From IMG/VR virus record IMGVR_UViG_3300043908_006005: DNA of 64,000 nucleotides; one strand, written 5' to 3'. The DNA is from an uncultured virus (IMG/VR IMGVR_UViG_3300043908_006005) (Duplodnaviria > Heunggongvirae > Uroviricota > Caudoviricetes). The notes beneath the pieces were generated by a model. The model searched no databases, was not told the DNA's origin, and was given only the letters and a program-made list of their open reading frames with translations. The stretch's first letter is position 1. Each line of letters starts with the position of its first letter. Shown in pieces: positions 1 to 64,000 of the stretch. A program made the position numbers and the translations under genes.

Positions 1-418
1 AATAATGTCCCAGGCAGACGTTGGTGTATTCCCCTCAAGAGCAGAGGGATGGAATCTGGAGGCTCTGGAAATGCTTTCTATGGGCAAGCATCTGATTATT
101 ACTGATTATTCTGCTCACACAGAATTCTGCAACAAGGATAACTCCAGGCTTATACAGATAGATGAGCTGGAAGATGCGCACGATGGAATATGGTTTCATG
201 GGCAAGGCCAGTGGGCTTCCATCGGAGACAATCAAATAGACCAATTAGTTAATCACATGAGAGAGATTCATGAGTCCCGAGAAGAAGTAAATCATAGCGG
301 TATAGAGACGGCAAATCTGTTTACCTGGGATGCATGTGCAAGAAAAATAATGGATGTCGCTGGACGTAACAGCCAATCTAAGTCCGTAGAAAATTTTAGA
401 AGGGTCGAAATTGGATGA
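1..418 (+). CDS. GT4-family glycosyltransferase, C-terminal part (5'-truncated by window)
   Basis: FPSRAEGWNLEALEMLSMGK matches the GT4 E-x7-E motif; FTWDACA C-terminal helix; frame is open to the window edge. Confidence 0.85.
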   Translation, partial: IMSQADVGVFPSRAEGWNLEALEMLSMGKHLIITDYSAHTEFCNKDNSRLIQIDELEDAHDGIWFHGQGQWASIGDNQIDQLVNHMREIHESREEVNHSGIETANLFTWDACARKIMDVAGRNSQSKSVENFRRVEIG

Positions 419-1419
419 TAGAAAAGTCTGATATAATAACGTGTAAATCCTACCAGCCTTTATGTGACTATCTATATGATGGTCCAGATTTTGAGGATAT
501 TCCCCCTACTGGTTTAGTTCATGTTCATCTTGACAATATAGAAGAATTCTTCAAAAGGATAGACAGCAACGGACATAGGTATGTAATAGTAAGCTCTTGC
601 TCGGACTATGGCCTAGCCATACAATCTGAACATCCTCCCTGGAAAGACATTTTAAAGTGGGCTGGAATGATGTGCGGTCCAGGGCTTGGATACCAGGGAA
701 TGCAGATAGAGGCTAGACTAGACCCGAAAAAGTGTAATCCAAAGGACACATATTCTGTTAAATGTCATTCTTGGACTAGGGCTACATTGCCGTCTATACC
801 GCATAACGTACATCACTGGTTTGTTGGCAATCTAATGTTTGTACCAGAGCCAGAAACTTATGATTTTCTACATGAAGGAAACATGCACGAAAAAATAACC
901 GCTATACCTTTTGGAATAGCTGAGGGCAGGCAAGATTACATATATAACGCTATGCAAAAAATAGAAACAGAAAAAAAGAAAAACAAAATATACGTTAGCT
1001 GGAATGACTACAACTTAGAAAGGTATGAGCTTCGCAAAGAACTGGTGGACTGGCAAAGCTATGCTGGTGTAGACGCGCTAACAGTCAGATATCCAAAAGA
1101 AGGTCAAGACACATACGAGGATTACATTGAAAACTTAAGAACCCACAAGTACGTTGTGTCTCCTCCTGGCAATGGGGCGGATTGTTACAGAACATTAGAG
1201 TCTATTTACATGAAGTGTTTTACTTTCGTAGAAGACACAGCTACGAACTACATAACGAACCTGCCCGTATATAGATATAAAACAGTTGACGATATAATAC
1301 GATGTTACAACGACAACGGTCTATCTCGAATGGAGAAGGGGCCTGAAGAGCAGCCAGAAACAAAACTTTCTTATTGGTCAGACAGGATAAAAGAAAAAGC
1401 GTCGGAGATGTTTGTATGA
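415..1419 (+). CDS. exostosin-like (GT47-type) glycosyltransferase
   Basis: KYVVSPPGNGADCYRTLESIY resembles the exostosin C-terminal motif. Confidence 0.6.
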   Translation: MIEKSDIITCKSYQPLCDYLYDGPDFEDIPPTGLVHVHLDNIEEFFKRIDSNGHRYVIVSSCSDYGLAIQSEHPPWKDILKWAGMMCGPGLGYQGMQIEARLDPKKCNPKDTYSVKCHSWTRATLPSIPHNVHHWFVGNLMFVPEPETYDFLHEGNMHEKITAIPFGIAEGRQDYIYNAMQKIETEKKKNKIYVSWNDYNLERYELRKELVDWQSYAGVDALTVRYPKEGQDTYEDYIENLRTHKYVVSPPGNGADCYRTLESIYMKCFTFVEDTATNYITNLPVYRYKTVDDIIRCYNDNGLSRMEKGPEEQPETKLSYWSDRIKEKASEMFV

Positions 1420-2468
1420 ATATACTGTTGTCCTACCCTAGAAGCGGAAGCACATGGCTTAGATATATGATTTCCAATACCTCAAACATCATGTGTCTTG
1501 GAGATGACCTTAAAGAGAATATTCAAGAAACACAATCCAAATTGAACATCAACGGCTCAAAAGAAAAAAAGTACGACCTCTCAAAACCATCGCATGATTT
1601 TGAAGAGAATGTTTTACTTAAGTGCCATGACCTAGAAATGCTTGAGACTACCTTCAGGCCAGTAGAGCAGGAAGGAATATCATGGGTATATGAAGAATTA
1701 TTCGCTGCTAACCCAAACAGAGACATTTTAGATATACTGAGCGAAAGGTATGCAAAGCTAATATTTTTATATCGAGACCCATTTGAAGTTTGCTGTAGGG
1801 GTAAAAGTTACTTTTACGGAATTGATGAGTATGCTAAGATTTTTAATCAGTACGCAAACTATAAGGGCGATAAAATAATTTTAAGTTATTCCGACCTAAT
1901 AAAAAGCCCCAAGGAAGTTCTTGATTCTGCTCTTTTATTTCTAGGACATGACCACGAAAATTCATGCAAACATAAATTCGACAAATTTTTTAAATACATA
2001 GAGCAACACAAGAAGGGTTGTGTAAAAATATATGAAGATGGATACGGCTACAAGTCACACACAAAAGGCGCGCCGGATACAGACAAATTTCACCAAATCC
2101 ACTTAAAAGAAAAGCAGAAAAACGATGCATATAAACAGCTAAAGAAATCACTAGACTCGCTAATGTTTGACCTGTATTTCAGCGACCAAAACATGGAAGA
2201 GCCCGAGGAAAAAAAGAACCCTAGCCTATCAACAACAGCCGAACAGGAAATGATGCAAAGGGCTGAGAAAGAGAGTAGGCTCAGACATGCAGCTAAAAAA
2301 CTACATATTCCAAGAAATTTAATATATGAGCCCCCTAAAAGACAAGATATAGAATTAAATAAAGAACCACCTAAAGAGGTAAAAATACAGGAAAAACCAA
2401 AGAAGGTTGGTTTTATAAGAAAATGTTTTGGTGTATTATTTGGTAGAAGAGGCTCAAATAAAACTTAA
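1416..2468 (+). CDS. sulfotransferase-domain protein with charged C-terminal tail
   Basis: LLSYPRSGSTW (5'-PSB loop) and YRDP (3'-PB motif); ATG 1416 overlaps the upstream TGA. Confidence 0.75.
   Translation: MNILLSYPRSGSTWLRYMISNTSNIMCLGDDLKENIQETQSKLNINGSKEKKYDLSKPSHDFEENVLLKCHDLEMLETTFRPVEQEGISWVYEELFAANPNRDILDILSERYAKLIFLYRDPFEVCCRGKSYFYGIDEYAKIFNQYANYKGDKIILSYSDLIKSPKEVLDSALLFLGHDHENSCKHKFDKFFKYIEQHKKGCVKIYEDGYGYKSHTKGAPDTDKFHQIHLKEKQKNDAYKQLKKSLDSLMFDLYFSDQNMEEPEEKKNPSLSTTAEQEMMQRAEKESRLRHAAKKLHIPRNLIYEPPKRQDIELNKEPPKEVKIQEKPKKVGFIRKCFGVLFGRRGSNKT
2429..2439 (+). promoter_or_regulatory. GGTG-TAnnnT putative phage promoter upstream of phoH
   Basis: TGGTGTATTAT, same motif as at 7296, 50490 and 62559. 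Confidence 0.4.
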
Positions 2469-2489
2469 AATTTCTTGGGAGGTAAATAA

Positions 2490-3185
2490 GTGTCCTCTAA
2501 GAAAAGAAAAGGCAACGACAGCCAACAGACCCATCTAAAACAGAACCATCTTTCCGCAAAAACACCTAATCAAAAAGACTATATAAAGTCCGTCAAAGAC
2601 AATCAGGTTGTAATCTGTTTAGGTCCAGCAGGAACTGGTAAAACGCACATAGCAACCTCCTTGGCAATAATGGGTCTAATTAGAGGCGATTATGAGAAAG
2701 TCATAATAACTAGACCATTAGTTCAGGCTGGAGAGGATACAGGGTATCTTCCTGGCAGCATTAGAGAGAAAATGTCGCCTTATTTGAGACCTATATTCGA
2801 CGAATTGCTCTGCTATGTAAGCAATTCAGACATCATAACCATGATGAATGGTGGTCAAATAGAGATTTGCCCATTAGCCTATATGAGAGGCAGAAACTTC
2901 CATCATTGTTTTATTGTGGCAGATGAGTGTCAAAACGCGTCTGAAAAACAGTTGATGATGCTATTGACAAGAATAGGAAAAGGAAGTAAAATGGTTATGA
3001 CTGGCGACGCTAGCCAATCTGACCTTAATTACAGAAATCAAGGCGGATTACAAGCCTGCGAACAGGGCCTTGAGGGTATCGAAGGAGTCGGAATCGTGCG
3101 ACTTGGCACAGAAGATATAGTCAGGGAGCCGGTAGTGGAAAGAATTGTCAAAGCAATGGAAAAATATCATTCAAGTTCTGATTGA
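2490..3185 (+). CDS. phoH: PhoH-family ATPase
   Basis: GPAGTGKT, TRP, GYLPG, AYMRGR, DECQN, TRIG and GDASQSD motifs; GGAGG SD before GTG. Confidence 0.95.
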   Translation: MSSKKRKGNDSQQTHLKQNHLSAKTPNQKDYIKSVKDNQVVICLGPAGTGKTHIATSLAIMGLIRGDYEKVIITRPLVQAGEDTGYLPGSIREKMSPYLRPIFDELLCYVSNSDIITMMNGGQIEICPLAYMRGRNFHHCFIVADECQNASEKQLMMLLTRIGKGSKMVMTGDASQSDLNYRNQGGLQACEQGLEGIEGVGIVRLGTEDIVREPVVERIVKAMEKYHSSSD

Positions 3186-3209
3186 CAAATCCCGATAAAG
3201 ATATATAAT
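3182..3209 (+). promoter_or_regulatory. sigma70-type promoter for the tRNA
   Basis: TTGACA-16nt-TATAAT directly upstream of the tRNA. Confidence 0.8.
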
Positions 3210-3213
3210 ATAT

Positions 3214-3286
3214 CGCGGGTAGTGGTGATGGCTCCACATCTGGTCTCATAAATCAGACGACGCAGGTTCAATTCCTGTACCCGCAA
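3214..3286 (+). tRNA. tRNA-Met(CAT), initiator-like acceptor stem, atypical core, no encoded CCA
   Basis: Acceptor CGCGGGT/ACCCGCA (C1:A72), D stem GTGG/CCAC, anticodon loop CTCATAA, T arm GCAGG-TTCAATT-CCTGT. Confidence 0.85.
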
Positions 3287-3322
3287 CTTTTACCTTTTTT
3301 ATAAATACCGGAGCATTTTAAA

Positions 3323-3928
3323 ATGACAGTAGTTTTAAGAGACGTTGACGCTAAGAAGAGACAGGGTTTTTCGTCAAACAATAATGAAGAGATGTATTCT
3401 CTCGCAGAGTACATCGAAATCGCCAAAAGGTGTATGTCTAAATTTTCTTCCAGGGAAAACTCAATTCGTATGCTCAAAGATGAGAGTGCTATCTCTCATG
3501 TTGCCGAGCATATCATGTGGGGTCATCTTCGATGGAAAGAAGACGGAGGACGAAATTTAAAAAGTTACCTTTGCCAATGTGCTATCTGGGCAATCAAAGT
3601 TTGGAAAACCAAGTCCTACCAAGCCGACCAAAAGAAGAATATGTCTCTTAATTATGAATTAGGAGATGACGGAGGAAATCAACAATACGAAGTTATTTCA
3701 GACACTAAGCTCAAAGAGCCTTTTGACATTATTTATAATGACCCAACCGATAATGCTATGGAAATTATCAACGGCTCTAACCTTACAGACATTCAAAAGA
3801 AATGCATGCAAGAGAGATATGTAGAAGGCAAAAAGCTGCATGAGATAGCTAGCGAGCTAAAGGTTACCAAGCAGGCAATCAATCAGCACATCAAAAGAGC
3901 TATCAAGAAAATGAGGACGCATAAATAA
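3323..3928 (+). CDS. sigma-70-family RNA polymerase sigma factor-like protein
   Basis: Region 2-like RWKEDGGRNLKSYL and region 4 HTH LTDIQKK...KLHEIASELKVTKQAINQHIKRAIKK. Confidence 0.75.
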   Translation: MTVVLRDVDAKKRQGFSSNNNEEMYSLAEYIEIAKRCMSKFSSRENSIRMLKDESAISHVAEHIMWGHLRWKEDGGRNLKSYLCQCAIWAIKVWKTKSYQADQKKNMSLNYELGDDGGNQQYEVISDTKLKEPFDIIYNDPTDNAMEIINGSNLTDIQKKCMQERYVEGKKLHEIASELKVTKQAINQHIKRAIKKMRTHK

Positions 3929-3929
3929 T

Positions 3930-4451
3930 ATGGGATTCGTTAAAGATTATAACAAAGGAAGACAGGGCGAGCAGAAAGTGTCCGAAATTCTTTCAGAAAT
4001 AGGCTCGGTCTCGCACGCGCCCAACAAAAAGTTTTACGATTGGGATTTATCCGTAACGCCCAATGACTCTGATTGTTACGACAAAGACTTCACAGTAGAG
4101 GTAAAGTTTGATGAAATGGAGGGCTCAACAGGCAACATCGCAATAGAGACCCGCAACAGCAAATCAGACTCAGATAGCGGTGTTACGGCCACGAAAGCAG
4201 ACCTATGGTGTCATGTTCTGGTTGATTCTGTGTGGATTACTAGCGTTAAAAGACTGAAAGAATTTATTTCGGAAACTGAACCCCTTAGAAGAGTTAAGAG
4301 AGCTGGCGACGGAAATGCTGAAATACTTCTGTTCAAAACAGACGACATTCTCCATATTTTTAATCGAATTGATGGCTTTGACAAGAATAAAAAAGACTTT
4401 CTAAGAAACGAAGTGTACACACTGCTAAACGAGGAACCAGTACCAGAATGA
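3930..4451 (+). CDS. PD-(D/E)XK nuclease-fold protein
   Basis: GEQ...DWDL...VEVK...TGNIAIE pattern. Confidence 0.55.
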   Translation: MGFVKDYNKGRQGEQKVSEILSEIGSVSHAPNKKFYDWDLSVTPNDSDCYDKDFTVEVKFDEMEGSTGNIAIETRNSKSDSDSGVTATKADLWCHVLVDSVWITSVKRLKEFISETEPLRRVKRAGDGNAEILLFKTDDILHIFNRIDGFDKNKKDFLRNEVYTLLNEEPVPE

Positions 4452-4939
4452 GTAAATTTGAAATAAAGGTCTGCCTCGTTCCATTTATACATACTTCAAC
4501 AGGAGATGAGAAAAGAGATATTGAAGTTGATGGCGAAACTGTAGTTGAAATGAAAGTAGGCTTAATTAAAAATGAATTAGGATACTCTGTTCTTTACAGA
4601 AATTTAGAACAAGGCGAAACCTCTTTAAAAGTTGTTAATGATATTCTCATTGACCAATACTTTCAGGTGGATAGGGTTGCCGGAGACTTTTATTTGATGC
4701 TTTGTGATTGTATAGACGGACCAAACAGATATGCGGGGCAACGACAGCAGGACGCGTCTCTTGTGTACAGGCTTGATGTAAGCCAAAAAGAAAAAGACTG
4801 CCCTGATTTCACATGGATTGACGGACATCAACTTGGAGAACTTGCGTCGAGTAAAAAATTACTAGGAGATACACAACAAATTATAGAGGCATCTTTGAGC
4901 TATGGACACGGGAAAAACGAACCCATCCCCACAACCTGA
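4448..4939 (+). CDS. hypothetical protein, possibly degenerate Nudix fold
   Basis: LEQGETS resembles the start of a Nudix box but REUxEE is absent. Confidence 0.4.
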   Translation: MSKFEIKVCLVPFIHTSTGDEKRDIEVDGETVVEMKVGLIKNELGYSVLYRNLEQGETSLKVVNDILIDQYFQVDRVAGDFYLMLCDCIDGPNRYAGQRQQDASLVYRLDVSQKEKDCPDFTWIDGHQLGELASSKKLLGDTQQIIEASLSYGHGKNEPIPTT

Positions 4940-5291
4940 TTTTATTGACACTTGGTCTGAATATGTTTCAGCTTTAATTCAAGAATCAAAAGATATTGAT
5001 GAGAAAGATAAATTTTTTATTTCTTTCTTAGTGGACAAAAACGGAATACTAGACACTAAGGCCTATGTTCCATCCAATGCCACTTACGATTTAAAGGATT
5101 GGTCCTCTAAACTATTGTCAGCAATATCAGAGGGAACCGCATCTTCTTTAATAGTGGAAGCCCTTACAAAATTTGCTTTGACTGCTCAATCCACTGAAAA
5201 AGAAAACGCCTATAAAATTCTTGAATTGTGGCGTTCTAAAAATGAAGAAAAAACCCCATGCATAAAGCCGACAGAAGTTCTAAAAAAGTGA
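4902..5291 (+). CDS. hypothetical protein
   Basis: ORF in tightly packed + strand array. Confidence 0.6.
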   Translation: MDTGKTNPSPQPDFIDTWSEYVSALIQESKDIDEKDKFFISFLVDKNGILDTKAYVPSNATYDLKDWSSKLLSAISEGTASSLIVEALTKFALTAQSTEKENAYKILELWRSKNEEKTPCIKPTEVLKK

Positions 5292-5302
5292 CTCTAACGT
5301 TG

Positions 5303-5314
5303 TGGTGTATACAT
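5303..5314 (+). promoter_or_regulatory. GGTG-TA motif, putative phage promoter
   Basis: TGGTGTATACAT in an intergenic gap. Confidence 0.4.
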
Positions 5315-5382
5315 AGTTGAAGCCTCTTTAATATATGTCTCGCTCAATATAACCTTATCTAGTTTGAAACAAGGGTTTGAAA

Positions 5383-6135
5383 ATGTCTCAGAAAAAAATT
5401 GTTTGGGAAAAATGGATTGACCCGTTGAATAGCAACGTAGACGAAGTAGAGTATCCAGGGTATGACCTCCCAAGCCAAGAGAATGAAGATTCCACAATAG
5501 AGTTTTTAAGTGTTGATGAAAACTTTGAAGACAAATATGAAGAACACTTAAACGATGATTCTGAATCACAAAAGAACATGATATACAATCCCGTGAGAAT
5601 AGTGCAGACCCCACAGGGATTTGTAACACTAACCGAACATTCTTTTGCCTCAAAGAGTTTTGACTTCTGGACTATGCACTACAACCAAGACATTACAGAA
5701 AAGATAATATCGGAAATAGAAAAATGTCCAGGTGTCGAGTCTGTTAATGCAATCACTAGATATAGGGCTAGACTTGGATTCAACAGAATACTGTTACAGT
5801 CTGGAGCCTTTGATTTAAATGAAATAAGAAAAAGCGTAGAATTGGCTGTGTTAAAATGTGATTCAAATAAAGCTCTATCATACGAAACAAAATATTCGGA
5901 AATGCAAGAAGACACAGACTTAATCGGTTTTTCAGAAGACATAAAACAAAAAGTAAAAAATCAAGTTTTGGAATTGCAAAAAAATAAATTTTGGGCTATG
6001 TACGTTTTCCCAAACGGAAGCATAGAATACATAGCGGAGGCAGACACAAAAAGCAGGCTATTTGAAGAAAAATCTCTTTTTTTTAAGAGAATAGAAAATA
6101 TGATTGGCGGTAAAGCGTTATTTTCACAGGAATAA
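5383..6135 (+). CDS. hypothetical protein
   Basis: About 250-aa ORF, ATG at 5383. Confidence 0.7.
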   Translation: MSQKKIVWEKWIDPLNSNVDEVEYPGYDLPSQENEDSTIEFLSVDENFEDKYEEHLNDDSESQKNMIYNPVRIVQTPQGFVTLTEHSFASKSFDFWTMHYNQDITEKIISEIEKCPGVESVNAITRYRARLGFNRILLQSGAFDLNEIRKSVELAVLKCDSNKALSYETKYSEMQEDTDLIGFSEDIKQKVKNQVLELQKNKFWAMYVFPNGSIEYIAEADTKSRLFEEKSLFFKRIENMIGGKALFSQE

Positions 6136-6140
6136 ATAGA

Positions 6141-6833
6141 ATGCCATCCAGCAGAAAACCAACGTCAGAGACAATTCAAGACCTTCACAATTTTTCGATA
6201 GACGTACAATCTAGAGAAATATACTTAAACAGTCATATCGCTGACTGCGAGGAAGAGTCCGGCGTAGACTGGAGAATGGCCACAAAGTTCAATAAAAACA
6301 TAAGGCTATTAACTACAGGGTCTGCGAAAGAACAGCCGATATTAATTCACATGCACACTGTTGGGGGGAACTGGGAGGATGGGCTAGCTATATATGACAT
6401 CATAAAGTCTTGCACCAACACGCACATAACAGTTATCGCTTACGCTCACGCACGTTCCATGAGCAGCATAATATTCCAGGCTGCTGATACTAGGGTGTTT
6501 ATGCCTAACTGTATTTGGCTTATGCACATGGGTGACATGGGCTTTGATGGTCAGGCTCAGTCTTTTGAAGCAGAGGCAGCATGGGCTAAAAAAGACCATG
6601 ACAGAATGCTTGACATATACGTTGAATCTGCGTATGGTAGCATGGCTTACAAGGGGAAAAGCAAAAGACAGATAAAGAACCTAATAGATAGAGGCCTTCG
6701 CTTAAAACAGGAATGGTACATGTCTGCTAGAGATGCAATATCACATGGATACGGAGATGCAGTTTTTGGCGACATTGGATATGAGGACATGGAAATAATT
6801 AAAAAGATTGGGAACAATGACAATAACGGATGA
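6141..6833 (+). CDS. clpP: ClpP-like serine protease
   Basis: REIYL, HTVGG, GLAIYD, ARSMSS (catalytic Ser), LMH (His), YMSARDA. Confidence 0.85.
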   Translation: MPSSRKPTSETIQDLHNFSIDVQSREIYLNSHIADCEEESGVDWRMATKFNKNIRLLTTGSAKEQPILIHMHTVGGNWEDGLAIYDIIKSCTNTHITVIAYAHARSMSSIIFQAADTRVFMPNCIWLMHMGDMGFDGQAQSFEAEAAWAKKDHDRMLDIYVESAYGSMAYKGKSKRQIKNLIDRGLRLKQEWYMSARDAISHGYGDAVFGDIGYEDMEIIKKIGNNDNNG

Positions 6834-7305
6834 AGAGTTTGAGAAAGCGTTAAAAAATAAAGACAATATAAGAATAATTAAGTCCGTTACAAAAAAATAC
6901 AGCGGACAGCTTTCAGAAGAAACCCAAAGAAGCTGTGGCCTTTACGGTCTGTGGAGGTGCATACAAAACCACGACGACAGCTATGGTCGTAAATTCACGA
7001 CCAGTCTATTTATGCATGTAGAATGGGAATGCAAAAGAGAGATATCTGCTCAAAAAAGAAAGCCGCTTGTTTTCTTGGGTGAGTCTGACGATAAAATCGA
7101 AAGTCCCCCACTAAGCGTGGAAGCATCAGAAATCCTTGACTGTCTCACCGAAAATCAAAAAAAAATAATGCACCAAAGATTTTTTGAAAACATGACTTTG
7201 CAAGAAATAGGCGAAAATCATGGGTATAGTAAGGAAGCTGCCAGACAAAACATAAACAAAATTATAGAAAAGCTAAGAGCAACAATTAGCGATGTTGGTG
7301 TATAA
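6817..7305 (+). CDS. second sigma-70-family factor (small, regions 2 and 4)
   Basis: GLWRCIQNHDDSYGRKFTTSL (region 2) and LTENQKKIMHQRFFENMTLQEIGENHGYSKEAARQ (region 4). Confidence 0.8.
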   Translation: MTITDEEFEKALKNKDNIRIIKSVTKKYSGQLSEETQRSCGLYGLWRCIQNHDDSYGRKFTTSLFMHVEWECKREISAQKRKPLVFLGESDDKIESPPLSVEASEILDCLTENQKKIMHQRFFENMTLQEIGENHGYSKEAARQNINKIIEKLRATISDVGV

Positions 7306-7306
7306 T
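7296..7306 (+). promoter_or_regulatory. GGTG-TATAAT putative phage promoter
   Basis: TGGTGTATAAT upstream of 7372; no recognisable -35. Confidence 0.55.
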
Positions 7307-7371
7307 ATATCTGGATTAGGAATTAAGATTTAGGACAAAAGGAGCGTTTTTTTCCTAACAGGAGAAACACT

Positions 7372-8043
7372 ATGGCTTTACGTGCAAATGGCGCAAAAGA
7401 CGGCGTGAACCGTCAGGGCGCAGAGCAAGGTACGCCTATTAACAATGGCGCAACCATTGCGATGGCTGGTAATGTACCGTCTACGGGCGCAACAAACGAT
7501 GCGGGTCTTGGCGAAGTTTTGGGTGCTGGCAGTAATTATGATTACAAGCCCGCAAAAATTGACCAGGACTCTATCTCTGAAACCGAGGGAGCATCTGTGG
7601 CTAACCGAGGCAACAGAGGCGGCGTTATTGAAGCAAGAGGTCTTGGCACAGGAACCTTTGCCTATGACAACCAGAGAGGCGTGATTAGAACTGTTAGCAC
7701 CACGATTAATGGCGCTGCAAACACCACGCTACAAACTGGCGGTGTTGGTAAAGGCGGAAGAGCGAACAGTTCAATTGGTGGACTCAATAGCTTCAGCCCC
7801 CTACCTCGATACTCTTTCAAAGCGGATGGGTCTATTCTTGCAAAAGTCAACTCCCCTGGTGGCGTTGATGCAGCAACTGGATGGGATTCAACCACTTCGT
7901 TTATCGACCCTGCTGTTGCAGGAGGCTCTACTGCCGCTAACGATGGCGCAGCGGCTCCAACCAGAGCAATCCCTGGAGAATTGGCGTATATGGAAAGCGC
8001 AAAAACTCCAAAACAGGACGATTACAAAGCGAAAACTGGCTAA
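7372..8043 (+). CDS. Gly/Ala-rich hypothetical protein, probably virion-associated
   Basis: AGGAGA SD, own promoter motif and terminator, Gly/Ala/Thr-rich composition. Confidence 0.7.
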   Translation: MALRANGAKDGVNRQGAEQGTPINNGATIAMAGNVPSTGATNDAGLGEVLGAGSNYDYKPAKIDQDSISETEGASVANRGNRGGVIEARGLGTGTFAYDNQRGVIRTVSTTINGAANTTLQTGGVGKGGRANSSIGGLNSFSPLPRYSFKADGSILAKVNSPGGVDAATGWDSTTSFIDPAVAGGSTAANDGAAAPTRAIPGELAYMESAKTPKQDDYKAKTG

Positions 8044-8068
8044 ACAGCTATCGCTTAATGGGCACTTT

Positions 8069-8101
8069 GAGGCTCGCGCTTCGGCGCGGCCTCTTTTTTT
8101 T
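8069..8101 (+). terminator. intrinsic terminator
   Basis: GAGGCTCGCGC-TTCG-GCGCGGCCTC followed by T8; cUUCGg tetraloop. Confidence 0.9.
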
Positions 8102-8103
8102 GG

Positions 8104-8132
8104 TTGACCAAAACAGCTTTAAGGTGTATAAT
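8104..8132 (+). promoter_or_regulatory. sigma70-type promoter that also contains the GGTG motif
   Basis: TTGACC-17nt-TATAAT, with GGTG immediately before the -10. Confidence 0.75.
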
Positions 8133-8138
8133 ACATTG

Positions 8139-8310
8139 TGTTAAAAGGTATGAAATCGGCTTCATTTAAAGGAACCGACGATATGTTTATCATTCACGGT
8201 CAGGCGGTAGCGAAGCCTAAATAACGTTATTACCATTGCGATAAGACCATCACGATTTGAACTCTGAAGTTATATGTCGCAACCACAAATTTTGGCTACC
8301 GCCTTTTTTT
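8139..8310 (+). ncRNA. candidate structured RNA or leader
   Basis: AGGCGGTAGC (8202-8211) pairs with GCTACCGCCT (8295-8304), followed by a T-run; inner stem TTGCGATA (8236-8243) with TGTCGCAA (8275-8282). Confidence 0.45.
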
Positions 8311-8328
8311 ATTAAAACAGGTTTTACG

Positions 8329-8679
8329 ATGATTGTAAACGTTGTACAGACATGTCCAAACATAGAGCGTATTATAGTTAAAACAGACGGCTCTTTAGAA
8401 AAATCAACCGTTAGCCTAAGTTCAGGAATGACTATAAGTAAAGTTAGATATGTTGTTCCTACTCATAACGGACCAAACTATGTAAACATACATATTGAAG
8501 ATGGGTCGGTATTAGTCGCTGTTTTAAATGTATGCATAGAATACAATAAAAATCAAAACAAAGCCATTCTAGAAAATATGGTTTCACCGGAAGAAAAGCA
8601 GACACTCTCATCTATAAACGAGACTATTCCAGGACAACCTCCAAGAAAGAAGCGTGGATGCTGTGGCAGACGACGTTAA
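8329..8679 (+). CDS. hypothetical beta-rich protein with KKRGCCGRRR tail
   Basis: ATG 8329; resembles 12457..12759. Confidence 0.65.
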   Translation: MIVNVVQTCPNIERIIVKTDGSLEKSTVSLSSGMTISKVRYVVPTHNGPNYVNIHIEDGSVLVAVLNVCIEYNKNQNKAILENMVSPEEKQTLSSINETIPGQPPRKKRGCCGRRR

Positions 8680-11600
8680 AGCTACCGTATGGTTTGATTA
8701 CTCAGAGGGAGGAGGTCCGTCTGCAGAAGATGTGTATCTAGTTTCTTTTGCTACTGGCGAACAGCCTTACAATAAAGAAGAGTCTTCTACAGAAGTTACT
8801 GGACCCATGGTCATGAAGACCGTTATAGTATCCGAATCTAAAATACACAAGGAAAAAGACTTTACTCTTGCTGATGAAGGGCATTCATTTTCCTTTGCTG
8901 AGAATCCCGAAGAAGAGAACTTATCGAGCTTTGACTCTTATACACAGATAAGCCAGAAAACACCGTTTTATTTTTTCAGGGGCGAGACATATAAACTCCA
9001 CATCAATGCTTCTTCAAAAGGCTTCTATCTACAAACAACGCCGAGCCTGATATACCAAGTAAGCGACCAATATACAGAAGGCATGTCGCCCTCCTATATA
9101 GTAGACACAGGAACAATAACCTGGAAAATACCAGATGATGCTCCAGGCCAAATTTATTATAGGGCAACTGGCTTTTACCCACTAACTCATAGTCACGACA
9201 TTACGACTGATGGAAGAAAAATACTTCCACACTACTCAATCTTCCTTTCAGGCTTTGCAAGCTCTTGGATTCGAGGCGACTATGCTATTAATTACTACAA
9301 CGACGTAGTAATAAATAATACAGAGCTATTTTTAGAAAACTATGGCAAAAAAGACGGCGCGGTGTTTCCAACTCTTGAGAGGGGAAGAAAATACAGCATA
9401 CACATAATAAACGGAGGACCGTATCCGTTCCCCTCAGTGTTTATTAGAATTCAGGACAGCAGCAGTTCATATGGTGCTGGCAATAATTATGATTCGGGGT
9501 TTGGTTGGTCTTATCCAACACTACACTGGACTGTTCCTATGGATGCCCCAAACAGGCTTTGGTTTAGGGTCTCTGGCGAAGATATGTCGTCTATTTATGA
9601 CCCTTACAACTATAGGTATATTGATATAGTAGACGCCGACTTGGAATATCAAGAGCAAAACCCTAAACAATGGTGGGGAGGAGTCAAATCCGAACACTTT
9701 TTCCAAATAGCAAATAAACCAGAGATAGATATTGATTACGAAATAGATTTTGATAATGTGAAGTTTGACAAATACTATAACTCTGGAGAGGTCATGCCTC
9801 ATCAACACATAGTTGTATTTAAAAAATCAACGTCAGTAAAGGTTACTAGACTTTTATCGTATGGGCTAGAAACTCCATATTTAGAATTTCCTCAAAGCAT
9901 AGAAAAAACCGTTGGAACAGAAATATTCCCAAGAGGCTCTAGAATTATTGTGGACAGAGGGATAAGAACAGGGTCAATGATTTCCTTCACTGCTGGAGAA
10001 GGGTCGGAGGTTTACTCAAACATACCTTTCAATAACATAGAATATTCTGGAACAACAATAGCCACAGGTTCAGTTGGTATATCTTCCCAAGGATTTCCCA
10101 ATAAAAAGGGGGATGCATATCAGCAAAGAACCATATCAGAAAAAGAAAAAATATACACAGACCCTGAAACGGGAGAAAAAATACCAGCAGACCCCGAAGA
10201 CGTAATTGAAGAAACACAAGTAGCCGGTTATGAAGACAGCGGCACACCAGACTCCCTTCCTCCTGCTGAAGTCAAAGACGCCTCTACTGGCAGCGAAAAT
10301 ATGCCGTGGCAGGAATCTTTTGTAGATTCTGGTGACGGTTCATGGCCGCTAACAAACACCGTTGTTGACTTGTTTGACGAATCCGTTTTAGAGGAATACA
10401 GCGAAGGTGGGTTTTCCGAAAACATTGTTCCACAAAATATCAAAGAAGTTGCTGATAGCAGCTATTCGGGCTCCTCTGGGGCAGGCTCTGGGTCAGGACG
10501 GGAGGGTTTTGCTACAGCAGACACGACTTATGTAGGCCTAATATCTTTTGACGTAACCAGAACAAACGACAGGTTCTGGGCTTTAAGATTTAATATCAGG
10601 GAGTCGATGGACGTAGCAGGTATGACAGCAGGAATGGAAGAATCTGGAGCAGGCTCTGGAAACCCTTTTGTATGGCATTCAAGTAACAGCGACTGGATTA
10701 ATGCAAAAAATATTGAGCTTGGAAAAAAGAGCGCATATTATAATGTTCCGATTTACTTAAAAATGACAAATCCTGTATTCAAATCTTTCGACGGCTGCGT
10801 TGGAGCAGAAGGCTCAACTATAGACTTCAAGTCTCTTGACTCTAGCAATATCAGCAAGCTAAGAACAAATACTACCTACGGATTTTACAAGAATCACAAA
10901 GACGTAAACACCTACAGAGAAGAAGACCCCTGGTTTCTATATGACACAAGAGCTTATACAGAACTTGCTGTCTACGAACCAAGCGAAACAACAATATGTA
11001 CACACTCGCTCAGATTCGGCGCTCCTTATTGGATTTTCTTTAGCGACTCATGGAATACGTTACAGTCATTATCTGATTCTCCGAAAACTAAAGGAAAACA
11101 AGCAGCCGTTTTATTCAGATGGCCCGTATTCGACAAAGCCGGTGCAGACTATGGAATGGCACCATACAATTCAGGAATGACCAGACCAGAGCCTAATGGG
11201 GAAAACGCATTCTTAGGCTATAGATGGATTTTAAGCTTGGGGGGAAGCATAGAACACCACAAAGTAATTGCAGCTACACAAATAGACACGACTCCAAAAC
11301 TACCGCCAAACCAAAGAGACATAATCTCAACGCAAACTAGATTCATCAATACAACCGGAGGAGGACCAGAGGGAACATTCTCAACACCACTAAACTCTGA
11401 TTTGTGGGATGACTACTACAGTGTTGGATTTTGGCCTTGGGATTCATCTGCCGTGTGGGATTTAGTGCCAGCGTTACCATGCCCATGGAAAATAGGAAAC
11501 GACGCATACCGAGGATACGAAAAAGATAAGGTGGTAGGAGTTTCTTCGCCAAGTATATATTTAGACGACAGGCAGACATGTATAGACTCTGGTCAAGGCA

Positions 11601-12460
11601 GAGGCTTGAGGTATCAAAAAGGATTGTCTGACGAGACATACCCAGGAGCGTTAGAATCAACGTCCGGCGAAAAATGCACTACAAATGAAATACTTAACCC
11701 AGCCGACGACGTTGTTTATCCTGAGACAGGAAAAATAACTCTGACTGAGGATGAACTTACAAAATTCAAGCTCATAGCCATGAACAGTGAGTTTGGGGGC
11801 GCTCATGATATAGCGAAGTGGGTTGGGGACGTTAATATCAAGGTTCATTGGGTTGCCAATGACGGAACCTCCTTAACTCCAACTGCCGGAGACATAGACG
11901 AAATAAAAAGCATTGCGTCAGAGATAAATAGTCTGACGCAAGGAATAACAGTAAACGTAATAACTGGAGGTGTAGTGGACGAATGTGAAACTTATGGAGA
12001 CCTTCCTGGGGATGAAACAAATCCAGATGTTCATTACGGAGTCAGTGTGCTCGGAACAAGAGGATGCTCTACAATTCCATCAAACGTTAATTTTAATATT
12101 TACATAACAACACGAAATAGATACGCTCTCATTAATCCGTCCGCAAGTTCTTATGTAAGCGGCAATAACGGATTGGTTTATATTGCCTGGGGAAATGGTA
12201 TTATACAAGAGGCCAGTTGTTTTATTTGGGAAAACATAACAGGTACGCGAAGATTCCACATTATTAGGGAAGAGATGATACAAGCATTTGGATTGCTTAA
12301 CGACAGCAATACCCTTGGAATAGACAGTATATTTTACCAAGGTTATTCTGGTGTTGCAACGAGCTTCTCAGATATAGACAGAAAGATTATCTCTACTTTG
12401 TATGACCCATCGGTTACACCTGGAATGACAGAATCAGAAATAGACGAGCTATTAGGATGA
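8654..12460 (+). CDS. large multidomain protein: two cupredoxin-like repeats and a C-terminal DUF2927-like (zincin-like) domain
   Basis: RGETY..ITWKIPDDAPGQIYY and RGRKY..LHWTVPMDAPNRLWF repeats; IREEMIQAFGLLNDS..SIFYQ..DRKIISTLYDP..PGMT; start codon uncertain. Confidence 0.65.
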   Translation: MDAVADDVKATVWFDYSEGGGPSAEDVYLVSFATGEQPYNKEESSTEVTGPMVMKTVIVSESKIHKEKDFTLADEGHSFSFAENPEEENLSSFDSYTQISQKTPFYFFRGETYKLHINASSKGFYLQTTPSLIYQVSDQYTEGMSPSYIVDTGTITWKIPDDAPGQIYYRATGFYPLTHSHDITTDGRKILPHYSIFLSGFASSWIRGDYAINYYNDVVINNTELFLENYGKKDGAVFPTLERGRKYSIHIINGGPYPFPSVFIRIQDSSSSYGAGNNYDSGFGWSYPTLHWTVPMDAPNRLWFRVSGEDMSSIYDPYNYRYIDIVDADLEYQEQNPKQWWGGVKSEHFFQIANKPEIDIDYEIDFDNVKFDKYYNSGEVMPHQHIVVFKKSTSVKVTRLLSYGLETPYLEFPQSIEKTVGTEIFPRGSRIIVDRGIRTGSMISFTAGEGSEVYSNIPFNNIEYSGTTIATGSVGISSQGFPNKKGDAYQQRTISEKEKIYTDPETGEKIPADPEDVIEETQVAGYEDSGTPDSLPPAEVKDASTGSENMPWQESFVDSGDGSWPLTNTVVDLFDESVLEEYSEGGFSENIVPQNIKEVADSSYSGSSGAGSGSGREGFATADTTYVGLISFDVTRTNDRFWALRFNIRESMDVAGMTAGMEESGAGSGNPFVWHSSNSDWINAKNIELGKKSAYYNVPIYLKMTNPVFKSFDGCVGAEGSTIDFKSLDSSNISKLRTNTTYGFYKNHKDVNTYREEDPWFLYDTRAYTELAVYEPSETTICTHSLRFGAPYWIFFSDSWNTLQSLSDSPKTKGKQAAVLFRWPVFDKAGADYGMAPYNSGMTRPEPNGENAFLGYRWILSLGGSIEHHKVIAATQIDTTPKLPPNQRDIISTQTRFINTTGGGPEGTFSTPLNSDLWDDYYSVGFWPWDSSAVWDLVPALPCPWKIGNDAYRGYEKDKVVGVSSPSIYLDDRQTCIDSGQGRGLRYQKGLSDETYPGALESTSGEKCTTNEILNPADDVVYPETGKITLTEDELTKFKLIAMNSEFGGAHDIAKWVGDVNIKVHWVANDGTSLTPTAGDIDEIKSIASEINSLTQGITVNVITGGVVDECETYGDLPGDETNPDVHYGVSVLGTRGCSTIPSNVNFNIYITTRNRYALINPSASSYVSGNNGLVYIAWGNGIIQEASCFIWENITGTRRFHIIREEMIQAFGLLNDSNTLGIDSIFYQGYSGVATSFSDIDRKIISTLYDPSVTPGMTESEIDELLG

Positions 12461-12759
12461 GAATAGAAATACTAAAAGACACTATTGCGGAAAAAGTCTC
12501 TATATCTATAGAAGATGGAAAAATGAAGATTAATAAAGAAGATGTGAAGCTAAAGTCCGGAGATATTTTTGATGGAAACGAAAACACATCTATAAGGCCG
12601 CCGAAAGATAACAAAATAGAAATAAAGATGTCTGACAACTCAAGTTTAACAAACATACCTGCTGAAAACGTAAAAATTGAACAGAACACACGAGGCAGTA
12701 ATCTACCCAAGCGAAAAAAAGGATGTGGCGGCTGTGCCCAAAAAAGAAAAAGAAAATGA
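12457..12759 (+). CDS. hypothetical protein with KRKKGCGGC tail
   Basis: ATGA overlaps at both ends; resembles 8329..8679. Confidence 0.7.
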   Translation: MRIEILKDTIAEKVSISIEDGKMKINKEDVKLKSGDIFDGNENTSIRPPKDNKIEIKMSDNSSLTNIPAENVKIEQNTRGSNLPKRKKGCGGCAQKRKRK

Positions 12760-13235
12760 ACGAGTCAGACGAAAAACATTTAAAGTCTCTATTGAGACAT
12801 ATCGAGAATGTGCGGCAAGCGTGTCTAATGCTTGGAGAAACAATTATAGAGTCGGGAAGAGAGTCGTTTGGAATAAAGTTAATTGCCAACGGGCAGATAC
12901 ACGATTGTTCTAAGTTTAGTGGGCCAGAATGGACTTACTTAAGGCCGGAGTTTTTTGATTCAGATAATAAAAAAATGTTTGAATTAGCTCAACAGAATCA
13001 CGTTATGACAAACCCGCATCATCCAGAATACTGGGGAGGCATAGACAAAATGCCAGAGATATACCTAGCAGAGATGAGTTGCGATTGGTATGCTAGGTCA
13101 CAGGAGCAGGGCAGCGACATAAGGAACTGGATAAAAGACAAAGCAACAAAAAAATTCAATATGAAAGTACAATCTAAGGTTTACAAAGAAATTAAATACT
13201 TTATAGATATACTGTTAGACCAATCATTTAAATAA
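12756..13235 (+). CDS. DUF5662-like HD-type protein
   Basis: RHIENV, HDCSKF, NPHHPEYW and EMSCDW motifs. Confidence 0.7.
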   Translation: MNESDEKHLKSLLRHIENVRQACLMLGETIIESGRESFGIKLIANGQIHDCSKFSGPEWTYLRPEFFDSDNKKMFELAQQNHVMTNPHHPEYWGGIDKMPEIYLAEMSCDWYARSQEQGSDIRNWIKDKATKKFNMKVQSKVYKEIKYFIDILLDQSFK

Positions 13236-13245
13236 GGGATGTAAA

Positions 13246-13458
13246 ATGGAACAACCAAACACTTTCGCTCTCTTCATGCAAAGTGTCAGAGACAACGAAA
13301 GCCTTTTAAAGTTTTACTCAAAAAATAATTGCCCTGACTGTTACGGAAGGGGATGGATTGAATTTAAACAACCAGGAGAAGAAACTCAAAAATATATGTG
13401 CAACTGCGCTGTAAAAAGAGTTAAGAAAGAGTACGAGAACAATGGGAAAAACATATAG
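13246..13458 (+). CDS. small Zn-binding protein
   Basis: CPDCYGRG...CNC. Confidence 0.65.
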   Translation: MEQPNTFALFMQSVRDNESLLKFYSKNNCPDCYGRGWIEFKQPGEETQKYMCNCAVKRVKKEYENNGKNI

Positions 13459-13594
13459 AAGAGAAAATAGAAGCGATAGAAATAAAAAGAAGTCCAGGGA
13501 AGACCGGAAAAGCAGGAAAAGGGCTAAAGATGATTTTTTCACAGAAAACTCACAAATATTCACAAGAAGCCAAAAAACAAAACGTTCCGGTTGA
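13442..13594 (+). CDS. small basic protein, 50 aa (absent from ORF track)
   Basis: Manual translation MGKTYRRENRSDRNKKKSREDRKSRKRAKDDFFTENSQIFTRSQKTKRSG fills the gap between neighbouring genes. Confidence 0.5.
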   Translation: MGKTYRRENRSDRNKKKSREDRKSRKRAKDDFFTENSQIFTRSQKTKRSG

Positions 13595-14078
13595 CAAGCC
13601 AAGCTGGACTGAGTATTTTATAGCGATGGCGTCACTTGCCAGCGTAAGAAGCTGTGATTCGCAAACTAAGCATGGATGTGTGATAACTGATGAAAATCAC
13701 AGGGTTTTGGGAATAGGCTATAACAGCTTTCCTAAAGGGATGCCTGACAACAAACTCCCAAACACTAGACCGTATAAATATAAGTGGATGGTTCACGCTG
13801 AACGAAATGCTCTGGCAAATTGTTCCCTTAGACCAGAGAATGGAATAGCTTATATAACCGGAAGACCCTGTATTGAATGTGTAAAATCCATGTATCAAGA
13901 AGGCATAAGTAATCTAGTCTGCTTGGATTCTCACGGGACTCATTTGCTTGATGAAGAAGAAGAGGCAATATTTGAAATGCTGTGTTCTGAAGGCAACATA
14001 AAAGTTGAATGGATAACAGATAAAAAAATTAAAAATTTACATAAAAAAATTGCTCAATCTTTTCAAAATGTAGTGTAG
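13530..14078 (+). CDS. dCMP deaminase
   Basis: GIGYN, VHAERNA and PCIEC zinc motifs; WTEYF N-terminal motif. Confidence 0.9.
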   Translation: MIFSQKTHKYSQEAKKQNVPVDKPSWTEYFIAMASLASVRSCDSQTKHGCVITDENHRVLGIGYNSFPKGMPDNKLPNTRPYKYKWMVHAERNALANCSLRPENGIAYITGRPCIECVKSMYQEGISNLVCLDSHGTHLLDEEEEAIFEMLCSEGNIKVEWITDKKIKNLHKKIAQSFQNVV

Positions 14079-14087
14079 ATATAGAAT

Positions 14088-14288
14088 ATGTCAAAATTAA
14101 ATTTCAATAACAATTCCGAGGACTCACCGAAGATAGAGATTATCTTGCAAGTCAGAGACCACAACGGAAATCCCACCGGAAAAACAAGCAGCTATCGTTC
14201 CGACGATTACTCCAAAGCCTCTCAGTGGTATACAAGACAAACACCTAAAAAAAGAAAAAAGAAAAGAAAAAAGGGAAATAATAAGTGA
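14088..14288 (+). CDS. small hypothetical protein with Lys-rich tail
   Basis: Stop overlaps the nrdJ start (TGATG). Confidence 0.6.
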   Translation: MSKLNFNNNSEDSPKIEIILQVRDHNGNPTGKTSSYRSDDYSKASQWYTRQTPKKRKKKRKKGNNK

Positions 14289-16771
14289 TGTACGGATATC
14301 AAGAAGCGCTAGATGCGTCAACAGAGTATTTTAACGGAGACGAATTGGCCGCAAAAGTTTTTGTAGACAAATACGCATTAAGAGACAATGAAAAAAATCT
14401 TTTAGAAAAAACTCCTGACGACATGCATTTACGTATAGCCGCAGAGATAGCTAGGGTAGAAAGAGCAAAATACAAAGACACAAAAATAAAGCCGTTGTCT
14501 AAACAGCAAGTTTATGAGTACCTCAAGGGGTTTGAGAAGATTATTCCGCAGGGAAGTCCTATGTACGGAATAGGTAATACTAACCAATGTGTAACTCTAT
14601 CTAATTGCTATGTTCTTGATTCACCAGAGGATAGTTATGGTGGGATTCACTGGACAGATGAGCAGATTACTCAAATTTCCAAAAGAAGAGGCGGTGTAGG
14701 TATTGATATTTCTAAGCTGAGGCCAGTTGGTGAAATAACAAAGAACTCATCACGCACTACCAGCGGTATTGCAAGCTGGATGGAGAGGTTTTCAAACAGC
14801 ACAAGAGAAGTGGGTCAAGATGGTCGTCGAGGCGCACAGATGCAATCTATTAGCGTTCACCACCCAGAAGTCCTTACTTTTGCTAATATCAAAAAAGACA
14901 GAACAAAAGTAACTGGAGCTAACATATCTATTAGACTCACAGACGAATTTCTTAAAGCGGTATATAGCGATAGTAATTATGAGCAAAGATGGCCGGTTGA
15001 CTCTGACGAACCAAAGATTAGTCAGAAGGTTTCTGCTAGGGAAGTCTGGCGTCAGATAATTGAAAATGCGCATGATAATGCCGAGCCAGGACTATTGTTT
15101 TGGGATAACGTGATACAGAACAGTCCCGCTGACTGCTACCCAGAAGAAGGGTTTCAAACTATCTCTACTAACCCATGCTCAGAACTTCCTCTTTCTGCTT
15201 TAGACTCATGCAGACTACTTCTACTAAACTTATTTGCCTATGTAAAAGAGCCGTTCACAAACAAGGCTTATTTTGACTATCAAGAATTCTTTAAAGACGC
15301 TAAGATTGCACAAAGGATGATGGATGACATCATAGACCTTGAAATTGAGGCTATAGAGCGAATCATTAAAAAGATTGAGTCTGACCCAGAGTCAAAAGAT
15401 ATTAAAGCTAGAGAGATTAATATGTGGCGCAGAATCTACGACAACTGCAAGAACGGCAGAAGAACGGGTCTTGGGATTACGGCCCTTGGAGACACAATTG
15501 CCGCTATTGGATTCAAGTATGCTAGCGAGCGGAGCATTCAGGAAACAGACCAAATTTTTAAGACGCTCAAGTTTGCCTCATACATTTCGTCTGTGGAGAT
15601 GGCAGAAGACCTTGGCGCATTCCCCGTATGGGACTACGACAAGGAGGCTGGAAACAAATTCTTGAAAAGGATGTATAGCGAGAAGCTAGACTTTGGCGGA
15701 CTAGATATTAAGGGTAAGGATATTCTTGATAAGGCGAAACAAGTGGGCCGCAGAAACATATCCAACCTAACATGCGCCCCTGCTGGAAGCGTAAGTATTG
15801 AGTGCCAAACCACCAGCGGTATCGAGCCTATGTTCATGCCTTCCTATACAAGGAAGAAGAAGGGGTATCCTTCTGACTCAGACTTCAGAACAGACGAGGT
15901 TGACCAGAATGGAGACCACTGGATGTACTTCAAAGTGTACCACCCAAAGCTACAAGACTGGATGGCCGTGAACCCAGGCAAAGAATTTGAAGACTCTCCT
16001 TGGTTCGGAGCTTGCGCAGAAGACTTAAACTGGAAGCAAAGAGTGAAACTTCAAGCTGCGGCACAACAGCATATCGACCATGCTATTAGCTCTACTCTAA
16101 ATCTACCAGAAGATGTTTCTGTTGAACAGGTGGAAGAGATTTATGAAGAAGCCTGGGAAAGAGGCTGTAAGGGAATTACCGTATACAGAAAGAATTGCAG
16201 GACTGGTGTTCTCGTAGAAGAAGCCAAACAAAAGCAGGGAGAAGAAACTGTCGAGGAAACAGTCGAAGACGAGAAAAGGCCTAAAGAGCTACCCTGCGAT
16301 GTCTACCATATCAGTGTTCGTCACAATCAATACTTTGTTTTAGTTGGATTAAAAGACGGAAATCCATACGAGGTATTTGCTGGAAAGAACGGCTTTCTTA
16401 ACAAGAATATCAAAAGCGGAAAGATAATTAAAAGAAGAAAGAAGGTCTACAGGGCTGAGTTTGATGATGACCATGGAACAGAACTCTCGCCAATTACCGC
16501 TGCTTGCACGGACCATGAAGAAACAATCACTAGACTTATATCTGGCTATTTAAGACTTGGCGTTGACATGCACTTTATCGTCCAACAACTAGAGAAAGTT
16601 GATGGTGAGATGCATTGTTTTGCCAAGAGCGTGTCTAGAGCCTTAAAGAAATATATTCCTGACGGAACAGAAGAGAAGGGGGAGGCTTGCCCTGAGTGTG
16701 GGTCGTCCCCAATTGTTCGTCAGGAGGGATGCGTTACTTGTTTGTCATGTGGGTGGAGCAAGTGCCTATGA
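14288..16771 (+). CDS. nrdJ: class II (adenosylcobalamin-dependent) ribonucleotide reductase
   Basis: LSNCYV, RRGAQM, EPGLLF, TNPCSE (thiyl Cys), RRTGLG, APAGS, SGIEP, AISSTLN, KGITVYR; C-terminal CPEC...CLSCGWSKC; no small-subunit gene adjacent. Confidence 0.9.
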   Translation: MYGYQEALDASTEYFNGDELAAKVFVDKYALRDNEKNLLEKTPDDMHLRIAAEIARVERAKYKDTKIKPLSKQQVYEYLKGFEKIIPQGSPMYGIGNTNQCVTLSNCYVLDSPEDSYGGIHWTDEQITQISKRRGGVGIDISKLRPVGEITKNSSRTTSGIASWMERFSNSTREVGQDGRRGAQMQSISVHHPEVLTFANIKKDRTKVTGANISIRLTDEFLKAVYSDSNYEQRWPVDSDEPKISQKVSAREVWRQIIENAHDNAEPGLLFWDNVIQNSPADCYPEEGFQTISTNPCSELPLSALDSCRLLLLNLFAYVKEPFTNKAYFDYQEFFKDAKIAQRMMDDIIDLEIEAIERIIKKIESDPESKDIKAREINMWRRIYDNCKNGRRTGLGITALGDTIAAIGFKYASERSIQETDQIFKTLKFASYISSVEMAEDLGAFPVWDYDKEAGNKFLKRMYSEKLDFGGLDIKGKDILDKAKQVGRRNISNLTCAPAGSVSIECQTTSGIEPMFMPSYTRKKKGYPSDSDFRTDEVDQNGDHWMYFKVYHPKLQDWMAVNPGKEFEDSPWFGACAEDLNWKQRVKLQAAAQQHIDHAISSTLNLPEDVSVEQVEEIYEEAWERGCKGITVYRKNCRTGVLVEEAKQKQGEETVEETVEDEKRPKELPCDVYHISVRHNQYFVLVGLKDGNPYEVFAGKNGFLNKNIKSGKIIKRRKKVYRAEFDDDHGTELSPITAACTDHEETITRLISGYLRLGVDMHFIVQQLEKVDGEMHCFAKSVSRALKKYIPDGTEEKGEACPECGSSPIVRQEGCVTCLSCGWSKCL

Positions 16772-17346
16772 GTGTTACTGGATGGGAGAATATACACGGA
16801 TGGTTTAGGCTTAGCGATTCAAAGATACATGAGATGGCTGCTCAAAGATTTGAAGATGGCTCAATATTTGTCGAAATAGGCTGCTTTAAGGGCAGAAGCT
16901 GCTTGTCTATGGTGTCAAGTATTATTAATTCTGGAAAAAAGATAGATTTTTTTTGCGTAGACCATTTTGAGGGGTCCGTCGAGCATCAAGCTGGCGCGGC
17001 TAATGAAGACAATTCTGTGGTTAATAAAACCCTATATCAAGAATACCTTAGCAATATAGAGCCATACAAAAAATACATAAATACCATGAAGATGTCCTCG
17101 GAAGAGGCTTGCTTTTCGTTTGATGATATTTCCATAGACTTTGTTTATATAGACGCAAGCCATGACTATGAAAATGTTAGCAAAGACATTGACATGTGGA
17201 GCAAGAAAGTTAAGCCTGGAGGCATTATCTCCGGTCACGATTGGGACTCGAAACCGGTAGAAGAAGCCGTTAAAGATTTTTGCACAAAAAATAATCTGCG
17301 ATGCGCAAACCAATACGGCAGCTCTTGGCACATAGAGAAAGGATAG
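16768..17346 (+). CDS. class I SAM-dependent methyltransferase (Methyltransf_24-like)
   Basis: VEIGCFKGRS, YIDASHDY, KPGGIISGHD. Confidence 0.85.
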   Translation: MSVTGWENIHGWFRLSDSKIHEMAAQRFEDGSIFVEIGCFKGRSCLSMVSSIINSGKKIDFFCVDHFEGSVEHQAGAANEDNSVVNKTLYQEYLSNIEPYKKYINTMKMSSEEACFSFDDISIDFVYIDASHDYENVSKDIDMWSKKVKPGGIISGHDWDSKPVEEAVKDFCTKNNLRCANQYGSSWHIEKG

Positions 17347-17350
17347 GAAT

Positions 17351-17722
17351 ATGCCTACGTATGTATTTAGATGCGAAGAGTGCGAGCATGAGCTTGAGGT
17401 TGAGCAAAGCATAAAAAAGCCCACGCCAAACAGAAAAAAATGCCCTGAATGCGGAAAAAATAAATTAGAAAGACTTTTATTTGCTCCACACGTTTACAAT
17501 AAGCCAGGAGATGATAGCATAACACTAGGCCTTCTGTCAGATAGAAACGCGGAAAGGCTTTCCTCTGACCAAAAAGAGGCGATAGACAAGAAAAACGGCG
17601 TAAAAAGAAAGAAGCAGCCCAGCAAAAAGAATTTCTGGGATACCTCAAGCAAGGATATGAAGAAAATATCTGAGATGACGCCTTCGCAACAGAAAAAATA
17701 TATAGAAACGGGCGAAAAATGA
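17351..17722 (+). CDS. FmdB-family zinc-ribbon protein
   Basis: MPTYVFRCEEC...CPECG. Confidence 0.85.
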   Translation: MPTYVFRCEECEHELEVEQSIKKPTPNRKKCPECGKNKLERLLFAPHVYNKPGDDSITLGLLSDRNAERLSSDQKEAIDKKNGVKRKKQPSKKNFWDTSSKDMKKISEMTPSQQKKYIETGEK

Positions 17723-18108
17723 CAGAACAAGAAATCGACGCACAAGAGTCCGATGTACATGAAAGAATATACCTAAAGGGAGAAACAGGCATATCTTTTG
17801 ATATAGGCATTTGCGTTTACAAGCAATACTTGAACGAAAAGGGCGTTAAGCTTCCCGAAGACATCTGGCAAGACTTTGAATCGTTTACAATAAATATACC
17901 AGAAACTAAAAACGAAGAAGCCATTGATTCTTGCAAAAAAAAACTTCAGCAGCTAAAAGAGGCCCTTGAAGTAGATAAACATATATCGGAAGGCGAAGTC
18001 AAGTGGGATGAGGCAGAAATCCATCCAGACGACAAAAAGAGGCTCGATGGCAGCAAACAAACGCCTGACATGGAAGATTTTGACACGGAGAAAAAAGAAA
18101 ATGAGTGA
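17719..18108 (+). CDS. acidic hypothetical protein
   Basis: ATGA-coupled ORF. Confidence 0.65.
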   Translation: MTEQEIDAQESDVHERIYLKGETGISFDIGICVYKQYLNEKGVKLPEDIWQDFESFTINIPETKNEEAIDSCKKKLQQLKEALEVDKHISEGEVKWDEAEIHPDDKKRLDGSKQTPDMEDFDTEKKENE

Positions 18109-18379
18109 TGAAGAAGCTTTCACAATTGAATGCTCGAATTGCGCAAAGCCGTTGTCGGAAGTCTGGGCCTTGCCACCCAAAGATGGCTCCAACCCCAATA
18201 AGAACGTAACCATAGTTGTTAAATGTCCTTGGTGTGGAGACAAGTCTTGGGCAAAAAAAACCACAGGGAGATTTGCTTTCGGAGACACAGTACATTCACG
18301 AATAGAAAATGTTGAATCCGAAATTGACGAAGACGGAAGCGAACGTCTTACTGTAATAACCGGAAAGGGAACAGAATAA
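18101..18379 (+). CDS. zinc-ribbon hypothetical protein
   Basis: CSNC...CPWC. Confidence 0.65.
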   Translation: MSDEEAFTIECSNCAKPLSEVWALPPKDGSNPNKNVTIVVKCPWCGDKSWAKKTTGRFAFGDTVHSRIENVESEIDEDGSERLTVITGKGTE

Positions 18380-18808
18380 ATGGAGATAGGTAAATTCACA
18401 ACATCCATAACAAGTGGAACGGCTGGAGTTGACTCTGGTGGAGAAGTTGTTTCTTCTGCTGGATACACAGCGCAAGTAACAGAAAGAGACAGTAAGGGCA
18501 AATACGTCTTTGATAAGCCCAAGGAAGTTGACCCAGAAAGCCAAGATTGTTACGCAAAAGAGAGCCTATTCAAAAACGCTCAAGGAGAGGAAAGAAAAAG
18601 ATATTACATCAAGCATAATTCCCATGGCACAATGTTTAATCCTTGGGGAATGTTTGACGAAGGAACGCATGGACAATTCGACAAAAATAGAGGCAAACTT
18701 TCTTGGACATTCAAAGAAGTCTCCAAACAGTGTTTTGACTTCTACTGTCGATTCTTGCAGTCCAAAAATAGTGCGTGGTTCAAAAATGCAGAAAGAGAGA
18801 AAAACTAA
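18380..18808 (+). CDS. hypothetical protein
   Basis: ORF abutting both neighbours. Confidence 0.65.
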   Translation: MEIGKFTTSITSGTAGVDSGGEVVSSAGYTAQVTERDSKGKYVFDKPKEVDPESQDCYAKESLFKNAQGEERKRYYIKHNSHGTMFNPWGMFDEGTHGQFDKNRGKLSWTFKEVSKQCFDFYCRFLQSKNSAWFKNAEREKN

Positions 18809-19155
18809 TGCCTAAAGCAAGACAGCTTACTGATGTAGAGAAGTTTTATATAGAAAACAATCTTGAAAAAAGCGATTCGGAATTAGCCAGCAAGATGACT
18901 GGAGTTGGAGCAAAAACCGTGTCTAAGTTTAGAGAGACTATTCCAGACAAACCGGAATCTGACGAATCATCAGAGGAGCGAGCAGAAAGACTTGCGACCG
19001 GACCAAAAACAGGCGACTTTATAGCCAAGCGGAGCGGAGCATCCATAATGACGCAAGAGGCTTCTGAGGTTTCTGACGCCAAGAGAAAAAAATCAGACAC
19101 AAGAGATATACATGAACGAAAAAATAGAAACATCATCTACAGGCCTCAAGGCTAA
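18808..19155 (+). CDS. hypothetical HTH-like protein
   Basis: LTDVEKFYIENN..SDSELASK; TAATG overlap. Confidence 0.6.
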   Translation: MPKARQLTDVEKFYIENNLEKSDSELASKMTGVGAKTVSKFRETIPDKPESDESSEERAERLATGPKTGDFIAKRSGASIMTQEASEVSDAKRKKSDTRDIHERKNRNIIYRPQG

Positions 19156-19609
19156 AAGCTACGGTCTGTGCTTAGAGCCAGATTCTTTTCTCGACGAAAA
19201 AACTATATGGATAGCTGTTCTGTCCAATGGCCTTTCTGTGTATCAAGATGATGATAGGCCTGGAGTCACGGAGCCATGCGCGTGGAAAAGACTGGGAAAG
19301 TATGTAAGCGAAGACGGCTTAGATGTAATTGGAGTGTACATTAAGTTTCGCTCGCACACTGAAAAAGCCAATATCTCATGCGAAAACCAGGACTCAAAGG
19401 GGGTCTACTTTTCTTACGGCATAATAAAAAGCGTTGACGATACCGTGGATAGAAAATATTATACTTTGGGATTTTACGCTGGAGACGAGCTAAAGTATGA
19501 CTGGTTTTTGGTTCCAGAGATAGTTAAAACAGACCAAACCACTAGGCGTATAGAGCAAAAAGACCTGCAAGAAGGAAGGGTTATAATGAACTCTTCCTGC
19601 TGCGATTGA
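19112..19609 (+). CDS. hypothetical protein
   Basis: ORF in array. Confidence 0.6.
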   Translation: MNEKIETSSTGLKAKSYGLCLEPDSFLDEKTIWIAVLSNGLSVYQDDDRPGVTEPCAWKRLGKYVSEDGLDVIGVYIKFRSHTEKANISCENQDSKGVYFSYGIIKSVDDTVDRKYYTLGFYAGDELKYDWFLVPEIVKTDQTTRRIEQKDLQEGRVIMNSSCCD

Positions 19610-19633
19610 CAAGGCTCATCTCGCTGCTATAAT
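19606..19633 (+). promoter_or_regulatory. sigma70-type promoter
   Basis: TTGACA-16nt-TATAAT with TGn extension; ATG 8 nt downstream. Confidence 0.8.
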
Positions 19634-19641
19634 AGTTTACT

Positions 19642-20109
19642 ATGGCAGAGAAAAAAACTACAAAAACACCGTATCAGTCAGCTTACGGAGCCGGATACAT
19701 CCGTGCAGACCAATGGGTTACTGAAAAGCTGTGCGCATTAATTTCCAAAAAGTCTGGTTCAGAGTTGCCAGATAAATTTTGGAATCTGTCAAAGTGGAAA
19801 TCTATTTTTCGCAGACAGGTGCAACTAGCCTCTTCTCTGTTAATTTTATACGATGCAGAAGCTATTTCTATGGCTTTAAGAGATAAAAGGTCTTACAACA
19901 TTCGCTCGTTTGCTGCGTTTAACTCTGTGCCCTTTTTCTCTAAAGTGCTAGACGAATATCAAGCAGAGGTTGATAGCAGAAATAAAGCAAAAGAAATAAA
20001 ACTGACACCAAAATCAACTACTGAACTTCCAAGGTTACATAAAAAAGAAAACAAACTATCGAGGTTGAAAAATATAGATGGCGAAACAAGACCCATTCAA
20101 AGTGGCTAA
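19642..20109 (+). CDS. hypothetical protein
   Basis: ORF between promoter and recA. Confidence 0.7.
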   Translation: MAEKKTTKTPYQSAYGAGYIRADQWVTEKLCALISKKSGSELPDKFWNLSKWKSIFRRQVQLASSLLILYDAEAISMALRDKRSYNIRSFAAFNSVPFFSKVLDEYQAEVDSRNKAKEIKLTPKSTTELPRLHKKENKLSRLKNIDGETRPIQSG

Positions 20110-21202
20110 AGACTTATTAGCTAAACACGGAGACAACATAGTAAGAAGTGGAGACGCGATGGTTTCCGATAAACAGGAAATCGTTTCTGTTTCTCCTCTT
20201 ATTGATGTGAACATAGGAGGCGGCATACCAGAAGGCTCGGTAGTCCTGCTAGCGGGAGACGAGAAGTGCGGAAAAACCGTAACGGCACTTCAAATATGCA
20301 AAAACGCACAAGAGCTTGGTAAAAATATATATTACCTAAACATTGAGGCCAGATTGAAATCCAGAGACCTAGAAGGAATAGAAGGTCTAGATTTAGAGAA
20401 AATAAACGTAGTTAGCTCTTACAGAGAGGATGACAGTGAAGGCAATTTGGTACAAAGCAAAATCCTTAGCGGAGAAGAATGGCTCAGTTTTGCTGAGAAT
20501 TTTATACATAATGACCCTGGATGTGTTGTTGTTCTTGATTCTATTTCTCAGCTTGTAACTGAACGTCAACTTCAGGCAGACATTGGCGACGTAACCGGCG
20601 ACGGAGGCTTTAGATTGCTGTCTCAATTCATCGGCAGAATAGCTCCGGTTGTTGTTGTAAATAAATGTATTGTTATTGGTATACAACACTTAATTGCAAA
20701 CACTAGAGCAAGGCCAGGACAAAAGACTAAAAGCAGGAGCGGTGGACGTAAGATTAGATATGCAGTTGATGTAGACCTTGAATGCACATATATACAACCC
20801 TGGAAAGCATCGTCTGCCGATGACGCAGAACAGATAGGGCAAAGAGTAAACTGGATTACACGCTCTACGGCTAGACCAATACCGCCAGGAAGAAAGATTG
20901 AGTCTTTGCTTAGATATGGCGTTGGACTGGATAGGATTGCGGAATTGATTAGCTTAGGAAAAAGCCTTGGCTTCATAAGGGTCTCTGGCTCCTGGTATGT
21001 TTTAGACTATATGCAGAACCACCTGGATGTTTTAGGTGTGGATGAATGGGCTGTGGACAAGAAAGGAAAGCTAACACCAGAAATGTCAAAGCTCGTACAG
21101 GCTCAAGGAGAACACAAAGCTCACGACTTGCTTAAAGCTAATCCAGCTTATTTGGACTGTTTACAAAAAGATATATATGACATGCTTGGGATGAGTGAAT
21201 GA
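20078..21202 (+). CDS. recA: RecA/UvsX-like recombinase
   Basis: IGGGIPEG, Walker A GDEKCGKT, VVLDSI Walker B, SGGRKIRY, SGSWY. Confidence 0.85.
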   Translation: MAKQDPFKVAKDLLAKHGDNIVRSGDAMVSDKQEIVSVSPLIDVNIGGGIPEGSVVLLAGDEKCGKTVTALQICKNAQELGKNIYYLNIEARLKSRDLEGIEGLDLEKINVVSSYREDDSEGNLVQSKILSGEEWLSFAENFIHNDPGCVVVLDSISQLVTERQLQADIGDVTGDGGFRLLSQFIGRIAPVVVVNKCIVIGIQHLIANTRARPGQKTKSRSGGRKIRYAVDVDLECTYIQPWKASSADDAEQIGQRVNWITRSTARPIPPGRKIESLLRYGVGLDRIAELISLGKSLGFIRVSGSWYVLDYMQNHLDVLGVDEWAVDKKGKLTPEMSKLVQAQGEHKAHDLLKANPAYLDCLQKDIYDMLGMSE

Positions 21203-21597
21203 AGGTAGTAGACTTTAACGGAAGAGAACATAACTTTCCACCAACAGGCCACCAGCCTGATTTGGACGATGGCCGAAAGAGAAGCGAGATACACTTACAC
21301 GCCAGAAGATTGCTCAGAGAACTCTATCCAACCCAAAGAATACTAGAAGAAGTGCCTCTGCCAGGGACACAGCAATACGCAGACTTTTACCTCCCCCACA
21401 GGAAAGCTGTTGTTGAAGTCCACGGCAGACAGCACTATGAGTTCGTTGCCCACTTTCATGAGGACAGATGGGGCTTTGCCAAGTCAAAGCAAAATGACTC
21501 TAAGAAAGAGGGTTGGTGCGACATGAATAATATTAAATATATAGTTTTACCATATAATAAGGTTAATGATTGGGATGACATCATATCAGAGTCTTGA
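21199..21597 (+). CDS. DUF559/Vsr-like endonuclease
   Basis: ADFYLP..VVEVHGRQHY..QNDSKK. Confidence 0.7.
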   Translation: MKVVDFNGREHNFPPTGHQPDLDDGRKRSEIHLHARRLLRELYPTQRILEEVPLPGTQQYADFYLPHRKAVVEVHGRQHYEFVAHFHEDRWGFAKSKQNDSKKEGWCDMNNIKYIVLPYNKVNDWDDIISES

Positions 21598-22063
21598 TGA
21601 GAGGTGGGAACAAGTAGAGAAAGCCCTAAAGCAGTTTGAGGTTGCTGTAGGGCTTGGTTCTTTAGGCCCCACAGAAGTTAATAGATGGATAAATATAAAA
21701 CCGATGTTGCTAAACAAGCTTTCGGAACAGGAATGCGCTGAAGGAGCATACTTACTTGTGCAGGAGGCGACGTTTGTGCAATCTCAGATTAATGTCTTAC
21801 AATCAAAGATAGATTGGTGCAACAGAAAAATAAATCAAATAATAGCGCCAATAATCAAAAATCAAATCACACGATATATGGAGAACGAACTAAAGAGAGC
21901 TTATGCGGTAAAGCAAGATGATGTTGCGGAAAGGTTACAGCAAATAGCAGACGAAGCATCTAGTTATCACTCACGGCTACAATACCTACCCACCTCCTTA
22001 AGAGCGCAGGCTGATAAGCTAACCAAATATCAAGAGATAAAGAGAGGTCAAAACTATGCCTGA
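21566..22063 (+). CDS. helical hypothetical protein
   Basis: Coiled-coil-like ORF in the recA-dnaB block. Confidence 0.65.
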   Translation: MIGMTSYQSLDERWEQVEKALKQFEVAVGLGSLGPTEVNRWINIKPMLLNKLSEQECAEGAYLLVQEATFVQSQINVLQSKIDWCNRKINQIIAPIIKNQITRYMENELKRAYAVKQDDVAERLQQIADEASSYHSRLQYLPTSLRAQADKLTKYQEIKRGQNYA

Positions 22064-22682
22064 TTTCACAGAAATACTAAAAATAGCCGTCGAAGAACAA
22101 GATTGGAAGATAATCTGTGGCTTATACACAAACATTACCGGAGAGCCCCTATCTGTCCCAGATGCCGAGACCGAGCCTGCTGAAGAGGAAGCAGAGGAAG
22201 AGGACATCCTATCTAAAAACTTTGATATGGAAGAGATACTGGGAGAAAAACCAACAGAAGAAACAGCGGTTGACAATCACAGGGAGTCTATGTATAATGA
22301 TTTCACTGCTCCGCCAAGAACACAGAATACAGACACGACTGGCAGGAGAATGAGGTCTGAGCCCGTAGGTTCAAGGCCATTAAAAAACGTTGTTGGGGTC
22401 AGCGAAGAGGGTTTTGTTGACGATATGAGCGAGTCTCTTACTGACCCAGAGACAGGAGAACCCTTGACGGGAAATAACAAGAACGTCAAGATAACACCGA
22501 GAAACAGGCGAAAAGAATTGGGAATGAAAGACACATCTCTTATTGACGCAACTTGCTCTTCTTGCGGTGAAAATCAAAAGATATCTCCCGCCCTAGCATT
22601 TGGATACTCGAAGCGTAAATCCGAAAACACTTGGACCTGCAATACGTGCAGCACACGAAAGGGGCGTCGTGCCAGAGGTTGA
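22056..22682 (+). CDS. hypothetical protein with C-terminal Zn ribbon
   Basis: CSSC...CNTC. Confidence 0.65.
   Translation: MPDFTEILKIAVEEQDWKIICGLYTNITGEPLSVPDAETEPAEEEAEEEDILSKNFDMEEILGEKPTEETAVDNHRESMYNDFTAPPRTQNTDTTGRRMRSEPVGSRPLKNVVGVSEEGFVDDMSESLTDPETGEPLTGNNKNVKITPRNRRKELGMKDTSLIDATCSSCGENQKISPALAFGYSKRKSENTWTCNTCSTRKGRRARG
22270..22298 (+). promoter_or_regulatory. intragenic consensus sigma70 promoter upstream of dnaB
   Basis: TTGACA-17nt-TATAAT. Confidence 0.55.
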
Positions 22683-24159
22683 GCAAGATAACAGAAACGT
22701 TGCTGCGGAAAGAGCGGTTCTTGCGGGCCTTTATTCTTACGGGGTCGATGCGTATTTGGACATAGCTCCAATGCTATCGCCCATGTCTTTTACAGACAGG
22801 TCTAATCAGGCCATCTATAAGTGCTTCTCACACCTCTTTGAAGAAAAGGATGTAAAGCAACTAGATGAGTCTTCCGTATTTTCTGCGGCCAAAGACTTAG
22901 GATATAGCTGGCTTGTAGAGCAAAAGGACGAGATAAACCACCTAAACAGCATCTTCAACACTCACATCTTACTAGAGAATGTAAGGAACTTCGCTGCTAA
23001 AATAAGCAGGCTTGAGGTGGCTAGGATGCTTCGTCAGCAAATGAAAGAGGCTGATTCATCCCTCACAGAAGTAGGAGGAGATGAGCCAATAGAGCATATT
23101 CTTGGTATAGCAGAGAAGTGTATCTTTGACTTTACAAGCAAGCTAACTAACGCTTCTGGAACCGACCCCCAAAGATTGGCTACTGGAATGAGAGAGCATA
23201 TCATGGATAAGCTCGATAATCCCAGGGACGTTATCGGACTGCCTACTCCTTGGCCTACATACAATGAAGCTATTGGTGGAGGATGCAGGAGAAAAGCCGT
23301 TAGCATGATAGGTGCAAGAAGCGGCGTGGGAAAGAGTATGCTTTCTGACAATCTGGCTAAACACTTAGCAGAGCTTGATGTTCCGGTTCTTTACCTTGAT
23401 ACAGAAATGAGCGACGAAGACCATTGGTATCGTCTTGGAGCAAATTACGCAGACGTAACAATTAACGACCTAGAGAGCGGCAAGTGTGGGGAAAACTTCT
23501 CTGAGAGAAAAAGGATTGAGGAGGCTCTAGACAAAATCGAAAAGCTCCCCATTGACTATATCAATGTGTCTGGAATACCGTTTGAGGAAACCCTTTCGAT
23601 AATGAGAAGATGGATACACAAGACTGTTGGCTTTGAGGACGATGGCCGCACCAAAGACTGTATGATTATTTATGATTACGTGAAGCTGACTAACGGAGAG
23701 GACTTGAAGGCTGGTGTTCAGGAGTATCAAGTTCTTGGATTCATGATGACCTCTCTTCACAACCTAGCCGTAAGAAACGACGTTCCCATATTCACCATGA
23801 TTCAACTAAATCGTGACGGTATTGACAAGGAGACGGCTGACGTTGTTGCTGGCTCTGATAGAGTAATGTGGCTGACCACTAACTTCTCTATTTTTAAACC
23901 TAAGAGTGATGAGGAAATTCAGGCATCTGACCCAGAAGACGGAACACACAAACTGGTTATCATTAAGCACAGGCACGGACCAGGAATGAGCAGAGGAGAT
24001 TACATCAACATGAAGATGGAAGGTGCTAAAGCTCGCATAGAAGAGGGGAAAACAAAGCTGAAACTAAAGAGAGAGCGAGAACAAGGCATAAACCCACAGC
24101 CAGAAAACGTTTCGGATGAAATAGACGACATTCCTTTTGGTGAATCGCATGATAGATAA
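22669..24159 (+). CDS. dnaB: DnaB-like replicative helicase
   Basis: AERAVL N-terminal motif, GARSGVGKS, DTEM, IYDY, QLNR, KHRHG; GTG at 22669 chosen as start. Confidence 0.92.
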   Translation: MPEVEQDNRNVAAERAVLAGLYSYGVDAYLDIAPMLSPMSFTDRSNQAIYKCFSHLFEEKDVKQLDESSVFSAAKDLGYSWLVEQKDEINHLNSIFNTHILLENVRNFAAKISRLEVARMLRQQMKEADSSLTEVGGDEPIEHILGIAEKCIFDFTSKLTNASGTDPQRLATGMREHIMDKLDNPRDVIGLPTPWPTYNEAIGGGCRRKAVSMIGARSGVGKSMLSDNLAKHLAELDVPVLYLDTEMSDEDHWYRLGANYADVTINDLESGKCGENFSERKRIEEALDKIEKLPIDYINVSGIPFEETLSIMRRWIHKTVGFEDDGRTKDCMIIYDYVKLTNGEDLKAGVQEYQVLGFMMTSLHNLAVRNDVPIFTMIQLNRDGIDKETADVVAGSDRVMWLTTNFSIFKPKSDEEIQASDPEDGTHKLVIIKHRHGPGMSRGDYINMKMEGAKARIEEGKTKLKLKREREQGINPQPENVSDEIDDIPFGESHDR

Positions 24160-25294
24160 AAACGACCCTTATTTTGACTATGACCTAATAGAAGAAATAA
24201 AGGACATGGCGTGCGCCAGTATAGACGAACTAATGACCTATCTTGGCGTAGATTATAGAAGGAACGGTAAAATGCTTGTGGGTCCATGCCCTGTGCATGG
24301 TGGCGATAATCTTAGCGCGTGGAACTTATACCCAGAAGGAGACGATGTTAGAGGGTATTGGGTTTGCAGAACTCATCACTGCGAAAAAAAGAAATCAGAA
24401 AACGACCGACTTCTATACGGCTCAACAATCATAGGTTTTGTTAGAGGTGTTCTTTCCCACCGAAAAGGAGAGGGTGAGTTTGTAACATACAAAGAAGCAA
24501 TAGACGCTATGCTAGACTTCCTTGGCTACGAGTCAATTAAAGAAGTAAAGAAACCCGATTCGGCTTCGCTTGAAAGAAGAAAGTATGTATCTTCCATGAA
24601 AAAGCTAAGTCTAGCCCCAAAGCAGGCGAATAGCGGCTGGAGCAGGGAGAAGCTCCGGTCCACGCTTGAAATACCATGCAATTACTACCTGCAAAGAGGA
24701 TACTCGAAAGAGGTGCTTGACAAGTATGATGTCGGATTGTATAATAAACGTAACAGGGTTGTTGTGCCTGTATATGATGACGCTTACAAATACGTAACCG
24801 GTTTCTTAGGAAGGTCTATATGGCCTCAATGTGAGTCTTGTGGAAAATGGCATGACCCAGAAAAGGGCTGTCCCAAAACAAGCTACGAAGTAAAAGAGTG
24901 TGAAAAGTGGTTAAATGGTGATTTTAAGTCTACAAATTACCTTTACAACTACTGGTTTGCAGCAGAAAAAATCAAAGATAGCGGGGTTGCTATTTTAGTA
25001 GAAGGAGCAGGAGATGTTTGGAGGCTTGAAGAAAACGGCATACATATTGGTCTAGGCCTTTTTGGCACCGACCTAACAGACCCACAAAGAGTTCTCTTAG
25101 ATAGGGCTGGAGCATTATCACTAATTGTTCTGCTAGACCCAGACAAAGCTGGAAGAGAGGGGTGCGAAAAACTTAAATCACAGCTAGGAAGGCAGTATAG
25201 AATGTACTTCCCCAAAATTAACGACGACGTTGGAGGATTAAACTCCGACGAGATTACATCAGAAATAAAACCGATAATAGAAAGGGCTATCTAG
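24149..25294 (+). CDS. dnaG: DNA primase (CHC2 Zn finger plus TOPRIM)
   Basis: CPVH..C...C Zn finger, LVEGAGD, DPDKAG. Confidence 0.88.
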   Translation: MIDKNDPYFDYDLIEEIKDMACASIDELMTYLGVDYRRNGKMLVGPCPVHGGDNLSAWNLYPEGDDVRGYWVCRTHHCEKKKSENDRLLYGSTIIGFVRGVLSHRKGEGEFVTYKEAIDAMLDFLGYESIKEVKKPDSASLERRKYVSSMKKLSLAPKQANSGWSREKLRSTLEIPCNYYLQRGYSKEVLDKYDVGLYNKRNRVVVPVYDDAYKYVTGFLGRSIWPQCESCGKWHDPEKGCPKTSYEVKECEKWLNGDFKSTNYLYNYWFAAEKIKDSGVAILVEGAGDVWRLEENGIHIGLGLFGTDLTDPQRVLLDRAGALSLIVLLDPDKAGREGCEKLKSQLGRQYRMYFPKINDDVGGLNSDEITSEIKPIIERAI

Positions 25295-26061
25295 TGTCTA
25301 GTATAGTTGCAATTTCAGGTAAAAAACAATCTGGTAAAACCAGTTGTGGGAATTTTTTGTTCGGCTCTGCAATGCTCTCTATAGACTTGGTGGAATACGC
25401 ACACATAAGCCCACAGGGACAGCTTATCGTTCCATTCGACTTTGGAGACGAGACTAGGCCTTCTATCTTCCCGATTGACAGCATGAATCAGGCAATGATT
25501 AATTTTATGTCAGAAAATATTTGGTCAGAAGTTAAAGTCTATAGCTTTGCAGATAATCTTAAGCGAATCTGTATAGATGTTCTCGGCCTAACTGAACAGC
25601 AGTGCTACGGAACGGAAGAAGAAAAAAGCTCTCTCACCCACATTAACTTACAAGACTGTGTTTTTGATACAATGAGAAGTCGAAAAATGACTGCCAGAGA
25701 GGTCATGCAGTATGTTGGCACAGACTTCTTCAGGAGAATATACCCTCAAGTGTGGGTTGACTCTACAATCAGAAAAATCAAGAGAGAAAAGCCTAAGTTG
25801 GCTATTATTGTTGACTGTAGGTTTGAAAATGAAGTGAAAGGCATACAAGACGCTGGAGGAAAAGTAATAAGACTTACAAGGAATATTTTTGGAGATAGCG
25901 ACCAACACCCAAGCGAAACAGCTTTGGATGACTACGAGGGCTTTGACTTTGTTCTGGATAACCAAAAAATGTCCCTACAGGAACAAAACGAAGCCGTTTA
26001 CAACAAATTGGTTGATTGGAATTTCGTTGACTACAAAGCAGTAGCAACGCCATTAAAATGA
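25294..26061 (+). CDS. deoxynucleoside monophosphate kinase
   Basis: SGKKQSGKT, SFADNLK, REVMQYVGTD, DCRFENE, HPSE. Confidence 0.88.
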   Translation: MSSIVAISGKKQSGKTSCGNFLFGSAMLSIDLVEYAHISPQGQLIVPFDFGDETRPSIFPIDSMNQAMINFMSENIWSEVKVYSFADNLKRICIDVLGLTEQQCYGTEEEKSSLTHINLQDCVFDTMRSRKMTAREVMQYVGTDFFRRIYPQVWVDSTIRKIKREKPKLAIIVDCRFENEVKGIQDAGGKVIRLTRNIFGDSDQHPSETALDDYEGFDFVLDNQKMSLQEQNEAVYNKLVDWNFVDYKAVATPLK

Positions 26062-27086
26062 TTATAACCTACTTTAGAAGCAGTTCATTTAATGCCTATG
26101 GCATGTGTCCTCAGCAATACTTTCTTACGTATGTTCTAGGGATACCGTCTCCAGGTGGGAAGAAAGCAGAGAAAGGGACGGTTGTACATAAAGTGATGGA
26201 ATGTTTGGCTCACGGCAAAAAAGCGGAGCAAGATGGAATTGCTACATTTTTTGACGATGTTCTAGGGGCAAAGCCCACAAACAGACTTTATGAGGATGCA
26301 TTTGTCAACGAACTCAGCAGAGAGTCTTTCGATTATTATACACAAAAATCTGTACACGATTTCACAAACAGGGATTATAAAGATTGTGAGAAATGGGCTT
26401 GGAAAGCTATTGAATATTCCGATGGGGCTTACGACCCAAGGAAAAGAAAGATTGTTGATGCTGAACCACACTTTGACATCACAATTGATGAGCCTTGGGC
26501 TGAATACGATTACATCATGCCAGATGGTTCAAGGGTACATGGCAACCTTTCTATAAAGGGCACAGTTGACCTTATCACTGATGCTGGCAATGGTGTGTAT
26601 GAAGCAACCGATTGGAAGACAGGCATGAGAAAAGATTGGGCAACCGGAGAAATAAAAGACTTTTGGAAGTTGTGCGGCGACCCTCAACTAAGAATATATC
26701 ACTACGCCTTAACGCATCTATATCCAGAGGCTCGACAAATAGTTCCTAGCATCTATTTCATCAATGATGGCGGGCCTTTCACCATGGCTTATGACCAATC
26801 AGACATAGAAGCTACAAAAGAAATGCTTAGAAAAAGATTTGAACAAATCAGAGAGGTTAAAAGACCACAGCTACTCACAGGATACAATCGGTGGAAATGC
26901 AACAGCTTTTGCCACTACGGTAAAACGCCTCATCCATCTGGTAAAATAAACCCAAAAACAGGAGAGCCATACACGATATGTCAGTACATGGCGGACAAAA
27001 CCAGGAAATGTGGTATTGACACAGTTATAGCCGAAGACACTCATGAAGGACATACAATAGATTATTATAAAGACCCAGGTGTATAA
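26058..27086 (+). CDS. Cas4/AddB-like PD-(D/E)XK exonuclease
   Basis: CPQQY, GTVVH, GTVDL, DWKTG, QLRIY; C-terminal C..C..C completes a likely Fe-S staple. Confidence 0.85.
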   Translation: MIITYFRSSSFNAYGMCPQQYFLTYVLGIPSPGGKKAEKGTVVHKVMECLAHGKKAEQDGIATFFDDVLGAKPTNRLYEDAFVNELSRESFDYYTQKSVHDFTNRDYKDCEKWAWKAIEYSDGAYDPRKRKIVDAEPHFDITIDEPWAEYDYIMPDGSRVHGNLSIKGTVDLITDAGNGVYEATDWKTGMRKDWATGEIKDFWKLCGDPQLRIYHYALTHLYPEARQIVPSIYFINDGGPFTMAYDQSDIEATKEMLRKRFEQIREVKRPQLLTGYNRWKCNSFCHYGKTPHPSGKINPKTGEPYTICQYMADKTRKCGIDTVIAEDTHEGHTIDYYKDPGV

Positions 27087-27950
27087 ATGAACATAAAAAG
27101 AAATCATATTTATCTAGTCACTGGAGCAAGCGGCTTTTTAGGTGAATCTCTTGTCGGAGAAATACTTTCTAGGGGCGGCCGCGTCAGGGCAATGTCAAGA
27201 AACGAAGGTAAGCTAATAGAGCTTCAACAAAAATTCAATTCAGACATACATATTGTAACTGGAGATGTTTGCAATAAAGTAGATGTTGTCCAATCGTTGA
27301 GTGGCGTTATGGGTGTGTTTCATTTGGCCGCATTTAAGCATGTTGGAATGGCCGAACGTCTTCCGAATGAATGCACAAGAACTAACGTAACGGGCTCTTT
27401 AAATATACTGCACGAAACACTTACCAGGAAAGAAATTGATTTTGTTATTGGTATTAGCACTGACAAGGCCGCTCAAGTTTCTGGCGTTTACGGAGCAACC
27501 AAGCTCTTGATGGAAAGGGTATTTTCTCAATTTGAAAAAATAAACCCATCTATTAAATACAGAATAGTAAGATATGGAAATGTTCTATATTCTACTGGCT
27601 CTGTTTTGTGCAAGTGGAAATCACTATTACAAAAAGGAATGTCGGTGACAATAACGGACCCAAACGCCACCAGATTTTTTTGGACTAGGGAACAGGCTGT
27701 TGATTTAATATTTCAATGCTTAAGAGACGCAAAGGATTCTAAGCCTTTCGTCCCAGATATGAAGGCCATGACTATTGGAGACCTCCTCCTTGCAATGCAC
27801 AAAAAATACTCTCCTAAAGGGGCAAAGCTACAAACAAACGCCATCGGATTGCAGCCAGGAGAAAATTTGCACGAAAAAATTATTGATGATGGCCCTTATT
27901 CAAATGAAGTTGAGATGTTCACAGTAGAAGAAATAATGGAGATGATTTAA
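27087..27950 (+). CDS. UDP-GlcNAc 4,6-dehydratase-like SDR (PseB/CapD family)
   Basis: TGASGFLG, HLAAFKHV, STDKA, YGATK, RYGNV. Confidence 0.88.
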   Translation: MNIKRNHIYLVTGASGFLGESLVGEILSRGGRVRAMSRNEGKLIELQQKFNSDIHIVTGDVCNKVDVVQSLSGVMGVFHLAAFKHVGMAERLPNECTRTNVTGSLNILHETLTRKEIDFVIGISTDKAAQVSGVYGATKLLMERVFSQFEKINPSIKYRIVRYGNVLYSTGSVLCKWKSLLQKGMSVTITDPNATRFFWTREQAVDLIFQCLRDAKDSKPFVPDMKAMTIGDLLLAMHKKYSPKGAKLQTNAIGLQPGENLHEKIIDDGPYSNEVEMFTVEEIMEMI

Positions 27951-29530
27951 TGAAAGTAGCCGGATTCTGCTCTGGACATGACTGTGCATATGCAATACTA
28001 AAGGACGGAATACCAGTATTGCACAACGAGCTAGAAAGATTTACCAGAGAGAAGGAACCTCTTGGAGATTCCATTGGGTTTATGTTTGACAGCTATGAAG
28101 AACACAGCGACATAAAACACTTTGCTCATTGCTTCGACACATACAACGGAGGCATTGAGAAAAGATATCCAGAAACTCTAAGCAAAATGATGTCCATAGC
28201 TAACCAAAATGGTGGCGATTATTTTATACCAGGACATCACGAATCACATGCAGCAAATGCATTTTTCTCTAGCAATTTCGACGAAGCGTTGATAGTAAGT
28301 ATTGATGGTGGAGGAAGGGATTACGGCATCGACAAAGAAGAGGTTATAGCAACCTTCACTGCATGGGAAGGAACAGGGACAAAAGTAAATAAAATACAAA
28401 TACTTCCTGGAAATGTAGTGAACATTGGCGTGTCTTGGACGGAGTGTACAAAACAGATATTTGGTCTTTCTGGCGGTTATCCAAAAGGAAATCAGGCTGG
28501 AACTGTAATGGCTATGGCTTGCATGGGAGACGCAAACAAATACTGGAAACACTTTTATGACAGCGGGCTTAGAGATTATAAGGGTATAAACTTTAAAGCA
28601 TTAAGACAACAAGCGTTGAAAGGCGAACAAGAAATGTTTGACATCGCCGCCGGACTCCAAAGGGCAACAGAGAAAATTACAAAAAGTATTTTAGACACTT
28701 ATGTCGAAAGATACCCTTATAAAAATCTATGTTTATCAGGCGGAGTTGTTCTTAATTCTGTAATGGTCGGCAAAATGTATGACTGGTATCCACAAATAGA
28801 AAATATATATGTATGCCCAGTACCCTATGATGCTGGATTAGCTATAGGAGCAGCACAATATGTTTACCACCACGTATTAGGAAACCCGAGGATTGACTGG
28901 CAGGATAATGCATCCCCATATCTTGGCAAAAAGTATTCTAGACAACATATACTTTCAGCTATTCAGTCGTCTGGATTTCATTGCGAAGACAGCTTTTCTA
29001 ACGATGATGCAGCTAAGTTACTGTCAAAGGATGACAATATCATATCGGTTTTTGCTGGCGGCTCCGAGTCTGGAAGAAGAGCTCTAGGAAACAGAAGTAT
29101 TCTAGCGGACCCTAGAAGCCCAAACATGAAAGACATCATAAATGAAAAAGTTAAGCACAGACAATGGTTTAGGCCTTTCGCTCCATCTGTTCTTAGAGAA
29201 GATGTTTCTGATTGGTTTGAAAAAGACGTTGATTGCCCGTACATGACAGCCGTTATAAAATTCAAAAAGTCTGTTGTTGAAAAAGTTCCTGCGGTTGTGC
29301 ATTTGGATGGCACTGGTAGACTACAAACGGTTACAGAAAAAGACAATCCATGGTACTATAACTTTATTAAAAAATTCAAAGAGTATAGCGGGGTTCCTAT
29401 AGTCCTGAATACCAGTTTTAATGACAGGGAGCCTATAGTTGAAACACCAGAGCATGCAATAGCCTGTTTTGCACAAACAGACATTGACTATCTTTACTTT
29501 GCGGACGAGGAGTTGTTAGTAAGAAAATGA
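27950..29530 (+). CDS. NodU/CmcH-family carbamoyltransferase
   Basis: GHD, HHESHA, IDGGG, GGVVLN, DAGLAIG, RALGNRS, FRPFAPS, HLDGTGR, LNTSFN. Confidence 0.92.
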   Translation: MKVAGFCSGHDCAYAILKDGIPVLHNELERFTREKEPLGDSIGFMFDSYEEHSDIKHFAHCFDTYNGGIEKRYPETLSKMMSIANQNGGDYFIPGHHESHAANAFFSSNFDEALIVSIDGGGRDYGIDKEEVIATFTAWEGTGTKVNKIQILPGNVVNIGVSWTECTKQIFGLSGGYPKGNQAGTVMAMACMGDANKYWKHFYDSGLRDYKGINFKALRQQALKGEQEMFDIAAGLQRATEKITKSILDTYVERYPYKNLCLSGGVVLNSVMVGKMYDWYPQIENIYVCPVPYDAGLAIGAAQYVYHHVLGNPRIDWQDNASPYLGKKYSRQHILSAIQSSGFHCEDSFSNDDAAKLLSKDDNIISVFAGGSESGRRALGNRSILADPRSPNMKDIINEKVKHRQWFRPFAPSVLREDVSDWFEKDVDCPYMTAVIKFKKSVVEKVPAVVHLDGTGRLQTVTEKDNPWYYNFIKKFKEYSGVPIVLNTSFNDREPIVETPEHAIACFAQTDIDYLYFADEELLVRK

Positions 29531-30285
29531 TAACTATGCTAATAGGCACTTGCGATTCTTATTGTTTTTTATGGGAAAACTTTGCTTTGCTATGCAATGC
29601 TAACTGGTCTGTGGAATCTAAAAAGATATTTGTCTCTGAAACCAAACGCGCTGAAATTGATGGGTACGACACTCATCTGCCAGGGAAGATTTGCTGGACA
29701 AACAGGATTATAAGCGCTTTAGAAGAAGTTAAAACAGATTATGTGTTCTTTGTTCTTGAGGATTATTTTTTAACAGAGCATATAACACAAGAAGAAATAG
29801 ATTTATACATAGAATTTATGGAAGAAAAAAAAGCAAACAAAATAATGATAGAGCCGCTTTCTTACCTAATGAAATATAACATGAAAAATCACAACAAGTT
29901 CAAGGGCAGGTTTGTTTATAAGGTTGAAGATTATAGCGATTTTATTTCTTCTATTCAGCCTTCACTCTGGAGAAAAGACTATCTTTTACAACTATTGAAA
30001 CCCGAATGGTCTCCTTGGGACTTTGAGTGTACCGGAACAGATTTAATTAAGGGCAAAGACAATAGGGTATATAACATATCCGGACCTAGAGGCATGAGAA
30101 CAGAAAAGATATACTGGAATGCCATAATAAACCCCAAGATAGCGGAGACTCTGTATCCCGAGCATCTAGAAAAAGAGAAGCAAAAAAGAGAAGGCCAACC
30201 TATCTCTGGCAATATAATTAGCCCTGGATGGCCTGATATAAAAAAACGATTTAACCTAAAAGACATGGGAGGATTTTATAAATGA
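29527..30285 (+). CDS. GT-A-like hypothetical glycosyltransferase
   Basis: TCDSY, FVLEDYF, QPSLWRK, SPWDFE. Confidence 0.5.
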   Translation: MITMLIGTCDSYCFLWENFALLCNANWSVESKKIFVSETKRAEIDGYDTHLPGKICWTNRIISALEEVKTDYVFFVLEDYFLTEHITQEEIDLYIEFMEEKKANKIMIEPLSYLMKYNMKNHNKFKGRFVYKVEDYSDFISSIQPSLWRKDYLLQLLKPEWSPWDFECTGTDLIKGKDNRVYNISGPRGMRTEKIYWNAIINPKIAETLYPEHLEKEKQKREGQPISGNIISPGWPDIKKRFNLKDMGGFYK

Positions 30286-30297
30286 ATAACAGAATAC

Positions 30298-30327
30298 TTG
30301 ACAACTACAATAACTCTGATATATTCT
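30298..30327 (+). promoter_or_regulatory. sigma70-type promoter
   Basis: TTGACA followed by TATATT (16-nt spacer) or TATTCT (18-nt spacer) in an intergenic gap. Confidence 0.6.
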
Positions 30328-30381
30328 ATATACAAATCACGTTTTACGCTAATTACACCGAAGAGGATGTTTGGACTTACT

Positions 30382-31515
30382 ATGGCTAATATACTAATAC
30401 TTGGAGCGGGTGGCATTGGACTCCCAATCGCGTCGGCCCTAAAGCACGAAGAATACAATCTTGTTCTGTCTGATTGCTCTCAAGACGCTATTGATAAAGC
30501 TAAGGATTATTTCGGTAGAACTAATTTTGACAGTCAATGCTTGCTTGACTTTCATGTTGGCGAAGCAGCGGATTATCTGGATAAGAATAAATTAGAATTT
30601 GACATAGTAGTATCAGCTTTGCCATACTACATGAACAAAGAAATAGCATTCGCGTGTGTTAGCGCTGGCGTATCTTACGTTGACCTTGGCGGGCATGTAG
30701 AGACAACCAATTATATTCGCAAGATTGCTGAGGAAGATGGCTACGCTCCAGTAGCTAGCGACCAAGGATTAGCTCCAGGTTTAGTTAATATCTGTGCCGA
30801 AGAGGCTTTTGAAGCTGTTAAGGAAAACAAATACCGTAGTGCAAAAATTAAGATGGCCGTAGGCGGTCTTCCAGAGAATAGAGGCCTGAACCCACTAGAC
30901 TATATTGTTACTTGGTCTATTGACGGGTTGATTAATGAATATAAGGGAGAAGCAGAAGTTCTCTTGGGAGCAGAAAAGAAGAACGTACCCACGCTCACTG
31001 GCCTAGAAACTATGACTGTTGACGGAGATGAGTTAGAAGCGTTTTACACAGCCGGTGGAAGTTCTCACACAATTCAATCCATGTTTAACCAAACTTCCCG
31101 TCCAATACCTGACGTTACATACAAGACGTTGCGATACCCAGGACATATGAATATGGTGAAGTGGCTCATGGAAGAGATTGAGATGGACCACATTGATTTG
31201 ACACATCTGTTTAAGTACGGCTGTGCGGCGTTAGACGAAAAGGATATTGTGAAGTTCTATGTCGAGGCTACTAATGGGAACTTGTCTTACAAAAGAGAAC
31301 ACACATTCTATGCAAGCGAAGAGTTCTCTGCTATGCAGCGTTCAACCGCATACAGCGCAGCAGCGGCGATTCAGACAATGTATATAAATAGGCCGATACC
31401 AGCCCGCTCTTTTGCCCTGGACTATTCATACTTCTGTAACGATTTGTTTCATGAGCGTTTCAGAGACGCTTTAAACAGAGACCGCCCAGAGAAAGAGAAA
31501 GAGTGGGTGGTCTGA
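30382..31515 (+). CDS. saccharopine dehydrogenase / lysine 6-dehydrogenase family oxidoreductase
   Basis: ILGAGGIG, SALPY, YVDLGG, GLAPG, GGLP, WSIDGLINEY, KTLRYPGH. Confidence 0.85.
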   Translation: MANILILGAGGIGLPIASALKHEEYNLVLSDCSQDAIDKAKDYFGRTNFDSQCLLDFHVGEAADYLDKNKLEFDIVVSALPYYMNKEIAFACVSAGVSYVDLGGHVETTNYIRKIAEEDGYAPVASDQGLAPGLVNICAEEAFEAVKENKYRSAKIKMAVGGLPENRGLNPLDYIVTWSIDGLINEYKGEAEVLLGAEKKNVPTLTGLETMTVDGDELEAFYTAGGSSHTIQSMFNQTSRPIPDVTYKTLRYPGHMNMVKWLMEEIEMDHIDLTHLFKYGCAALDEKDIVKFYVEATNGNLSYKREHTFYASEEFSAMQRSTAYSAAAAIQTMYINRPIPARSFALDYSYFCNDLFHERFRDALNRDRPEKEKEWVV

Positions 31516-33476
31516 TGACATTTTTCCCACTTCATGTTCACAGTCACGACAGTCTTCTTGATGGCCTTAGTAAGCCTAAAGATATTGCCAAGAGATGCAA
31601 AGAACTTGGTTTAAAAGGGTGCGCTTTAACTGACCACGGTGTTCTCTCTGGCGCAGTCAGCTTCGTAGAAGCCATGAAGTCTGCCGGACTAAAACCTATA
31701 CTTGGATGCGAGTTCTATATCTGTGAGGGCGACCCTACTGACAAGGAGAATAGGACTCGCTCCAACACACACCTTGTAGTCCTTGCCAAGAACAAACAGG
31801 GGTGGCAAGACCTTATCGCTGCAACCTCTCAGTCCAATCACCCAGACTATTTCTATTATGCCCCAAGACTAGACTTAGCTACACTCAAGAAGTTCTGCAC
31901 AGGCAACTGGATTGCGTTTAGCGGACACATGGGTTCACACCTAGCTAACGAAATGTTCATAGACCACAAAGAAGCGTACTCTGCGCAAAGCTACGACGAA
32001 GCAACTAGGATGGTTGACAAAGACTGGGTAAACAAGGTCTCTGCTAAAGCTAAAGAGCTTGAGGATATTTTTGGTAAAGGAAACTTCTTTCTAGAAATAC
32101 AACTAATAGACGTAGACAATCTACCCGCTTCTGGCGTGGTCGCAAAAGGACTTAGATACCTAAGTAAGAAAATCGACATTCCGTGTGTAGCAACGCCAGA
32201 CGCCCACTATGCTTATCCAGAGGATGCAGATGACCAAAGGGTTCTTTTGTCTAACCACCCAAGCATAGACACACCGCTCAAGGACATCTACAAGAAGATG
32301 GTTTCAGGAGACGATATAAGCCTTGGAGCTTTCTTTAAGTCCAGAAACTATTACATTCCTGGTCATGACGAAATGATGAAACTTCACACAGAAGAAGAGG
32401 TTGAAAATGCAGACAAGATTGCTGATATGTGCGAAGACTACACAATCACCGGAAAGCCAATGCCGCCTAGATTTCCATTGCCAGAAAAAGTAACAGCAAT
32501 TGAAAGGCTAAGAGAAAGGTGTCGTGAGGGCTGGCAAAAAAGATGGCCCGCCATTAAAAGCGTGATAGATAGCAGCGACCACACAAAAGAAGAGTACGCT
32601 GAAAGATTTGAGATGGAAATATCTGTTTTGGAGAACGCAAAGCTAGCAGACTACTTCTTAATTGTTGATGACATTATCCATTGGGCCAGGAAGGACGGCC
32701 AGCTTACAGGCGCCGGTAGAGGCTCCGCTGATGGTTCTCTAATACTATATCTTTTAGAGGTTGGCCATATAGACCCAATCAAACACGATTTAATGTTCGA
32801 GCGATTTTACAACGCCGGACGAAATACAGCAGACAGAGTGTCACTTCCTGATGTGGATATGGACTTCGAGAAGCTTGGTCGTGAGCGTATAATTGGCTAT
32901 ATAAACGACAGGTTTGGCGAAGATAGGGTTTCTCAAATGATTACGTTCAGCAAGATGCAAGGACGTTCTGTATTGCAAGACGTAATGAGGGCGCACAGTG
33001 CGTGTAGCCCAGAAGAAAGAAACAGAATCACAAAGAACATACCTGATGAAGCAGACATTTCTGACCAACTTGAAGATATGCGTCAAGCAGACAAAGACTC
33101 TGGGGGAGATGGTAGCGCTAGCATTATTCAGTGGGCTTTGGAGAACAGAGAAGAGGACTTGAAACAGTGGTGCTATATTGGCGAAAACGGAAACCTGCAA
33201 GGGCCAATGTCAAAGATATTTGAGCAATCAATACGCATGGAGGGAACAAAGCGCTCTAGAAGTAAGCATGCCGCTGGAATTGTGATTGCCAACGAACCTC
33301 TTGCGAAGATTTGCCCTATGGTGCATGATAAAAGCACTGGCGAAAGCATTGCCGGAATGGAAATGAATGACCTTGAATCTATGGGTCATATCAAGTTTGA
33401 CATTCTTGGAATCGCAATTCTTGATAAGATACATGGAGTGCAAGACCTATTATCTTCGGGAGAATTCGGTGATTGA
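31515..33476 (+). CDS. dnaE: DNA polymerase III alpha subunit, N-terminal part (PHP, palm, thumb)
   Basis: LHVHS, LTDHG, DAHY, GRGS, PDVDMDF, HAAGIVI, KFDILG; ORF ends shortly after the third catalytic Asp. Confidence 0.93.
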   Translation: MTFFPLHVHSHDSLLDGLSKPKDIAKRCKELGLKGCALTDHGVLSGAVSFVEAMKSAGLKPILGCEFYICEGDPTDKENRTRSNTHLVVLAKNKQGWQDLIAATSQSNHPDYFYYAPRLDLATLKKFCTGNWIAFSGHMGSHLANEMFIDHKEAYSAQSYDEATRMVDKDWVNKVSAKAKELEDIFGKGNFFLEIQLIDVDNLPASGVVAKGLRYLSKKIDIPCVATPDAHYAYPEDADDQRVLLSNHPSIDTPLKDIYKKMVSGDDISLGAFFKSRNYYIPGHDEMMKLHTEEEVENADKIADMCEDYTITGKPMPPRFPLPEKVTAIERLRERCREGWQKRWPAIKSVIDSSDHTKEEYAERFEMEISVLENAKLADYFLIVDDIIHWARKDGQLTGAGRGSADGSLILYLLEVGHIDPIKHDLMFERFYNAGRNTADRVSLPDVDMDFEKLGRERIIGYINDRFGEDRVSQMITFSKMQGRSVLQDVMRAHSACSPEERNRITKNIPDEADISDQLEDMRQADKDSGGDGSASIIQWALENREEDLKQWCYIGENGNLQGPMSKIFEQSIRMEGTKRSRSKHAAGIVIANEPLAKICPMVHDKSTGESIAGMEMNDLESMGHIKFDILGIAILDKIHGVQDLLSSGEFGD

Positions 33477-34059
33477 ACTAGAGCAATTAAGGAAGGAATA
33501 CTCTTCCTGTGAAATATGCTCTCTGTGCCCAAGCAAGACCGGCATAAATGGAGTAGTAAAATCCAGCGGACCCGCATCGTCTCTAGCTATAGTCGGAGAA
33601 GCTCCTGGTGCTGACGAAGATGCTGCTGGAGAGCCCTTTGTAGGAAGGGCTGGAAAAATGCTTGACAAACTTCTAGAAGGGGCTAAAATAAAGAGGCATC
33701 AGGCGTTTATTACGAACTCTGTAAAATGTAGACCAACACAAAATCAAGGAAAAAAGAACAGAGCCCCAACGCCAGAAGAATGTCAGTCTTGTAGGCCGTG
33801 GCTTTATAAAGAGATTGGATTGATTAAGCCAAAGGTTGTAGTTACTTTAGGTAAAGTGTCAACTGAATCAGTTTTACCGCTTCCAAAAAATTTTACACTC
33901 GGGGATTACGTAAACAAGCCACATGAAGCGAAAATTGGCGATAATACATATACAGTCGTTCCTTGTTGGCATCCTTCCTATTTGATGCAGCACGGAAGAA
34001 ATAAGTTTAACGAAGCGGTAGATTGTTTTAAGCTAGCAAAGAAATTGGTATTGAAATGA
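33469..34059 (+). CDS. family-4 uracil-DNA glycosylase
   Basis: CEIC, GEAPG, PFVGRAG, NSVKCRP, HPSY; GTG at 33469. Confidence 0.92.
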   Translation: MIELEQLRKEYSSCEICSLCPSKTGINGVVKSSGPASSLAIVGEAPGADEDAAGEPFVGRAGKMLDKLLEGAKIKRHQAFITNSVKCRPTQNQGKKNRAPTPEECQSCRPWLYKEIGLIKPKVVVTLGKVSTESVLPLPKNFTLGDYVNKPHEAKIGDNTYTVVPCWHPSYLMQHGRNKFNEAVDCFKLAKKLVLK

Positions 34060-34784
34060 ATTATAATTCTATATGCTGTTACGATTACGAAACGGGTTCT
34101 CCTAATCCCTCTACATGCTCTATTATACAGATAGCGGCAGAGATGATACATGGAAGAAATCTTAACGTGGTAGACAAGTTCTCCGCATATGTTAGACCTG
34201 ATTGGGATGACACGGAATCTACAACTGACGAAACAATAGACTGGCATTGCAGAAACAAGGGCGTCTCAAAAAAGAAGTTTGTGGATATGTTAAATGAATG
34301 CCCTCCAATCAATATCGTATGGAAAAACTTCTCGTCATGGGTAGACAAATACAATTGGGGAAAAACAAATAAGACTGGGTTTCATGCGCCCGTCTCTGCT
34401 GGATATAACATACTTGGATTCGATAACCCCATAACGGATAGGCATTGCAAATTATTTGGGCCAACTGAAAAAGACAGGCGAAATGGGGCAGAAAAGCCAA
34501 GGGTATTTAATCAGATATACAGCTTTGATTTAATGCAGCATGTCTGGTATTGGTTTGAAAATAACAGCGAGCTTAAGAACCAAAAGCTAACAACCGTCTT
34601 AGAGTACATGGGGGTTCCAGAAGAAGTTACCGCAAATGCTCATGACGCAGAGTTTGACGTTGAGTGGACATCTAAGGTTATCATAAAGCTGATGAAGACA
34701 TCTAGATGGATGACTGGGTGGAATGAACAAAATCAGAAAAGAAGGCTTGAATTTGCTAATGCCTTTGCACAGGAGTTTAAATGA
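34056..34784 (+). CDS. DEDDh 3'-5' exonuclease (epsilon-like)
   Basis: DYET (Exo I), GYN..FD (Exo II), AHDAEFD (Exo III). Confidence 0.88.
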   Translation: MNYNSICCYDYETGSPNPSTCSIIQIAAEMIHGRNLNVVDKFSAYVRPDWDDTESTTDETIDWHCRNKGVSKKKFVDMLNECPPINIVWKNFSSWVDKYNWGKTNKTGFHAPVSAGYNILGFDNPITDRHCKLFGPTEKDRRNGAEKPRVFNQIYSFDLMQHVWYWFENNSELKNQKLTTVLEYMGVPEEVTANAHDAEFDVEWTSKVIIKLMKTSRWMTGWNEQNQKRRLEFANAFAQEFK

Positions 34785-36481
34785 GTAAAGTTAGATGGCC
34801 GTGTGGATGTGAGCTTCCAGTAAAGAGTTGCTCTGACACACCAATGGTGATTAACGTGCAGTTCGGAGACACTCTGCCCAAAGGTATTGAGCTAGATGTT
34901 TACAACATAAATCTTAATTGCGAAGCTACATGGGACATGATATGTAGCGGTAGAACCAAGGGTGTATTTCAGCTAGAAAGCGCGTTGGGTCGTCAGTGGG
35001 CAAAAAAACTTGAGCCAAGAAACATACAAGAGCTTGGAGCATTGGGCGCGCTAATTAGGCCTGGATGCCTTCGTGCAATGAGCGGCAGCCCTCCCAAGAG
35101 TATGACTCAAAGATATTGTGACAGGAAGCATGGGGTTGAAGAGGTGGTTTATCCTCATGAATCTTTAGAGCCAATACTTAAAAACACTCAGGGCGTTCTA
35201 ACATTTCAAGAACAAGCCATGAAGATAGCTGTAGTTCTCGCCGGTTTCAATGAGCAGCAAGCTGATATTCTTCGCAAGGCCATCGGAAAAAAGAAGGCCG
35301 ACGTTATGCTTGAAGTTAAGAAGTCGTTTCTTGAGGGCGCTGAAAAGACCGGCATTGTTTCTCGGGAGCTAGCTGAAGAAATTTTTGGGTGGATTCAAGA
35401 ATCTCAAAGATACTCTTTTAACAAAAGCCATGCGGACGCCTACGCTCTTAATGGGTACTGGAGCGCTTTTTGCAAGACACATATGCCGCTCGAGTTCTAT
35501 TGCTCTTGGCTTAGAGGCGCTTCGTGGAAAGGTGCGAAGCAATACGAAGAAATATATGACCTTGTAAATGACGCGAAGTTAAACAACATAGATGTTTTAC
35601 CACCAACACTGGCAGATAAACGCAATACTTTCTACATTAAAGACAAAAAGGTTTACTTTGGTCTTTCCAGCATTAGGGGTATAGGCTCTGCCGTAATTCA
35701 GAAGATGATAGACAAGCTCGCTGATGTTGAGAAAAATTTAGGCAGAGGTATCGGAGCTTGGATGTGGATGGAATATCTTAAATACGGGACTGAGTGTGTA
35801 TCATCCAACGTAACCGAAGCAATGATAAAGGCCGGAGCTCTGGATTTTATGGACCGCTCACGAAATGAAATGTTGTACCAATACTCCATATGGTCACAGC
35901 TTAGCCCTACGGAAAAGAAGTGGATTGTAAGTGAATACAAAGGAAACAGCCTTATGGAGGCTCTAAAAGAATGTCAGCCAAAAAGAGTTATGAAAAACAA
36001 ACAACAAATTGCTGGAGGCGGGTGTGTAAACGACAAGAGGTCCGAGTTTGTAGGAGACCTAATCACTTCCCTTAAAAATCCTCCACATAAACTAGAAGAT
36101 TCTATGGACTGGATTGCTTGGAATGAGCAAAAAACTCTAGGCGCGCCTATCACTTGCAGCAGGGTTGACGCTGTTGAAAGAGGCATAGAAGCAAACTGCA
36201 CTTGCAAAGAATATATAACCACTAAAAGAAAAGACTATATGAAGTTTGCCGTTGAGATTACCAAGGTTAAAGTTGTAAAAACAAAGAGCGGAAAAAACCC
36301 TGGTCAAGAAATGGCTTTTCTTACGGTTGAAGATAATAGCTGCTCTCTTGACGATGTTGTTTGCTTTCCCGATAAGTTCCAGGAATGTAGGGATGCTATT
36401 TACGAAGGTAACACTATACTGATTCAGGGAGACAGGGGAAGAAACGACTCTTTAGTTATTGGTCAAATTTGGCAAATTTAG
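34781..36481 (+). CDS. dnaE: DNA polymerase III alpha subunit, C-terminal part (fingers, HhH, OB)
   Basis: GVFQLES, ALIRPG, FQEQ, LRKAIGKK, YSFNKSHA, FGLSSIRGIG, MAFLTVED. Confidence 0.93.
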   Translation: MSKVRWPCGCELPVKSCSDTPMVINVQFGDTLPKGIELDVYNINLNCEATWDMICSGRTKGVFQLESALGRQWAKKLEPRNIQELGALGALIRPGCLRAMSGSPPKSMTQRYCDRKHGVEEVVYPHESLEPILKNTQGVLTFQEQAMKIAVVLAGFNEQQADILRKAIGKKKADVMLEVKKSFLEGAEKTGIVSRELAEEIFGWIQESQRYSFNKSHADAYALNGYWSAFCKTHMPLEFYCSWLRGASWKGAKQYEEIYDLVNDAKLNNIDVLPPTLADKRNTFYIKDKKVYFGLSSIRGIGSAVIQKMIDKLADVEKNLGRGIGAWMWMEYLKYGTECVSSNVTEAMIKAGALDFMDRSRNEMLYQYSIWSQLSPTEKKWIVSEYKGNSLMEALKECQPKRVMKNKQQIAGGGCVNDKRSEFVGDLITSLKNPPHKLEDSMDWIAWNEQKTLGAPITCSRVDAVERGIEANCTCKEYITTKRKDYMKFAVEITKVKVVKTKSGKNPGQEMAFLTVEDNSCSLDDVVCFPDKFQECRDAIYEGNTILIQGDRGRNDSLVIGQIWQI

Positions 36482-36482
36482 C

Positions 36483-36512
36483 TTGACATTTTAATGGTTT
36501 AGCTGGTACTTT
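36483..36512 (+). promoter_or_regulatory. sigma70-type promoter, twin of 43804
   Basis: TTGACA-18nt-TACTTT with TGn extension. Confidence 0.65.
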
Positions 36513-36519
36513 ATTATAT

Positions 36520-37053
36520 ATGATGAAAATACACAAAAAACTCAAAGAAGCTCTTAAAAAGCACAATTATGAAGTTATTCTTAGTGCTAATAGCAGCGAG
36601 ATAAATTCGATTAAGGCGTCTTTTCCCGAAAGAAAACAAAAACCTTCTTTCAGTGGGTTTGGGGCTACGTATCAGTACATACCAGAGCTTGATTCAGACT
36701 GTCTTTTCTTTAGAATAGGAAACGGCGAGTACAGCACAATACAATGCCCAAGATATTCATTAAAAGAAGTCTTGTTTATGGATATAGAAAAGGTCTGTGA
36801 TGCCATAGGCTACAGCCAAGACCTTATTTCTTTTAGTCTCAATGATAAAGATGTTGACCAAAAAACATTCAAAAGAAACATACTGGAAGACGATTTAACA
36901 GATGAAGAAAAAGAGAAACAGGAAGTTTTGGAAGGCCTTTGCGAGTTAGCAAAAAAGGAGGGCTTCTCAGAAAAGTATCTTGAACAATCAAAGTCTCTTG
37001 GGCTGCAAGACGCATACGATGTACTGCAAGACATGTATTTGAGCGAAATATAA
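36520..37053 (+). CDS. hypothetical protein
   Basis: ORF immediately after promoter. Confidence 0.65.
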   Translation: MMKIHKKLKEALKKHNYEVILSANSSEINSIKASFPERKQKPSFSGFGATYQYIPELDSDCLFFRIGNGEYSTIQCPRYSLKEVLFMDIEKVCDAIGYSQDLISFSLNDKDVDQKTFKRNILEDDLTDEEKEKQEVLEGLCELAKKEGFSEKYLEQSKSLGLQDAYDVLQDMYLSEI

Positions 37054-38750
37054 TGAAAAGAAAACTTCGAATATTGTGGTGCGGTGAAGCTAGCTTCTTA
37101 AATACTGGGTACTCTGTTTACGCAAAAGAGGTCTTAGGGAGACTGCATAAAACAGGAAAGTACGAAATAGCAGAACTAGGGTGCTATGGCTCGACACAAG
37201 ACCCTCTTTGCAAAAAAGTTCCCTGGTCATTTTATTCAAACTTGCCTTACGGCGAAGAAGAAAACAAGCAGTATAAGTCAAGCCCTCAAAATCAGTTTGG
37301 GGAGTGGCGATTCAACGAAGTTTGCCTCCACTTCAAACCAGATGTGGTCATAGACATACGAGACTGGTGGATGATGGAATTTCAGGCTAGGTCTGAGTTT
37401 AGACGCTTTTTTGATTGGCTTATTATGCCAACTATTGACTCTGCTCCTCAAAACGAACAATATCTGAATACATATTCTGAAGCAGACGGTGTTTTTACTT
37501 ACTCAGATTACGGAAGAGATGTCCTCGAAGAATCAATGGGAGAATCAATAAAATTTATTGATTGCGCTCCTCCTGGAGCTGATTTTAATATTTTAAAACC
37601 CGCATCAAACAAAATAGACCACAGGTCAAGCTTTGGCTTCATGGACAGCATCAAGATTGTCGGCACAGTAATGAGAAACCAAAGAAGGAAACTTTACCCC
37701 AATCTAATGAAATCCTTCAGGGACATGATAGACGAAAATAAGTCTATGTCTGAAAACACGTTTCTTTACATGCATACATCCTATCCAGACGTAGGGTGGA
37801 ATTTGCCTTACTACATTAAAAAATATAATCTTGGAAACAAGATATTGATGACATATAAATGCCAAAACTGCGGGCACTTCTTTCCTTCATTTTACCAAGA
37901 CTGTAAGACATGCTGCCCAAAGTGCGGCTCTCTCTCTGCAGTTTTTCCTGGGACGACCTTTGGTGTAAGCACGGAAGAGCTTGGCCAGATTATAAACTTT
38001 TTTGATGTGTATGTTCAGTATTCTGTATGCGAGGGGTTTGGAATGCCTCAAGTAGAAGCTGCCGCCTGTGGAGTTCCTGTGATTACCGTTGATTATTCTG
38101 CCATGTCAAGCGTTGGAAAGAAAATCAGAGCAGATTTTGTGGAGCCTAAGACATTTTTCTGGGATTCTCCAACCCAATCAGAAAGAGCCATACCGAACGA
38201 CAGCCAACTAATAGAAAAAATGAAAAAAATCCTTAACCTTCCTTCTGGAGTTAGGACAAAGAAGGGGATGGACTCAAGAGCGTTAGCGCAAAAGCACTAT
38301 TCTTGGGATAAAACCGCAAGTATATGGGAAAAACACTTAGATACAATTGAGCCTAAAAATATGAACGAGACTTGGCTCTCGGAGGCTGAAATACTTGAGC
38401 CAAAAGAAAAATTTCCCAAGAATATAAATAACAGCGATTTCGTGGAATGGTGTGTAAAAAACGTACTCAGAGAACCGCTTAACCAATACGTCTTAATGGG
38501 AATGCTCAAGGATTTAAATTACGGAAAATCTACTGCTTGTGAAGGAGCTTTATATTACAATGCAGACAGCTACGTTAGTCAAGCGGTTCACTCGAAGTTT
38601 ACTAGAGAAGACGCGTTCGAAAAACTGAAGGGCATTAGAGAGTTAAAGAATTATTGGGAAAGGCAAAGAGAGGCTGTGAACGATGGTTCTTTGGAGCAAA
38701 GAGAAACTTCATCTTGCATACGCAATCACAAACCGGGAGAAATCTCATGA
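37053..38750 (+). CDS. GT4 glycosyltransferase with inserted Zn ribbon
   Basis: TGY, RNQRRK, EGFGMPQVEAAACG; CQNC...CPKC insert. Confidence 0.88.
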   Translation: MKRKLRILWCGEASFLNTGYSVYAKEVLGRLHKTGKYEIAELGCYGSTQDPLCKKVPWSFYSNLPYGEEENKQYKSSPQNQFGEWRFNEVCLHFKPDVVIDIRDWWMMEFQARSEFRRFFDWLIMPTIDSAPQNEQYLNTYSEADGVFTYSDYGRDVLEESMGESIKFIDCAPPGADFNILKPASNKIDHRSSFGFMDSIKIVGTVMRNQRRKLYPNLMKSFRDMIDENKSMSENTFLYMHTSYPDVGWNLPYYIKKYNLGNKILMTYKCQNCGHFFPSFYQDCKTCCPKCGSLSAVFPGTTFGVSTEELGQIINFFDVYVQYSVCEGFGMPQVEAAACGVPVITVDYSAMSSVGKKIRADFVEPKTFFWDSPTQSERAIPNDSQLIEKMKKILNLPSGVRTKKGMDSRALAQKHYSWDKTASIWEKHLDTIEPKNMNETWLSEAEILEPKEKFPKNINNSDFVEWCVKNVLREPLNQYVLMGMLKDLNYGKSTACEGALYYNADSYVSQAVHSKFTREDAFEKLKGIRELKNYWERQREAVNDGSLEQRETSSCIRNHKPGEIS

Positions 38751-39916
38751 AAGCCCTTTACGTAGGATGCTACAAAGACGGAACAGGATGGGGCAATGCT
38801 GCTCAAGGGTACATCTTAGCCCTAGATAAGGCTGGAGTTGAGGTTGTTCCAAGGTTTATGAAATTAAACAACAGGGAAATAGATGTACCAGAAAGAATAA
38901 AAGAATTAGAGGGTAACGACTCAAAGAACTGTGATGTAGTTATACAGCATGTGCTTCCACACCACTCTTATTTTAGGGGAGAGTTCGATAAAAACATATC
39001 TCTATACGTAACAGAAACCAGCAACTGTAATACTTCTTTGTGGCCTGAAAAAATAAACTTAATGGATGAGGCGTGGGTTCCGAATACGTACATGGCAGCC
39101 GAGCAGGCGAAAAACAGTAATATATTCACCCCTCACTATGTAGTGCCGCATGCTTTTGATATGGCTAAGTATCAAACAGAATACGAGCCACTAGAAATAC
39201 CTCAGACAAAAGACACTTTTGTTTTCTATTATATTGGCGAAAACACAAAGAGAAAAAATTTAGGGTCGATACTCAAGGCCTTTCACTTGGAGTTTAAAAA
39301 ACATGAGCCGGTTTCTCTTTTAATAAAATCTCACTCACCTGGATTAAGCGAAAAAGAATCGGTAAAGTCCCTGCAAAATATATGCGAGGCGGTGAAAAAG
39401 GGCCTAAAGCTTTACAGAAAAAGCGCTGACTACAAGAAAGAAATTTTCATATGCGACTATTTGACAGACGAACAAATCATGAGGATACATCAGACTTGTG
39501 ATTGCCATGTTTCTGCCTCTTTTGGCGAAGCCTGGAGTATACCGACTTTTGAAGCAATGGCTATGGGAAACACTCCAATATGCACAGATACAGGAGGCCC
39601 TAGAGACTATCTATCGGGAGCAGGGTATTTGGTTGACTCTTCTCAAGAACCGTGTTTTGGCGTGATGGACACTTTCGATTATATATATACAGGCGCAGAA
39701 AATTGGGACACACCCAGTATAAGGCATCTCAGAGAATGCATGAGAGACGCTTTTGAAAACAAAGAGTCTAGAGTAAAAATGGCGGATGAAGGCAGGAAAA
39801 AGTCCTATGATTATTCATACGCTAGTGTTGGAAATACGATGAAGAAAATACTTCTAGATAACGTCGAGCCTTTTAAAGCAGAGCGTAAGGGCAGCTTGAT
39901 GGGGGATATTATTTAA
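38747..39916 (+). CDS. GT4 glycosyltransferase
   Basis: RKNL, GEAWSIPTFEAMAMG. Confidence 0.88.
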   Translation: MKALYVGCYKDGTGWGNAAQGYILALDKAGVEVVPRFMKLNNREIDVPERIKELEGNDSKNCDVVIQHVLPHHSYFRGEFDKNISLYVTETSNCNTSLWPEKINLMDEAWVPNTYMAAEQAKNSNIFTPHYVVPHAFDMAKYQTEYEPLEIPQTKDTFVFYYIGENTKRKNLGSILKAFHLEFKKHEPVSLLIKSHSPGLSEKESVKSLQNICEAVKKGLKLYRKSADYKKEIFICDYLTDEQIMRIHQTCDCHVSASFGEAWSIPTFEAMAMGNTPICTDTGGPRDYLSGAGYLVDSSQEPCFGVMDTFDYIYTGAENWDTPSIRHLRECMRDAFENKESRVKMADEGRKKSYDYSYASVGNTMKKILLDNVEPFKAERKGSLMGDII

Positions 39917-40935
39917 TGAGTGTTTTTCATATGAAGAAGATACTAAGAGATGCAACTAGGCACCCCGAAGAGCCATTAAATATCCTTACTTTCCCAACGC
40001 ACGAAAGATATCAAACCAATTTGGCTCTTACCGGACACAATTTTTATCTGTGGCAGAAACCAGGAGTGATTAAGCCTTGGGTCAAGGACTATGGCCCAGT
40101 ACCACAAAACACAACCCTGCTTAATGAGGGGAAAGGCGATGAACAACTACCATTAAACCTGGACATAGACATAGTATTAAGTCAAAACAAATTCGGGCAG
40201 TTTGAAATCGCATCTAAACTTGCGGAAGCCCTAAATGTTCCATTAATTAGCTTAGAGCACACACTACCGCATACCTCATGGGACAAATCACAAGTAGCGA
40301 TGTTGAAGGAAATGCGGGGAGATATAAATGTGTTTATCTCAGAATACAGTCGGGATTTGTGGGGCTGGAAAGAAGGCGAGGCCATGATAGTGCATCACGG
40401 CATTGACACTAACCTATTCTCTCCATCTAACGTCCAAAGAGAAGAGAGGGTGCTGTCTGTTGTTAATGACTGGATAAATAGGGACTGGTGCTGCGGTTTT
40501 AGTCTATGGAAGCTCATAACAGGATATCCCGACACAACAATTCCAGTGCATGTAATAGGTGATACGCCTGGATTATCTAAACCGGCCAGCTCAACAAAAC
40601 AGCTTGTTGAAGAATATAGAAAAAGCAAAGTATTCATGAACACTTCTGTGGTTTCACCAATACCAACCTCTCTACTTGAAGCGATGTCATGCGGATGTGC
40701 TGTAGTATCAACCTCTAATTGCATGATTCCAGAAATAATAGAAAACGGCAAAAACGGATACATATCAAACGTACCTCTTGAGCTTAAAATGTATGCGGAA
40801 TTGTTGCTAAATAACGATGAGGTTGCAGAGGAAATGGGCAAGCACGCCAGAGATACAATACTAAACAACTTTTCAATAGAAGATTTTGTGTCTAATTGGA
40901 ATAACATATTTTTTTCTTGTCTGGAGCAAAGATGA
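39916..40935 (+). CDS. GT4 glycosyltransferase
   Basis: HGIDT, PTSLLEAMSCG, EIIENGKNGY. Confidence 0.88.
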   Translation: MSVFHMKKILRDATRHPEEPLNILTFPTHERYQTNLALTGHNFYLWQKPGVIKPWVKDYGPVPQNTTLLNEGKGDEQLPLNLDIDIVLSQNKFGQFEIASKLAEALNVPLISLEHTLPHTSWDKSQVAMLKEMRGDINVFISEYSRDLWGWKEGEAMIVHHGIDTNLFSPSNVQREERVLSVVNDWINRDWCCGFSLWKLITGYPDTTIPVHVIGDTPGLSKPASSTKQLVEEYRKSKVFMNTSVVSPIPTSLLEAMSCGCAVVSTSNCMIPEIIENGKNGYISNVPLELKMYAELLLNNDEVAEEMGKHARDTILNNFSIEDFVSNWNNIFFSCLEQR

Positions 40936-41417
40936 CTAAAGTAAATTTAATTCATGGAGAGGGGGATGTACTAGATACACATTTGAACATAAACCCCTTC
41001 ACAAAGAAAACAGAGGAAGGCCTGCTTGTTCGGGGAGATTTGACTAATATAGACAAGTACGTTGACGACGCAGAGGCAGATGAAATTATAGCCATGGACG
41101 TTATTGACTACATCCCAACAACAAAAACAGCAGACGCATTATCCAACTGGATTTCAAAGCTCGCTATTGGAGGTAGGATTGTTATAGGCGGAATTGATAT
41201 TTTTGTAGTGTCTAAATCTATATCTGACTACTCACTAGACATAGCGTCTGCAAACCTTTTAATACATGGCGAGCAAGACCAGCCGTACCTTATCAAGAGG
41301 GCGTCTTTTTCCGCCTATGACTTGTCTGAATATCTAGAGTTTACGCACGGCTTAGGAATAGTTAAAAAAGACATAACAAATTACAGAATGTTTGTGGAGG
41401 CGCAGAGAACGATATGA
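40932..41417 (+). CDS. methyltransferase-fold protein, degenerate
   Basis: ADEIIAMDVIDYI...KLAIGGRI; no clear GxG motif I. Confidence 0.5.
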   Translation: MTKVNLIHGEGDVLDTHLNINPFTKKTEEGLLVRGDLTNIDKYVDDAEADEIIAMDVIDYIPTTKTADALSNWISKLAIGGRIVIGGIDIFVVSKSISDYSLDIASANLLIHGEQDQPYLIKRASFSAYDLSEYLEFTHGLGIVKKDITNYRMFVEAQRTI

Positions 41418-42418
41418 ATATAATAACTGAAAATGAAGCGAACGAACAGGCTCAAAATGACAAAATAATACAGACCTGTTGCAACGGATGTGTTTTCGCC
41501 AAGCCTCAGCCTGACGACAATACAAATCTGGACGACTACTGCTCTGCTGGAAGGCTATCTAAGTTCAAGGAAGCTGGCGCAGAGTTACTTAGTATCAGGC
41601 TGGAGACAGAAGATGATGATGATAGCGGCGAGGCGCTAAATTATAAAGCAGTAAATGAAAGGGCGTGCAATCTTTTAAGAAGTGTTCGATGGAAGGCGAT
41701 TATGGAACACATGGGTGTCGAAGACCTTTTAGCTAAAGCCAAAAAAGAAATCGAAGTGTCTTGTACGCTGATTATCTATATTGATGAGACTAAAGCGATA
41801 ACAGACAAAAAAGAGGTTGAGGAGATTGTATCTTCAGTTATAAAGACTTACAGGAGCATAGAATTAAGCGATATTCAGCCAAAAAATGTTTCTATAATAA
41901 ATCCATGCATAATGCCAACTGAGTTTGTTAATATATTCAGGAAAAAAATTGTAGAGATGTACAATGACCCTGAAATACCCCAGGAAACAAGAACCCCTTG
42001 GAACATGGAGTATATACCATATCAGGATGCTGAAGAACTCGCTAAACTTGAAACCGCAGGAAAAGAGAAATCACTTCCGCCTGAACAGTTTAGGCTCTCT
42101 TTTATAAAAAGACACATTGACCTTTCAGCTAAGGAGAGTAAGGCAGGATACTGGTCATTCTTTTTCGCTGGAAATTCTGTGCCTAAAAATTATTTAAGCG
42201 ACATAAATAATTACATTAATGTTGATTTGAATAGACTGATAGCTCTTAGGGGAGATGACGATATTAGTCCTGGAATGCTTGTGCAAAATCTCATACACAA
42301 ACATCTATCAGGAAACAAAGGCGGTTATATCTTAGACAAAATAGACCAACTTACGAAAGACCAAGAATGTCCGGAAATTCTCAAGAAAATATCGGAAGTG
42401 GTAAAGAACTTCGAGTAA
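41414..42418 (+). CDS. hypothetical protein with N-terminal Cys cluster
   Basis: CCNGCVF...C; located within the glycosylation cluster. Confidence 0.6.
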   Translation: MNIITENEANEQAQNDKIIQTCCNGCVFAKPQPDDNTNLDDYCSAGRLSKFKEAGAELLSIRLETEDDDDSGEALNYKAVNERACNLLRSVRWKAIMEHMGVEDLLAKAKKEIEVSCTLIIYIDETKAITDKKEVEEIVSSVIKTYRSIELSDIQPKNVSIINPCIMPTEFVNIFRKKIVEMYNDPEIPQETRTPWNMEYIPYQDAEELAKLETAGKEKSLPPEQFRLSFIKRHIDLSAKESKAGYWSFFFAGNSVPKNYLSDINNYINVDLNRLIALRGDDDISPGMLVQNLIHKHLSGNKGGYILDKIDQLTKDQECPEILKKISEVVKNFE

Positions 42419-43122
42419 CAGTAGTTATACCTTGCCACAACCACGCTGACATGATTGTTGGCGCAATAGATAGTGTGTTGTCTCAAGATTATGAGCCCAT
42501 TAATATAGTCGTGATGGACGATGGCTCTACAGACAATGTGAGCGAAGCTATTAGCGGCAAAGAAGTTTTTTATTTAAGGAACGAAATAGCAAAGGGTCCG
42601 TCTGCCGCCAGAAACAAAGCTATAGAGCATATGTGGGATAAATCAGATGTTTTTATGATGCTTGATGCGGACGACAGGTATTTAGAAAGCAAGGTTTCAA
42701 AATCTGTAAACAAATTTTGCGAAGATAAAAAGCATATAGGCATAGTATATACAGACGCAATTATTAGAAATATAAATACAGGCACGGAAATTCATGAATT
42801 CAGAGAGCCTTACACCAGGGAGAGAATAGAGCAAGAATGTATAATATCGAATACCCCCTTAATTAGCAAAGAGGCTCTGGCTTATTCTGGAGGATATGAT
42901 GAGGGGATGCGTACCTGCGAGGACTGGGATTTATGGCTAAGAATAACGGAAGGATTCGTTGCAGTTCATATACCCGAAACGTTGCATGTGTATAGTGTCA
43001 CCGGCAAAAATTCTTCAGACACTGTTAGTAAAGAAGTTTGGAATGAAAACTGGGAAAAAATTAGACAAAGAATAAATCAAAGGAAAAATGAGAGCAGCAG
43101 TAAAAAACGTCACAACAATTAA
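42367..43122 (+). CDS. GT2 glycosyltransferase
   Basis: VVIPCHN, DDGSTD, GPSAARN, LDADD, EDWDLW. Confidence 0.92.
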   Translation: MSGNSQENIGSGKELRVTVVIPCHNHADMIVGAIDSVLSQDYEPINIVVMDDGSTDNVSEAISGKEVFYLRNEIAKGPSAARNKAIEHMWDKSDVFMMLDADDRYLESKVSKSVNKFCEDKKHIGIVYTDAIIRNINTGTEIHEFREPYTRERIEQECIISNTPLISKEALAYSGGYDEGMRTCEDWDLWLRITEGFVAVHIPETLHVYSVTGKNSSDTVSKEVWNENWEKIRQRINQRKNESSSKKRHNN

Positions 43123-43801
43123 GACCCCCAGTAACTCTGAAGGTCTTAGCATAATTATTCCTGCGGCAGGAGTAGGACACAGGATGAAGTCTTACGGCCC
43201 AAAGGCAATGATAGAGGTTTCAAAAAACACAACTCTAATAGAGAAACAGATAAAGACATTATGGAAAGAATACCCTTCGGCAGAAATATTCGTGGTTGTT
43301 GGATTTGACGCTGAAAGGATTATAGAAAAGCTTTCTAAATACCCAGTCAGAATAATATACAACCACCTTTACGATTCAACTAGCGTCTTGTATAGCATTG
43401 GTTTGGCAATGAACGCCGTCACAAGCAAGGAGGTTTTAGTTGTTTACGGAGATTTAGTTTTTAATCAACACACAGTAAACAAATTACGGGGAAAATCAAA
43501 AATAGTGGCTGAAAACTCTGGATTTTTAAAAAAAAGCGAAGTAGGCATAGCTAGCCACAACGATAAAGTTACAAATTTTTCTTTTGGACTTGACACCAAA
43601 TGGTGCCAGATAGTTTATTTAAGCGGCAAAGAACTCGACATTTTTCAGTATATATCGTTCAAGAAAGAAACCAAACAATGGCTTGGTTACGAGGCTTTAA
43701 ACTACATAATAAAACAGGGCGGACAGATTTCCGTTGTTTTCCCTAAAAAAATGAGCATTGTTGAAATAGACTCAATAAAAGATTTAGACAAAATCAAGTA
43801 A
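43088..43801 (+). CDS. nucleotidyltransferase (LicC/sugar-phosphate NTP transferase family)
   Basis: IPAAGVGHRM..PK, YGD, EIDS..DL. Confidence 0.85.
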   Translation: MRAAVKNVTTIKTPSNSEGLSIIIPAAGVGHRMKSYGPKAMIEVSKNTTLIEKQIKTLWKEYPSAEIFVVVGFDAERIIEKLSKYPVRIIYNHLYDSTSVLYSIGLAMNAVTSKEVLVVYGDLVFNQHTVNKLRGKSKIVAENSGFLKKSEVGIASHNDKVTNFSFGLDTKWCQIVYLSGKELDIFQYISFKKETKQWLGYEALNYIIKQGGQISVVFPKKMSIVEIDSIKDLDKIK

Positions 43802-43803
43802 AG

Positions 43804-43833
43804 TTGACATTCAACTGGTTTAGGTGGTACAAT
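43804..43833 (+). promoter_or_regulatory. sigma70-type promoter, twin of 36483
   Basis: TTGACA-18nt-TACAAT with TGn extension. Confidence 0.7.
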
Positions 43834-43838
43834 AATAT

Positions 43839-44153
43839 ATGAGAAGCATTATAGATATTAGCAAGCTAAAAAGACACACAAAGATTATAGTGGAAACAGA
43901 GGAGACTGTTTTTGAGATAGTCGTGTCTGGACCGAAAAGCAGGGGAATTTTTGTAACTGGAGGAATAGCTTTCATAAGGAGAACAAAAGCTACGCTAGAC
44001 AACGTTATAGAGAAAAGAAAGTCTATGTTATTTTTATATTCTGACAAAAACGGAGCTCCGATGTCGTTTAATTCATCTAAGGTTGTAAGCGCTAGCGTGT
44101 TTGCTTCTGACGGCTCATGGTATTATGACGCTATAGAGAAAAAAGATAAATGA
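43839..44153 (+). CDS. hypothetical protein
   Basis: ORF starting 5 nt after the -10 element. Confidence 0.65.
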   Translation: MRSIIDISKLKRHTKIIVETEETVFEIVVSGPKSRGIFVTGGIAFIRRTKATLDNVIEKRKSMLFLYSDKNGAPMSFNSSKVVSASVFASDGSWYYDAIEKKDK

Positions 44154-45139
44154 AAATACTCATAAGACACGAACATAACGCTTCGCACTATATTTACACT
44201 GGAATCCTTAGAGCCTTTAACGCTGAGGGTCATGAGTGCTATTTCTGGAACTCCGAAACCACACCTGCTTTTGACATGTTCAACGTTGTGGAGCCAGACA
44301 TGTTTATAGGTCAAGGATACAACCTTGATAGGGCGACAATCAAATGCATCAAACTTCGTCCAGACATGAAGGTCTTGATTAAGGTTGGCTGTTGGGGTCC
44401 AGTTTGCCAAGATGTTGATACAGAAAAATACCCCATACTACTAAACACCGACGAAGAAATCAGAAATGTCGAGCAGGTGTCCGATGCTGTTAAAAAACTC
44501 GTCTTGTTTAATTATGTTCACCCAAACAGAAAAGACTATCTGATGAAGTCTTGGGAAAATTTGGCAAAAACAATCGGACTCCTTCCTGCAGCAGATGTAT
44601 ATGAATGTCTCGCCGGAGAGTTTGACCATAGACTAAAATGCGACTTGGGTTTTGTTGGCGGTTATTGGCCTTACAAGGGGCAAAACCTAGACAAATATAT
44701 AATACCTCTATGCTACCCCATAGGTAAATACAATATAAAAATATTTGGAAACCAGCCTTGGCCTGTTCCTCAATATATGGGTAAATGCAATAACGAAACA
44801 ACCTCAAATCTTTTCAAATCTGCCACTATATGCCCTAACGTCAGCGAACCTCATGCAAATGTTTTTGGTTTTGAGGTAAACGAAAGAGTTTTCAAGCTAG
44901 CTGCGTCTAAGGCGTTTTTTATATCTGACCCAATAGCCTCGTTGACTGAAGACATATTTACAAATGGCGAAGTGGTTGTTGCCGAAGGACCGGAAGAATA
45001 CCACTCTTTGATTAAAGACGTATTAAATGACCCAAACCTTAGAACTAACCATGTAGAAGAATGCTATAACAACGTAATAAAAAATCACACATACAAGAAT
45101 AGAGTAGAGCAAATAATAGGAAGTTTTGAAAATGAATAA
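44150..45139 (+). CDS. CgeB-like glycosyltransferase
   Basis: DLGFVG, VNERVF, HTYKNRV. Confidence 0.75.
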   Translation: MKILIRHEHNASHYIYTGILRAFNAEGHECYFWNSETTPAFDMFNVVEPDMFIGQGYNLDRATIKCIKLRPDMKVLIKVGCWGPVCQDVDTEKYPILLNTDEEIRNVEQVSDAVKKLVLFNYVHPNRKDYLMKSWENLAKTIGLLPAADVYECLAGEFDHRLKCDLGFVGGYWPYKGQNLDKYIIPLCYPIGKYNIKIFGNQPWPVPQYMGKCNNETTSNLFKSATICPNVSEPHANVFGFEVNERVFKLAASKAFFISDPIASLTEDIFTNGEVVVAEGPEEYHSLIKDVLNDPNLRTNHVEECYNNVIKNHTYKNRVEQIIGSFENE

Positions 45140-46127
45140 AGACTCTAAAATATTAGTAACTGGTGCCAGAGGTTTCTTAGGAAAGCATGTCTGCGCAGAG
45201 CTTAAAAAACAGGGATATGAAAATATTATTGAGTGTGCTAGCAATAAAACACAAAATCATTACTACATTGATGCCAAAACAAATATTCACCATTGTGATT
45301 TAAGATGTAAAACCTCCGCCGCAGCACTGGTTAAATTTGTAAATCCCGATGTAGTCATACATCTTGCTGCTGTTGTCGGTGGGATTGGTGCAAATAAAGA
45401 AAATCCCGCAACATTCATACATGACAATTTAGTAATGGGGATAAACATTATCGAAGCGTGCAAGAGCTCTACTTACAGACCAATAAATCTGGAAAAATTT
45501 ATCCTAGTTGGAACAGTTTGCTCATACCCAAAGTATGCAAGGGTGCCGTTTGAAGAATACGCTATATGGGAGGGATACCCAGAAGAAACCAACGCTCCAT
45601 ACGGAATAGCTAAGAAGACTTTAAGCGTAATGCTGTCGGCATATCGAGAGCAATATGGGCTAAATGGCATCACAGTTATTCCTGTAAATATGTATGGCCC
45701 ACACGATAACTTCAAGCCAGAAAGCTCCCATGTCATACCTGCTCTAATTAAAAAAATACACGAAGCCGGAGAGCGGGGAAGTCTTGAGATATGGGGAAGC
45801 GGAAATGCGACTAGGGAGTTTTTGCATGCGGAAGACTGTGCCAGAGGAATTATTTTAGCGATGGAATCTTCATACAGCTCTGATGAACCTATAAACATAG
45901 GAACATACAACGAAGTAAGAATATGCGACCTTGTTCATATGCTTAGAGATATAATGGGGCACAAGGGTCAGGTTGTATATGATAAGTCTAAACCTGATGG
46001 ACAACCGAGGAGATGCTTGAATATTGCAAAAGCGAAAAAAGAACTTGGGTTTAAACCACAAATATCACTTGAAGAAGGACTTATAGAAACTGTAGGATGG
46101 TATTTAAAAAATGTCACAACAATATAA
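45132..46127 (+). CDS. fcl: GDP-L-fucose synthase
   Basis: HLAAVVGGIGAN, GTVCSYP, YGIAK, NMYGPHDNF, HVIPALI, KPDGQPRR. Confidence 0.92.
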   Translation: MNKDSKILVTGARGFLGKHVCAELKKQGYENIIECASNKTQNHYYIDAKTNIHHCDLRCKTSAAALVKFVNPDVVIHLAAVVGGIGANKENPATFIHDNLVMGINIIEACKSSTYRPINLEKFILVGTVCSYPKYARVPFEEYAIWEGYPEETNAPYGIAKKTLSVMLSAYREQYGLNGITVIPVNMYGPHDNFKPESSHVIPALIKKIHEAGERGSLEIWGSGNATREFLHAEDCARGIILAMESSYSSDEPINIGTYNEVRICDLVHMLRDIMGHKGQVVYDKSKPDGQPRRCLNIAKAKKELGFKPQISLEEGLIETVGWYLKNVTTI

Positions 46128-47097
46128 ATATACGTTATACAATAAAAACAATTACAATATAGACACATCTTCTGTCTCTGATTCTACAGTTGTAGATTTT
46201 GAAAAAGAGATTGCAGATTACGTTGGTGCAAAATATGCTGTAAGTGCTATTAATTATAGCTGTATTTTACAAATAATACTCATGGGAATTAGACAGAATT
46301 TGCCAGAGGAAGCATGCAAAATATACCCTGTTTGTCTTCCGAGTATGATATCTCCAGGAATAGCAAATATTATTCACAACTCCGGAATGCCCGCAATGTG
46401 GATTGATAAAACAGACCATATTGGAGACTCTTTGGTAATATACGATAGCGCTGGAGCAATCTTTAGAATAAAAAAGGATTACTCCTCTTTTAGATTTATA
46501 GACTCTACCCATAAAATAGAAAGAAATCAATTCAAACAAGACTGCGACGATACAGATGTTATAGTCTATAGCATGTATCCAAACACCCCAATGTGGGGAA
46601 TTGATGGTGGCGTACTTGTTACAAGTGATAAAGAAAAAGCAACCTATTTTCGCACCGCTTTTAATTTTGGTGCTGAAACAAAGAAAGACTCCAGAGAACT
46701 AGTTTTCCCAGGGTGGCAGATGCACGCTAGTGCGGAGCAGTGTTATGTTGGATTGCAAAATTTGCGAGCTATGGACGACAGAAATAAAAAGATGGAAAGC
46801 GTATTAGAGAAATACAACTCTGCTTTTGGCATTAAAAATACCAGCTTTAGTATATACGCAATAGACGTTGACCCAAATCGTAGGCAAGAAATTAGATTGG
46901 CTTTAGCGGAAAAGGGGATACAGTCAGGCGTTCATTATGCTCCAGCGCATTATTACCCTTTCTATAGAATGGCAATACCAAACAGAATGCCTAAGACAGA
47001 AGAAAAATGCGCGTCTACATTAAGTATACCCTTTAATCCGTCTCTAGAAGAAGCCGACTTGGATTTTATTATACAGTCAATTAAGGATTTATCATGA
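46111..47097 (+). CDS. DegT/DnrJ-family sugar aminotransferase homologue lacking the catalytic Lys
   Basis: FEKEIADYVGAKYAV, DGGVLVT, GIQSGVHY, LSIPFNP; SMYPNTP in place of SFxxxK. Confidence 0.7.
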   Translation: MSQQYKYTLYNKNNYNIDTSSVSDSTVVDFEKEIADYVGAKYAVSAINYSCILQIILMGIRQNLPEEACKIYPVCLPSMISPGIANIIHNSGMPAMWIDKTDHIGDSLVIYDSAGAIFRIKKDYSSFRFIDSTHKIERNQFKQDCDDTDVIVYSMYPNTPMWGIDGGVLVTSDKEKATYFRTAFNFGAETKKDSRELVFPGWQMHASAEQCYVGLQNLRAMDDRNKKMESVLEKYNSAFGIKNTSFSIYAIDVDPNRRQEIRLALAEKGIQSGVHYAPAHYYPFYRMAIPNRMPKTEEKCASTLSIPFNPSLEEADLDFIIQSIKDLS

Positions 47098-47564
47098 AAC
47101 AACTTGGAATTCTTTTAGATAATGTGGGCGCAAGTCAAATAGCATTTTTTGTGATTTCTGAGCTAAACAAATACACAGAAAAAGAATGCGAGTTCCAGCC
47201 CATTGTTTTTTATCGAAATATTCAAAAGAACTGCTTGCCTGCAAATTTCTCTGTCATGGAGATTCAGGAGGCTTGGGGATGCAACGGCCCAATGATAGCC
47301 ACATCTTCATCTACCGCCAAATCCTTGTCTAAATTCCCATCCGTCGTAGATAAGTTTTTCTACGTTTGGGACGTTGAATGGATTAGAAACTCGGTGAGCA
47401 GTAAGCAATATGAGGACTATGAAAAAATTTACTCTGACAAAAACATGTCTATTATAGCAAGAAGTGACGCGCACAAAAGACTTATAGAAAACTGTTTTAA
47501 CAGACAGGTTAATCACGTTGTTTCTGACTTTAATATGTCAAAGATTTTGGAGGCTATAAAATGA
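47094..47564 (+). CDS. hypothetical protein, possibly a stand-alone GT-B N-terminal half
   Basis: IATS...KFFYVWDVEW. Confidence 0.5.
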   Translation: MKQLGILLDNVGASQIAFFVISELNKYTEKECEFQPIVFYRNIQKNCLPANFSVMEIQEAWGCNGPMIATSSSTAKSLSKFPSVVDKFFYVWDVEWIRNSVSSKQYEDYEKIYSDKNMSIIARSDAHKRLIENCFNRQVNHVVSDFNMSKILEAIK

Positions 47565-48340
47565 AAAATCTTGAAGATAAAGCGTGGTGTTACAATCAAT
47601 ATTGGACTCGAGAGCGAAGTATAGGAGACATAGCAAAGGAGCTTGATACATATCCAAATAAGGTTCGAAGAGCCCTAAAATCGCATGGAATTAAACTTAG
47701 GGATAAGGGGTCTGCGCAGGCAGTGGCTTTAAAAAAGGGCCGCAGCAGCCATCCTACGAAAGATAAGGGGCATTCTGAAGAGGCAAGGCTTAAAATATCT
47801 GAGGGTGTGGCTCAGAACTGGGAAAACTTGTCGAATGAAGAGCTTGAATCTAGGCGAGAGACCGCCAGGGAGCAATGGAGAAATATGTCGGAAGAAGAGA
47901 AAATTAAGCTAAGAGAGTCGGCTGTTCCTGGAATTAAAAAAGCCTCCAAGGAAGGCTCTAAGCTAGAAAAATACATCAGAGATAGGTTGACAAGAGAGAA
48001 ATATGTAGTAGAATATCATAAGAAAGGAATAGTGCCTAATGCTAACCTTGAGGTAGACATATATTTGCCTGAGATTGGCACAGCGATAGAAATTGATGGG
48101 CCTTCTCACTTTCTACCCATTTGGGGTGAAGAGGCATTAGAAAAAACCATAAAATCAGACAATGAAAAAAACGGGCTTTTAAGATATCATGGGGTGATGG
48201 TTCTTAGGGTTGCACAGAAGAGAAAAACTCTTTCTCAAAAATCCATGAGAGATACGTGGAATGCAATAGAAAAAGAACTTCAACTGATTTCAGTAAAGCT
48301 TCCGCCTAAGAAAAATCGTTTCAAAGAAATAGAGGTTTAA
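47561..48340 (+). CDS. putative free-standing homing endonuclease (HTH, NUMOD3, Vsr/DUF559-like)
   Basis: SIGDIAKEL HTH, KGHSEEARLKIS NUMOD3-like, VDIYL..IEIDGPSH. Confidence 0.65.
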   Translation: MKNLEDKAWCYNQYWTRERSIGDIAKELDTYPNKVRRALKSHGIKLRDKGSAQAVALKKGRSSHPTKDKGHSEEARLKISEGVAQNWENLSNEELESRRETAREQWRNMSEEEKIKLRESAVPGIKKASKEGSKLEKYIRDRLTREKYVVEYHKKGIVPNANLEVDIYLPEIGTAIEIDGPSHFLPIWGEEALEKTIKSDNEKNGLLRYHGVMVLRVAQKRKTLSQKSMRDTWNAIEKELQLISVKLPPKKNRFKEIEV

Positions 48341-48343
48341 TTT

Positions 48344-49312
48344 ATGATGACTAAGCACGGATACGAAGACGTAAGTGTTAAGGATATTAGAGCAGAATTG
48401 TTATCTTTGGGTGTAACTGAAGAGGACGTTCTATCGCAAAGCAAAAAGCCTTTAGTAAAGCTTCTGCTGGAGATGAAAGACAAGGCGGGAGAAAACGATG
48501 ATATTCTATATAACATTGACTTTCCTGACGATGAAGAGTCAAATATTTTAGATGCAGTAGACACCGACTCACTAAAGAATGAGGAAAGCAAGGAATTGGT
48601 TAGGCCTGAATTTAATAGTGAAAAATGGTCTGAATGGGTTATGTCTCAGTTTGCTGATGATGAGCTTGAGAATGGAGCTCCTACATGCGATGGTCTCCGG
48701 CGAGTTGCTGAAGATGTATTAGGACCCATAGAAAAAGTTGAGATTATAAAAAATGACACTCCAAATGTAAATAACAAAGGAAACGCCACTGTTGTTGTTG
48801 GGGTAACAATTAGCCATGTTCTTTTGGAGGGGCATCCAAGGCACGGCTCTTATATATACGTTGAGGATTTGGCTGACGCAAATAAGCTGAACACTCCAGA
48901 AGAAATTTTCAAGCATCCGTCCGCAACTGCCGGAACTAGGGCTGAATCTAGGGTTTACAGAAAAATGCTTAGATTAAAGAAGGTGCTCACAGCAGAAGAG
49001 TTGGCGTCTAACGAATCGACTTTAGAGGAAGAATGGTCTCCCTCTACTCCTATTACAGAACAGCAAATTACGGTAATTGATATGCTGTGCAAAAGAACAA
49101 ACATGAATGTTTCCGACTTTATTAATTGTGGAGACTCTAAGTATGTGTGTGTGGAGCAAGTATCAGAACAATCCGCACAAAAGATGCTGCAGTATTTAAA
49201 TAGAATCCAAAGAAAAGATGCCGACAGACCCGATGATGTAGGCGAATACGACGAAAACTGGAAGGTAAAAAACGATGACACAAGAGAAGAGAATTTTAGC
49301 AAAGGAGTATAG
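48344..49312 (+). CDS. putative Rad52/Sak-like single-strand annealing protein
   Basis: GLRRVAE and ATAGTRAESRVYRKML; SAP-like N-terminus. Confidence 0.45.
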   Translation: MMTKHGYEDVSVKDIRAELLSLGVTEEDVLSQSKKPLVKLLLEMKDKAGENDDILYNIDFPDDEESNILDAVDTDSLKNEESKELVRPEFNSEKWSEWVMSQFADDELENGAPTCDGLRRVAEDVLGPIEKVEIIKNDTPNVNNKGNATVVVGVTISHVLLEGHPRHGSYIYVEDLADANKLNTPEEIFKHPSATAGTRAESRVYRKMLRLKKVLTAEELASNESTLEEEWSPSTPITEQQITVIDMLCKRTNMNVSDFINCGDSKYVCVEQVSEQSAQKMLQYLNRIQRKDADRPDDVGEYDENWKVKNDDTREENFSKGV

Positions 49313-49823
49313 GATATACAAGCCTAACTCCAAAGGCACTGGTGCCGCTTCTAAGTTTCAGTGTAGAACTAAATGGAAGACGGTTGATGGTAATGAATAC
49401 CCAGACCTTATACTTTTTTTAGAAACCGCTCAACAAACTGGATTTGACAACAATAAAAACGCTTCGTTTGGATGGTCTACAAATAGCGACAAAGGTAAAA
49501 AAACATCCGTCACCATGAAGCTTGGTCTTCCTGATATAGGCGAGATGCTTCTAGTTTTAAAGGGTCGAAAGCAATATGTTGGACCAGAGCCTAAAGCAGG
49601 TAGAAATATCGAGCCTGGACTCTATCATCAAAAAGTCAAAGGCAATACAAGCCTAAGACTAAAGTGGAGTGAAGGACGCCTATACCTGAACATCTCTGCT
49701 CAGGACGAAAAAAAGAATGTGACAAAGGTATCACACAGCATAACTACCGCAGAAGCGGTTGTGCTGGAATGCCTTTTAACAAACTTTGTGTCTGAATACC
49801 ACAATTGGTCATATCAGAAGTAG
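49275..49823 (+). CDS. Whirly-like ssDNA-binding protein
   Basis: RIYK..KGTGAA, KLGLPDIG, LYHQ and SITTAEAVVL mirror the Whirly motif order. Confidence 0.5.
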   Translation: MTQEKRILAKEYRIYKPNSKGTGAASKFQCRTKWKTVDGNEYPDLILFLETAQQTGFDNNKNASFGWSTNSDKGKKTSVTMKLGLPDIGEMLLVLKGRKQYVGPEPKAGRNIEPGLYHQKVKGNTSLRLKWSEGRLYLNISAQDEKKNVTKVSHSITTAEAVVLECLLTNFVSEYHNWSYQK

Positions 49824-49824
49824 T

Positions 49825-50466
49825 TTAAATATACTCTAATGAAAAATAAAGCCCATAGTCGGTTTTATTTCCAATAGAGTCTGGGCTAGCTGAGATTGCT
49901 GCAAACCAATCGTGTTGCGTGTCACTCAATGCCGATATTGTTGTTACTCCATCTGCCGCATACAGACCGCTTGGTCCAGGACAGTTTGCAAAAGAAACCG
50001 TCGTATCTGTTCCTCCAGGCGTTATCCAAGTATCATCTCCAGAGCCAGTTGGCCCTTGAACTTCATCAGGGTGAATAATCTCGGCTACTTTTGTGGTTAC
50101 TCCGGAAGCGGGATTGGACGTACTGCTTCTATCATAAATTATCATTTTGCAGTTTTGAGTTTTGACCGGTGCAGAATGAGTGAATCTTATGTTCATCGTA
50201 GATTGGTAGTTGGGGATAGCCTTAAGACCTATTCCACTAGAAGCTGCTCCAAGAACACCGCTTCCAGGATTTAGGTATCTAATATTCTGCCCTTGAGGAC
50301 CTTGGATGCTTCCAAGTCCATCGGTAACAAAAGTGGTCCCTTGATATGAACCCACAGGAACACTTGCGCCAAAGCCAGACTCTCCAAAGAAACCAAGCCC
50401 TGAACCGCTAGTATTTATGTCGTATTCGAAACCGGTTGTATTGATGTAGAAATCTATTTCAGCCAT
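49825..50466 (-). CDS. hypothetical protein, probably virion structural
   Basis: AGGAGA SD; Gly/Ser/Thr beta-rich; GGTG promoter motif upstream. Confidence 0.7.
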   Translation of the reverse strand: MAEIDFYINTTGFEYDINTSGSGLGFFGESGFGASVPVGSYQGTTFVTDGLGSIQGPQGQNIRYLNPGSGVLGAASSGIGLKAIPNYQSTMNIRFTHSAPVKTQNCKMIIYDRSSTSNPASGVTTKVAEIIHPDEVQGPTGSGDDTWITPGGTDTTVSFANCPGPSGLYAADGVTTISALSDTQHDWFAAISASPDSIGNKTDYGLYFSLEYI

Positions 50467-50489
50467 TTTTTATTGTCTCCTATTAATTA

Positions 50490-50500
50490 ATAGTACACCA
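50490..50500 (-). promoter_or_regulatory. GGTG-TACTAT putative phage promoter
   Basis: TGGTGTACTAT on the - strand in an intergenic gap. Confidence 0.55.
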
Positions 50501-50502
50501 TT

Positions 50503-50757
50503 TTACGATTGTTTAGGCCATTTATCTATTGGGCAACTTTCACTTCTCCACCAAGCTTTTCTGGACAATATGCACCCACAATCTTCATGATTACATACCC
50601 CGTCTTTTTGCAATTCGCAAGAGTTGCAGGTTTCTATTCTTTTTATATATTCTTCTGTTGAAACGTCCACAAAACCATCTCTGGCATGTTTCGCAACCGC
50701 ATGAGCAAAATTAGACGCTCTTTTTATTGCCCCAGGAGGGCCTTTTTTTTCTGACAT
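50503..50757 (-). CDS. small Cys-rich protein (DUF6171-like)
   Basis: RIETCNSC..C...CGC...KAWW..ESCPIDKW; GGAG SD before ATG 50757. Confidence 0.7.
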   Translation of the reverse strand: MSEKKGPPGAIKRASNFAHAVAKHARDGFVDVSTEEYIKRIETCNSCELQKDGVCNHEDCGCILSRKAWWRSESCPIDKWPKQS

Positions 50758-50778
50758 ATTTTTCTCCATTTAAATAAA

Positions 50779-53700
50779 TTAATTTGTTCCCATAGGGTTT
50801 CCACTATCGGCAGAATGCCACTTCATTAAATAATCCGGAGTTTTCACAAAATCCGGTCTCTTCACAAATCCTCCAATATCCATGTTTTGGTTTTCAAAGT
50901 AGCTAAGATAACCAAATTTTGACAACTCAGTGCTTCCAAAACCATCCCATCCAGACTCTGTAATTTCTTCCCATGCCCACCCCTCAGTATCTTCGCCAAA
51001 AGAGTCTACAGACCCAGGACACGCAAACGCAAGGTCTTCTGTGTCTACACTTTCGTCACACAAGCCAGCCCCTGCTCCACCGAGGCTTCCATTTTTTTCT
51101 TCCCACCAGTTGGTGCATGGACCCCTACAAAACGCCAGCCTTACTTTGCCGCCCTTTGCCACTTTTTTAGTTGGTATAAGGTGACTGCTCTTGTTTTCGT
51201 AGCCATTGTCTTTTGTATAACAGTTTACACCAACCCCCCATCCATTGGCGACACCTTCTTCTCCACATAAAGCGCCAACAACACATGGCGGAGGATAATC
51301 AGGTGGCAGCGGGGTTATGTTTTCAACTTCATTGCAATCTCCGCAATCAAATATATACTCAAATGGGTCGGTTCCTTGTGTAGGCAAGAGTTCTGCGGCG
51401 GGAGGAGGGCCGTGATTGACGCCTCCTCTTGTGCAGCTTTCCATTGTTGGCGGGTCGTCTGGGTTTAAATGTCCATTGAAAAATAGAGCTTCAAAATATA
51501 TAGTCCTTTGAAGAATAGCCTCTTCTTTTTCAACGACGCCGCTTGCTGTTTCTGGTCTAAATACCGTCCCTCCCGTTATTTCTTCACCTGCGCTTGTTGT
51601 TAAAATTTCCCCACTTGGTAATCTAAAACCCCCAGCTTTCAATTCATCCCATTTTTCTACTCTAATCATATCTTCATATGTCCAGCTTCTAAAAACTTGA
51701 ATATGCCAAAATTTATTCAATATAAAAGTTACTGTAGCCTCTAGGTTCATGGGTCCTGTTGGTCCATCGGCATCACATTTTCTTGGGGTTTGTTCGTTAA
51801 CCAGTTCGCATAAGTCAAAAGTGTAGGTTGGCTGTTGATAGTCGTCTGCTGACAAGTCCCTTTTGGCACAAGCTAAATTATTGTACCCATCTATTTCAGG
51901 GTTTGCTTTATCCATCGGAATCACATATTTCTGGGCTTCGCTTGTATCTTGTTCACACTCTCCAGCACAATTTGCAATCATAAAATCTTTTACCTTATCC
52001 AAATCAATCTCTGTTTCTTCCGGAGGCTGTGGGTCGTGGTGTATTGACGTTCCGGCTTCCATGTTTGGGTCACCGGTAGAATAATCTATGCAATCTTTAG
52101 AAATGCAGCTATCAGGCATCGTACCCGGTTCGTTTCCAGTGGCTTCTGCCCAGTCTTCGGCAGAAACTCGGTCTTCAAGATATTTTTCTGCTGTGTCGTC
52201 AGAAATTTCATTTTTAGAATTATATACCCTTTGCCAATATGCTTTACCGCCATCTTGCTCGGTATCTTCTGTACCTCCTGGGAGATTTCTTCTAAATTCC
52301 CATCTACACTGAACGTTTCCGTATCTACTAGCCGTCTGCTCCCCTCCTTGATTGCCGTCAAACATGAGTTTATCGCATCCATTTTGTGTACCTGCTTGCT
52401 GCAAGTATAAAATATCGCCACATCTTGGCAGCACTGGCACTGGACATTCAGGAAAACATTCAGGGTCGCAAGGGTCGCACCAACCGAATGTGCAATCTGG
52501 CGAGGGAGAGGGGCATTGTATGGGAGAAATGAAAACTTCAACTTCAAGGCCAACGAAAGTCTCTCCGGCTATCCAATTGGCGGGAATTGTGTTTTCTGGA
52601 CAATCTGGATTTGGGTCTAACATTGAAATAGCAATAGGTAGAGGAGGTGCCGGGGCAGTAGGTTTATGCCAAATTACCCAACCTGGAGGCTCAAGTAATG
52701 GAAGAACGCTTAAATAGAAAACCTTGCCTTCTTCGTTCATATATTTCCACACGCCTTTTTCAGCTAAAAATGGCTCGGCTTTCATAGCGTCAGGCCACTC
52801 ATCCTGGGGAACACGTTCATAAATACCATCAACTTGATAGCCCGACCCTACATTAAGAGTCGCATCTATTCCGTCTATTCGATAACAGTCTTCGCATGGG
52901 TCAGGTGATGGCTCTGGGTCTGGGTCTGGAGAGGGAGAGGGAGAAGGGCAAGGGTTGCAATTATCGCATCCTTCTAGAATAATTTGTTTTTCGTCAGACC
53001 AAATATTACCACCACCCACACTAGACCAACCCGTAAGCCCAACAGGGCTTGTTTCGGTGTTATTAACGGTAACTGTGAATTTAGTCTGGTCGTTTACAGC
53101 AAAAACCCAATTGGTTGTATCAGGGGCGGTTCCTGGAAAGTAATAAATTGAAAAAGTCACACTTTGGCCTTCGTGCTGGACCTCTCTTGTCCATTTACTT
53201 CTAACTTCTTCGCTTACTACATATTCGTGCGTATAACATCCAGTGGACTTTTCTCCTAGAGGGCTGCTGATGCCGCCTCCGTAAGATATTACTTCTGGCC
53301 CGCAAACACATATATCTTCACCATATGGAAGGTCTGGTTCAGGCGATGGGGATGGGCTTGGAATATCTGGACAATCAGGGCAGGTATCACAACCACTCTC
53401 TGTTGTTGCTGTAATTATTTGATTGCTCCAAGTCGGCGCGGAGCCGATAGGATGCCAACCAGTGAGTCCGACTGGGTCATCTCGTTCATACATGTCTGGG
53501 TCGGTAATAGCGTAAGCGACTCTATTACCAAGAGTCAAAATCCAAGCCGGGCCTGGGTCGGCAGTAACCGTTGAAATCTCTGGGTGTTTGAATATTTTAA
53601 GTTGTACCGGTGCGTTGGGTGGGATGTGATGCGATTCAGTAGTTACGTTGCGAATCCACTCGTCACATGGGTTTTCGGGAACATCATCGTCACAATTCTG

Positions 53701-56040
53701 ATTTGTTCCAGATGAAAATTCGTAACATCCAGTTGCATAACTATATGCGAACCCTTCTGGGCCACATACACATATATTGCCTCTGTATGGTTCAGGGCCA
53801 GGTGATGGGTCAGGTGATGGCTCTGGGTCTGGGTCGGGCGGTGGTTCTGGGCTTGGAACACAACAGGTTCCCTCAGTTGCGGAGAGGCCAATAGCGATTT
53901 GCCTTCCCGAAGTGTCTGAATTATGCGTGTCCGTTCTATAGAAATGTGTCCTATCTCCCGAATTATCAGCGATACTCTGCCCTATAGTATAGTACGAGTA
54001 AATACGAGAAAAATATTTTACTCTAACATCTTGGTCGTGTGTATGAGGACAATTGTCGGCAGAAATATTTTCAAATCTAGATTTAAGGGCGGCGTAGTTA
54101 TCTCCCGTTTGCGTATCATCCGATAATAGCATTGAGAGAACCTTCTTGTCAATGCATTTATATCCCACTCCTGTGTATGCGTGGTAACCACCAAAAATAT
54201 AGGTTCGATTAATGGTTACACCAGTGCTTGTGCCTAACGTACCACACATGAGAGCAATGGTCTGCCAAATAGAGTGTTTTGTTTCAGCGGGTGAATTTCC
54301 GCTATTAATAAACACCTGGCCACGGCTAAAATTACCACTACTACTAAAATGTTTATGATTTAGATACCACCGAAAATTTGATATATCAGTGCCATTTGCT
54401 ACACGCCCATTAGAACTGAAGTACCCTCCTTCCTGCCAGCCACGATTGACTTCTTCAAATCTCTCTTCCGTAACCTTAAACATATAGATGGAGTTGAATG
54501 GTGGAGCCTCAACTCCAGGGGTATAGTTTCCTGTTTGGACTGAAATATTAAAACTTCCTTCCAGTGCGTTTATCTCTGCAACCGCCGCGTTAATTTCGGC
54601 AACATCACCCGCGTCGTCCAGGCCCTCTACAAGGTGTAGCGTTATATTGCCCGACCATTTTCTGAGTGTTCTGCTCGGGTCGGTGAGAGAATCACTGCCA
54701 ATCCATCTTTTGGCAGCCAAGTCTATTTCTTCATTTGTGTATTTCAACCTTGGCTCTGAACCGCCAACGGCCGCTATTACCCAGTTAGGCTCTAACTGCG
54801 CACTGCTGCCCGATTCTGGTTCAAAACAGGGACAATGATTATTATCGGTTAAGAATATTTTAGGGGTCTCTCCATTAGGCCCTGTAACAGCATCTCCGCA
54901 AATATCTGATTTTTCATAAACGTTTCTGGTAGTGCTTCTTATTGAAGAAGTTGTTTCATCGCTTGTTTTTATATAAGTTCCATTGAAAAGCTCATCATCC
55001 GCTCCATAAACACATATATATTCTTCATGCTCCGTACTTAATTCTGGCTTTGCCTCAACAAGACTAAACCCACTCTCAAAAATATATTCTAGATTGTCTA
55101 ATTCTTGTTGTAATTTTTCAATATTGTCTTCTAATAAAAATTTATCATAGCTGTATTCTTTGTTAAGCGGTGCGCTAGCGCTTCCACACTTTTCTGCTAA
55201 TTCTTCGTACAGTTGTGCATAATTGCATCCGGTAGGATAGTATATTTGTGGCGGTCCGCCTGCTTCATCTGGAGGACCAAGAATATCGTTTACGTCTTCG
55301 CAATTCGCGCAGCTTACCGGCAGTGGCGGACTATATCCAGACTTATTACCCAAGTACGGTATGTCACACTGCTCCCCAGGACAAAACTGCCAAGGAACTT
55401 CTTGCTTCACAAACTCTAAAGCCACTACAGACGTTGTGCCTAAATCGCATGTTGAATTAAATGGATATGGAGTGTATGGAGCGTTGTTTGTGCAATCAGG
55501 ACAATCAATATTTTTTCTTGCAAAACAACCGGGGCATCTTTCTGCTGTATGACTTTGGCCTCCTAGAGGACCCATTCCAAACATCCCACTCCCGCCCCCA
55601 TTTTCGGGCATTCCAGGCATATTCTGCTGGGCTGATGTTATAGTGGTGCTTATTTCAGGCTCTAGTGCTTTACCTTGAGGCGGCGCGCATGGATAGCATG
55701 GACCTTTTTTATTTTTTCTATCTCCACAAAATTTATCCTCGTTCATATCGGAAGGTCTACACTTTTGTGCCTCGTGTGCTTCCTCTAGGCACGGCGAACC
55801 AAACTGCTTAGAATTGCACAAAATCCATTCTGCAAAAGGGGTCCCTACACAACAAAGATGATTGTCAGAACTGGCAATTGATGCCGCACACTGAGCTCTT
55901 CCTGGTTCTGGTTCTGGTTCTGGTTCTGGTGTTCCCTGACAATAGGAATTATCTACTACTTGTCCACCAGCAGCAATGCACTCTGATTCATTTTCTTTTT
56001 GAGAGTAGCCTTCACCGGGAATATAACAACATACGGGCAT
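50779..56040 (-). CDS. 1753-aa Cys/Pro-rich modular protein, possibly tail fibre or adhesin
   Basis: PE/PSP/PDP linkers, repeated ICVCGPE..TGCY..PVGLTGW modules, degenerate DUF2927-like domain. Confidence 0.7.
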   Translation of the reverse strand: MPVCCYIPGEGYSQKENESECIAAGGQVVDNSYCQGTPEPEPEPEPGRAQCAASIASSDNHLCCVGTPFAEWILCNSKQFGSPCLEEAHEAQKCRPSDMNEDKFCGDRKNKKGPCYPCAPPQGKALEPEISTTITSAQQNMPGMPENGGGSGMFGMGPLGGQSHTAERCPGCFARKNIDCPDCTNNAPYTPYPFNSTCDLGTTSVVALEFVKQEVPWQFCPGEQCDIPYLGNKSGYSPPLPVSCANCEDVNDILGPPDEAGGPPQIYYPTGCNYAQLYEELAEKCGSASAPLNKEYSYDKFLLEDNIEKLQQELDNLEYIFESGFSLVEAKPELSTEHEEYICVYGADDELFNGTYIKTSDETTSSIRSTTRNVYEKSDICGDAVTGPNGETPKIFLTDNNHCPCFEPESGSSAQLEPNWVIAAVGGSEPRLKYTNEEIDLAAKRWIGSDSLTDPSRTLRKWSGNITLHLVEGLDDAGDVAEINAAVAEINALEGSFNISVQTGNYTPGVEAPPFNSIYMFKVTEERFEEVNRGWQEGGYFSSNGRVANGTDISNFRWYLNHKHFSSSGNFSRGQVFINSGNSPAETKHSIWQTIALMCGTLGTSTGVTINRTYIFGGYHAYTGVGYKCIDKKVLSMLLSDDTQTGDNYAALKSRFENISADNCPHTHDQDVRVKYFSRIYSYYTIGQSIADNSGDRTHFYRTDTHNSDTSGRQIAIGLSATEGTCCVPSPEPPPDPDPEPSPDPSPGPEPYRGNICVCGPEGFAYSYATGCYEFSSGTNQNCDDDVPENPCDEWIRNVTTESHHIPPNAPVQLKIFKHPEISTVTADPGPAWILTLGNRVAYAITDPDMYERDDPVGLTGWHPIGSAPTWSNQIITATTESGCDTCPDCPDIPSPSPSPEPDLPYGEDICVCGPEVISYGGGISSPLGEKSTGCYTHEYVVSEEVRSKWTREVQHEGQSVTFSIYYFPGTAPDTTNWVFAVNDQTKFTVTVNNTETSPVGLTGWSSVGGGNIWSDEKQIILEGCDNCNPCPSPSPSPDPDPEPSPDPCEDCYRIDGIDATLNVGSGYQVDGIYERVPQDEWPDAMKAEPFLAEKGVWKYMNEEGKVFYLSVLPLLEPPGWVIWHKPTAPAPPLPIAISMLDPNPDCPENTIPANWIAGETFVGLEVEVFISPIQCPSPSPDCTFGWCDPCDPECFPECPVPVLPRCGDILYLQQAGTQNGCDKLMFDGNQGGEQTASRYGNVQCRWEFRRNLPGGTEDTEQDGGKAYWQRVYNSKNEISDDTAEKYLEDRVSAEDWAEATGNEPGTMPDSCISKDCIDYSTGDPNMEAGTSIHHDPQPPEETEIDLDKVKDFMIANCAGECEQDTSEAQKYVIPMDKANPEIDGYNNLACAKRDLSADDYQQPTYTFDLCELVNEQTPRKCDADGPTGPMNLEATVTFILNKFWHIQVFRSWTYEDMIRVEKWDELKAGGFRLPSGEILTTSAGEEITGGTVFRPETASGVVEKEEAILQRTIYFEALFFNGHLNPDDPPTMESCTRGGVNHGPPPAAELLPTQGTDPFEYIFDCGDCNEVENITPLPPDYPPPCVVGALCGEEGVANGWGVGVNCYTKDNGYENKSSHLIPTKKVAKGGKVRLAFCRGPCTNWWEEKNGSLGGAGAGLCDESVDTEDLAFACPGSVDSFGEDTEGWAWEEITESGWDGFGSTELSKFGYLSYFENQNMDIGGFVKRPDFVKTPDYLMKWHSADSGNPMGTN
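52896..53835. repeat. 31-bp exact direct repeat (52896-52926 and 53805-53835)
   Basis: ATGGGTCAGGTGATGGCTCTGGGTCTGGGTC at both positions, 909 bp apart. Confidence 0.9.
55903..55930. repeat. TGGTTC hexamer tandem repeat encoding a (PE)n linker
   Basis: tggttc x4 plus a partial unit. Confidence 0.85.
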
Positions 56041-56043
56041 ATT

Positions 56044-56667
56044 TTAATCCTCTTCCTCTTCTGGCATTTGTGGATTCTCTGCTGTTGGCGTGCATTCTTC
56101 CCAAGTAATCAACGGACCTAAAGGAAAAATTCTTATATAGCCAGGAAAAAAGTCGTGGTCATATCCAAAATAAAATGGGGCGTGAGGCTCTGGGGAAGGA
56201 ACAGTTCCAGGAACCCCGCCGCATTCTATAGGGCCTGGAAATAAAACACAAAAGTCCTCACACCTCTCGCTCTCCTCAATAACTTTATCCCACTTTTCGG
56301 ATTCAGGTTGTCCAGCGGTATAGTATGCCTTAAAAGGACTAAGAGGGCCCGTTCCACCGGCCATATCTTCATCGCACCATTGAGGAGGAACAATATCTTG
56401 GTGGCCGTCCTTTGAATCTTCGTCTGGGTCAAAGTCTCTCCAGCTATTAATAGGGGGTTTTACTAAATGTCCTACTAAACAGTCTGGCTCTCCAGTATTT
56501 CCATCGTCGCATGGAGATACTGATGGACCACATCTCCAATCGATTGGAATTGAGCCGTCTCCGCCGTGCTTATCCCATTCTCCACATTCTCCTAGATGTG
56601 CGTACGTAAGGTCGTCTTCAAGTATATCAATAAGATAATTTGGATAATCTCTATGTTGAACTGCCAT
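56044..56667 (-). CDS. acidic Pro/Cys-rich hypothetical protein
   Basis: GGAG SD; located between two large structural-like genes. Confidence 0.65.
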   Translation of the reverse strand: MAVQHRDYPNYLIDILEDDLTYAHLGECGEWDKHGGDGSIPIDWRCGPSVSPCDDGNTGEPDCLVGHLVKPPINSWRDFDPDEDSKDGHQDIVPPQWCDEDMAGGTGPLSPFKAYYTAGQPESEKWDKVIEESERCEDFCVLFPGPIECGGVPGTVPSPEPHAPFYFGYDHDFFPGYIRIFPLGPLITWEECTPTAENPQMPEEEED

Positions 56668-56682
56668 CAAAATGCTCCCAAA

Positions 56683-59600
56683 TTAACTGCAAGGAAAATC
56701 TTCCCATGGGTCATCATCGTCATCATCTGGTGGCGCTTCAGGTTCAGGGGAAGGCGATGGTGGGCATGGGCATGGGTCATACTTGCAGGACTTGACCATT
56801 GCAAATCTCGTGTTAACCCCAATAGTCGGTGGAGATTGAACGAAAATAATTCTAGTGGTTGCGGTTAAATCTAAACAGTTTTCTACGCCTTGGTCACCCG
56901 TCTCCGAATTTCCTTCTTCACCGGTTGCTCCTGGACTTCCGGTGGTTGCAAGACCTGCTTGTGGTTCTTGAGCGCATATGTCAGTAACAACACAGACAGG
57001 CATGAATTCTGCTTGTATTATAACATATTCACATCCAAATGGATTGTAGTACGCAAAAACTCTTTGACCTCCACATAAAGGCTGACCAAGTCTATTCGTA
57101 ACTTTAACTTTGCGTTCTTCCCCTTGGTTGCCTTCTTGACACCTTGCAGGAATGTTAAGAGTGCCTTCTCCTCCAGGAGGAAGCTCGTCTTCTAAAGTGC
57201 CTTCAATTATGAATCCGTATTTATCTCTATCGTTGGGCGGTGCGGTCCATACCTTTCTATCGTCATCCCATCTAAGGTCAACTGGCCCAGTCTTCCATTT
57301 TTTAGCCTTTCTCAGCCAGTCAGAAAGAAACTTTTTCTTATCGTCTGGGTCAGCAGGAACGGGGCATCCATCCATGTCATATCCCCACCCAGATAAAACT
57401 AACGGCCCTCTTAAACCCATGGGCCTACAGTCTCTTAACTCAGAGTCTGTCGGGTAGGGATAAAAACCCCTTTCACTTGGCTCTGTTCCTGTAACCAAAC
57501 CCCATATATCTGTACCTCCGGTTGCGTTGGTCGCTAGTTCAGAAGCCTTGGACATTGTCATAAAAGGATTTAATGTTTCAGAATTGATGGGTATATCGCA
57601 TGTGCCATCACTAGGAGAACATAAACAGCACTCTACATGGTCATAATATTCAATTCCAGAATTGAAATCCGCTCCGGCAAGATTTTCGCAAATACCCTCT
57701 GTGGATTCATCTCCAGAAGGGTCTTCCCATTTGCTGAAATATTTTTGTCCAGAGTCACCAATAGTAAAGGGTCGGACTAAACCTTCGTTGCTTACAAAGG
57801 CCAAATTCTTCCATTTTTCCGAATCTGTCTGTAGATTGCTTTTATTAAAACTGTTATTGTCTTTATATACATTGCCAAGATATTTTTCTCTCATGGAGTT
57901 TATATTCATACTCCACGATTCGTGATGTGTATAGTCTTCCTCCGTAGAGCCTAATCCGTCTTTTAGCGCAGTTAACCCTCCTGCTCCCGCTCCCCCTGCT
58001 CCGAAACCGCCTCCCGCACCACCATCAGCTCCGCCGCCAACGCCTTCACCGGCGCCACCACCAAAAAGAAGAGGCGCAATAGCTCCAGCAAACATACCGG
58101 CGCCGCCAATAGCGATTCCCATGGCAAGTCCGCCAGCAAAGGCCAATCCAAAAGCTCTTTGGAATTGTTGAGACTTCTGGCCAATTAGCTGTAGCCACTC
58201 GACATCGCTTTGAGCTTTTTCTCCAAAGTTTCTAACAAAAGTTCTAAAGTTTATTGTTGTTGTAACCCCTCCAGTCCCAAAAGCTATGTTTACATTTGTA
58301 ACGTTTGGACCCATTGTACCCGCTAGCTGTGCGCCAAGCTGACTAATGTTTCCCTGGGACGGACCTCCTGCATATGTAATACTGCCTGATTCCAGAACAT
58401 ATTGATTTGAAAGTTTAGCGGAGGCCTTTATTGAGCCCGCCTGTAGCAACAAGCTGTAACCATTAAAAAGCCACGGAGCAAGGCTAGTGTCTCTTTCCCA
58501 TTCACATCTACCATTGACTCCAAGATACGCTTCAAACGGACCGTAGCAATTATAATTAGATTTCATGGGAACCGCCGCTGCTGACGGCGAAAACATAGCT
58601 GGGGCTAGAGACATTCCTTTCATTGAGCTTGCATGAGACGTCCTGAGCCATGCATGCAGGTTGACTTTTTGACCAGGGGTCAGCGAGCCACCCTCAATTC
58701 CTCCCCATATTAATTGAAGTAAAGCGTAGTGCAGTCCTTCTACCACTCCACTTGCGGCGACTGCCGGTCTCATTTCGATTCCTGGGGTTTCTAAAAGGGC
58801 TATTGGTTGCGGTAAGCCGGGCCTGCAGTTATACATAAGCTCTTTAAAAGAAGCGCCAGTCCAGACTCTGGTGCCATCAGGAGAAAACCATGTTCCTGAA
58901 ATATTATTAAAGTTTAATTGATTTTGAACAGATAAAACATTTTCATTTGCTCTTATATGTCGCTCGTCCCAATAGAAAACAGGCCCGCATCTACCATCGT
59001 CAACTTTAAATATTTGTAGAACTGGACTATTCCACGGTATACCCAATATTCCTTGCGGGTGATATGGGTTATTCATGTATCCAGCGTCTGTTCTTTCCCA
59101 ATTTGTATTTGGCTCTGGCTCAACTCCTCCATTACAACAGTAAACTTCGGGAACATCAACCACAAACTGTTTTCCATAATATTGACCAAATCCTGTAACA
59201 TACTGATGTATTTGTTGCAACAACTCTTGCTTTAAATCTTTTGCTCGTGCAGCCGCCCAAGTAGCAGATAGCCAGTTTGAAGCGTTGATATTGAGGCCCA
59301 AATTCAATATTAGGCTAACCGATGCCGCGAGAAAGGGGGTGTTTGCGGCGTTCGGCATAGGTAGCCCAAGCATCGGAAGAAGCATGGGTTTAAAATAAGT
59401 AATAAACATATACCAAGAGTCAAAGCCAGCTAAAGCTGCTCTTAGCTCAAGAACGCTAATGTTATAAGTTCCTCCGACCAAAAACCCCCAAGGTTGATTT
59501 GCAACACAGGTAGTGAAGTTTTCTCCGTCGCCTCTACCATAAGAAACAACGCCTTGACCTGCGTATGGTCCACAGGCGTGCTTTCCCCAGTACGTATGCA

Positions 59601-60642
59601 GATTATTTTTTATTTGGTCAAAATTACCGCCAGCATTGTCGTTCTGCCAACTTTGCCATATTTCGTGTCTATATTCTCCTTGAACCGCAGACTGTGACAC
59701 AACATCAGAAAACTCTAGTCCTGCAGACCATTTCATAACGTTGTGCGCACAATTTCCATCAGTAGCGTTTGCTTTTTGATACGCAACCCCAATTTGATAG
59801 CTTGCGCCAGCATTTATTCTTTGCGCCCTTAATAATCCGGAAGCCGCTGGGTTAATGTCAAAATTGTTATACCTAACCCTTATGATGGCCGTTGCTTGAC
59901 CTGTCCTGTCCGGCAAAAGGTCTATATATATCCTTCCTCCTGAAGCTCTTGCAGCACGGCTTATAGCCTCCATGCACGTTGTAGAATCTCCGTTGAACCT
60001 TAAATTGTCAGGACCAATTCCAGACTCTAAATAAAGCTTGTAAGAAAAAGGCCTGCCTCTCTTATCGTATCTAAACCAGAAAAATCTTTGATATAAAACG
60101 CCAAGAGAATTTCTTCTAAAATAAAGAGCCCTCTTTATCATCTGCCAAGTAACGCCAACATCATTGCACCAAGAAGGCACTCCATTAATGTATGGAACGT
60201 TTATCATATTGTTTATTTTTGATGCTTGGATTCCAAATCTAGAGAAAAATATTGGGGAATCGTCTGCGTTCTGAAGAACTAGAGTAGAGCTGTCTAGAAC
60301 TATAGATGGGCTTCTAAGCCTTACGGATATTGTTGACCCTCCTGGGCCCCTATTCCTTTCCCAGTTATACAAAAGACCGCCGTAAACAAAACCATCATAT
60401 ATGAAAAATAAAGGAGTTCCGATGGGCTGGGGAACAAATCTGTCTGCCCCGTAAGTTATTCCGCTCCTCCACGTTCTGCTTCCGTTGCTGTTAGTAACAT
60501 ATCCGTGAATAACCTTTGGCGTAGTTGTGCATTTATCTTCTACTAACTGCACTGTGACTTCAGTGTTGTCTGCGCCAAAGCCAAGGCCAGAGTTAAAGCT
60601 CATGACGCTAGCGCCCATAAATCTAGTTTGCCTAAAAGCCAT
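56683..60642 (-). CDS. large putative tail/baseplate protein
   Basis: 1319 aa; AAGGA SD; internal Gly-rich hydrophobic segment; Cys/Pro-rich C-terminus. Confidence 0.6.
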   Translation of the reverse strand: MAFRQTRFMGASVMSFNSGLGFGADNTEVTVQLVEDKCTTTPKVIHGYVTNSNGSRTWRSGITYGADRFVPQPIGTPLFFIYDGFVYGGLLYNWERNRGPGGSTISVRLRSPSIVLDSSTLVLQNADDSPIFFSRFGIQASKINNMINVPYINGVPSWCNDVGVTWQMIKRALYFRRNSLGVLYQRFFWFRYDKRGRPFSYKLYLESGIGPDNLRFNGDSTTCMEAISRAARASGGRIYIDLLPDRTGQATAIIRVRYNNFDINPAASGLLRAQRINAGASYQIGVAYQKANATDGNCAHNVMKWSAGLEFSDVVSQSAVQGEYRHEIWQSWQNDNAGGNFDQIKNNLHTYWGKHACGPYAGQGVVSYGRGDGENFTTCVANQPWGFLVGGTYNISVLELRAALAGFDSWYMFITYFKPMLLPMLGLPMPNAANTPFLAASVSLILNLGLNINASNWLSATWAAARAKDLKQELLQQIHQYVTGFGQYYGKQFVVDVPEVYCCNGGVEPEPNTNWERTDAGYMNNPYHPQGILGIPWNSPVLQIFKVDDGRCGPVFYWDERHIRANENVLSVQNQLNFNNISGTWFSPDGTRVWTGASFKELMYNCRPGLPQPIALLETPGIEMRPAVAASGVVEGLHYALLQLIWGGIEGGSLTPGQKVNLHAWLRTSHASSMKGMSLAPAMFSPSAAAVPMKSNYNCYGPFEAYLGVNGRCEWERDTSLAPWLFNGYSLLLQAGSIKASAKLSNQYVLESGSITYAGGPSQGNISQLGAQLAGTMGPNVTNVNIAFGTGGVTTTINFRTFVRNFGEKAQSDVEWLQLIGQKSQQFQRAFGLAFAGGLAMGIAIGGAGMFAGAIAPLLFGGGAGEGVGGGADGGAGGGFGAGGAGAGGLTALKDGLGSTEEDYTHHESWSMNINSMREKYLGNVYKDNNSFNKSNLQTDSEKWKNLAFVSNEGLVRPFTIGDSGQKYFSKWEDPSGDESTEGICENLAGADFNSGIEYYDHVECCLCSPSDGTCDIPINSETLNPFMTMSKASELATNATGGTDIWGLVTGTEPSERGFYPYPTDSELRDCRPMGLRGPLVLSGWGYDMDGCPVPADPDDKKKFLSDWLRKAKKWKTGPVDLRWDDDRKVWTAPPNDRDKYGFIIEGTLEDELPPGGEGTLNIPARCQEGNQGEERKVKVTNRLGQPLCGGQRVFAYYNPFGCEYVIIQAEFMPVCVVTDICAQEPQAGLATTGSPGATGEEGNSETGDQGVENCLDLTATTRIIFVQSPPTIGVNTRFAMVKSCKYDPCPCPPSPSPEPEAPPDDDDDDPWEDFPCS

Positions 60643-60654
60643 TTTTATTCCTTT

Positions 60655-62526
60655 TTATCCGAACTGTACTGTAGTACATCCTGTTTGATATGTATACGTT
60701 GTTGATAGATTGTATTTTCCAGAAGTGGAATCAAAAGACTCTTGTTGGTCTGACACTATCATCAAAGTGTTATTTTCATTGTTAGGGTGACAAGGATGGT
60801 TTGTTGGAAGAGTTATTCTTCTCGCTCCCTTGGCGATGCTGTCTGTCGCCAAGGGTCTTTGAAATATTACCACGTTAGTAACATCCTCTCCATTCCAGGA
60901 TGTGGGTTTTGGAACAACTCTTTGATTTTTCATTAAAATGTCTACTGTTACAGTAACAGAGGCAAGTTCCTTTGTATTCATATTCTGTAAAATTGGACCC
61001 GAAACCCTTCCAGGAACCTCTAATATTGCATATTTGCTAACGGCTTTTTTGTCTTGGGATGAATAAGTTTCAGTTTTACTTCCAGAAATAAATTGAGGTC
61101 TATTGTTAAAAAGATATGAATAGGATATGCTGCCATTAGCTACGTTTTGACTAACTGTTTTAGATATGTGTTCTGGCTTTAACTTTGTGCCCAAGGAATC
61201 TTCATAGGCCGATGAAATATATTCGTCAGAGAAGCACCTTTTCGCATACTCATATATAGTGAAAGTGCTCACTCCCGGACCTCCACCTCCTGGAGTTTCT
61301 TCATAGACATCCTCAAAATATGCTTTAGCTGCGGCAAATGCGGACTCTGTAACATTATCATAATCAGCATCACTTCGTTCTCCTATCGTGCAGCTTTTTC
61401 TAGTCTCAAGACCTGTAATAGTTCCGGCAACATTCACTGTAACGAGGCCCGTATTTCTGTCATAACTCAAGTCAACATTGCAGTCATCAAAAACATTATG
61501 GTTGGTTTCTGAATCCGTTTTTGCCATTACCCAGTTTTCTGTAACGCTGTATGTTCCATTAGAGTAGTCTGCATTTTTGCTTCTAACGTGATTATACAAT
61601 TTATAATTATCATAATCACCAGATGGACCTGTTCCAAAACCAAATATATCTTCAAAATTCTTGCTGTACGCAGGGCTATTTACAGAAGGTAGCCCAACTT
61701 GACCGTCGACCCAAAGCTTAGCGTTTTCCCAAGGCTTTCTAATTAAGCCGTTTCCGTCATAAGCATTTTTGCCGGTAGCGGTAATCGTATGCGTAATATT
61801 ATATACTTGGGTTTGCCTGTGGTCTATGTTATGGTTTGCGCCATCACAAGTGCTTGGATTTGAGCCGTAAGTATGAGGAATCATTTCCCCTTTTCTGTTT
61901 CCTGCAAAATCTATTTGCCAATTTTCATCAGCAGCGGAGAGGTATATGGGCTTCCCAGCATTTACAGCCGTTCCAGGCTCATTGAAAAATTGTCCAGACT
62001 CATGAACCTTTACTTCGTCAGAATTCTTAAAGTCCTCTCGTCCATATCCTGTTTCTCCTCTAGAGGTCTCATCAACAACACCAATAACTTCATCTAGCTC
62101 AAGTGTTATGCTAAATGGTAATGTCTGAACATATTGATTAGATGGGAAGTCAATGGATGTGATGCGTGGATAACCCGAAATAGCCGGATACACAGCGCCT
62201 CCGCCGCTATTCTCAAGCCAACTGCTTATCTCAAGAAGCTTACCGTCTGTAGAAAACAAATCTCTAAGAGCTTCGGTTTTCTTCATAAAAGAATGCTGAA
62301 GCTTGTCTATGTCTATATCGTTTTCATCATCTGGAGGGGTATAATTTGCATCATCGGCAAACACGCCCTTACTGTTAGGAGAACCCTTCTGAGGAATTAG
62401 AGTTCCGTCTAGGGTTATATTATATGTAGCGCCAACTTTTTGTCCATCAGACGTTCTGATATAAGTTTTGCTTATTCCTAAAAATGGCGCGGGAACTATA
62501 TATTTCCCATCATATGAAATTGGCAT
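60655..62526 (-). CDS. putative virion structural protein
   Basis: Beta-rich; recurring YNITLDGTL / YNITHTITATG / VNVAGTITG strands. Confidence 0.6.
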   Translation of the reverse strand: MPISYDGKYIVPAPFLGISKTYIRTSDGQKVGATYNITLDGTLIPQKGSPNSKGVFADDANYTPPDDENDIDIDKLQHSFMKKTEALRDLFSTDGKLLEISSWLENSGGGAVYPAISGYPRITSIDFPSNQYVQTLPFSITLELDEVIGVVDETSRGETGYGREDFKNSDEVKVHESGQFFNEPGTAVNAGKPIYLSAADENWQIDFAGNRKGEMIPHTYGSNPSTCDGANHNIDHRQTQVYNITHTITATGKNAYDGNGLIRKPWENAKLWVDGQVGLPSVNSPAYSKNFEDIFGFGTGPSGDYDNYKLYNHVRSKNADYSNGTYSVTENWVMAKTDSETNHNVFDDCNVDLSYDRNTGLVTVNVAGTITGLETRKSCTIGERSDADYDNVTESAFAAAKAYFEDVYEETPGGGGPGVSTFTIYEYAKRCFSDEYISSAYEDSLGTKLKPEHISKTVSQNVANGSISYSYLFNNRPQFISGSKTETYSSQDKKAVSKYAILEVPGRVSGPILQNMNTKELASVTVTVDILMKNQRVVPKPTSWNGEDVTNVVIFQRPLATDSIAKGARRITLPTNHPCHPNNENNTLMIVSDQQESFDSTSGKYNLSTTYTYQTGCTTVQFG

Positions 62527-62558
62527 TTTTTAAGTCCTATAATTAAGATTTCTATATT

Positions 62559-62569
62559 AATATACACCA
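62559..62569 (-). promoter_or_regulatory. GGTG-TATATT putative phage promoter
   Basis: TGGTGTATATT on the - strand just after the upstream stop codon. Confidence 0.55.
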
Positions 62570-62570
62570 C

Positions 62571-64000
62571 TTATAACAATAGGTCTTCTTCGTTATACCC
62601 AGTGTGTTCTGGTGGTCCAGGTATATAAAGGCTCATAAAACTCTCAGATATAACAGAGTATAGCGAGTTTTTATAAACAGTATTGAAAACGCTTTCCATT
62701 GCAGATTTTGAACATATTTGGTTAGAGAACATTATTTCGTCTATGGCCCATGAATCCCCATAGGTTTCCCCGAGGAATCCTGTAGAGGAGCCGCCAAGCC
62801 CATGCTCGTTATATCCAAGCATCAAGTTTTTAGTTGTGGAACTTTGCAGGTTTCCTTGCCATTTTTGACTTAAAACAGTAGATGCGTCTGAAACATTAAT
62901 GAAAAGCTGTGACTGAGAAGAAAAGATGGGCGCCTTGACGTATCTAAAGTATGAACGTTTATCTTCCGCGTTTATCCAATACATGACAAAATACCATTTT
63001 CCTGTTTCAGGAGAAAATCCTTCTAACTCTATTGTGTTCTGGCGAGAACCGTCATCAACATTTGCATAGAAAACTATGTCAGTATGCTCGCTGCTATTTG
63101 TTTTAAATATTCCCCAGTCTCCATTAATTCCGCTTATTGAAGGATTAGTGTTGTTCAAAGAAGATTTTGTAATTATACCCTCCGGTATCGCGTCTGCTGG
63201 AGGGGATGATGTGTATTCAGATATGCGTTTAATCCAAAAGGAAACAGCTATTCCTTCGCCCGAGCTATCAAAGAAGTAGTTTGAAACAGCAGTGTCCGTA
63301 GCACATGCGGAGGAAAAAGTTATAGCGTTTTGCCCCCCCATATAGCCATGGTTGCGGCAGTAAAAACTTACTGTGCCAAAGTCTTCTGTAACAGTAATTA
63401 CTATAGGGCCATAATAGAAGTCATATTCTGCATCGTTGTCTGAACCGGTTACAGACATGGTAGACTTGTAGGCTACATCACCAGTATACTGTATATTGGC
63501 ATTACCGTAATTAAGTATGGCTATTGGGTGTGAGGCATTATTGTTTACTAGGGTGTATGTCCCTACGCCTAATCCATACTGAAGGGAACTATCATAGCTT
63601 GAGCCATCATTGAAAACAAGTTTGTTCCCGGCAGAATCAATGACATTGACTACAGAAGTTGTTGATAAGCATTCTATGTTGGAAGCGACAGGATTGCTGT
63701 CGAAAGGAATAGAAGCTAAATTTGGGTTTGATGATGTAGAGCCGTTTGGAAACAAGATGGCTTTGTTGCCTTGAGCTCTATCTTGTGTGTATGCCATGGT
63801 TCCAGAAACAGACCAATTGGTGGAGGAGGAAGAGCTGTCATTTAAATTGTCTTCAAGTAAATATTTTGGTTTTACTGCGGAGCTATCCTCTGTGTTTGGA
63901 GAGAGGAATCCAAAACACTTAGATTCTCCAGGAAGATATAATGTTGGGTTGTATCCATTGAAGGGTATGGACGGCTCGTCTACAATATCCTGTATATCAG
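62571..64000 (-). CDS. LamG/concanavalin-A-like protein with inserted cupredoxin-like module (5'-truncated by window)
   Basis: AVSFWIK, GKWYFV, IDEIMFSN; SHPI..FYCRNHGYMGG; frame stays open from 63797 to the window end. Confidence 0.7.
   Translation of the reverse strand, partial: DIQDIVDEPSIPFNGYNPTLYLPGESKCFGFLSPNTEDSSAVKPKYLLEDNLNDSSSSSTNWSVSGTMAYTQDRAQGNKAILFPNGSTSSNPNLASIPFDSNPVASNIECLSTTSVVNVIDSAGNKLVFNDGSSYDSSLQYGLGVGTYTLVNNNASHPIAILNYGNANIQYTGDVAYKSTMSVTGSDNDAEYDFYYGPIVITVTEDFGTVSFYCRNHGYMGGQNAITFSSACATDTAVSNYFFDSSGEGIAVSFWIKRISEYTSSPPADAIPEGIITKSSLNNTNPSISGINGDWGIFKTNSSEHTDIVFYANVDDGSRQNTIELEGFSPETGKWYFVMYWINAEDKRSYFRYVKAPIFSSQSQLFINVSDASTVLSQKWQGNLQSSTTKNLMLGYNEHGLGGSSTGFLGETYGDSWAIDEIMFSNQICSKSAMESVFNTVYKNSLYSVISESFMSLYIPGPPEHTGYNEEDLLL

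Follow-up and report, generated by a model that had tools for sequence, protein, structure and literature searches.

This uncultured marine phage encodes DnaE, the alpha subunit of DNA polymerase III, in two pieces, and two other genes lie between them in the window that we analysed (the whole stretch of DNA, 64 kb). We think it likely that this dnaE is permanently broken in a surface loop, that its two chains work as a non-covalent replicase with an exonuclease as partner, and that the uracil-DNA glycosylase (UDG) also encoded in the gap is optional.

Structure and integrity of the locus

Four overlapping genes, encoding DnaE-N, a family-4 UDG, a DEDDh exonuclease (EXO) and DnaE-C, run along the plus strand from 31515 to 36481:

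31515..33476, + strand: dnaE N-half (653 aa), with PHP, palm with three catalytic Asp, thumb and first fingers helix
33469..33476, + strand: DnaE-N/UDG junction, an 8-nt overlap (GTGATTGA)
33469..34059, + strand: family-4 uracil-DNA glycosylase (about 196 aa, counted from the GTG), whose ORF opens at 33367
34056..34059, + strand: UDG/EXO junction, an ATGA overlap
34056..34784, + strand: DEDDh (DnaQ-like) 3'-5' exonuclease EXO, 242 aa, assigned on phrog_192, invariant DEDDh residues and fold
34781..34784, + strand: EXO/DnaE-C junction, an ATGA overlap with AGGAG 6 nt upstream
34781..34879, + strand: DnaE-C leader, about 33 residues long (MSKVRWPCGC...), which single-chain DnaE lacks
34781..36481, + strand: dnaE C-half (566 aa), with leader, remaining fingers, (HhH)2 and C-terminal beta-barrel

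All four genes overlap end to start, as had been stated in an earlier note made from the letters alone: by 8 nt at the first junction and by an ATGA at each of the other two. The ATG of DnaE-N likewise overlaps the TGA of the upstream gene, by 1 nt. A GTG at 31503, given in the ORF list for DnaE-N, is probably not the true start, because the N-halves of relatives begin MTFFPL. The UDG likely starts at the GTG at 33469 and not where its ORF opens at 33367; this GTG has a GGAGA 5 nt upstream and is the start used by the orthologue in the related locus L017, and the NCBIfam models align from residues 38-48 of the ORF counted from 33367. The two dnaE ORFs lie 1.3 kb apart with two other genes between them, and do not form the single polypeptide expected of the DnaE family. 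Their surroundings are a replication module with genes for a DnaB-type helicase, a primase, a RecA/UvsX-like protein and ribonucleotide reductase.

Misassembly, a danger flagged by the earlier note, is excluded as the source of the split because independent seawater contigs bridge every junction. Logan contigs from four independent seawater runs align to the window without joints and without indels, and X16 record 5 (32846-34830), X18 record 15 (33138-36500) and X21 record 21 (33546-35047) span the junctions with 0 differences.

Continuity of the two halves

DnaE-N matches the Pfam domains PHP (PF02811, 1.5e-36) and DNA_pol3_alpha (PF07733, 6.7e-68), and DnaE-C matches DNA_pol3_finger (PF17657, 1.3e-44, profile 16-165 from residue 34) and HHH_6 (PF14579, 1.8e-9). 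The OB domain gave no Pfam match in the window's DnaE-C, and PF01336 is precomputed for many relatives; in the predicted DnaE-C model (pLDDT 85.7), strands 487-565 form a C-terminal, OB-like beta-barrel. The coverage of longer profiles is complementary, DnaE-N taking up positions 1-572 of TIGR00594 and 42-614 of phrog_405, and DnaE-C positions 576-1021 and 619-1073. Against solved structures, DnaE-N matches residues 1-626 of Taq Pol III alpha, while DnaE-C begins at Taq residue 639 and at residue 584 of E. coli alpha (584-892 aligned). By these alignments the two chains together make up a whole Pol III alpha with no part missing, and the profile and structure coverage bears out the original reading of one DnaE encoded as two ORFs.

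That reading had also placed PHP, palm and all three catalytic Asp in the first ORF, and the residues are found there as D446, D448 and D629 (ATG numbering), invariant in all 31 aligned N-halves. The nine positions that we take to be the PHP metal ligands, mapped with the Taq alignment, are all occupied in DnaE-N (HHDHEHHDH).

The break falls in a loop at the palm/fingers boundary, after the first fingers helix, at about Taq 627-638 and just before E. coli 584. DnaE-N ends 21 residues past KFDILG, where about 20 had been estimated, and GVFQLES begins at residue 61 of DnaE-C. The leader that opens DnaE-C is unrelated to DnaE, as first described, and is somewhat shorter than the 40 or so residues then proposed: alignments to Pfam and PDB entries begin at residue 34-38, leaving about 33-37 residues that have no DnaE counterpart. 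A leader motif, [WF]xCGC, is common to the window and the L011 and L078 lineages and missing from most others, and the model has pLDDT <50 for leader residues 1-3 and 16-37. We dropped the idea that the leader derives from a micro-protein of about 75 residues that occurs in relatives; the micro-protein profile gave no significant match (best E 0.53) in the six frames of the window, L004, L006, L011 and L012.

Splicing elements

None of the parts of a split-intein arrangement (N-intein, C-intein, and a free-standing homing endonuclease between the halves) is found in the window. No intein family of Pfam or NCBIfam matches the whole proteins at E<=0.01, and neither Intein_splicing, Hint nor LAGLIDADG matches the last 119 residues of DnaE-N or the first 100 of DnaE-C at E<=5. 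The same search can detect such elements, since Intein_splicing and LAGLIDADG_3 were recovered at internal sites in the C-halves of P0173, P0174, P0190, P0191 and P0200. The observation that no intein motifs are visible therefore holds for whole proteins and junction ends alike. The alignment of the N tail to DnaE runs nearly to the last residue, and no block beginning with Cys or Ser comes after it; the DnaE-C leader has no terminal His-Asn plus nucleophile. No endonuclease gene lies in or beside the window's split, and no group I/II intron was found in the window at the Rfam gathering threshold, the sole match in the whole window being a tRNA.

Conservation and selection in related phages

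The break is shared by many related phages, at the same point in all aligned N tails and C heads. A first scan, with the exonuclease profile, kept 80 related viral loci, in which DnaE-N lies upstream of EXO in 80/80 and DnaE-C downstream in 75/80; the remaining five contigs end within about 500 nt after EXO. Of the 79 loci in a second scan, 60 have EXO between two separate halves, 18 are truncated at a contig end and one is unsplit, so that 60 of the 61 assessable loci have the arrangement. The gaps between N, EXO and C range from -59 to about 3400 nt and hold unrelated ORFs. The layout persists through about 50% protein divergence and in well over 100 loci. With the C-half as query, 2941 protein clusters were recovered at E<=1e-20; among the best 120, most are 509-590 aa long. 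Among INPHARED phage records, matches reach at most 33% identity for DnaE-N and 29% for DnaE-C, and no cultured relative was identified.

Rates of substitution relative to L004 and L006 point to strong purifying selection on all four genes, with dN/dS of 0.034/0.041 for DnaE-N, 0.027/0.013 for EXO, 0.020/0.047 for DnaE-C and 0.042 for UDG (L004), ratios that are approximate since several genes, with dS of 1.3-2.6, are partly saturated.

Related records are 119-161 kb long. In five relatives of that size, two of them >=90% complete by CheckV, we found exactly one palm and exactly one fingers match each, 0 matches to PolA or PolB, and a beta-clamp gene in 0/5. The window itself covers 64 kb, and the lack of a second polymerase is judged from these relatives, not from its own complete genome. 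A second complete dnaE with which either half might pair, a possibility considered in the earlier note, is absent from the related near-complete genomes.

The two genes in the gap

EXO accompanies dnaE in every assessable locus. It matches phrog_192, "DNA polymerase exonuclease subunit", at 2.1e-20, and Pfam RNase_T at 1.1e-4 (23.3 bits, below the 24-bit cut-off). Residues D10, E12, D123, H196 and D201 (Exo I DxE, Exo II D, Exo III Hx4D) are invariant in 18/18 sequences, and also in 8/8 of a set that includes an orthologue from an unsplit context. The best match of its profile to solved structures is the PolC exonuclease domain 2p1j (3.7e-7), and its AlphaFold model (pLDDT 77.8) resembles DinG-exo, CRN-4, PolC-exo, DnaQ and RNase T (Foldseek E 7.8e-9 to 1e-6). 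Residues, the phrog_192 match and fold favor the first reading of the gene as a DEDDh exonuclease, the Pfam score falling just short. EXO is most likely an epsilon-like proofreader, a role that we infer because it is constantly linked to dnaE; the full PHP metal-ligand set in DnaE-N means that EXO need not be the sole proofreader, or a proofreader at all. The EXO profile recovers 340 protein clusters at E<=1e-30, and the best 150 of its 1960 matches are all 115-282 aa long. We considered a fused ancestor with the exonuclease domain inserted in the loop, and found no fused form: no EXO-containing protein longer than 282 aa occurs among those 150, and a search of longer proteins, in itself weak evidence, returned none. 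INPHARED phage records hold no EXO match at E<=1e-3.

The UDG matches Pfam UDG at 6e-35 and TIGR00758 (UDG_fam4) at 137.1 bits against a cut-off of 125.3, with the Arch_udg and UdgX models below their cut-offs, in keeping with its original assignment to family 4. Its translation has GEAPG and HPS motifs and a Cys-x2-Cys pair, which are presumably family-4 motifs. In phages, phrog_4335 links the UDG (at profile 260-370) with DnaE-C (residues 194-313 at profile 14-128).

The distribution of the UDG is patchy. It is missing in L006 and L007, where the stop of DnaE-N abuts the start of EXO and both proteins are 91-96% identical to those of the window, and it is found in 4 of the 80 loci of the first scan and 5 of the 79 of the second. 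It nevertheless occupies the same position, between N and EXO, in at least three lineages (the window's group, L111, and L123/L125/L126/L128). These distributions identify it as an optional accessory of some lineages and not as a core part. The split point that the earlier note proposed comparing in related contigs is the same loop in all the split forms aligned, and the gene order stands as far as EXO between the halves is concerned; UDG between them occurs in few loci.

Unsplit relatives and the history of the split

Unsplit forms exist as well, in P0271-P0285 (1144-1151 aa), L122 (1139 aa) and L176/L177 (1146 aa). These orthologues are 42-46% identical and nest within the split clade, and their EXO gene lies upstream or downstream of dnaE instead, so that EXO takes three different positions relative to dnaE across the relatives. 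No P0271-related locus was found among the viral contigs, and a metagenome scan and alignment were used for the unsplit forms. In the DnaE-N tree the split state needs at least three changes, and a tree that unites all split forms in one group fails an AU test (delta lnL 91, p-AU 0.0002), with groups that were named after the tree was seen. Because unsplit relatives exist inside the clade, the split is not required for function, and these comparisons demonstrate no advantage of it.

The junction occupied by UDG in the window holds other genes in other lineages, including glycosyltransferases, methyltransferases, sugar epimerases and homing-endonuclease-like genes. The endonuclease-type genes are of the Endonuclease_7/HNH type in L034 and L065 and of the MUG113/T5orf172 type in L087, and L012 has a LAGLIDADG gene at a second break, within the N-half.

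In Bacillus phage vB_BceM_WH1, the annotation spreads DnaE over three CDS and leaves gaps of 725 and 400 bp between them unannotated; this appears to be a different phenomenon.

A proposed two-chain replicase and its alternatives

We suggest that two polypeptides would be translated separately from one operon, an N-half with PHP, palm and thumb and a C-half with fingers, HhH and beta-barrel. Translation of the four genes may be coupled, as they all overlap by 4-8 nt. The active enzyme would most likely be a non-covalent heterodimer of N and C, since no intein, intron or frame relationship could rejoin the halves, and in this it most likely parallels the intein-less split phage enzymes that have been proven experimentally. 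EXO would serve as the constant partner of the family, in epsilon-like proofreading. The earlier note had arrived at a non-covalent two-chain replicase too, and the layout across a large clade, the purifying selection and the finding of no polymerase beside this one in 5/5 large relatives all favor it.

It is very unlikely that the halves are joined after all, whether by an atypical or short split intein, frameshifting or read-through, bypass or RNA splicing, perhaps with EXO inserted as in PolC. In its favor, each ATGA overlap shifts the next frame to -1, members of this gene family do acquire inteins, and translational bypass is a formal alternative for fractured genes (PMC2677866). However, the N tail is DnaE almost to its end and leads into no Cys/Ser-initiated block, the 33-residue C leader, which most relatives lack, does not end in His-Asn plus nucleophile, and neither an intein or Hint match, even at E<=5, nor a group I/II intron is present. 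The N-EXO-C gaps vary so widely, and with unrelated ORFs, that no conserved frame relation or bypass is possible, and neither the best 150 of the 1960 EXO matches nor the longer-protein search yields an EXO-containing protein above 282 aa. Hardly credible is the idea of a decaying, non-functional remnant in a phage that relies for its replication on the host polymerase or some other phage enzyme. Although the window spans 64 kb and the absence of a second polymerase rests on relatives, dN/dS values of 0.013-0.047, invariant catalytic residues, a layout that has lasted to a protein divergence of about 50% and across well over 100 loci, the lack of PolA, PolB and a second DnaE in 5/5 large relatives, and a location in the replication module all argue against decay.

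Other readings differ over what the gap genes do or why the split endures. The split may persist selfishly, the loop receiving mobile genes and the split allele, together with its cargo, spreading between co-infecting phages by homing-like gene conversion, which we hold to be a possible but doubtful account. It would fit the endonuclease-type genes at the junctions of L034, L065, L087 and L012, the three or more changes of split state, the AU test against a single split group and the three positions of EXO, and free-standing endonucleases are known to produce genes in pieces by invading intein-less genes (PMC2677866 and PMC2988022). The window, however, has no endonuclease gene in or beside its split, EXO is not a homing enzyme, recombination may distort the gene tree and the AU groups were named post hoc; moreover, this account concerns origin and is compatible with a two-chain replicase as the working enzyme. 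We judge it unlikely that DnaE-N, UDG, EXO and DnaE-C form one stoichiometric machine with UDG as an integral part, for example a uracil sensor or processivity factor. In favor are the end-to-start overlaps of all four genes, the purifying selection on UDG and its recurrence between N and EXO in at least three lineages, the DnaE/UDG fusions seen elsewhere (phrog_4335; a variant described in PMC3919608), and the finding of a beta-clamp gene in 0/5 large relatives. Yet UDG is absent from L006 and L007 despite 91-96% identical DnaE and EXO, it is present in only 4/80 and 5/79 loci, and unrelated cargo takes its junction in other lineages; the four-protein assembly of the earlier note is not supported as far as UDG is concerned. 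Somewhat more speculative still is a useful break, in which the new chain ends and lineage-specific additions (the CGC leader in the window, the micro-protein of about 75 residues in other lineages) would dock EXO, and UDG where present, in an obligate three- or four-chain replicase. Proofreading would then sit beside the active site, as a non-covalent, convergent counterpart of the inserted exonuclease of PolC, and each of the repeated changes between the split and the unsplit state would record a new way of attaching the proofreader.

Significance

The layout is common to a very large group of uncultured aquatic phages. Should the halves of the non-covalent replicase reassemble, they would provide a natural and very abundant two-chain C-family enzyme, and Pol III alpha would tolerate a break between palm and fingers. 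The unsplit orthologues (42-46% identity, EXO upstream or downstream) are natural matched controls, with which palm-fingers communication, the part played by gene order and translational coupling in assembly, and the way in which a C-family polymerase lacking any detectable clamp gene recruits its proofreader can be tested. Annotation is affected too: thousands of proteins from aquatic phages that bear the name "DNA polymerase III alpha subunit" are half-enzymes, and homing-endonuclease-like and auxiliary genes have inserted repeatedly in the broken loop. No new principle is involved, because intein-less split phage enzymes are already known.

Comparison with known systems

We found no published description of the split-dnaE/EXO arrangement in the open-access literature. 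Its closest parallels are intein-less genes in pieces, with which it shares contiguous homologues, one defined break, and two pieces that are both retained and conserved. For the split NrdA of Aeromonas phage Aeh1 (a mobE insertion) and for gp43, the B-family polymerase split into 43A and 43B in Aeromonas phages 25 and 44RR, the separate pieces co-purify and show activity with no intein involved (PMC2988022 and PMC2677866). As in Aeh1 nrdA and phage 25 gp43, the window has an essential enzyme of DNA metabolism encoded as two same-strand ORFs and no intein, with a gap that holds foreign ORFs or untranslated sequence and contiguous homologues in related phages. Unlike them, the window's enzyme belongs to the C family, and its reassembly into an active form is a prediction from sequence. 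The constant gap gene of its family is a DEDDh exonuclease, probably a functional partner, and not a homing endonuclease, and its layout is ancient and very widespread where the others are confined to one or a few phages.

Cyanobacterial split DnaE and the fractured dnaE loci of marine metagenomes also have dnaE in two pieces, and the fractured loci share adjacent same-strand pieces, a gene between them and marine origin (PMC2677866). Both of these, unlike the window, have N- and C-intein parts and trans-splicing. In the fractured loci a split intein is accompanied by a free-standing endonuclease, and the break points are differing intein integration points (same source). The minimal Pol III alpha of T4-like (group 2.2) jumbo phages likewise consists of two stand-alone, intein-less proteins with a predicted reconstitution, but that version has no PHP and other domains, its genes lie far apart and it accompanies a family-B replicase (Iyer et al. 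2021, PMC7824862); the window's polymerase is full-length with all domains, encoded by adjacent genes and the only polymerase found.

A DnaE variant of some Yersinia pestis and Salmonella enterica strains, an extra polymerase, has an archaeal-type UDG domain replacing the OB and C-terminal domains (Timinskas et al. 2014, PMC3919608), and so resembles the window in associating a DnaE-type polymerase with a PF03167 UDG. Unlike that fusion, the window's UDG is a separate gene between the halves and dispensable in close relatives.

With Firmicutes PolC and the E. coli alpha-epsilon core, finally, the locus shares the pairing of a C-family polymerase with a DnaQ-type DEDDh exonuclease. The E. coli epsilon gene is unlinked to dnaE; here, unlike in either PolC or E. 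coli, the exonuclease gene lies inside the broken polymerase gene. The PolC exonuclease is a domain covalently inserted in PHP, at a different site (PMC3919608), whereas EXO is a separate protein.

Gene order and junctions

The DNA polymerase III alpha subunit of this phage is encoded as two separate, complementary and conserved halves, DnaE-N and DnaE-C, without a splicing element. Both lie in a row of five successive + strand genes that overlap or abut, with successive overlaps of 1, 8, 4 and 4 nt in the ORFs and junction sequence:

ends at 31515, + strand: saccharopine-dehydrogenase-like gene, first of the row
31515-33476, + strand: dnaE-N, with Pfam matches to PHP (1.5e-36) and Pol III alpha palm (6.7e-68)
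33469-34059 (most likely), + strand: uracil-DNA glycosylase (UDG) gene, curated family-4 model TIGR00758
34056-34784, + strand: exonuclease gene (EXO), with DEDDh residues, phrog_192 and a DnaQ-like fold
34781-36481, + strand: dnaE-C, with Pfam matches to fingers (1.3e-44, from residue 34) and HhH

These gene identities are concordant among Pfam, NCBIfam and PHROGs. The ORFs, junctions, domain families and bridging contigs together confirm the earlier note's description of dnaE as two ORFs with overlapping UDG and exonuclease genes between them. In a relative 91-96% identical to the window (L006), a 292-aa Cys-rich ORF without a Pfam match (3443-4321) separates dnaE-N from the dehydrogenase-like gene, where the window has the 1-nt overlap.

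Continuity of the two halves

On the TIGR00594 profile the halves are exactly complementary, N covering 1-572 and C 576-1021; on phrog_405 they cover 42-614 and 619-1073. In alignments to solved structures, N extends to residue 626 of Taq alpha, and C begins at Taq residue 639 and E. coli residue 584. These profile and structure alignments place the break in the loop that follows the first helix of the fingers, with all DnaE segments present. The catalytic Asp triad is conserved without exception in 31/31 aligned N-halves.

Residues 1 to 33-37 of DnaE-C (MSKVRWPCGC...) are without a counterpart in DnaE. The structure model places this leader at pLDDT <50 and is confident for the remaining C-half (mean pLDDT 85.7). 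Within the leader (34781-34879), a [WF]xCGC motif is conserved only in three lineages, those of the window and of the related loci L011 and L078.

Searches for inteins and misassembly

Intein families gave no match to the complete proteins (E<=0.01) or to their ends at the break, taken as the final 119 residues of N and the initial 100 of C (E<=5). As a positive control, the same search found Intein_splicing in the C-halves of five relatives, and LAGLIDADG_3 also in one. The earlier claim that the split is without an intein is thus borne out. At the gathering threshold, Rfam models returned only a tRNA (3215-3285) across the whole window. The relatives' C-halves (P0173, P0174, P0190, P0191 and P0200) carry ordinary inteins at two internal fingers-domain sites, not at the break, and some unsplit relatives (P0274, P0275, P0277, P0281 and P0284) contain inteins as well.

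In 24 seawater metagenome runs, at least 94% of the words sampled from 31500-36500 are present; 15 of these runs are marked as possible sources of the window and nine are not. Contigs from four of the unmarked runs aligned to 31500-36500 with no joints and no indels, and zero-difference contig records cover 32846-34830, 33138-36500 and 33546-35047, so that every junction is bridged. The crossing of all junctions by independent seawater contigs excludes misassembly, which the earlier note had named as a possible refutation. Some further seawater runs have contigs that depart from the window sequence at 33448 (near the N/UDG junction), 34738 (near the EXO 3' end) and 35614 (inside dnaE-C), which suggests co-occurring strain variants.

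Distribution of the split layout

When IMG/VR was searched with an alignment of exonucleases, 209 related stretches came up, and the analysis retained the 80 best. DnaE-N is upstream of EXO in all 80 and DnaE-C downstream in 75; the remaining five contigs stop within ~500 nt past EXO. A second scan seeded with unsplit relatives gave 79 further loci, at least eight contigs being common to both scans: in 60 of them EXO separates the two halves of a split dnaE, 18 are truncated by the contig edge and one is unsplit. The break point is identical throughout the aligned N tails and C heads.

Large protein collections hold 2941 clusters that match the C-half at E<=1e-20 within the searched length band; the best 120 are mostly 509-590 aa, on contigs of up to 183 kb. 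The EXO profile matches 340 clusters at E<=1e-30, the best 150 all being 115-282 aa. Among INPHARED phages there is no close cultured relative: N reaches at most 33% identity, EXO is without a match, and the best match is a gut phage fragment whose DnaE is one 1170-aa ORF.

The exonuclease and the glycosylase

EXO residues D10, E12, D123, H196 and D201 are invariant in 18/18 orthologues. The protein has a 2.1e-20 match to phrog_192 ("DNA polymerase exonuclease subunit"), its profile finds the PolC exonuclease domain as the best solved structure (3.7e-7), and its model (pLDDT 77.8) has a DnaQ-like fold; its Pfam RNase_T score, 23.3 bits, is slightly below the 24-bit cut-off.

The UDG scores 137.1 bits against the family-4 cut-off of 125.3. 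It occurs in the window's group (four of the 80 loci kept from the first scan) and in five of the 79 loci of the second scan (L111, L123, L125, L126 and L128). It is invariably between N and EXO, at 37-48% identity, and its carriers fall in three distinct regions of the DnaE tree. L006 and a second close relative, L007, which share 91-96% identity with the window in DnaE-N and EXO, are without it, and there the EXO start directly abuts the DnaE-N stop. The UDG is most plausibly an optional accessory. Since fused DnaE-UDG proteins exist, as described in PMC3919608 and represented by the family phrog_4335, a physical link to the polymerase is possible, but the UDG cannot be essential to the enzyme.

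Unsplit relatives and the history of the split

Unsplit, full-length DnaEs (1144-1151 aa) share 42-46% identity with the N-half of the window, a range equal to that of split relatives, and have a short linker across the break. In one of them, P0271, the linker strikingly resembles the end of the window's N-half joined to the C-half past its leader. In the locus L122 (5286-9402), an unsplit dnaE (1139 aa) is preceded, at a distance of 4 nt, by the orthologous exonuclease gene, conserved C-terminal tail included. In two loci of the P0271 lineage (L176:5001-11335 and L177:5001-11349), the exonuclease gene is ~2.2 kb downstream of the unsplit dnaE, past the glycosyltransferase gene. Counting the gap of the split loci, the exonuclease gene has three alternative places relative to dnaE.

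A maximum-likelihood tree of the N-part (IQ-TREE, 73 of 74 rows, L104 being dropped as too gappy) supports the aquatic clade at 100 and nests the unsplit forms among the split ones as two groups (supports 98-100), requiring at least three changes of state. Constraining all split rows together cost 91 log-likelihood units (p-AU 0.0002), for a group chosen after the tree was seen. The outgroups are unsplit, and a single ancient split followed by two re-fusions would be the simplest history; alternatively, the split allele may have spread laterally. The tree comes from a quick search, and recombination within dnaE could mislead it.

Variable genes at the junctions and PHP variation

A conserved micro-protein of ~72-87 residues, without a Pfam family, fills the gap between N and EXO in 74/80 and 34/79 loci; the approximate motif reads ..YKSV.FSGC.IE..-S.CNL-..YQV.S..-F..LY..-D.A..KF.E.K. 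The window, L006, L011 and L012 lack it. Examples of it and of other junction genes are:

L025:4786-5004, L029:4783-5004, L078:4298-4519: micro-protein
L034, L065: Endonuclease_7/HNH-type
L087: MUG113/T5orf172
L023, L081: family-2 glycosyltransferases
L048, L064, L081, L093: TylF/Methyltransf_24 methyltransferases
L074: sugar epimerases
L077, L087: UDP-glucose dehydrogenase

In L012 (3326-6177), a relative at 36% identity, DnaE-N has a second break into ORFs of 432 aa and 287 aa, the gap being occupied by a LAGLIDADG-type gene (L012:4668-5348).

All nine metal-ligand positions of PHP (31515-32200 in the window) are kept in the window and the long-N lineages, and they are lost in a short-N lineage (~523 aa), so that proofreading may be arranged differently in different members of this polymerase family.

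Other features of the window

A 565-aa GT4-type glycosyltransferase gene (37053-38750) follows dnaE-C, within the replication module, in nearly all related loci that are long enough. A very large sugar-modification gene set (1-2468, 27087-31515 and 37053-49312) is interleaved with the replication genes. It comprises a carbamoyltransferase, several NAD-dependent epimerases/dehydratases, GT1/GT2/GT4 transferases and a DegT-type aminotransferase, and further a nucleotidyltransferase, a sulfotransferase-like protein and the saccharopine-dehydrogenase-like protein. Other features are:

3215-3285: tRNA (Rfam 31.4 bits)
2490-3185, 3323-3928, 6141-6833 and 6808-7305: PhoH-like ATPase, two sigma-70 region 4 proteins and ClpP-like protease
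50779-56040, 56683-60642, 60655-62526 and 62571-63797, - strand: four large ORFs (1753, 1319, 623 and 408 aa) without Pfam or PHROG match

A probable role as replicase

In each of five relatives (119-161 kb, CheckV completeness 60-100%), domain searches found a single palm match and a single fingers match, and no match to PolA, PolB or the beta-clamp N-domain. The exonuclease gene is always near dnaE, and no other polymerase was found in relatives. Neighbours of the polymerase genes in the window encode a DnaB-type helicase, a primase, a RecA/UvsX-like protein, a dNMP kinase, a dCMP deaminase and a ribonucleotide reductase. For N, UDG, EXO and C, dN/dS is 0.013-0.047 (window against 92-96% relatives, with dS partly saturated).

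Most likely, N and C associate non-covalently across the palm-fingers interface. The 4-8 nt overlaps would couple translation, so that the chains would be made together, and the DEDDh enzyme would proofread, perhaps beside an active PHP in the window's lineage. Non-covalent assembly is reported as demonstrated for the split NrdA of phage Aeh1 and gp43A/B of phage 25 (PMC2988022, PMC2677866). The earlier note had read the locus as a two-chain replicase, possibly in stoichiometric assembly with the UDG and exonuclease. Two complementary intein-less halves, the only polymerase found in relatives, favor the two-chain part; the UDG as an integral part is disfavored by its absence from L006 and L007.

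Comparison with known systems

Intein-less phage genes in pieces are already known, and the split described here is likewise without an intein. Split-intein and "fractured" dnaE genes are also on record (PMC2677866). PMC7824862 describes a minimal, split Pol III alpha from T4-like jumbo phages, whereas the window's polymerase is full-length. Searches of open-access literature found no description of the present arrangement. Its new elements are a full-length C-family replicase broken at the palm/fingers loop, a gap constantly occupied by the gene of a functional partner and not by a homing endonuclease, and the persistence of this layout over a very large aquatic phage clade that has natural unsplit controls.
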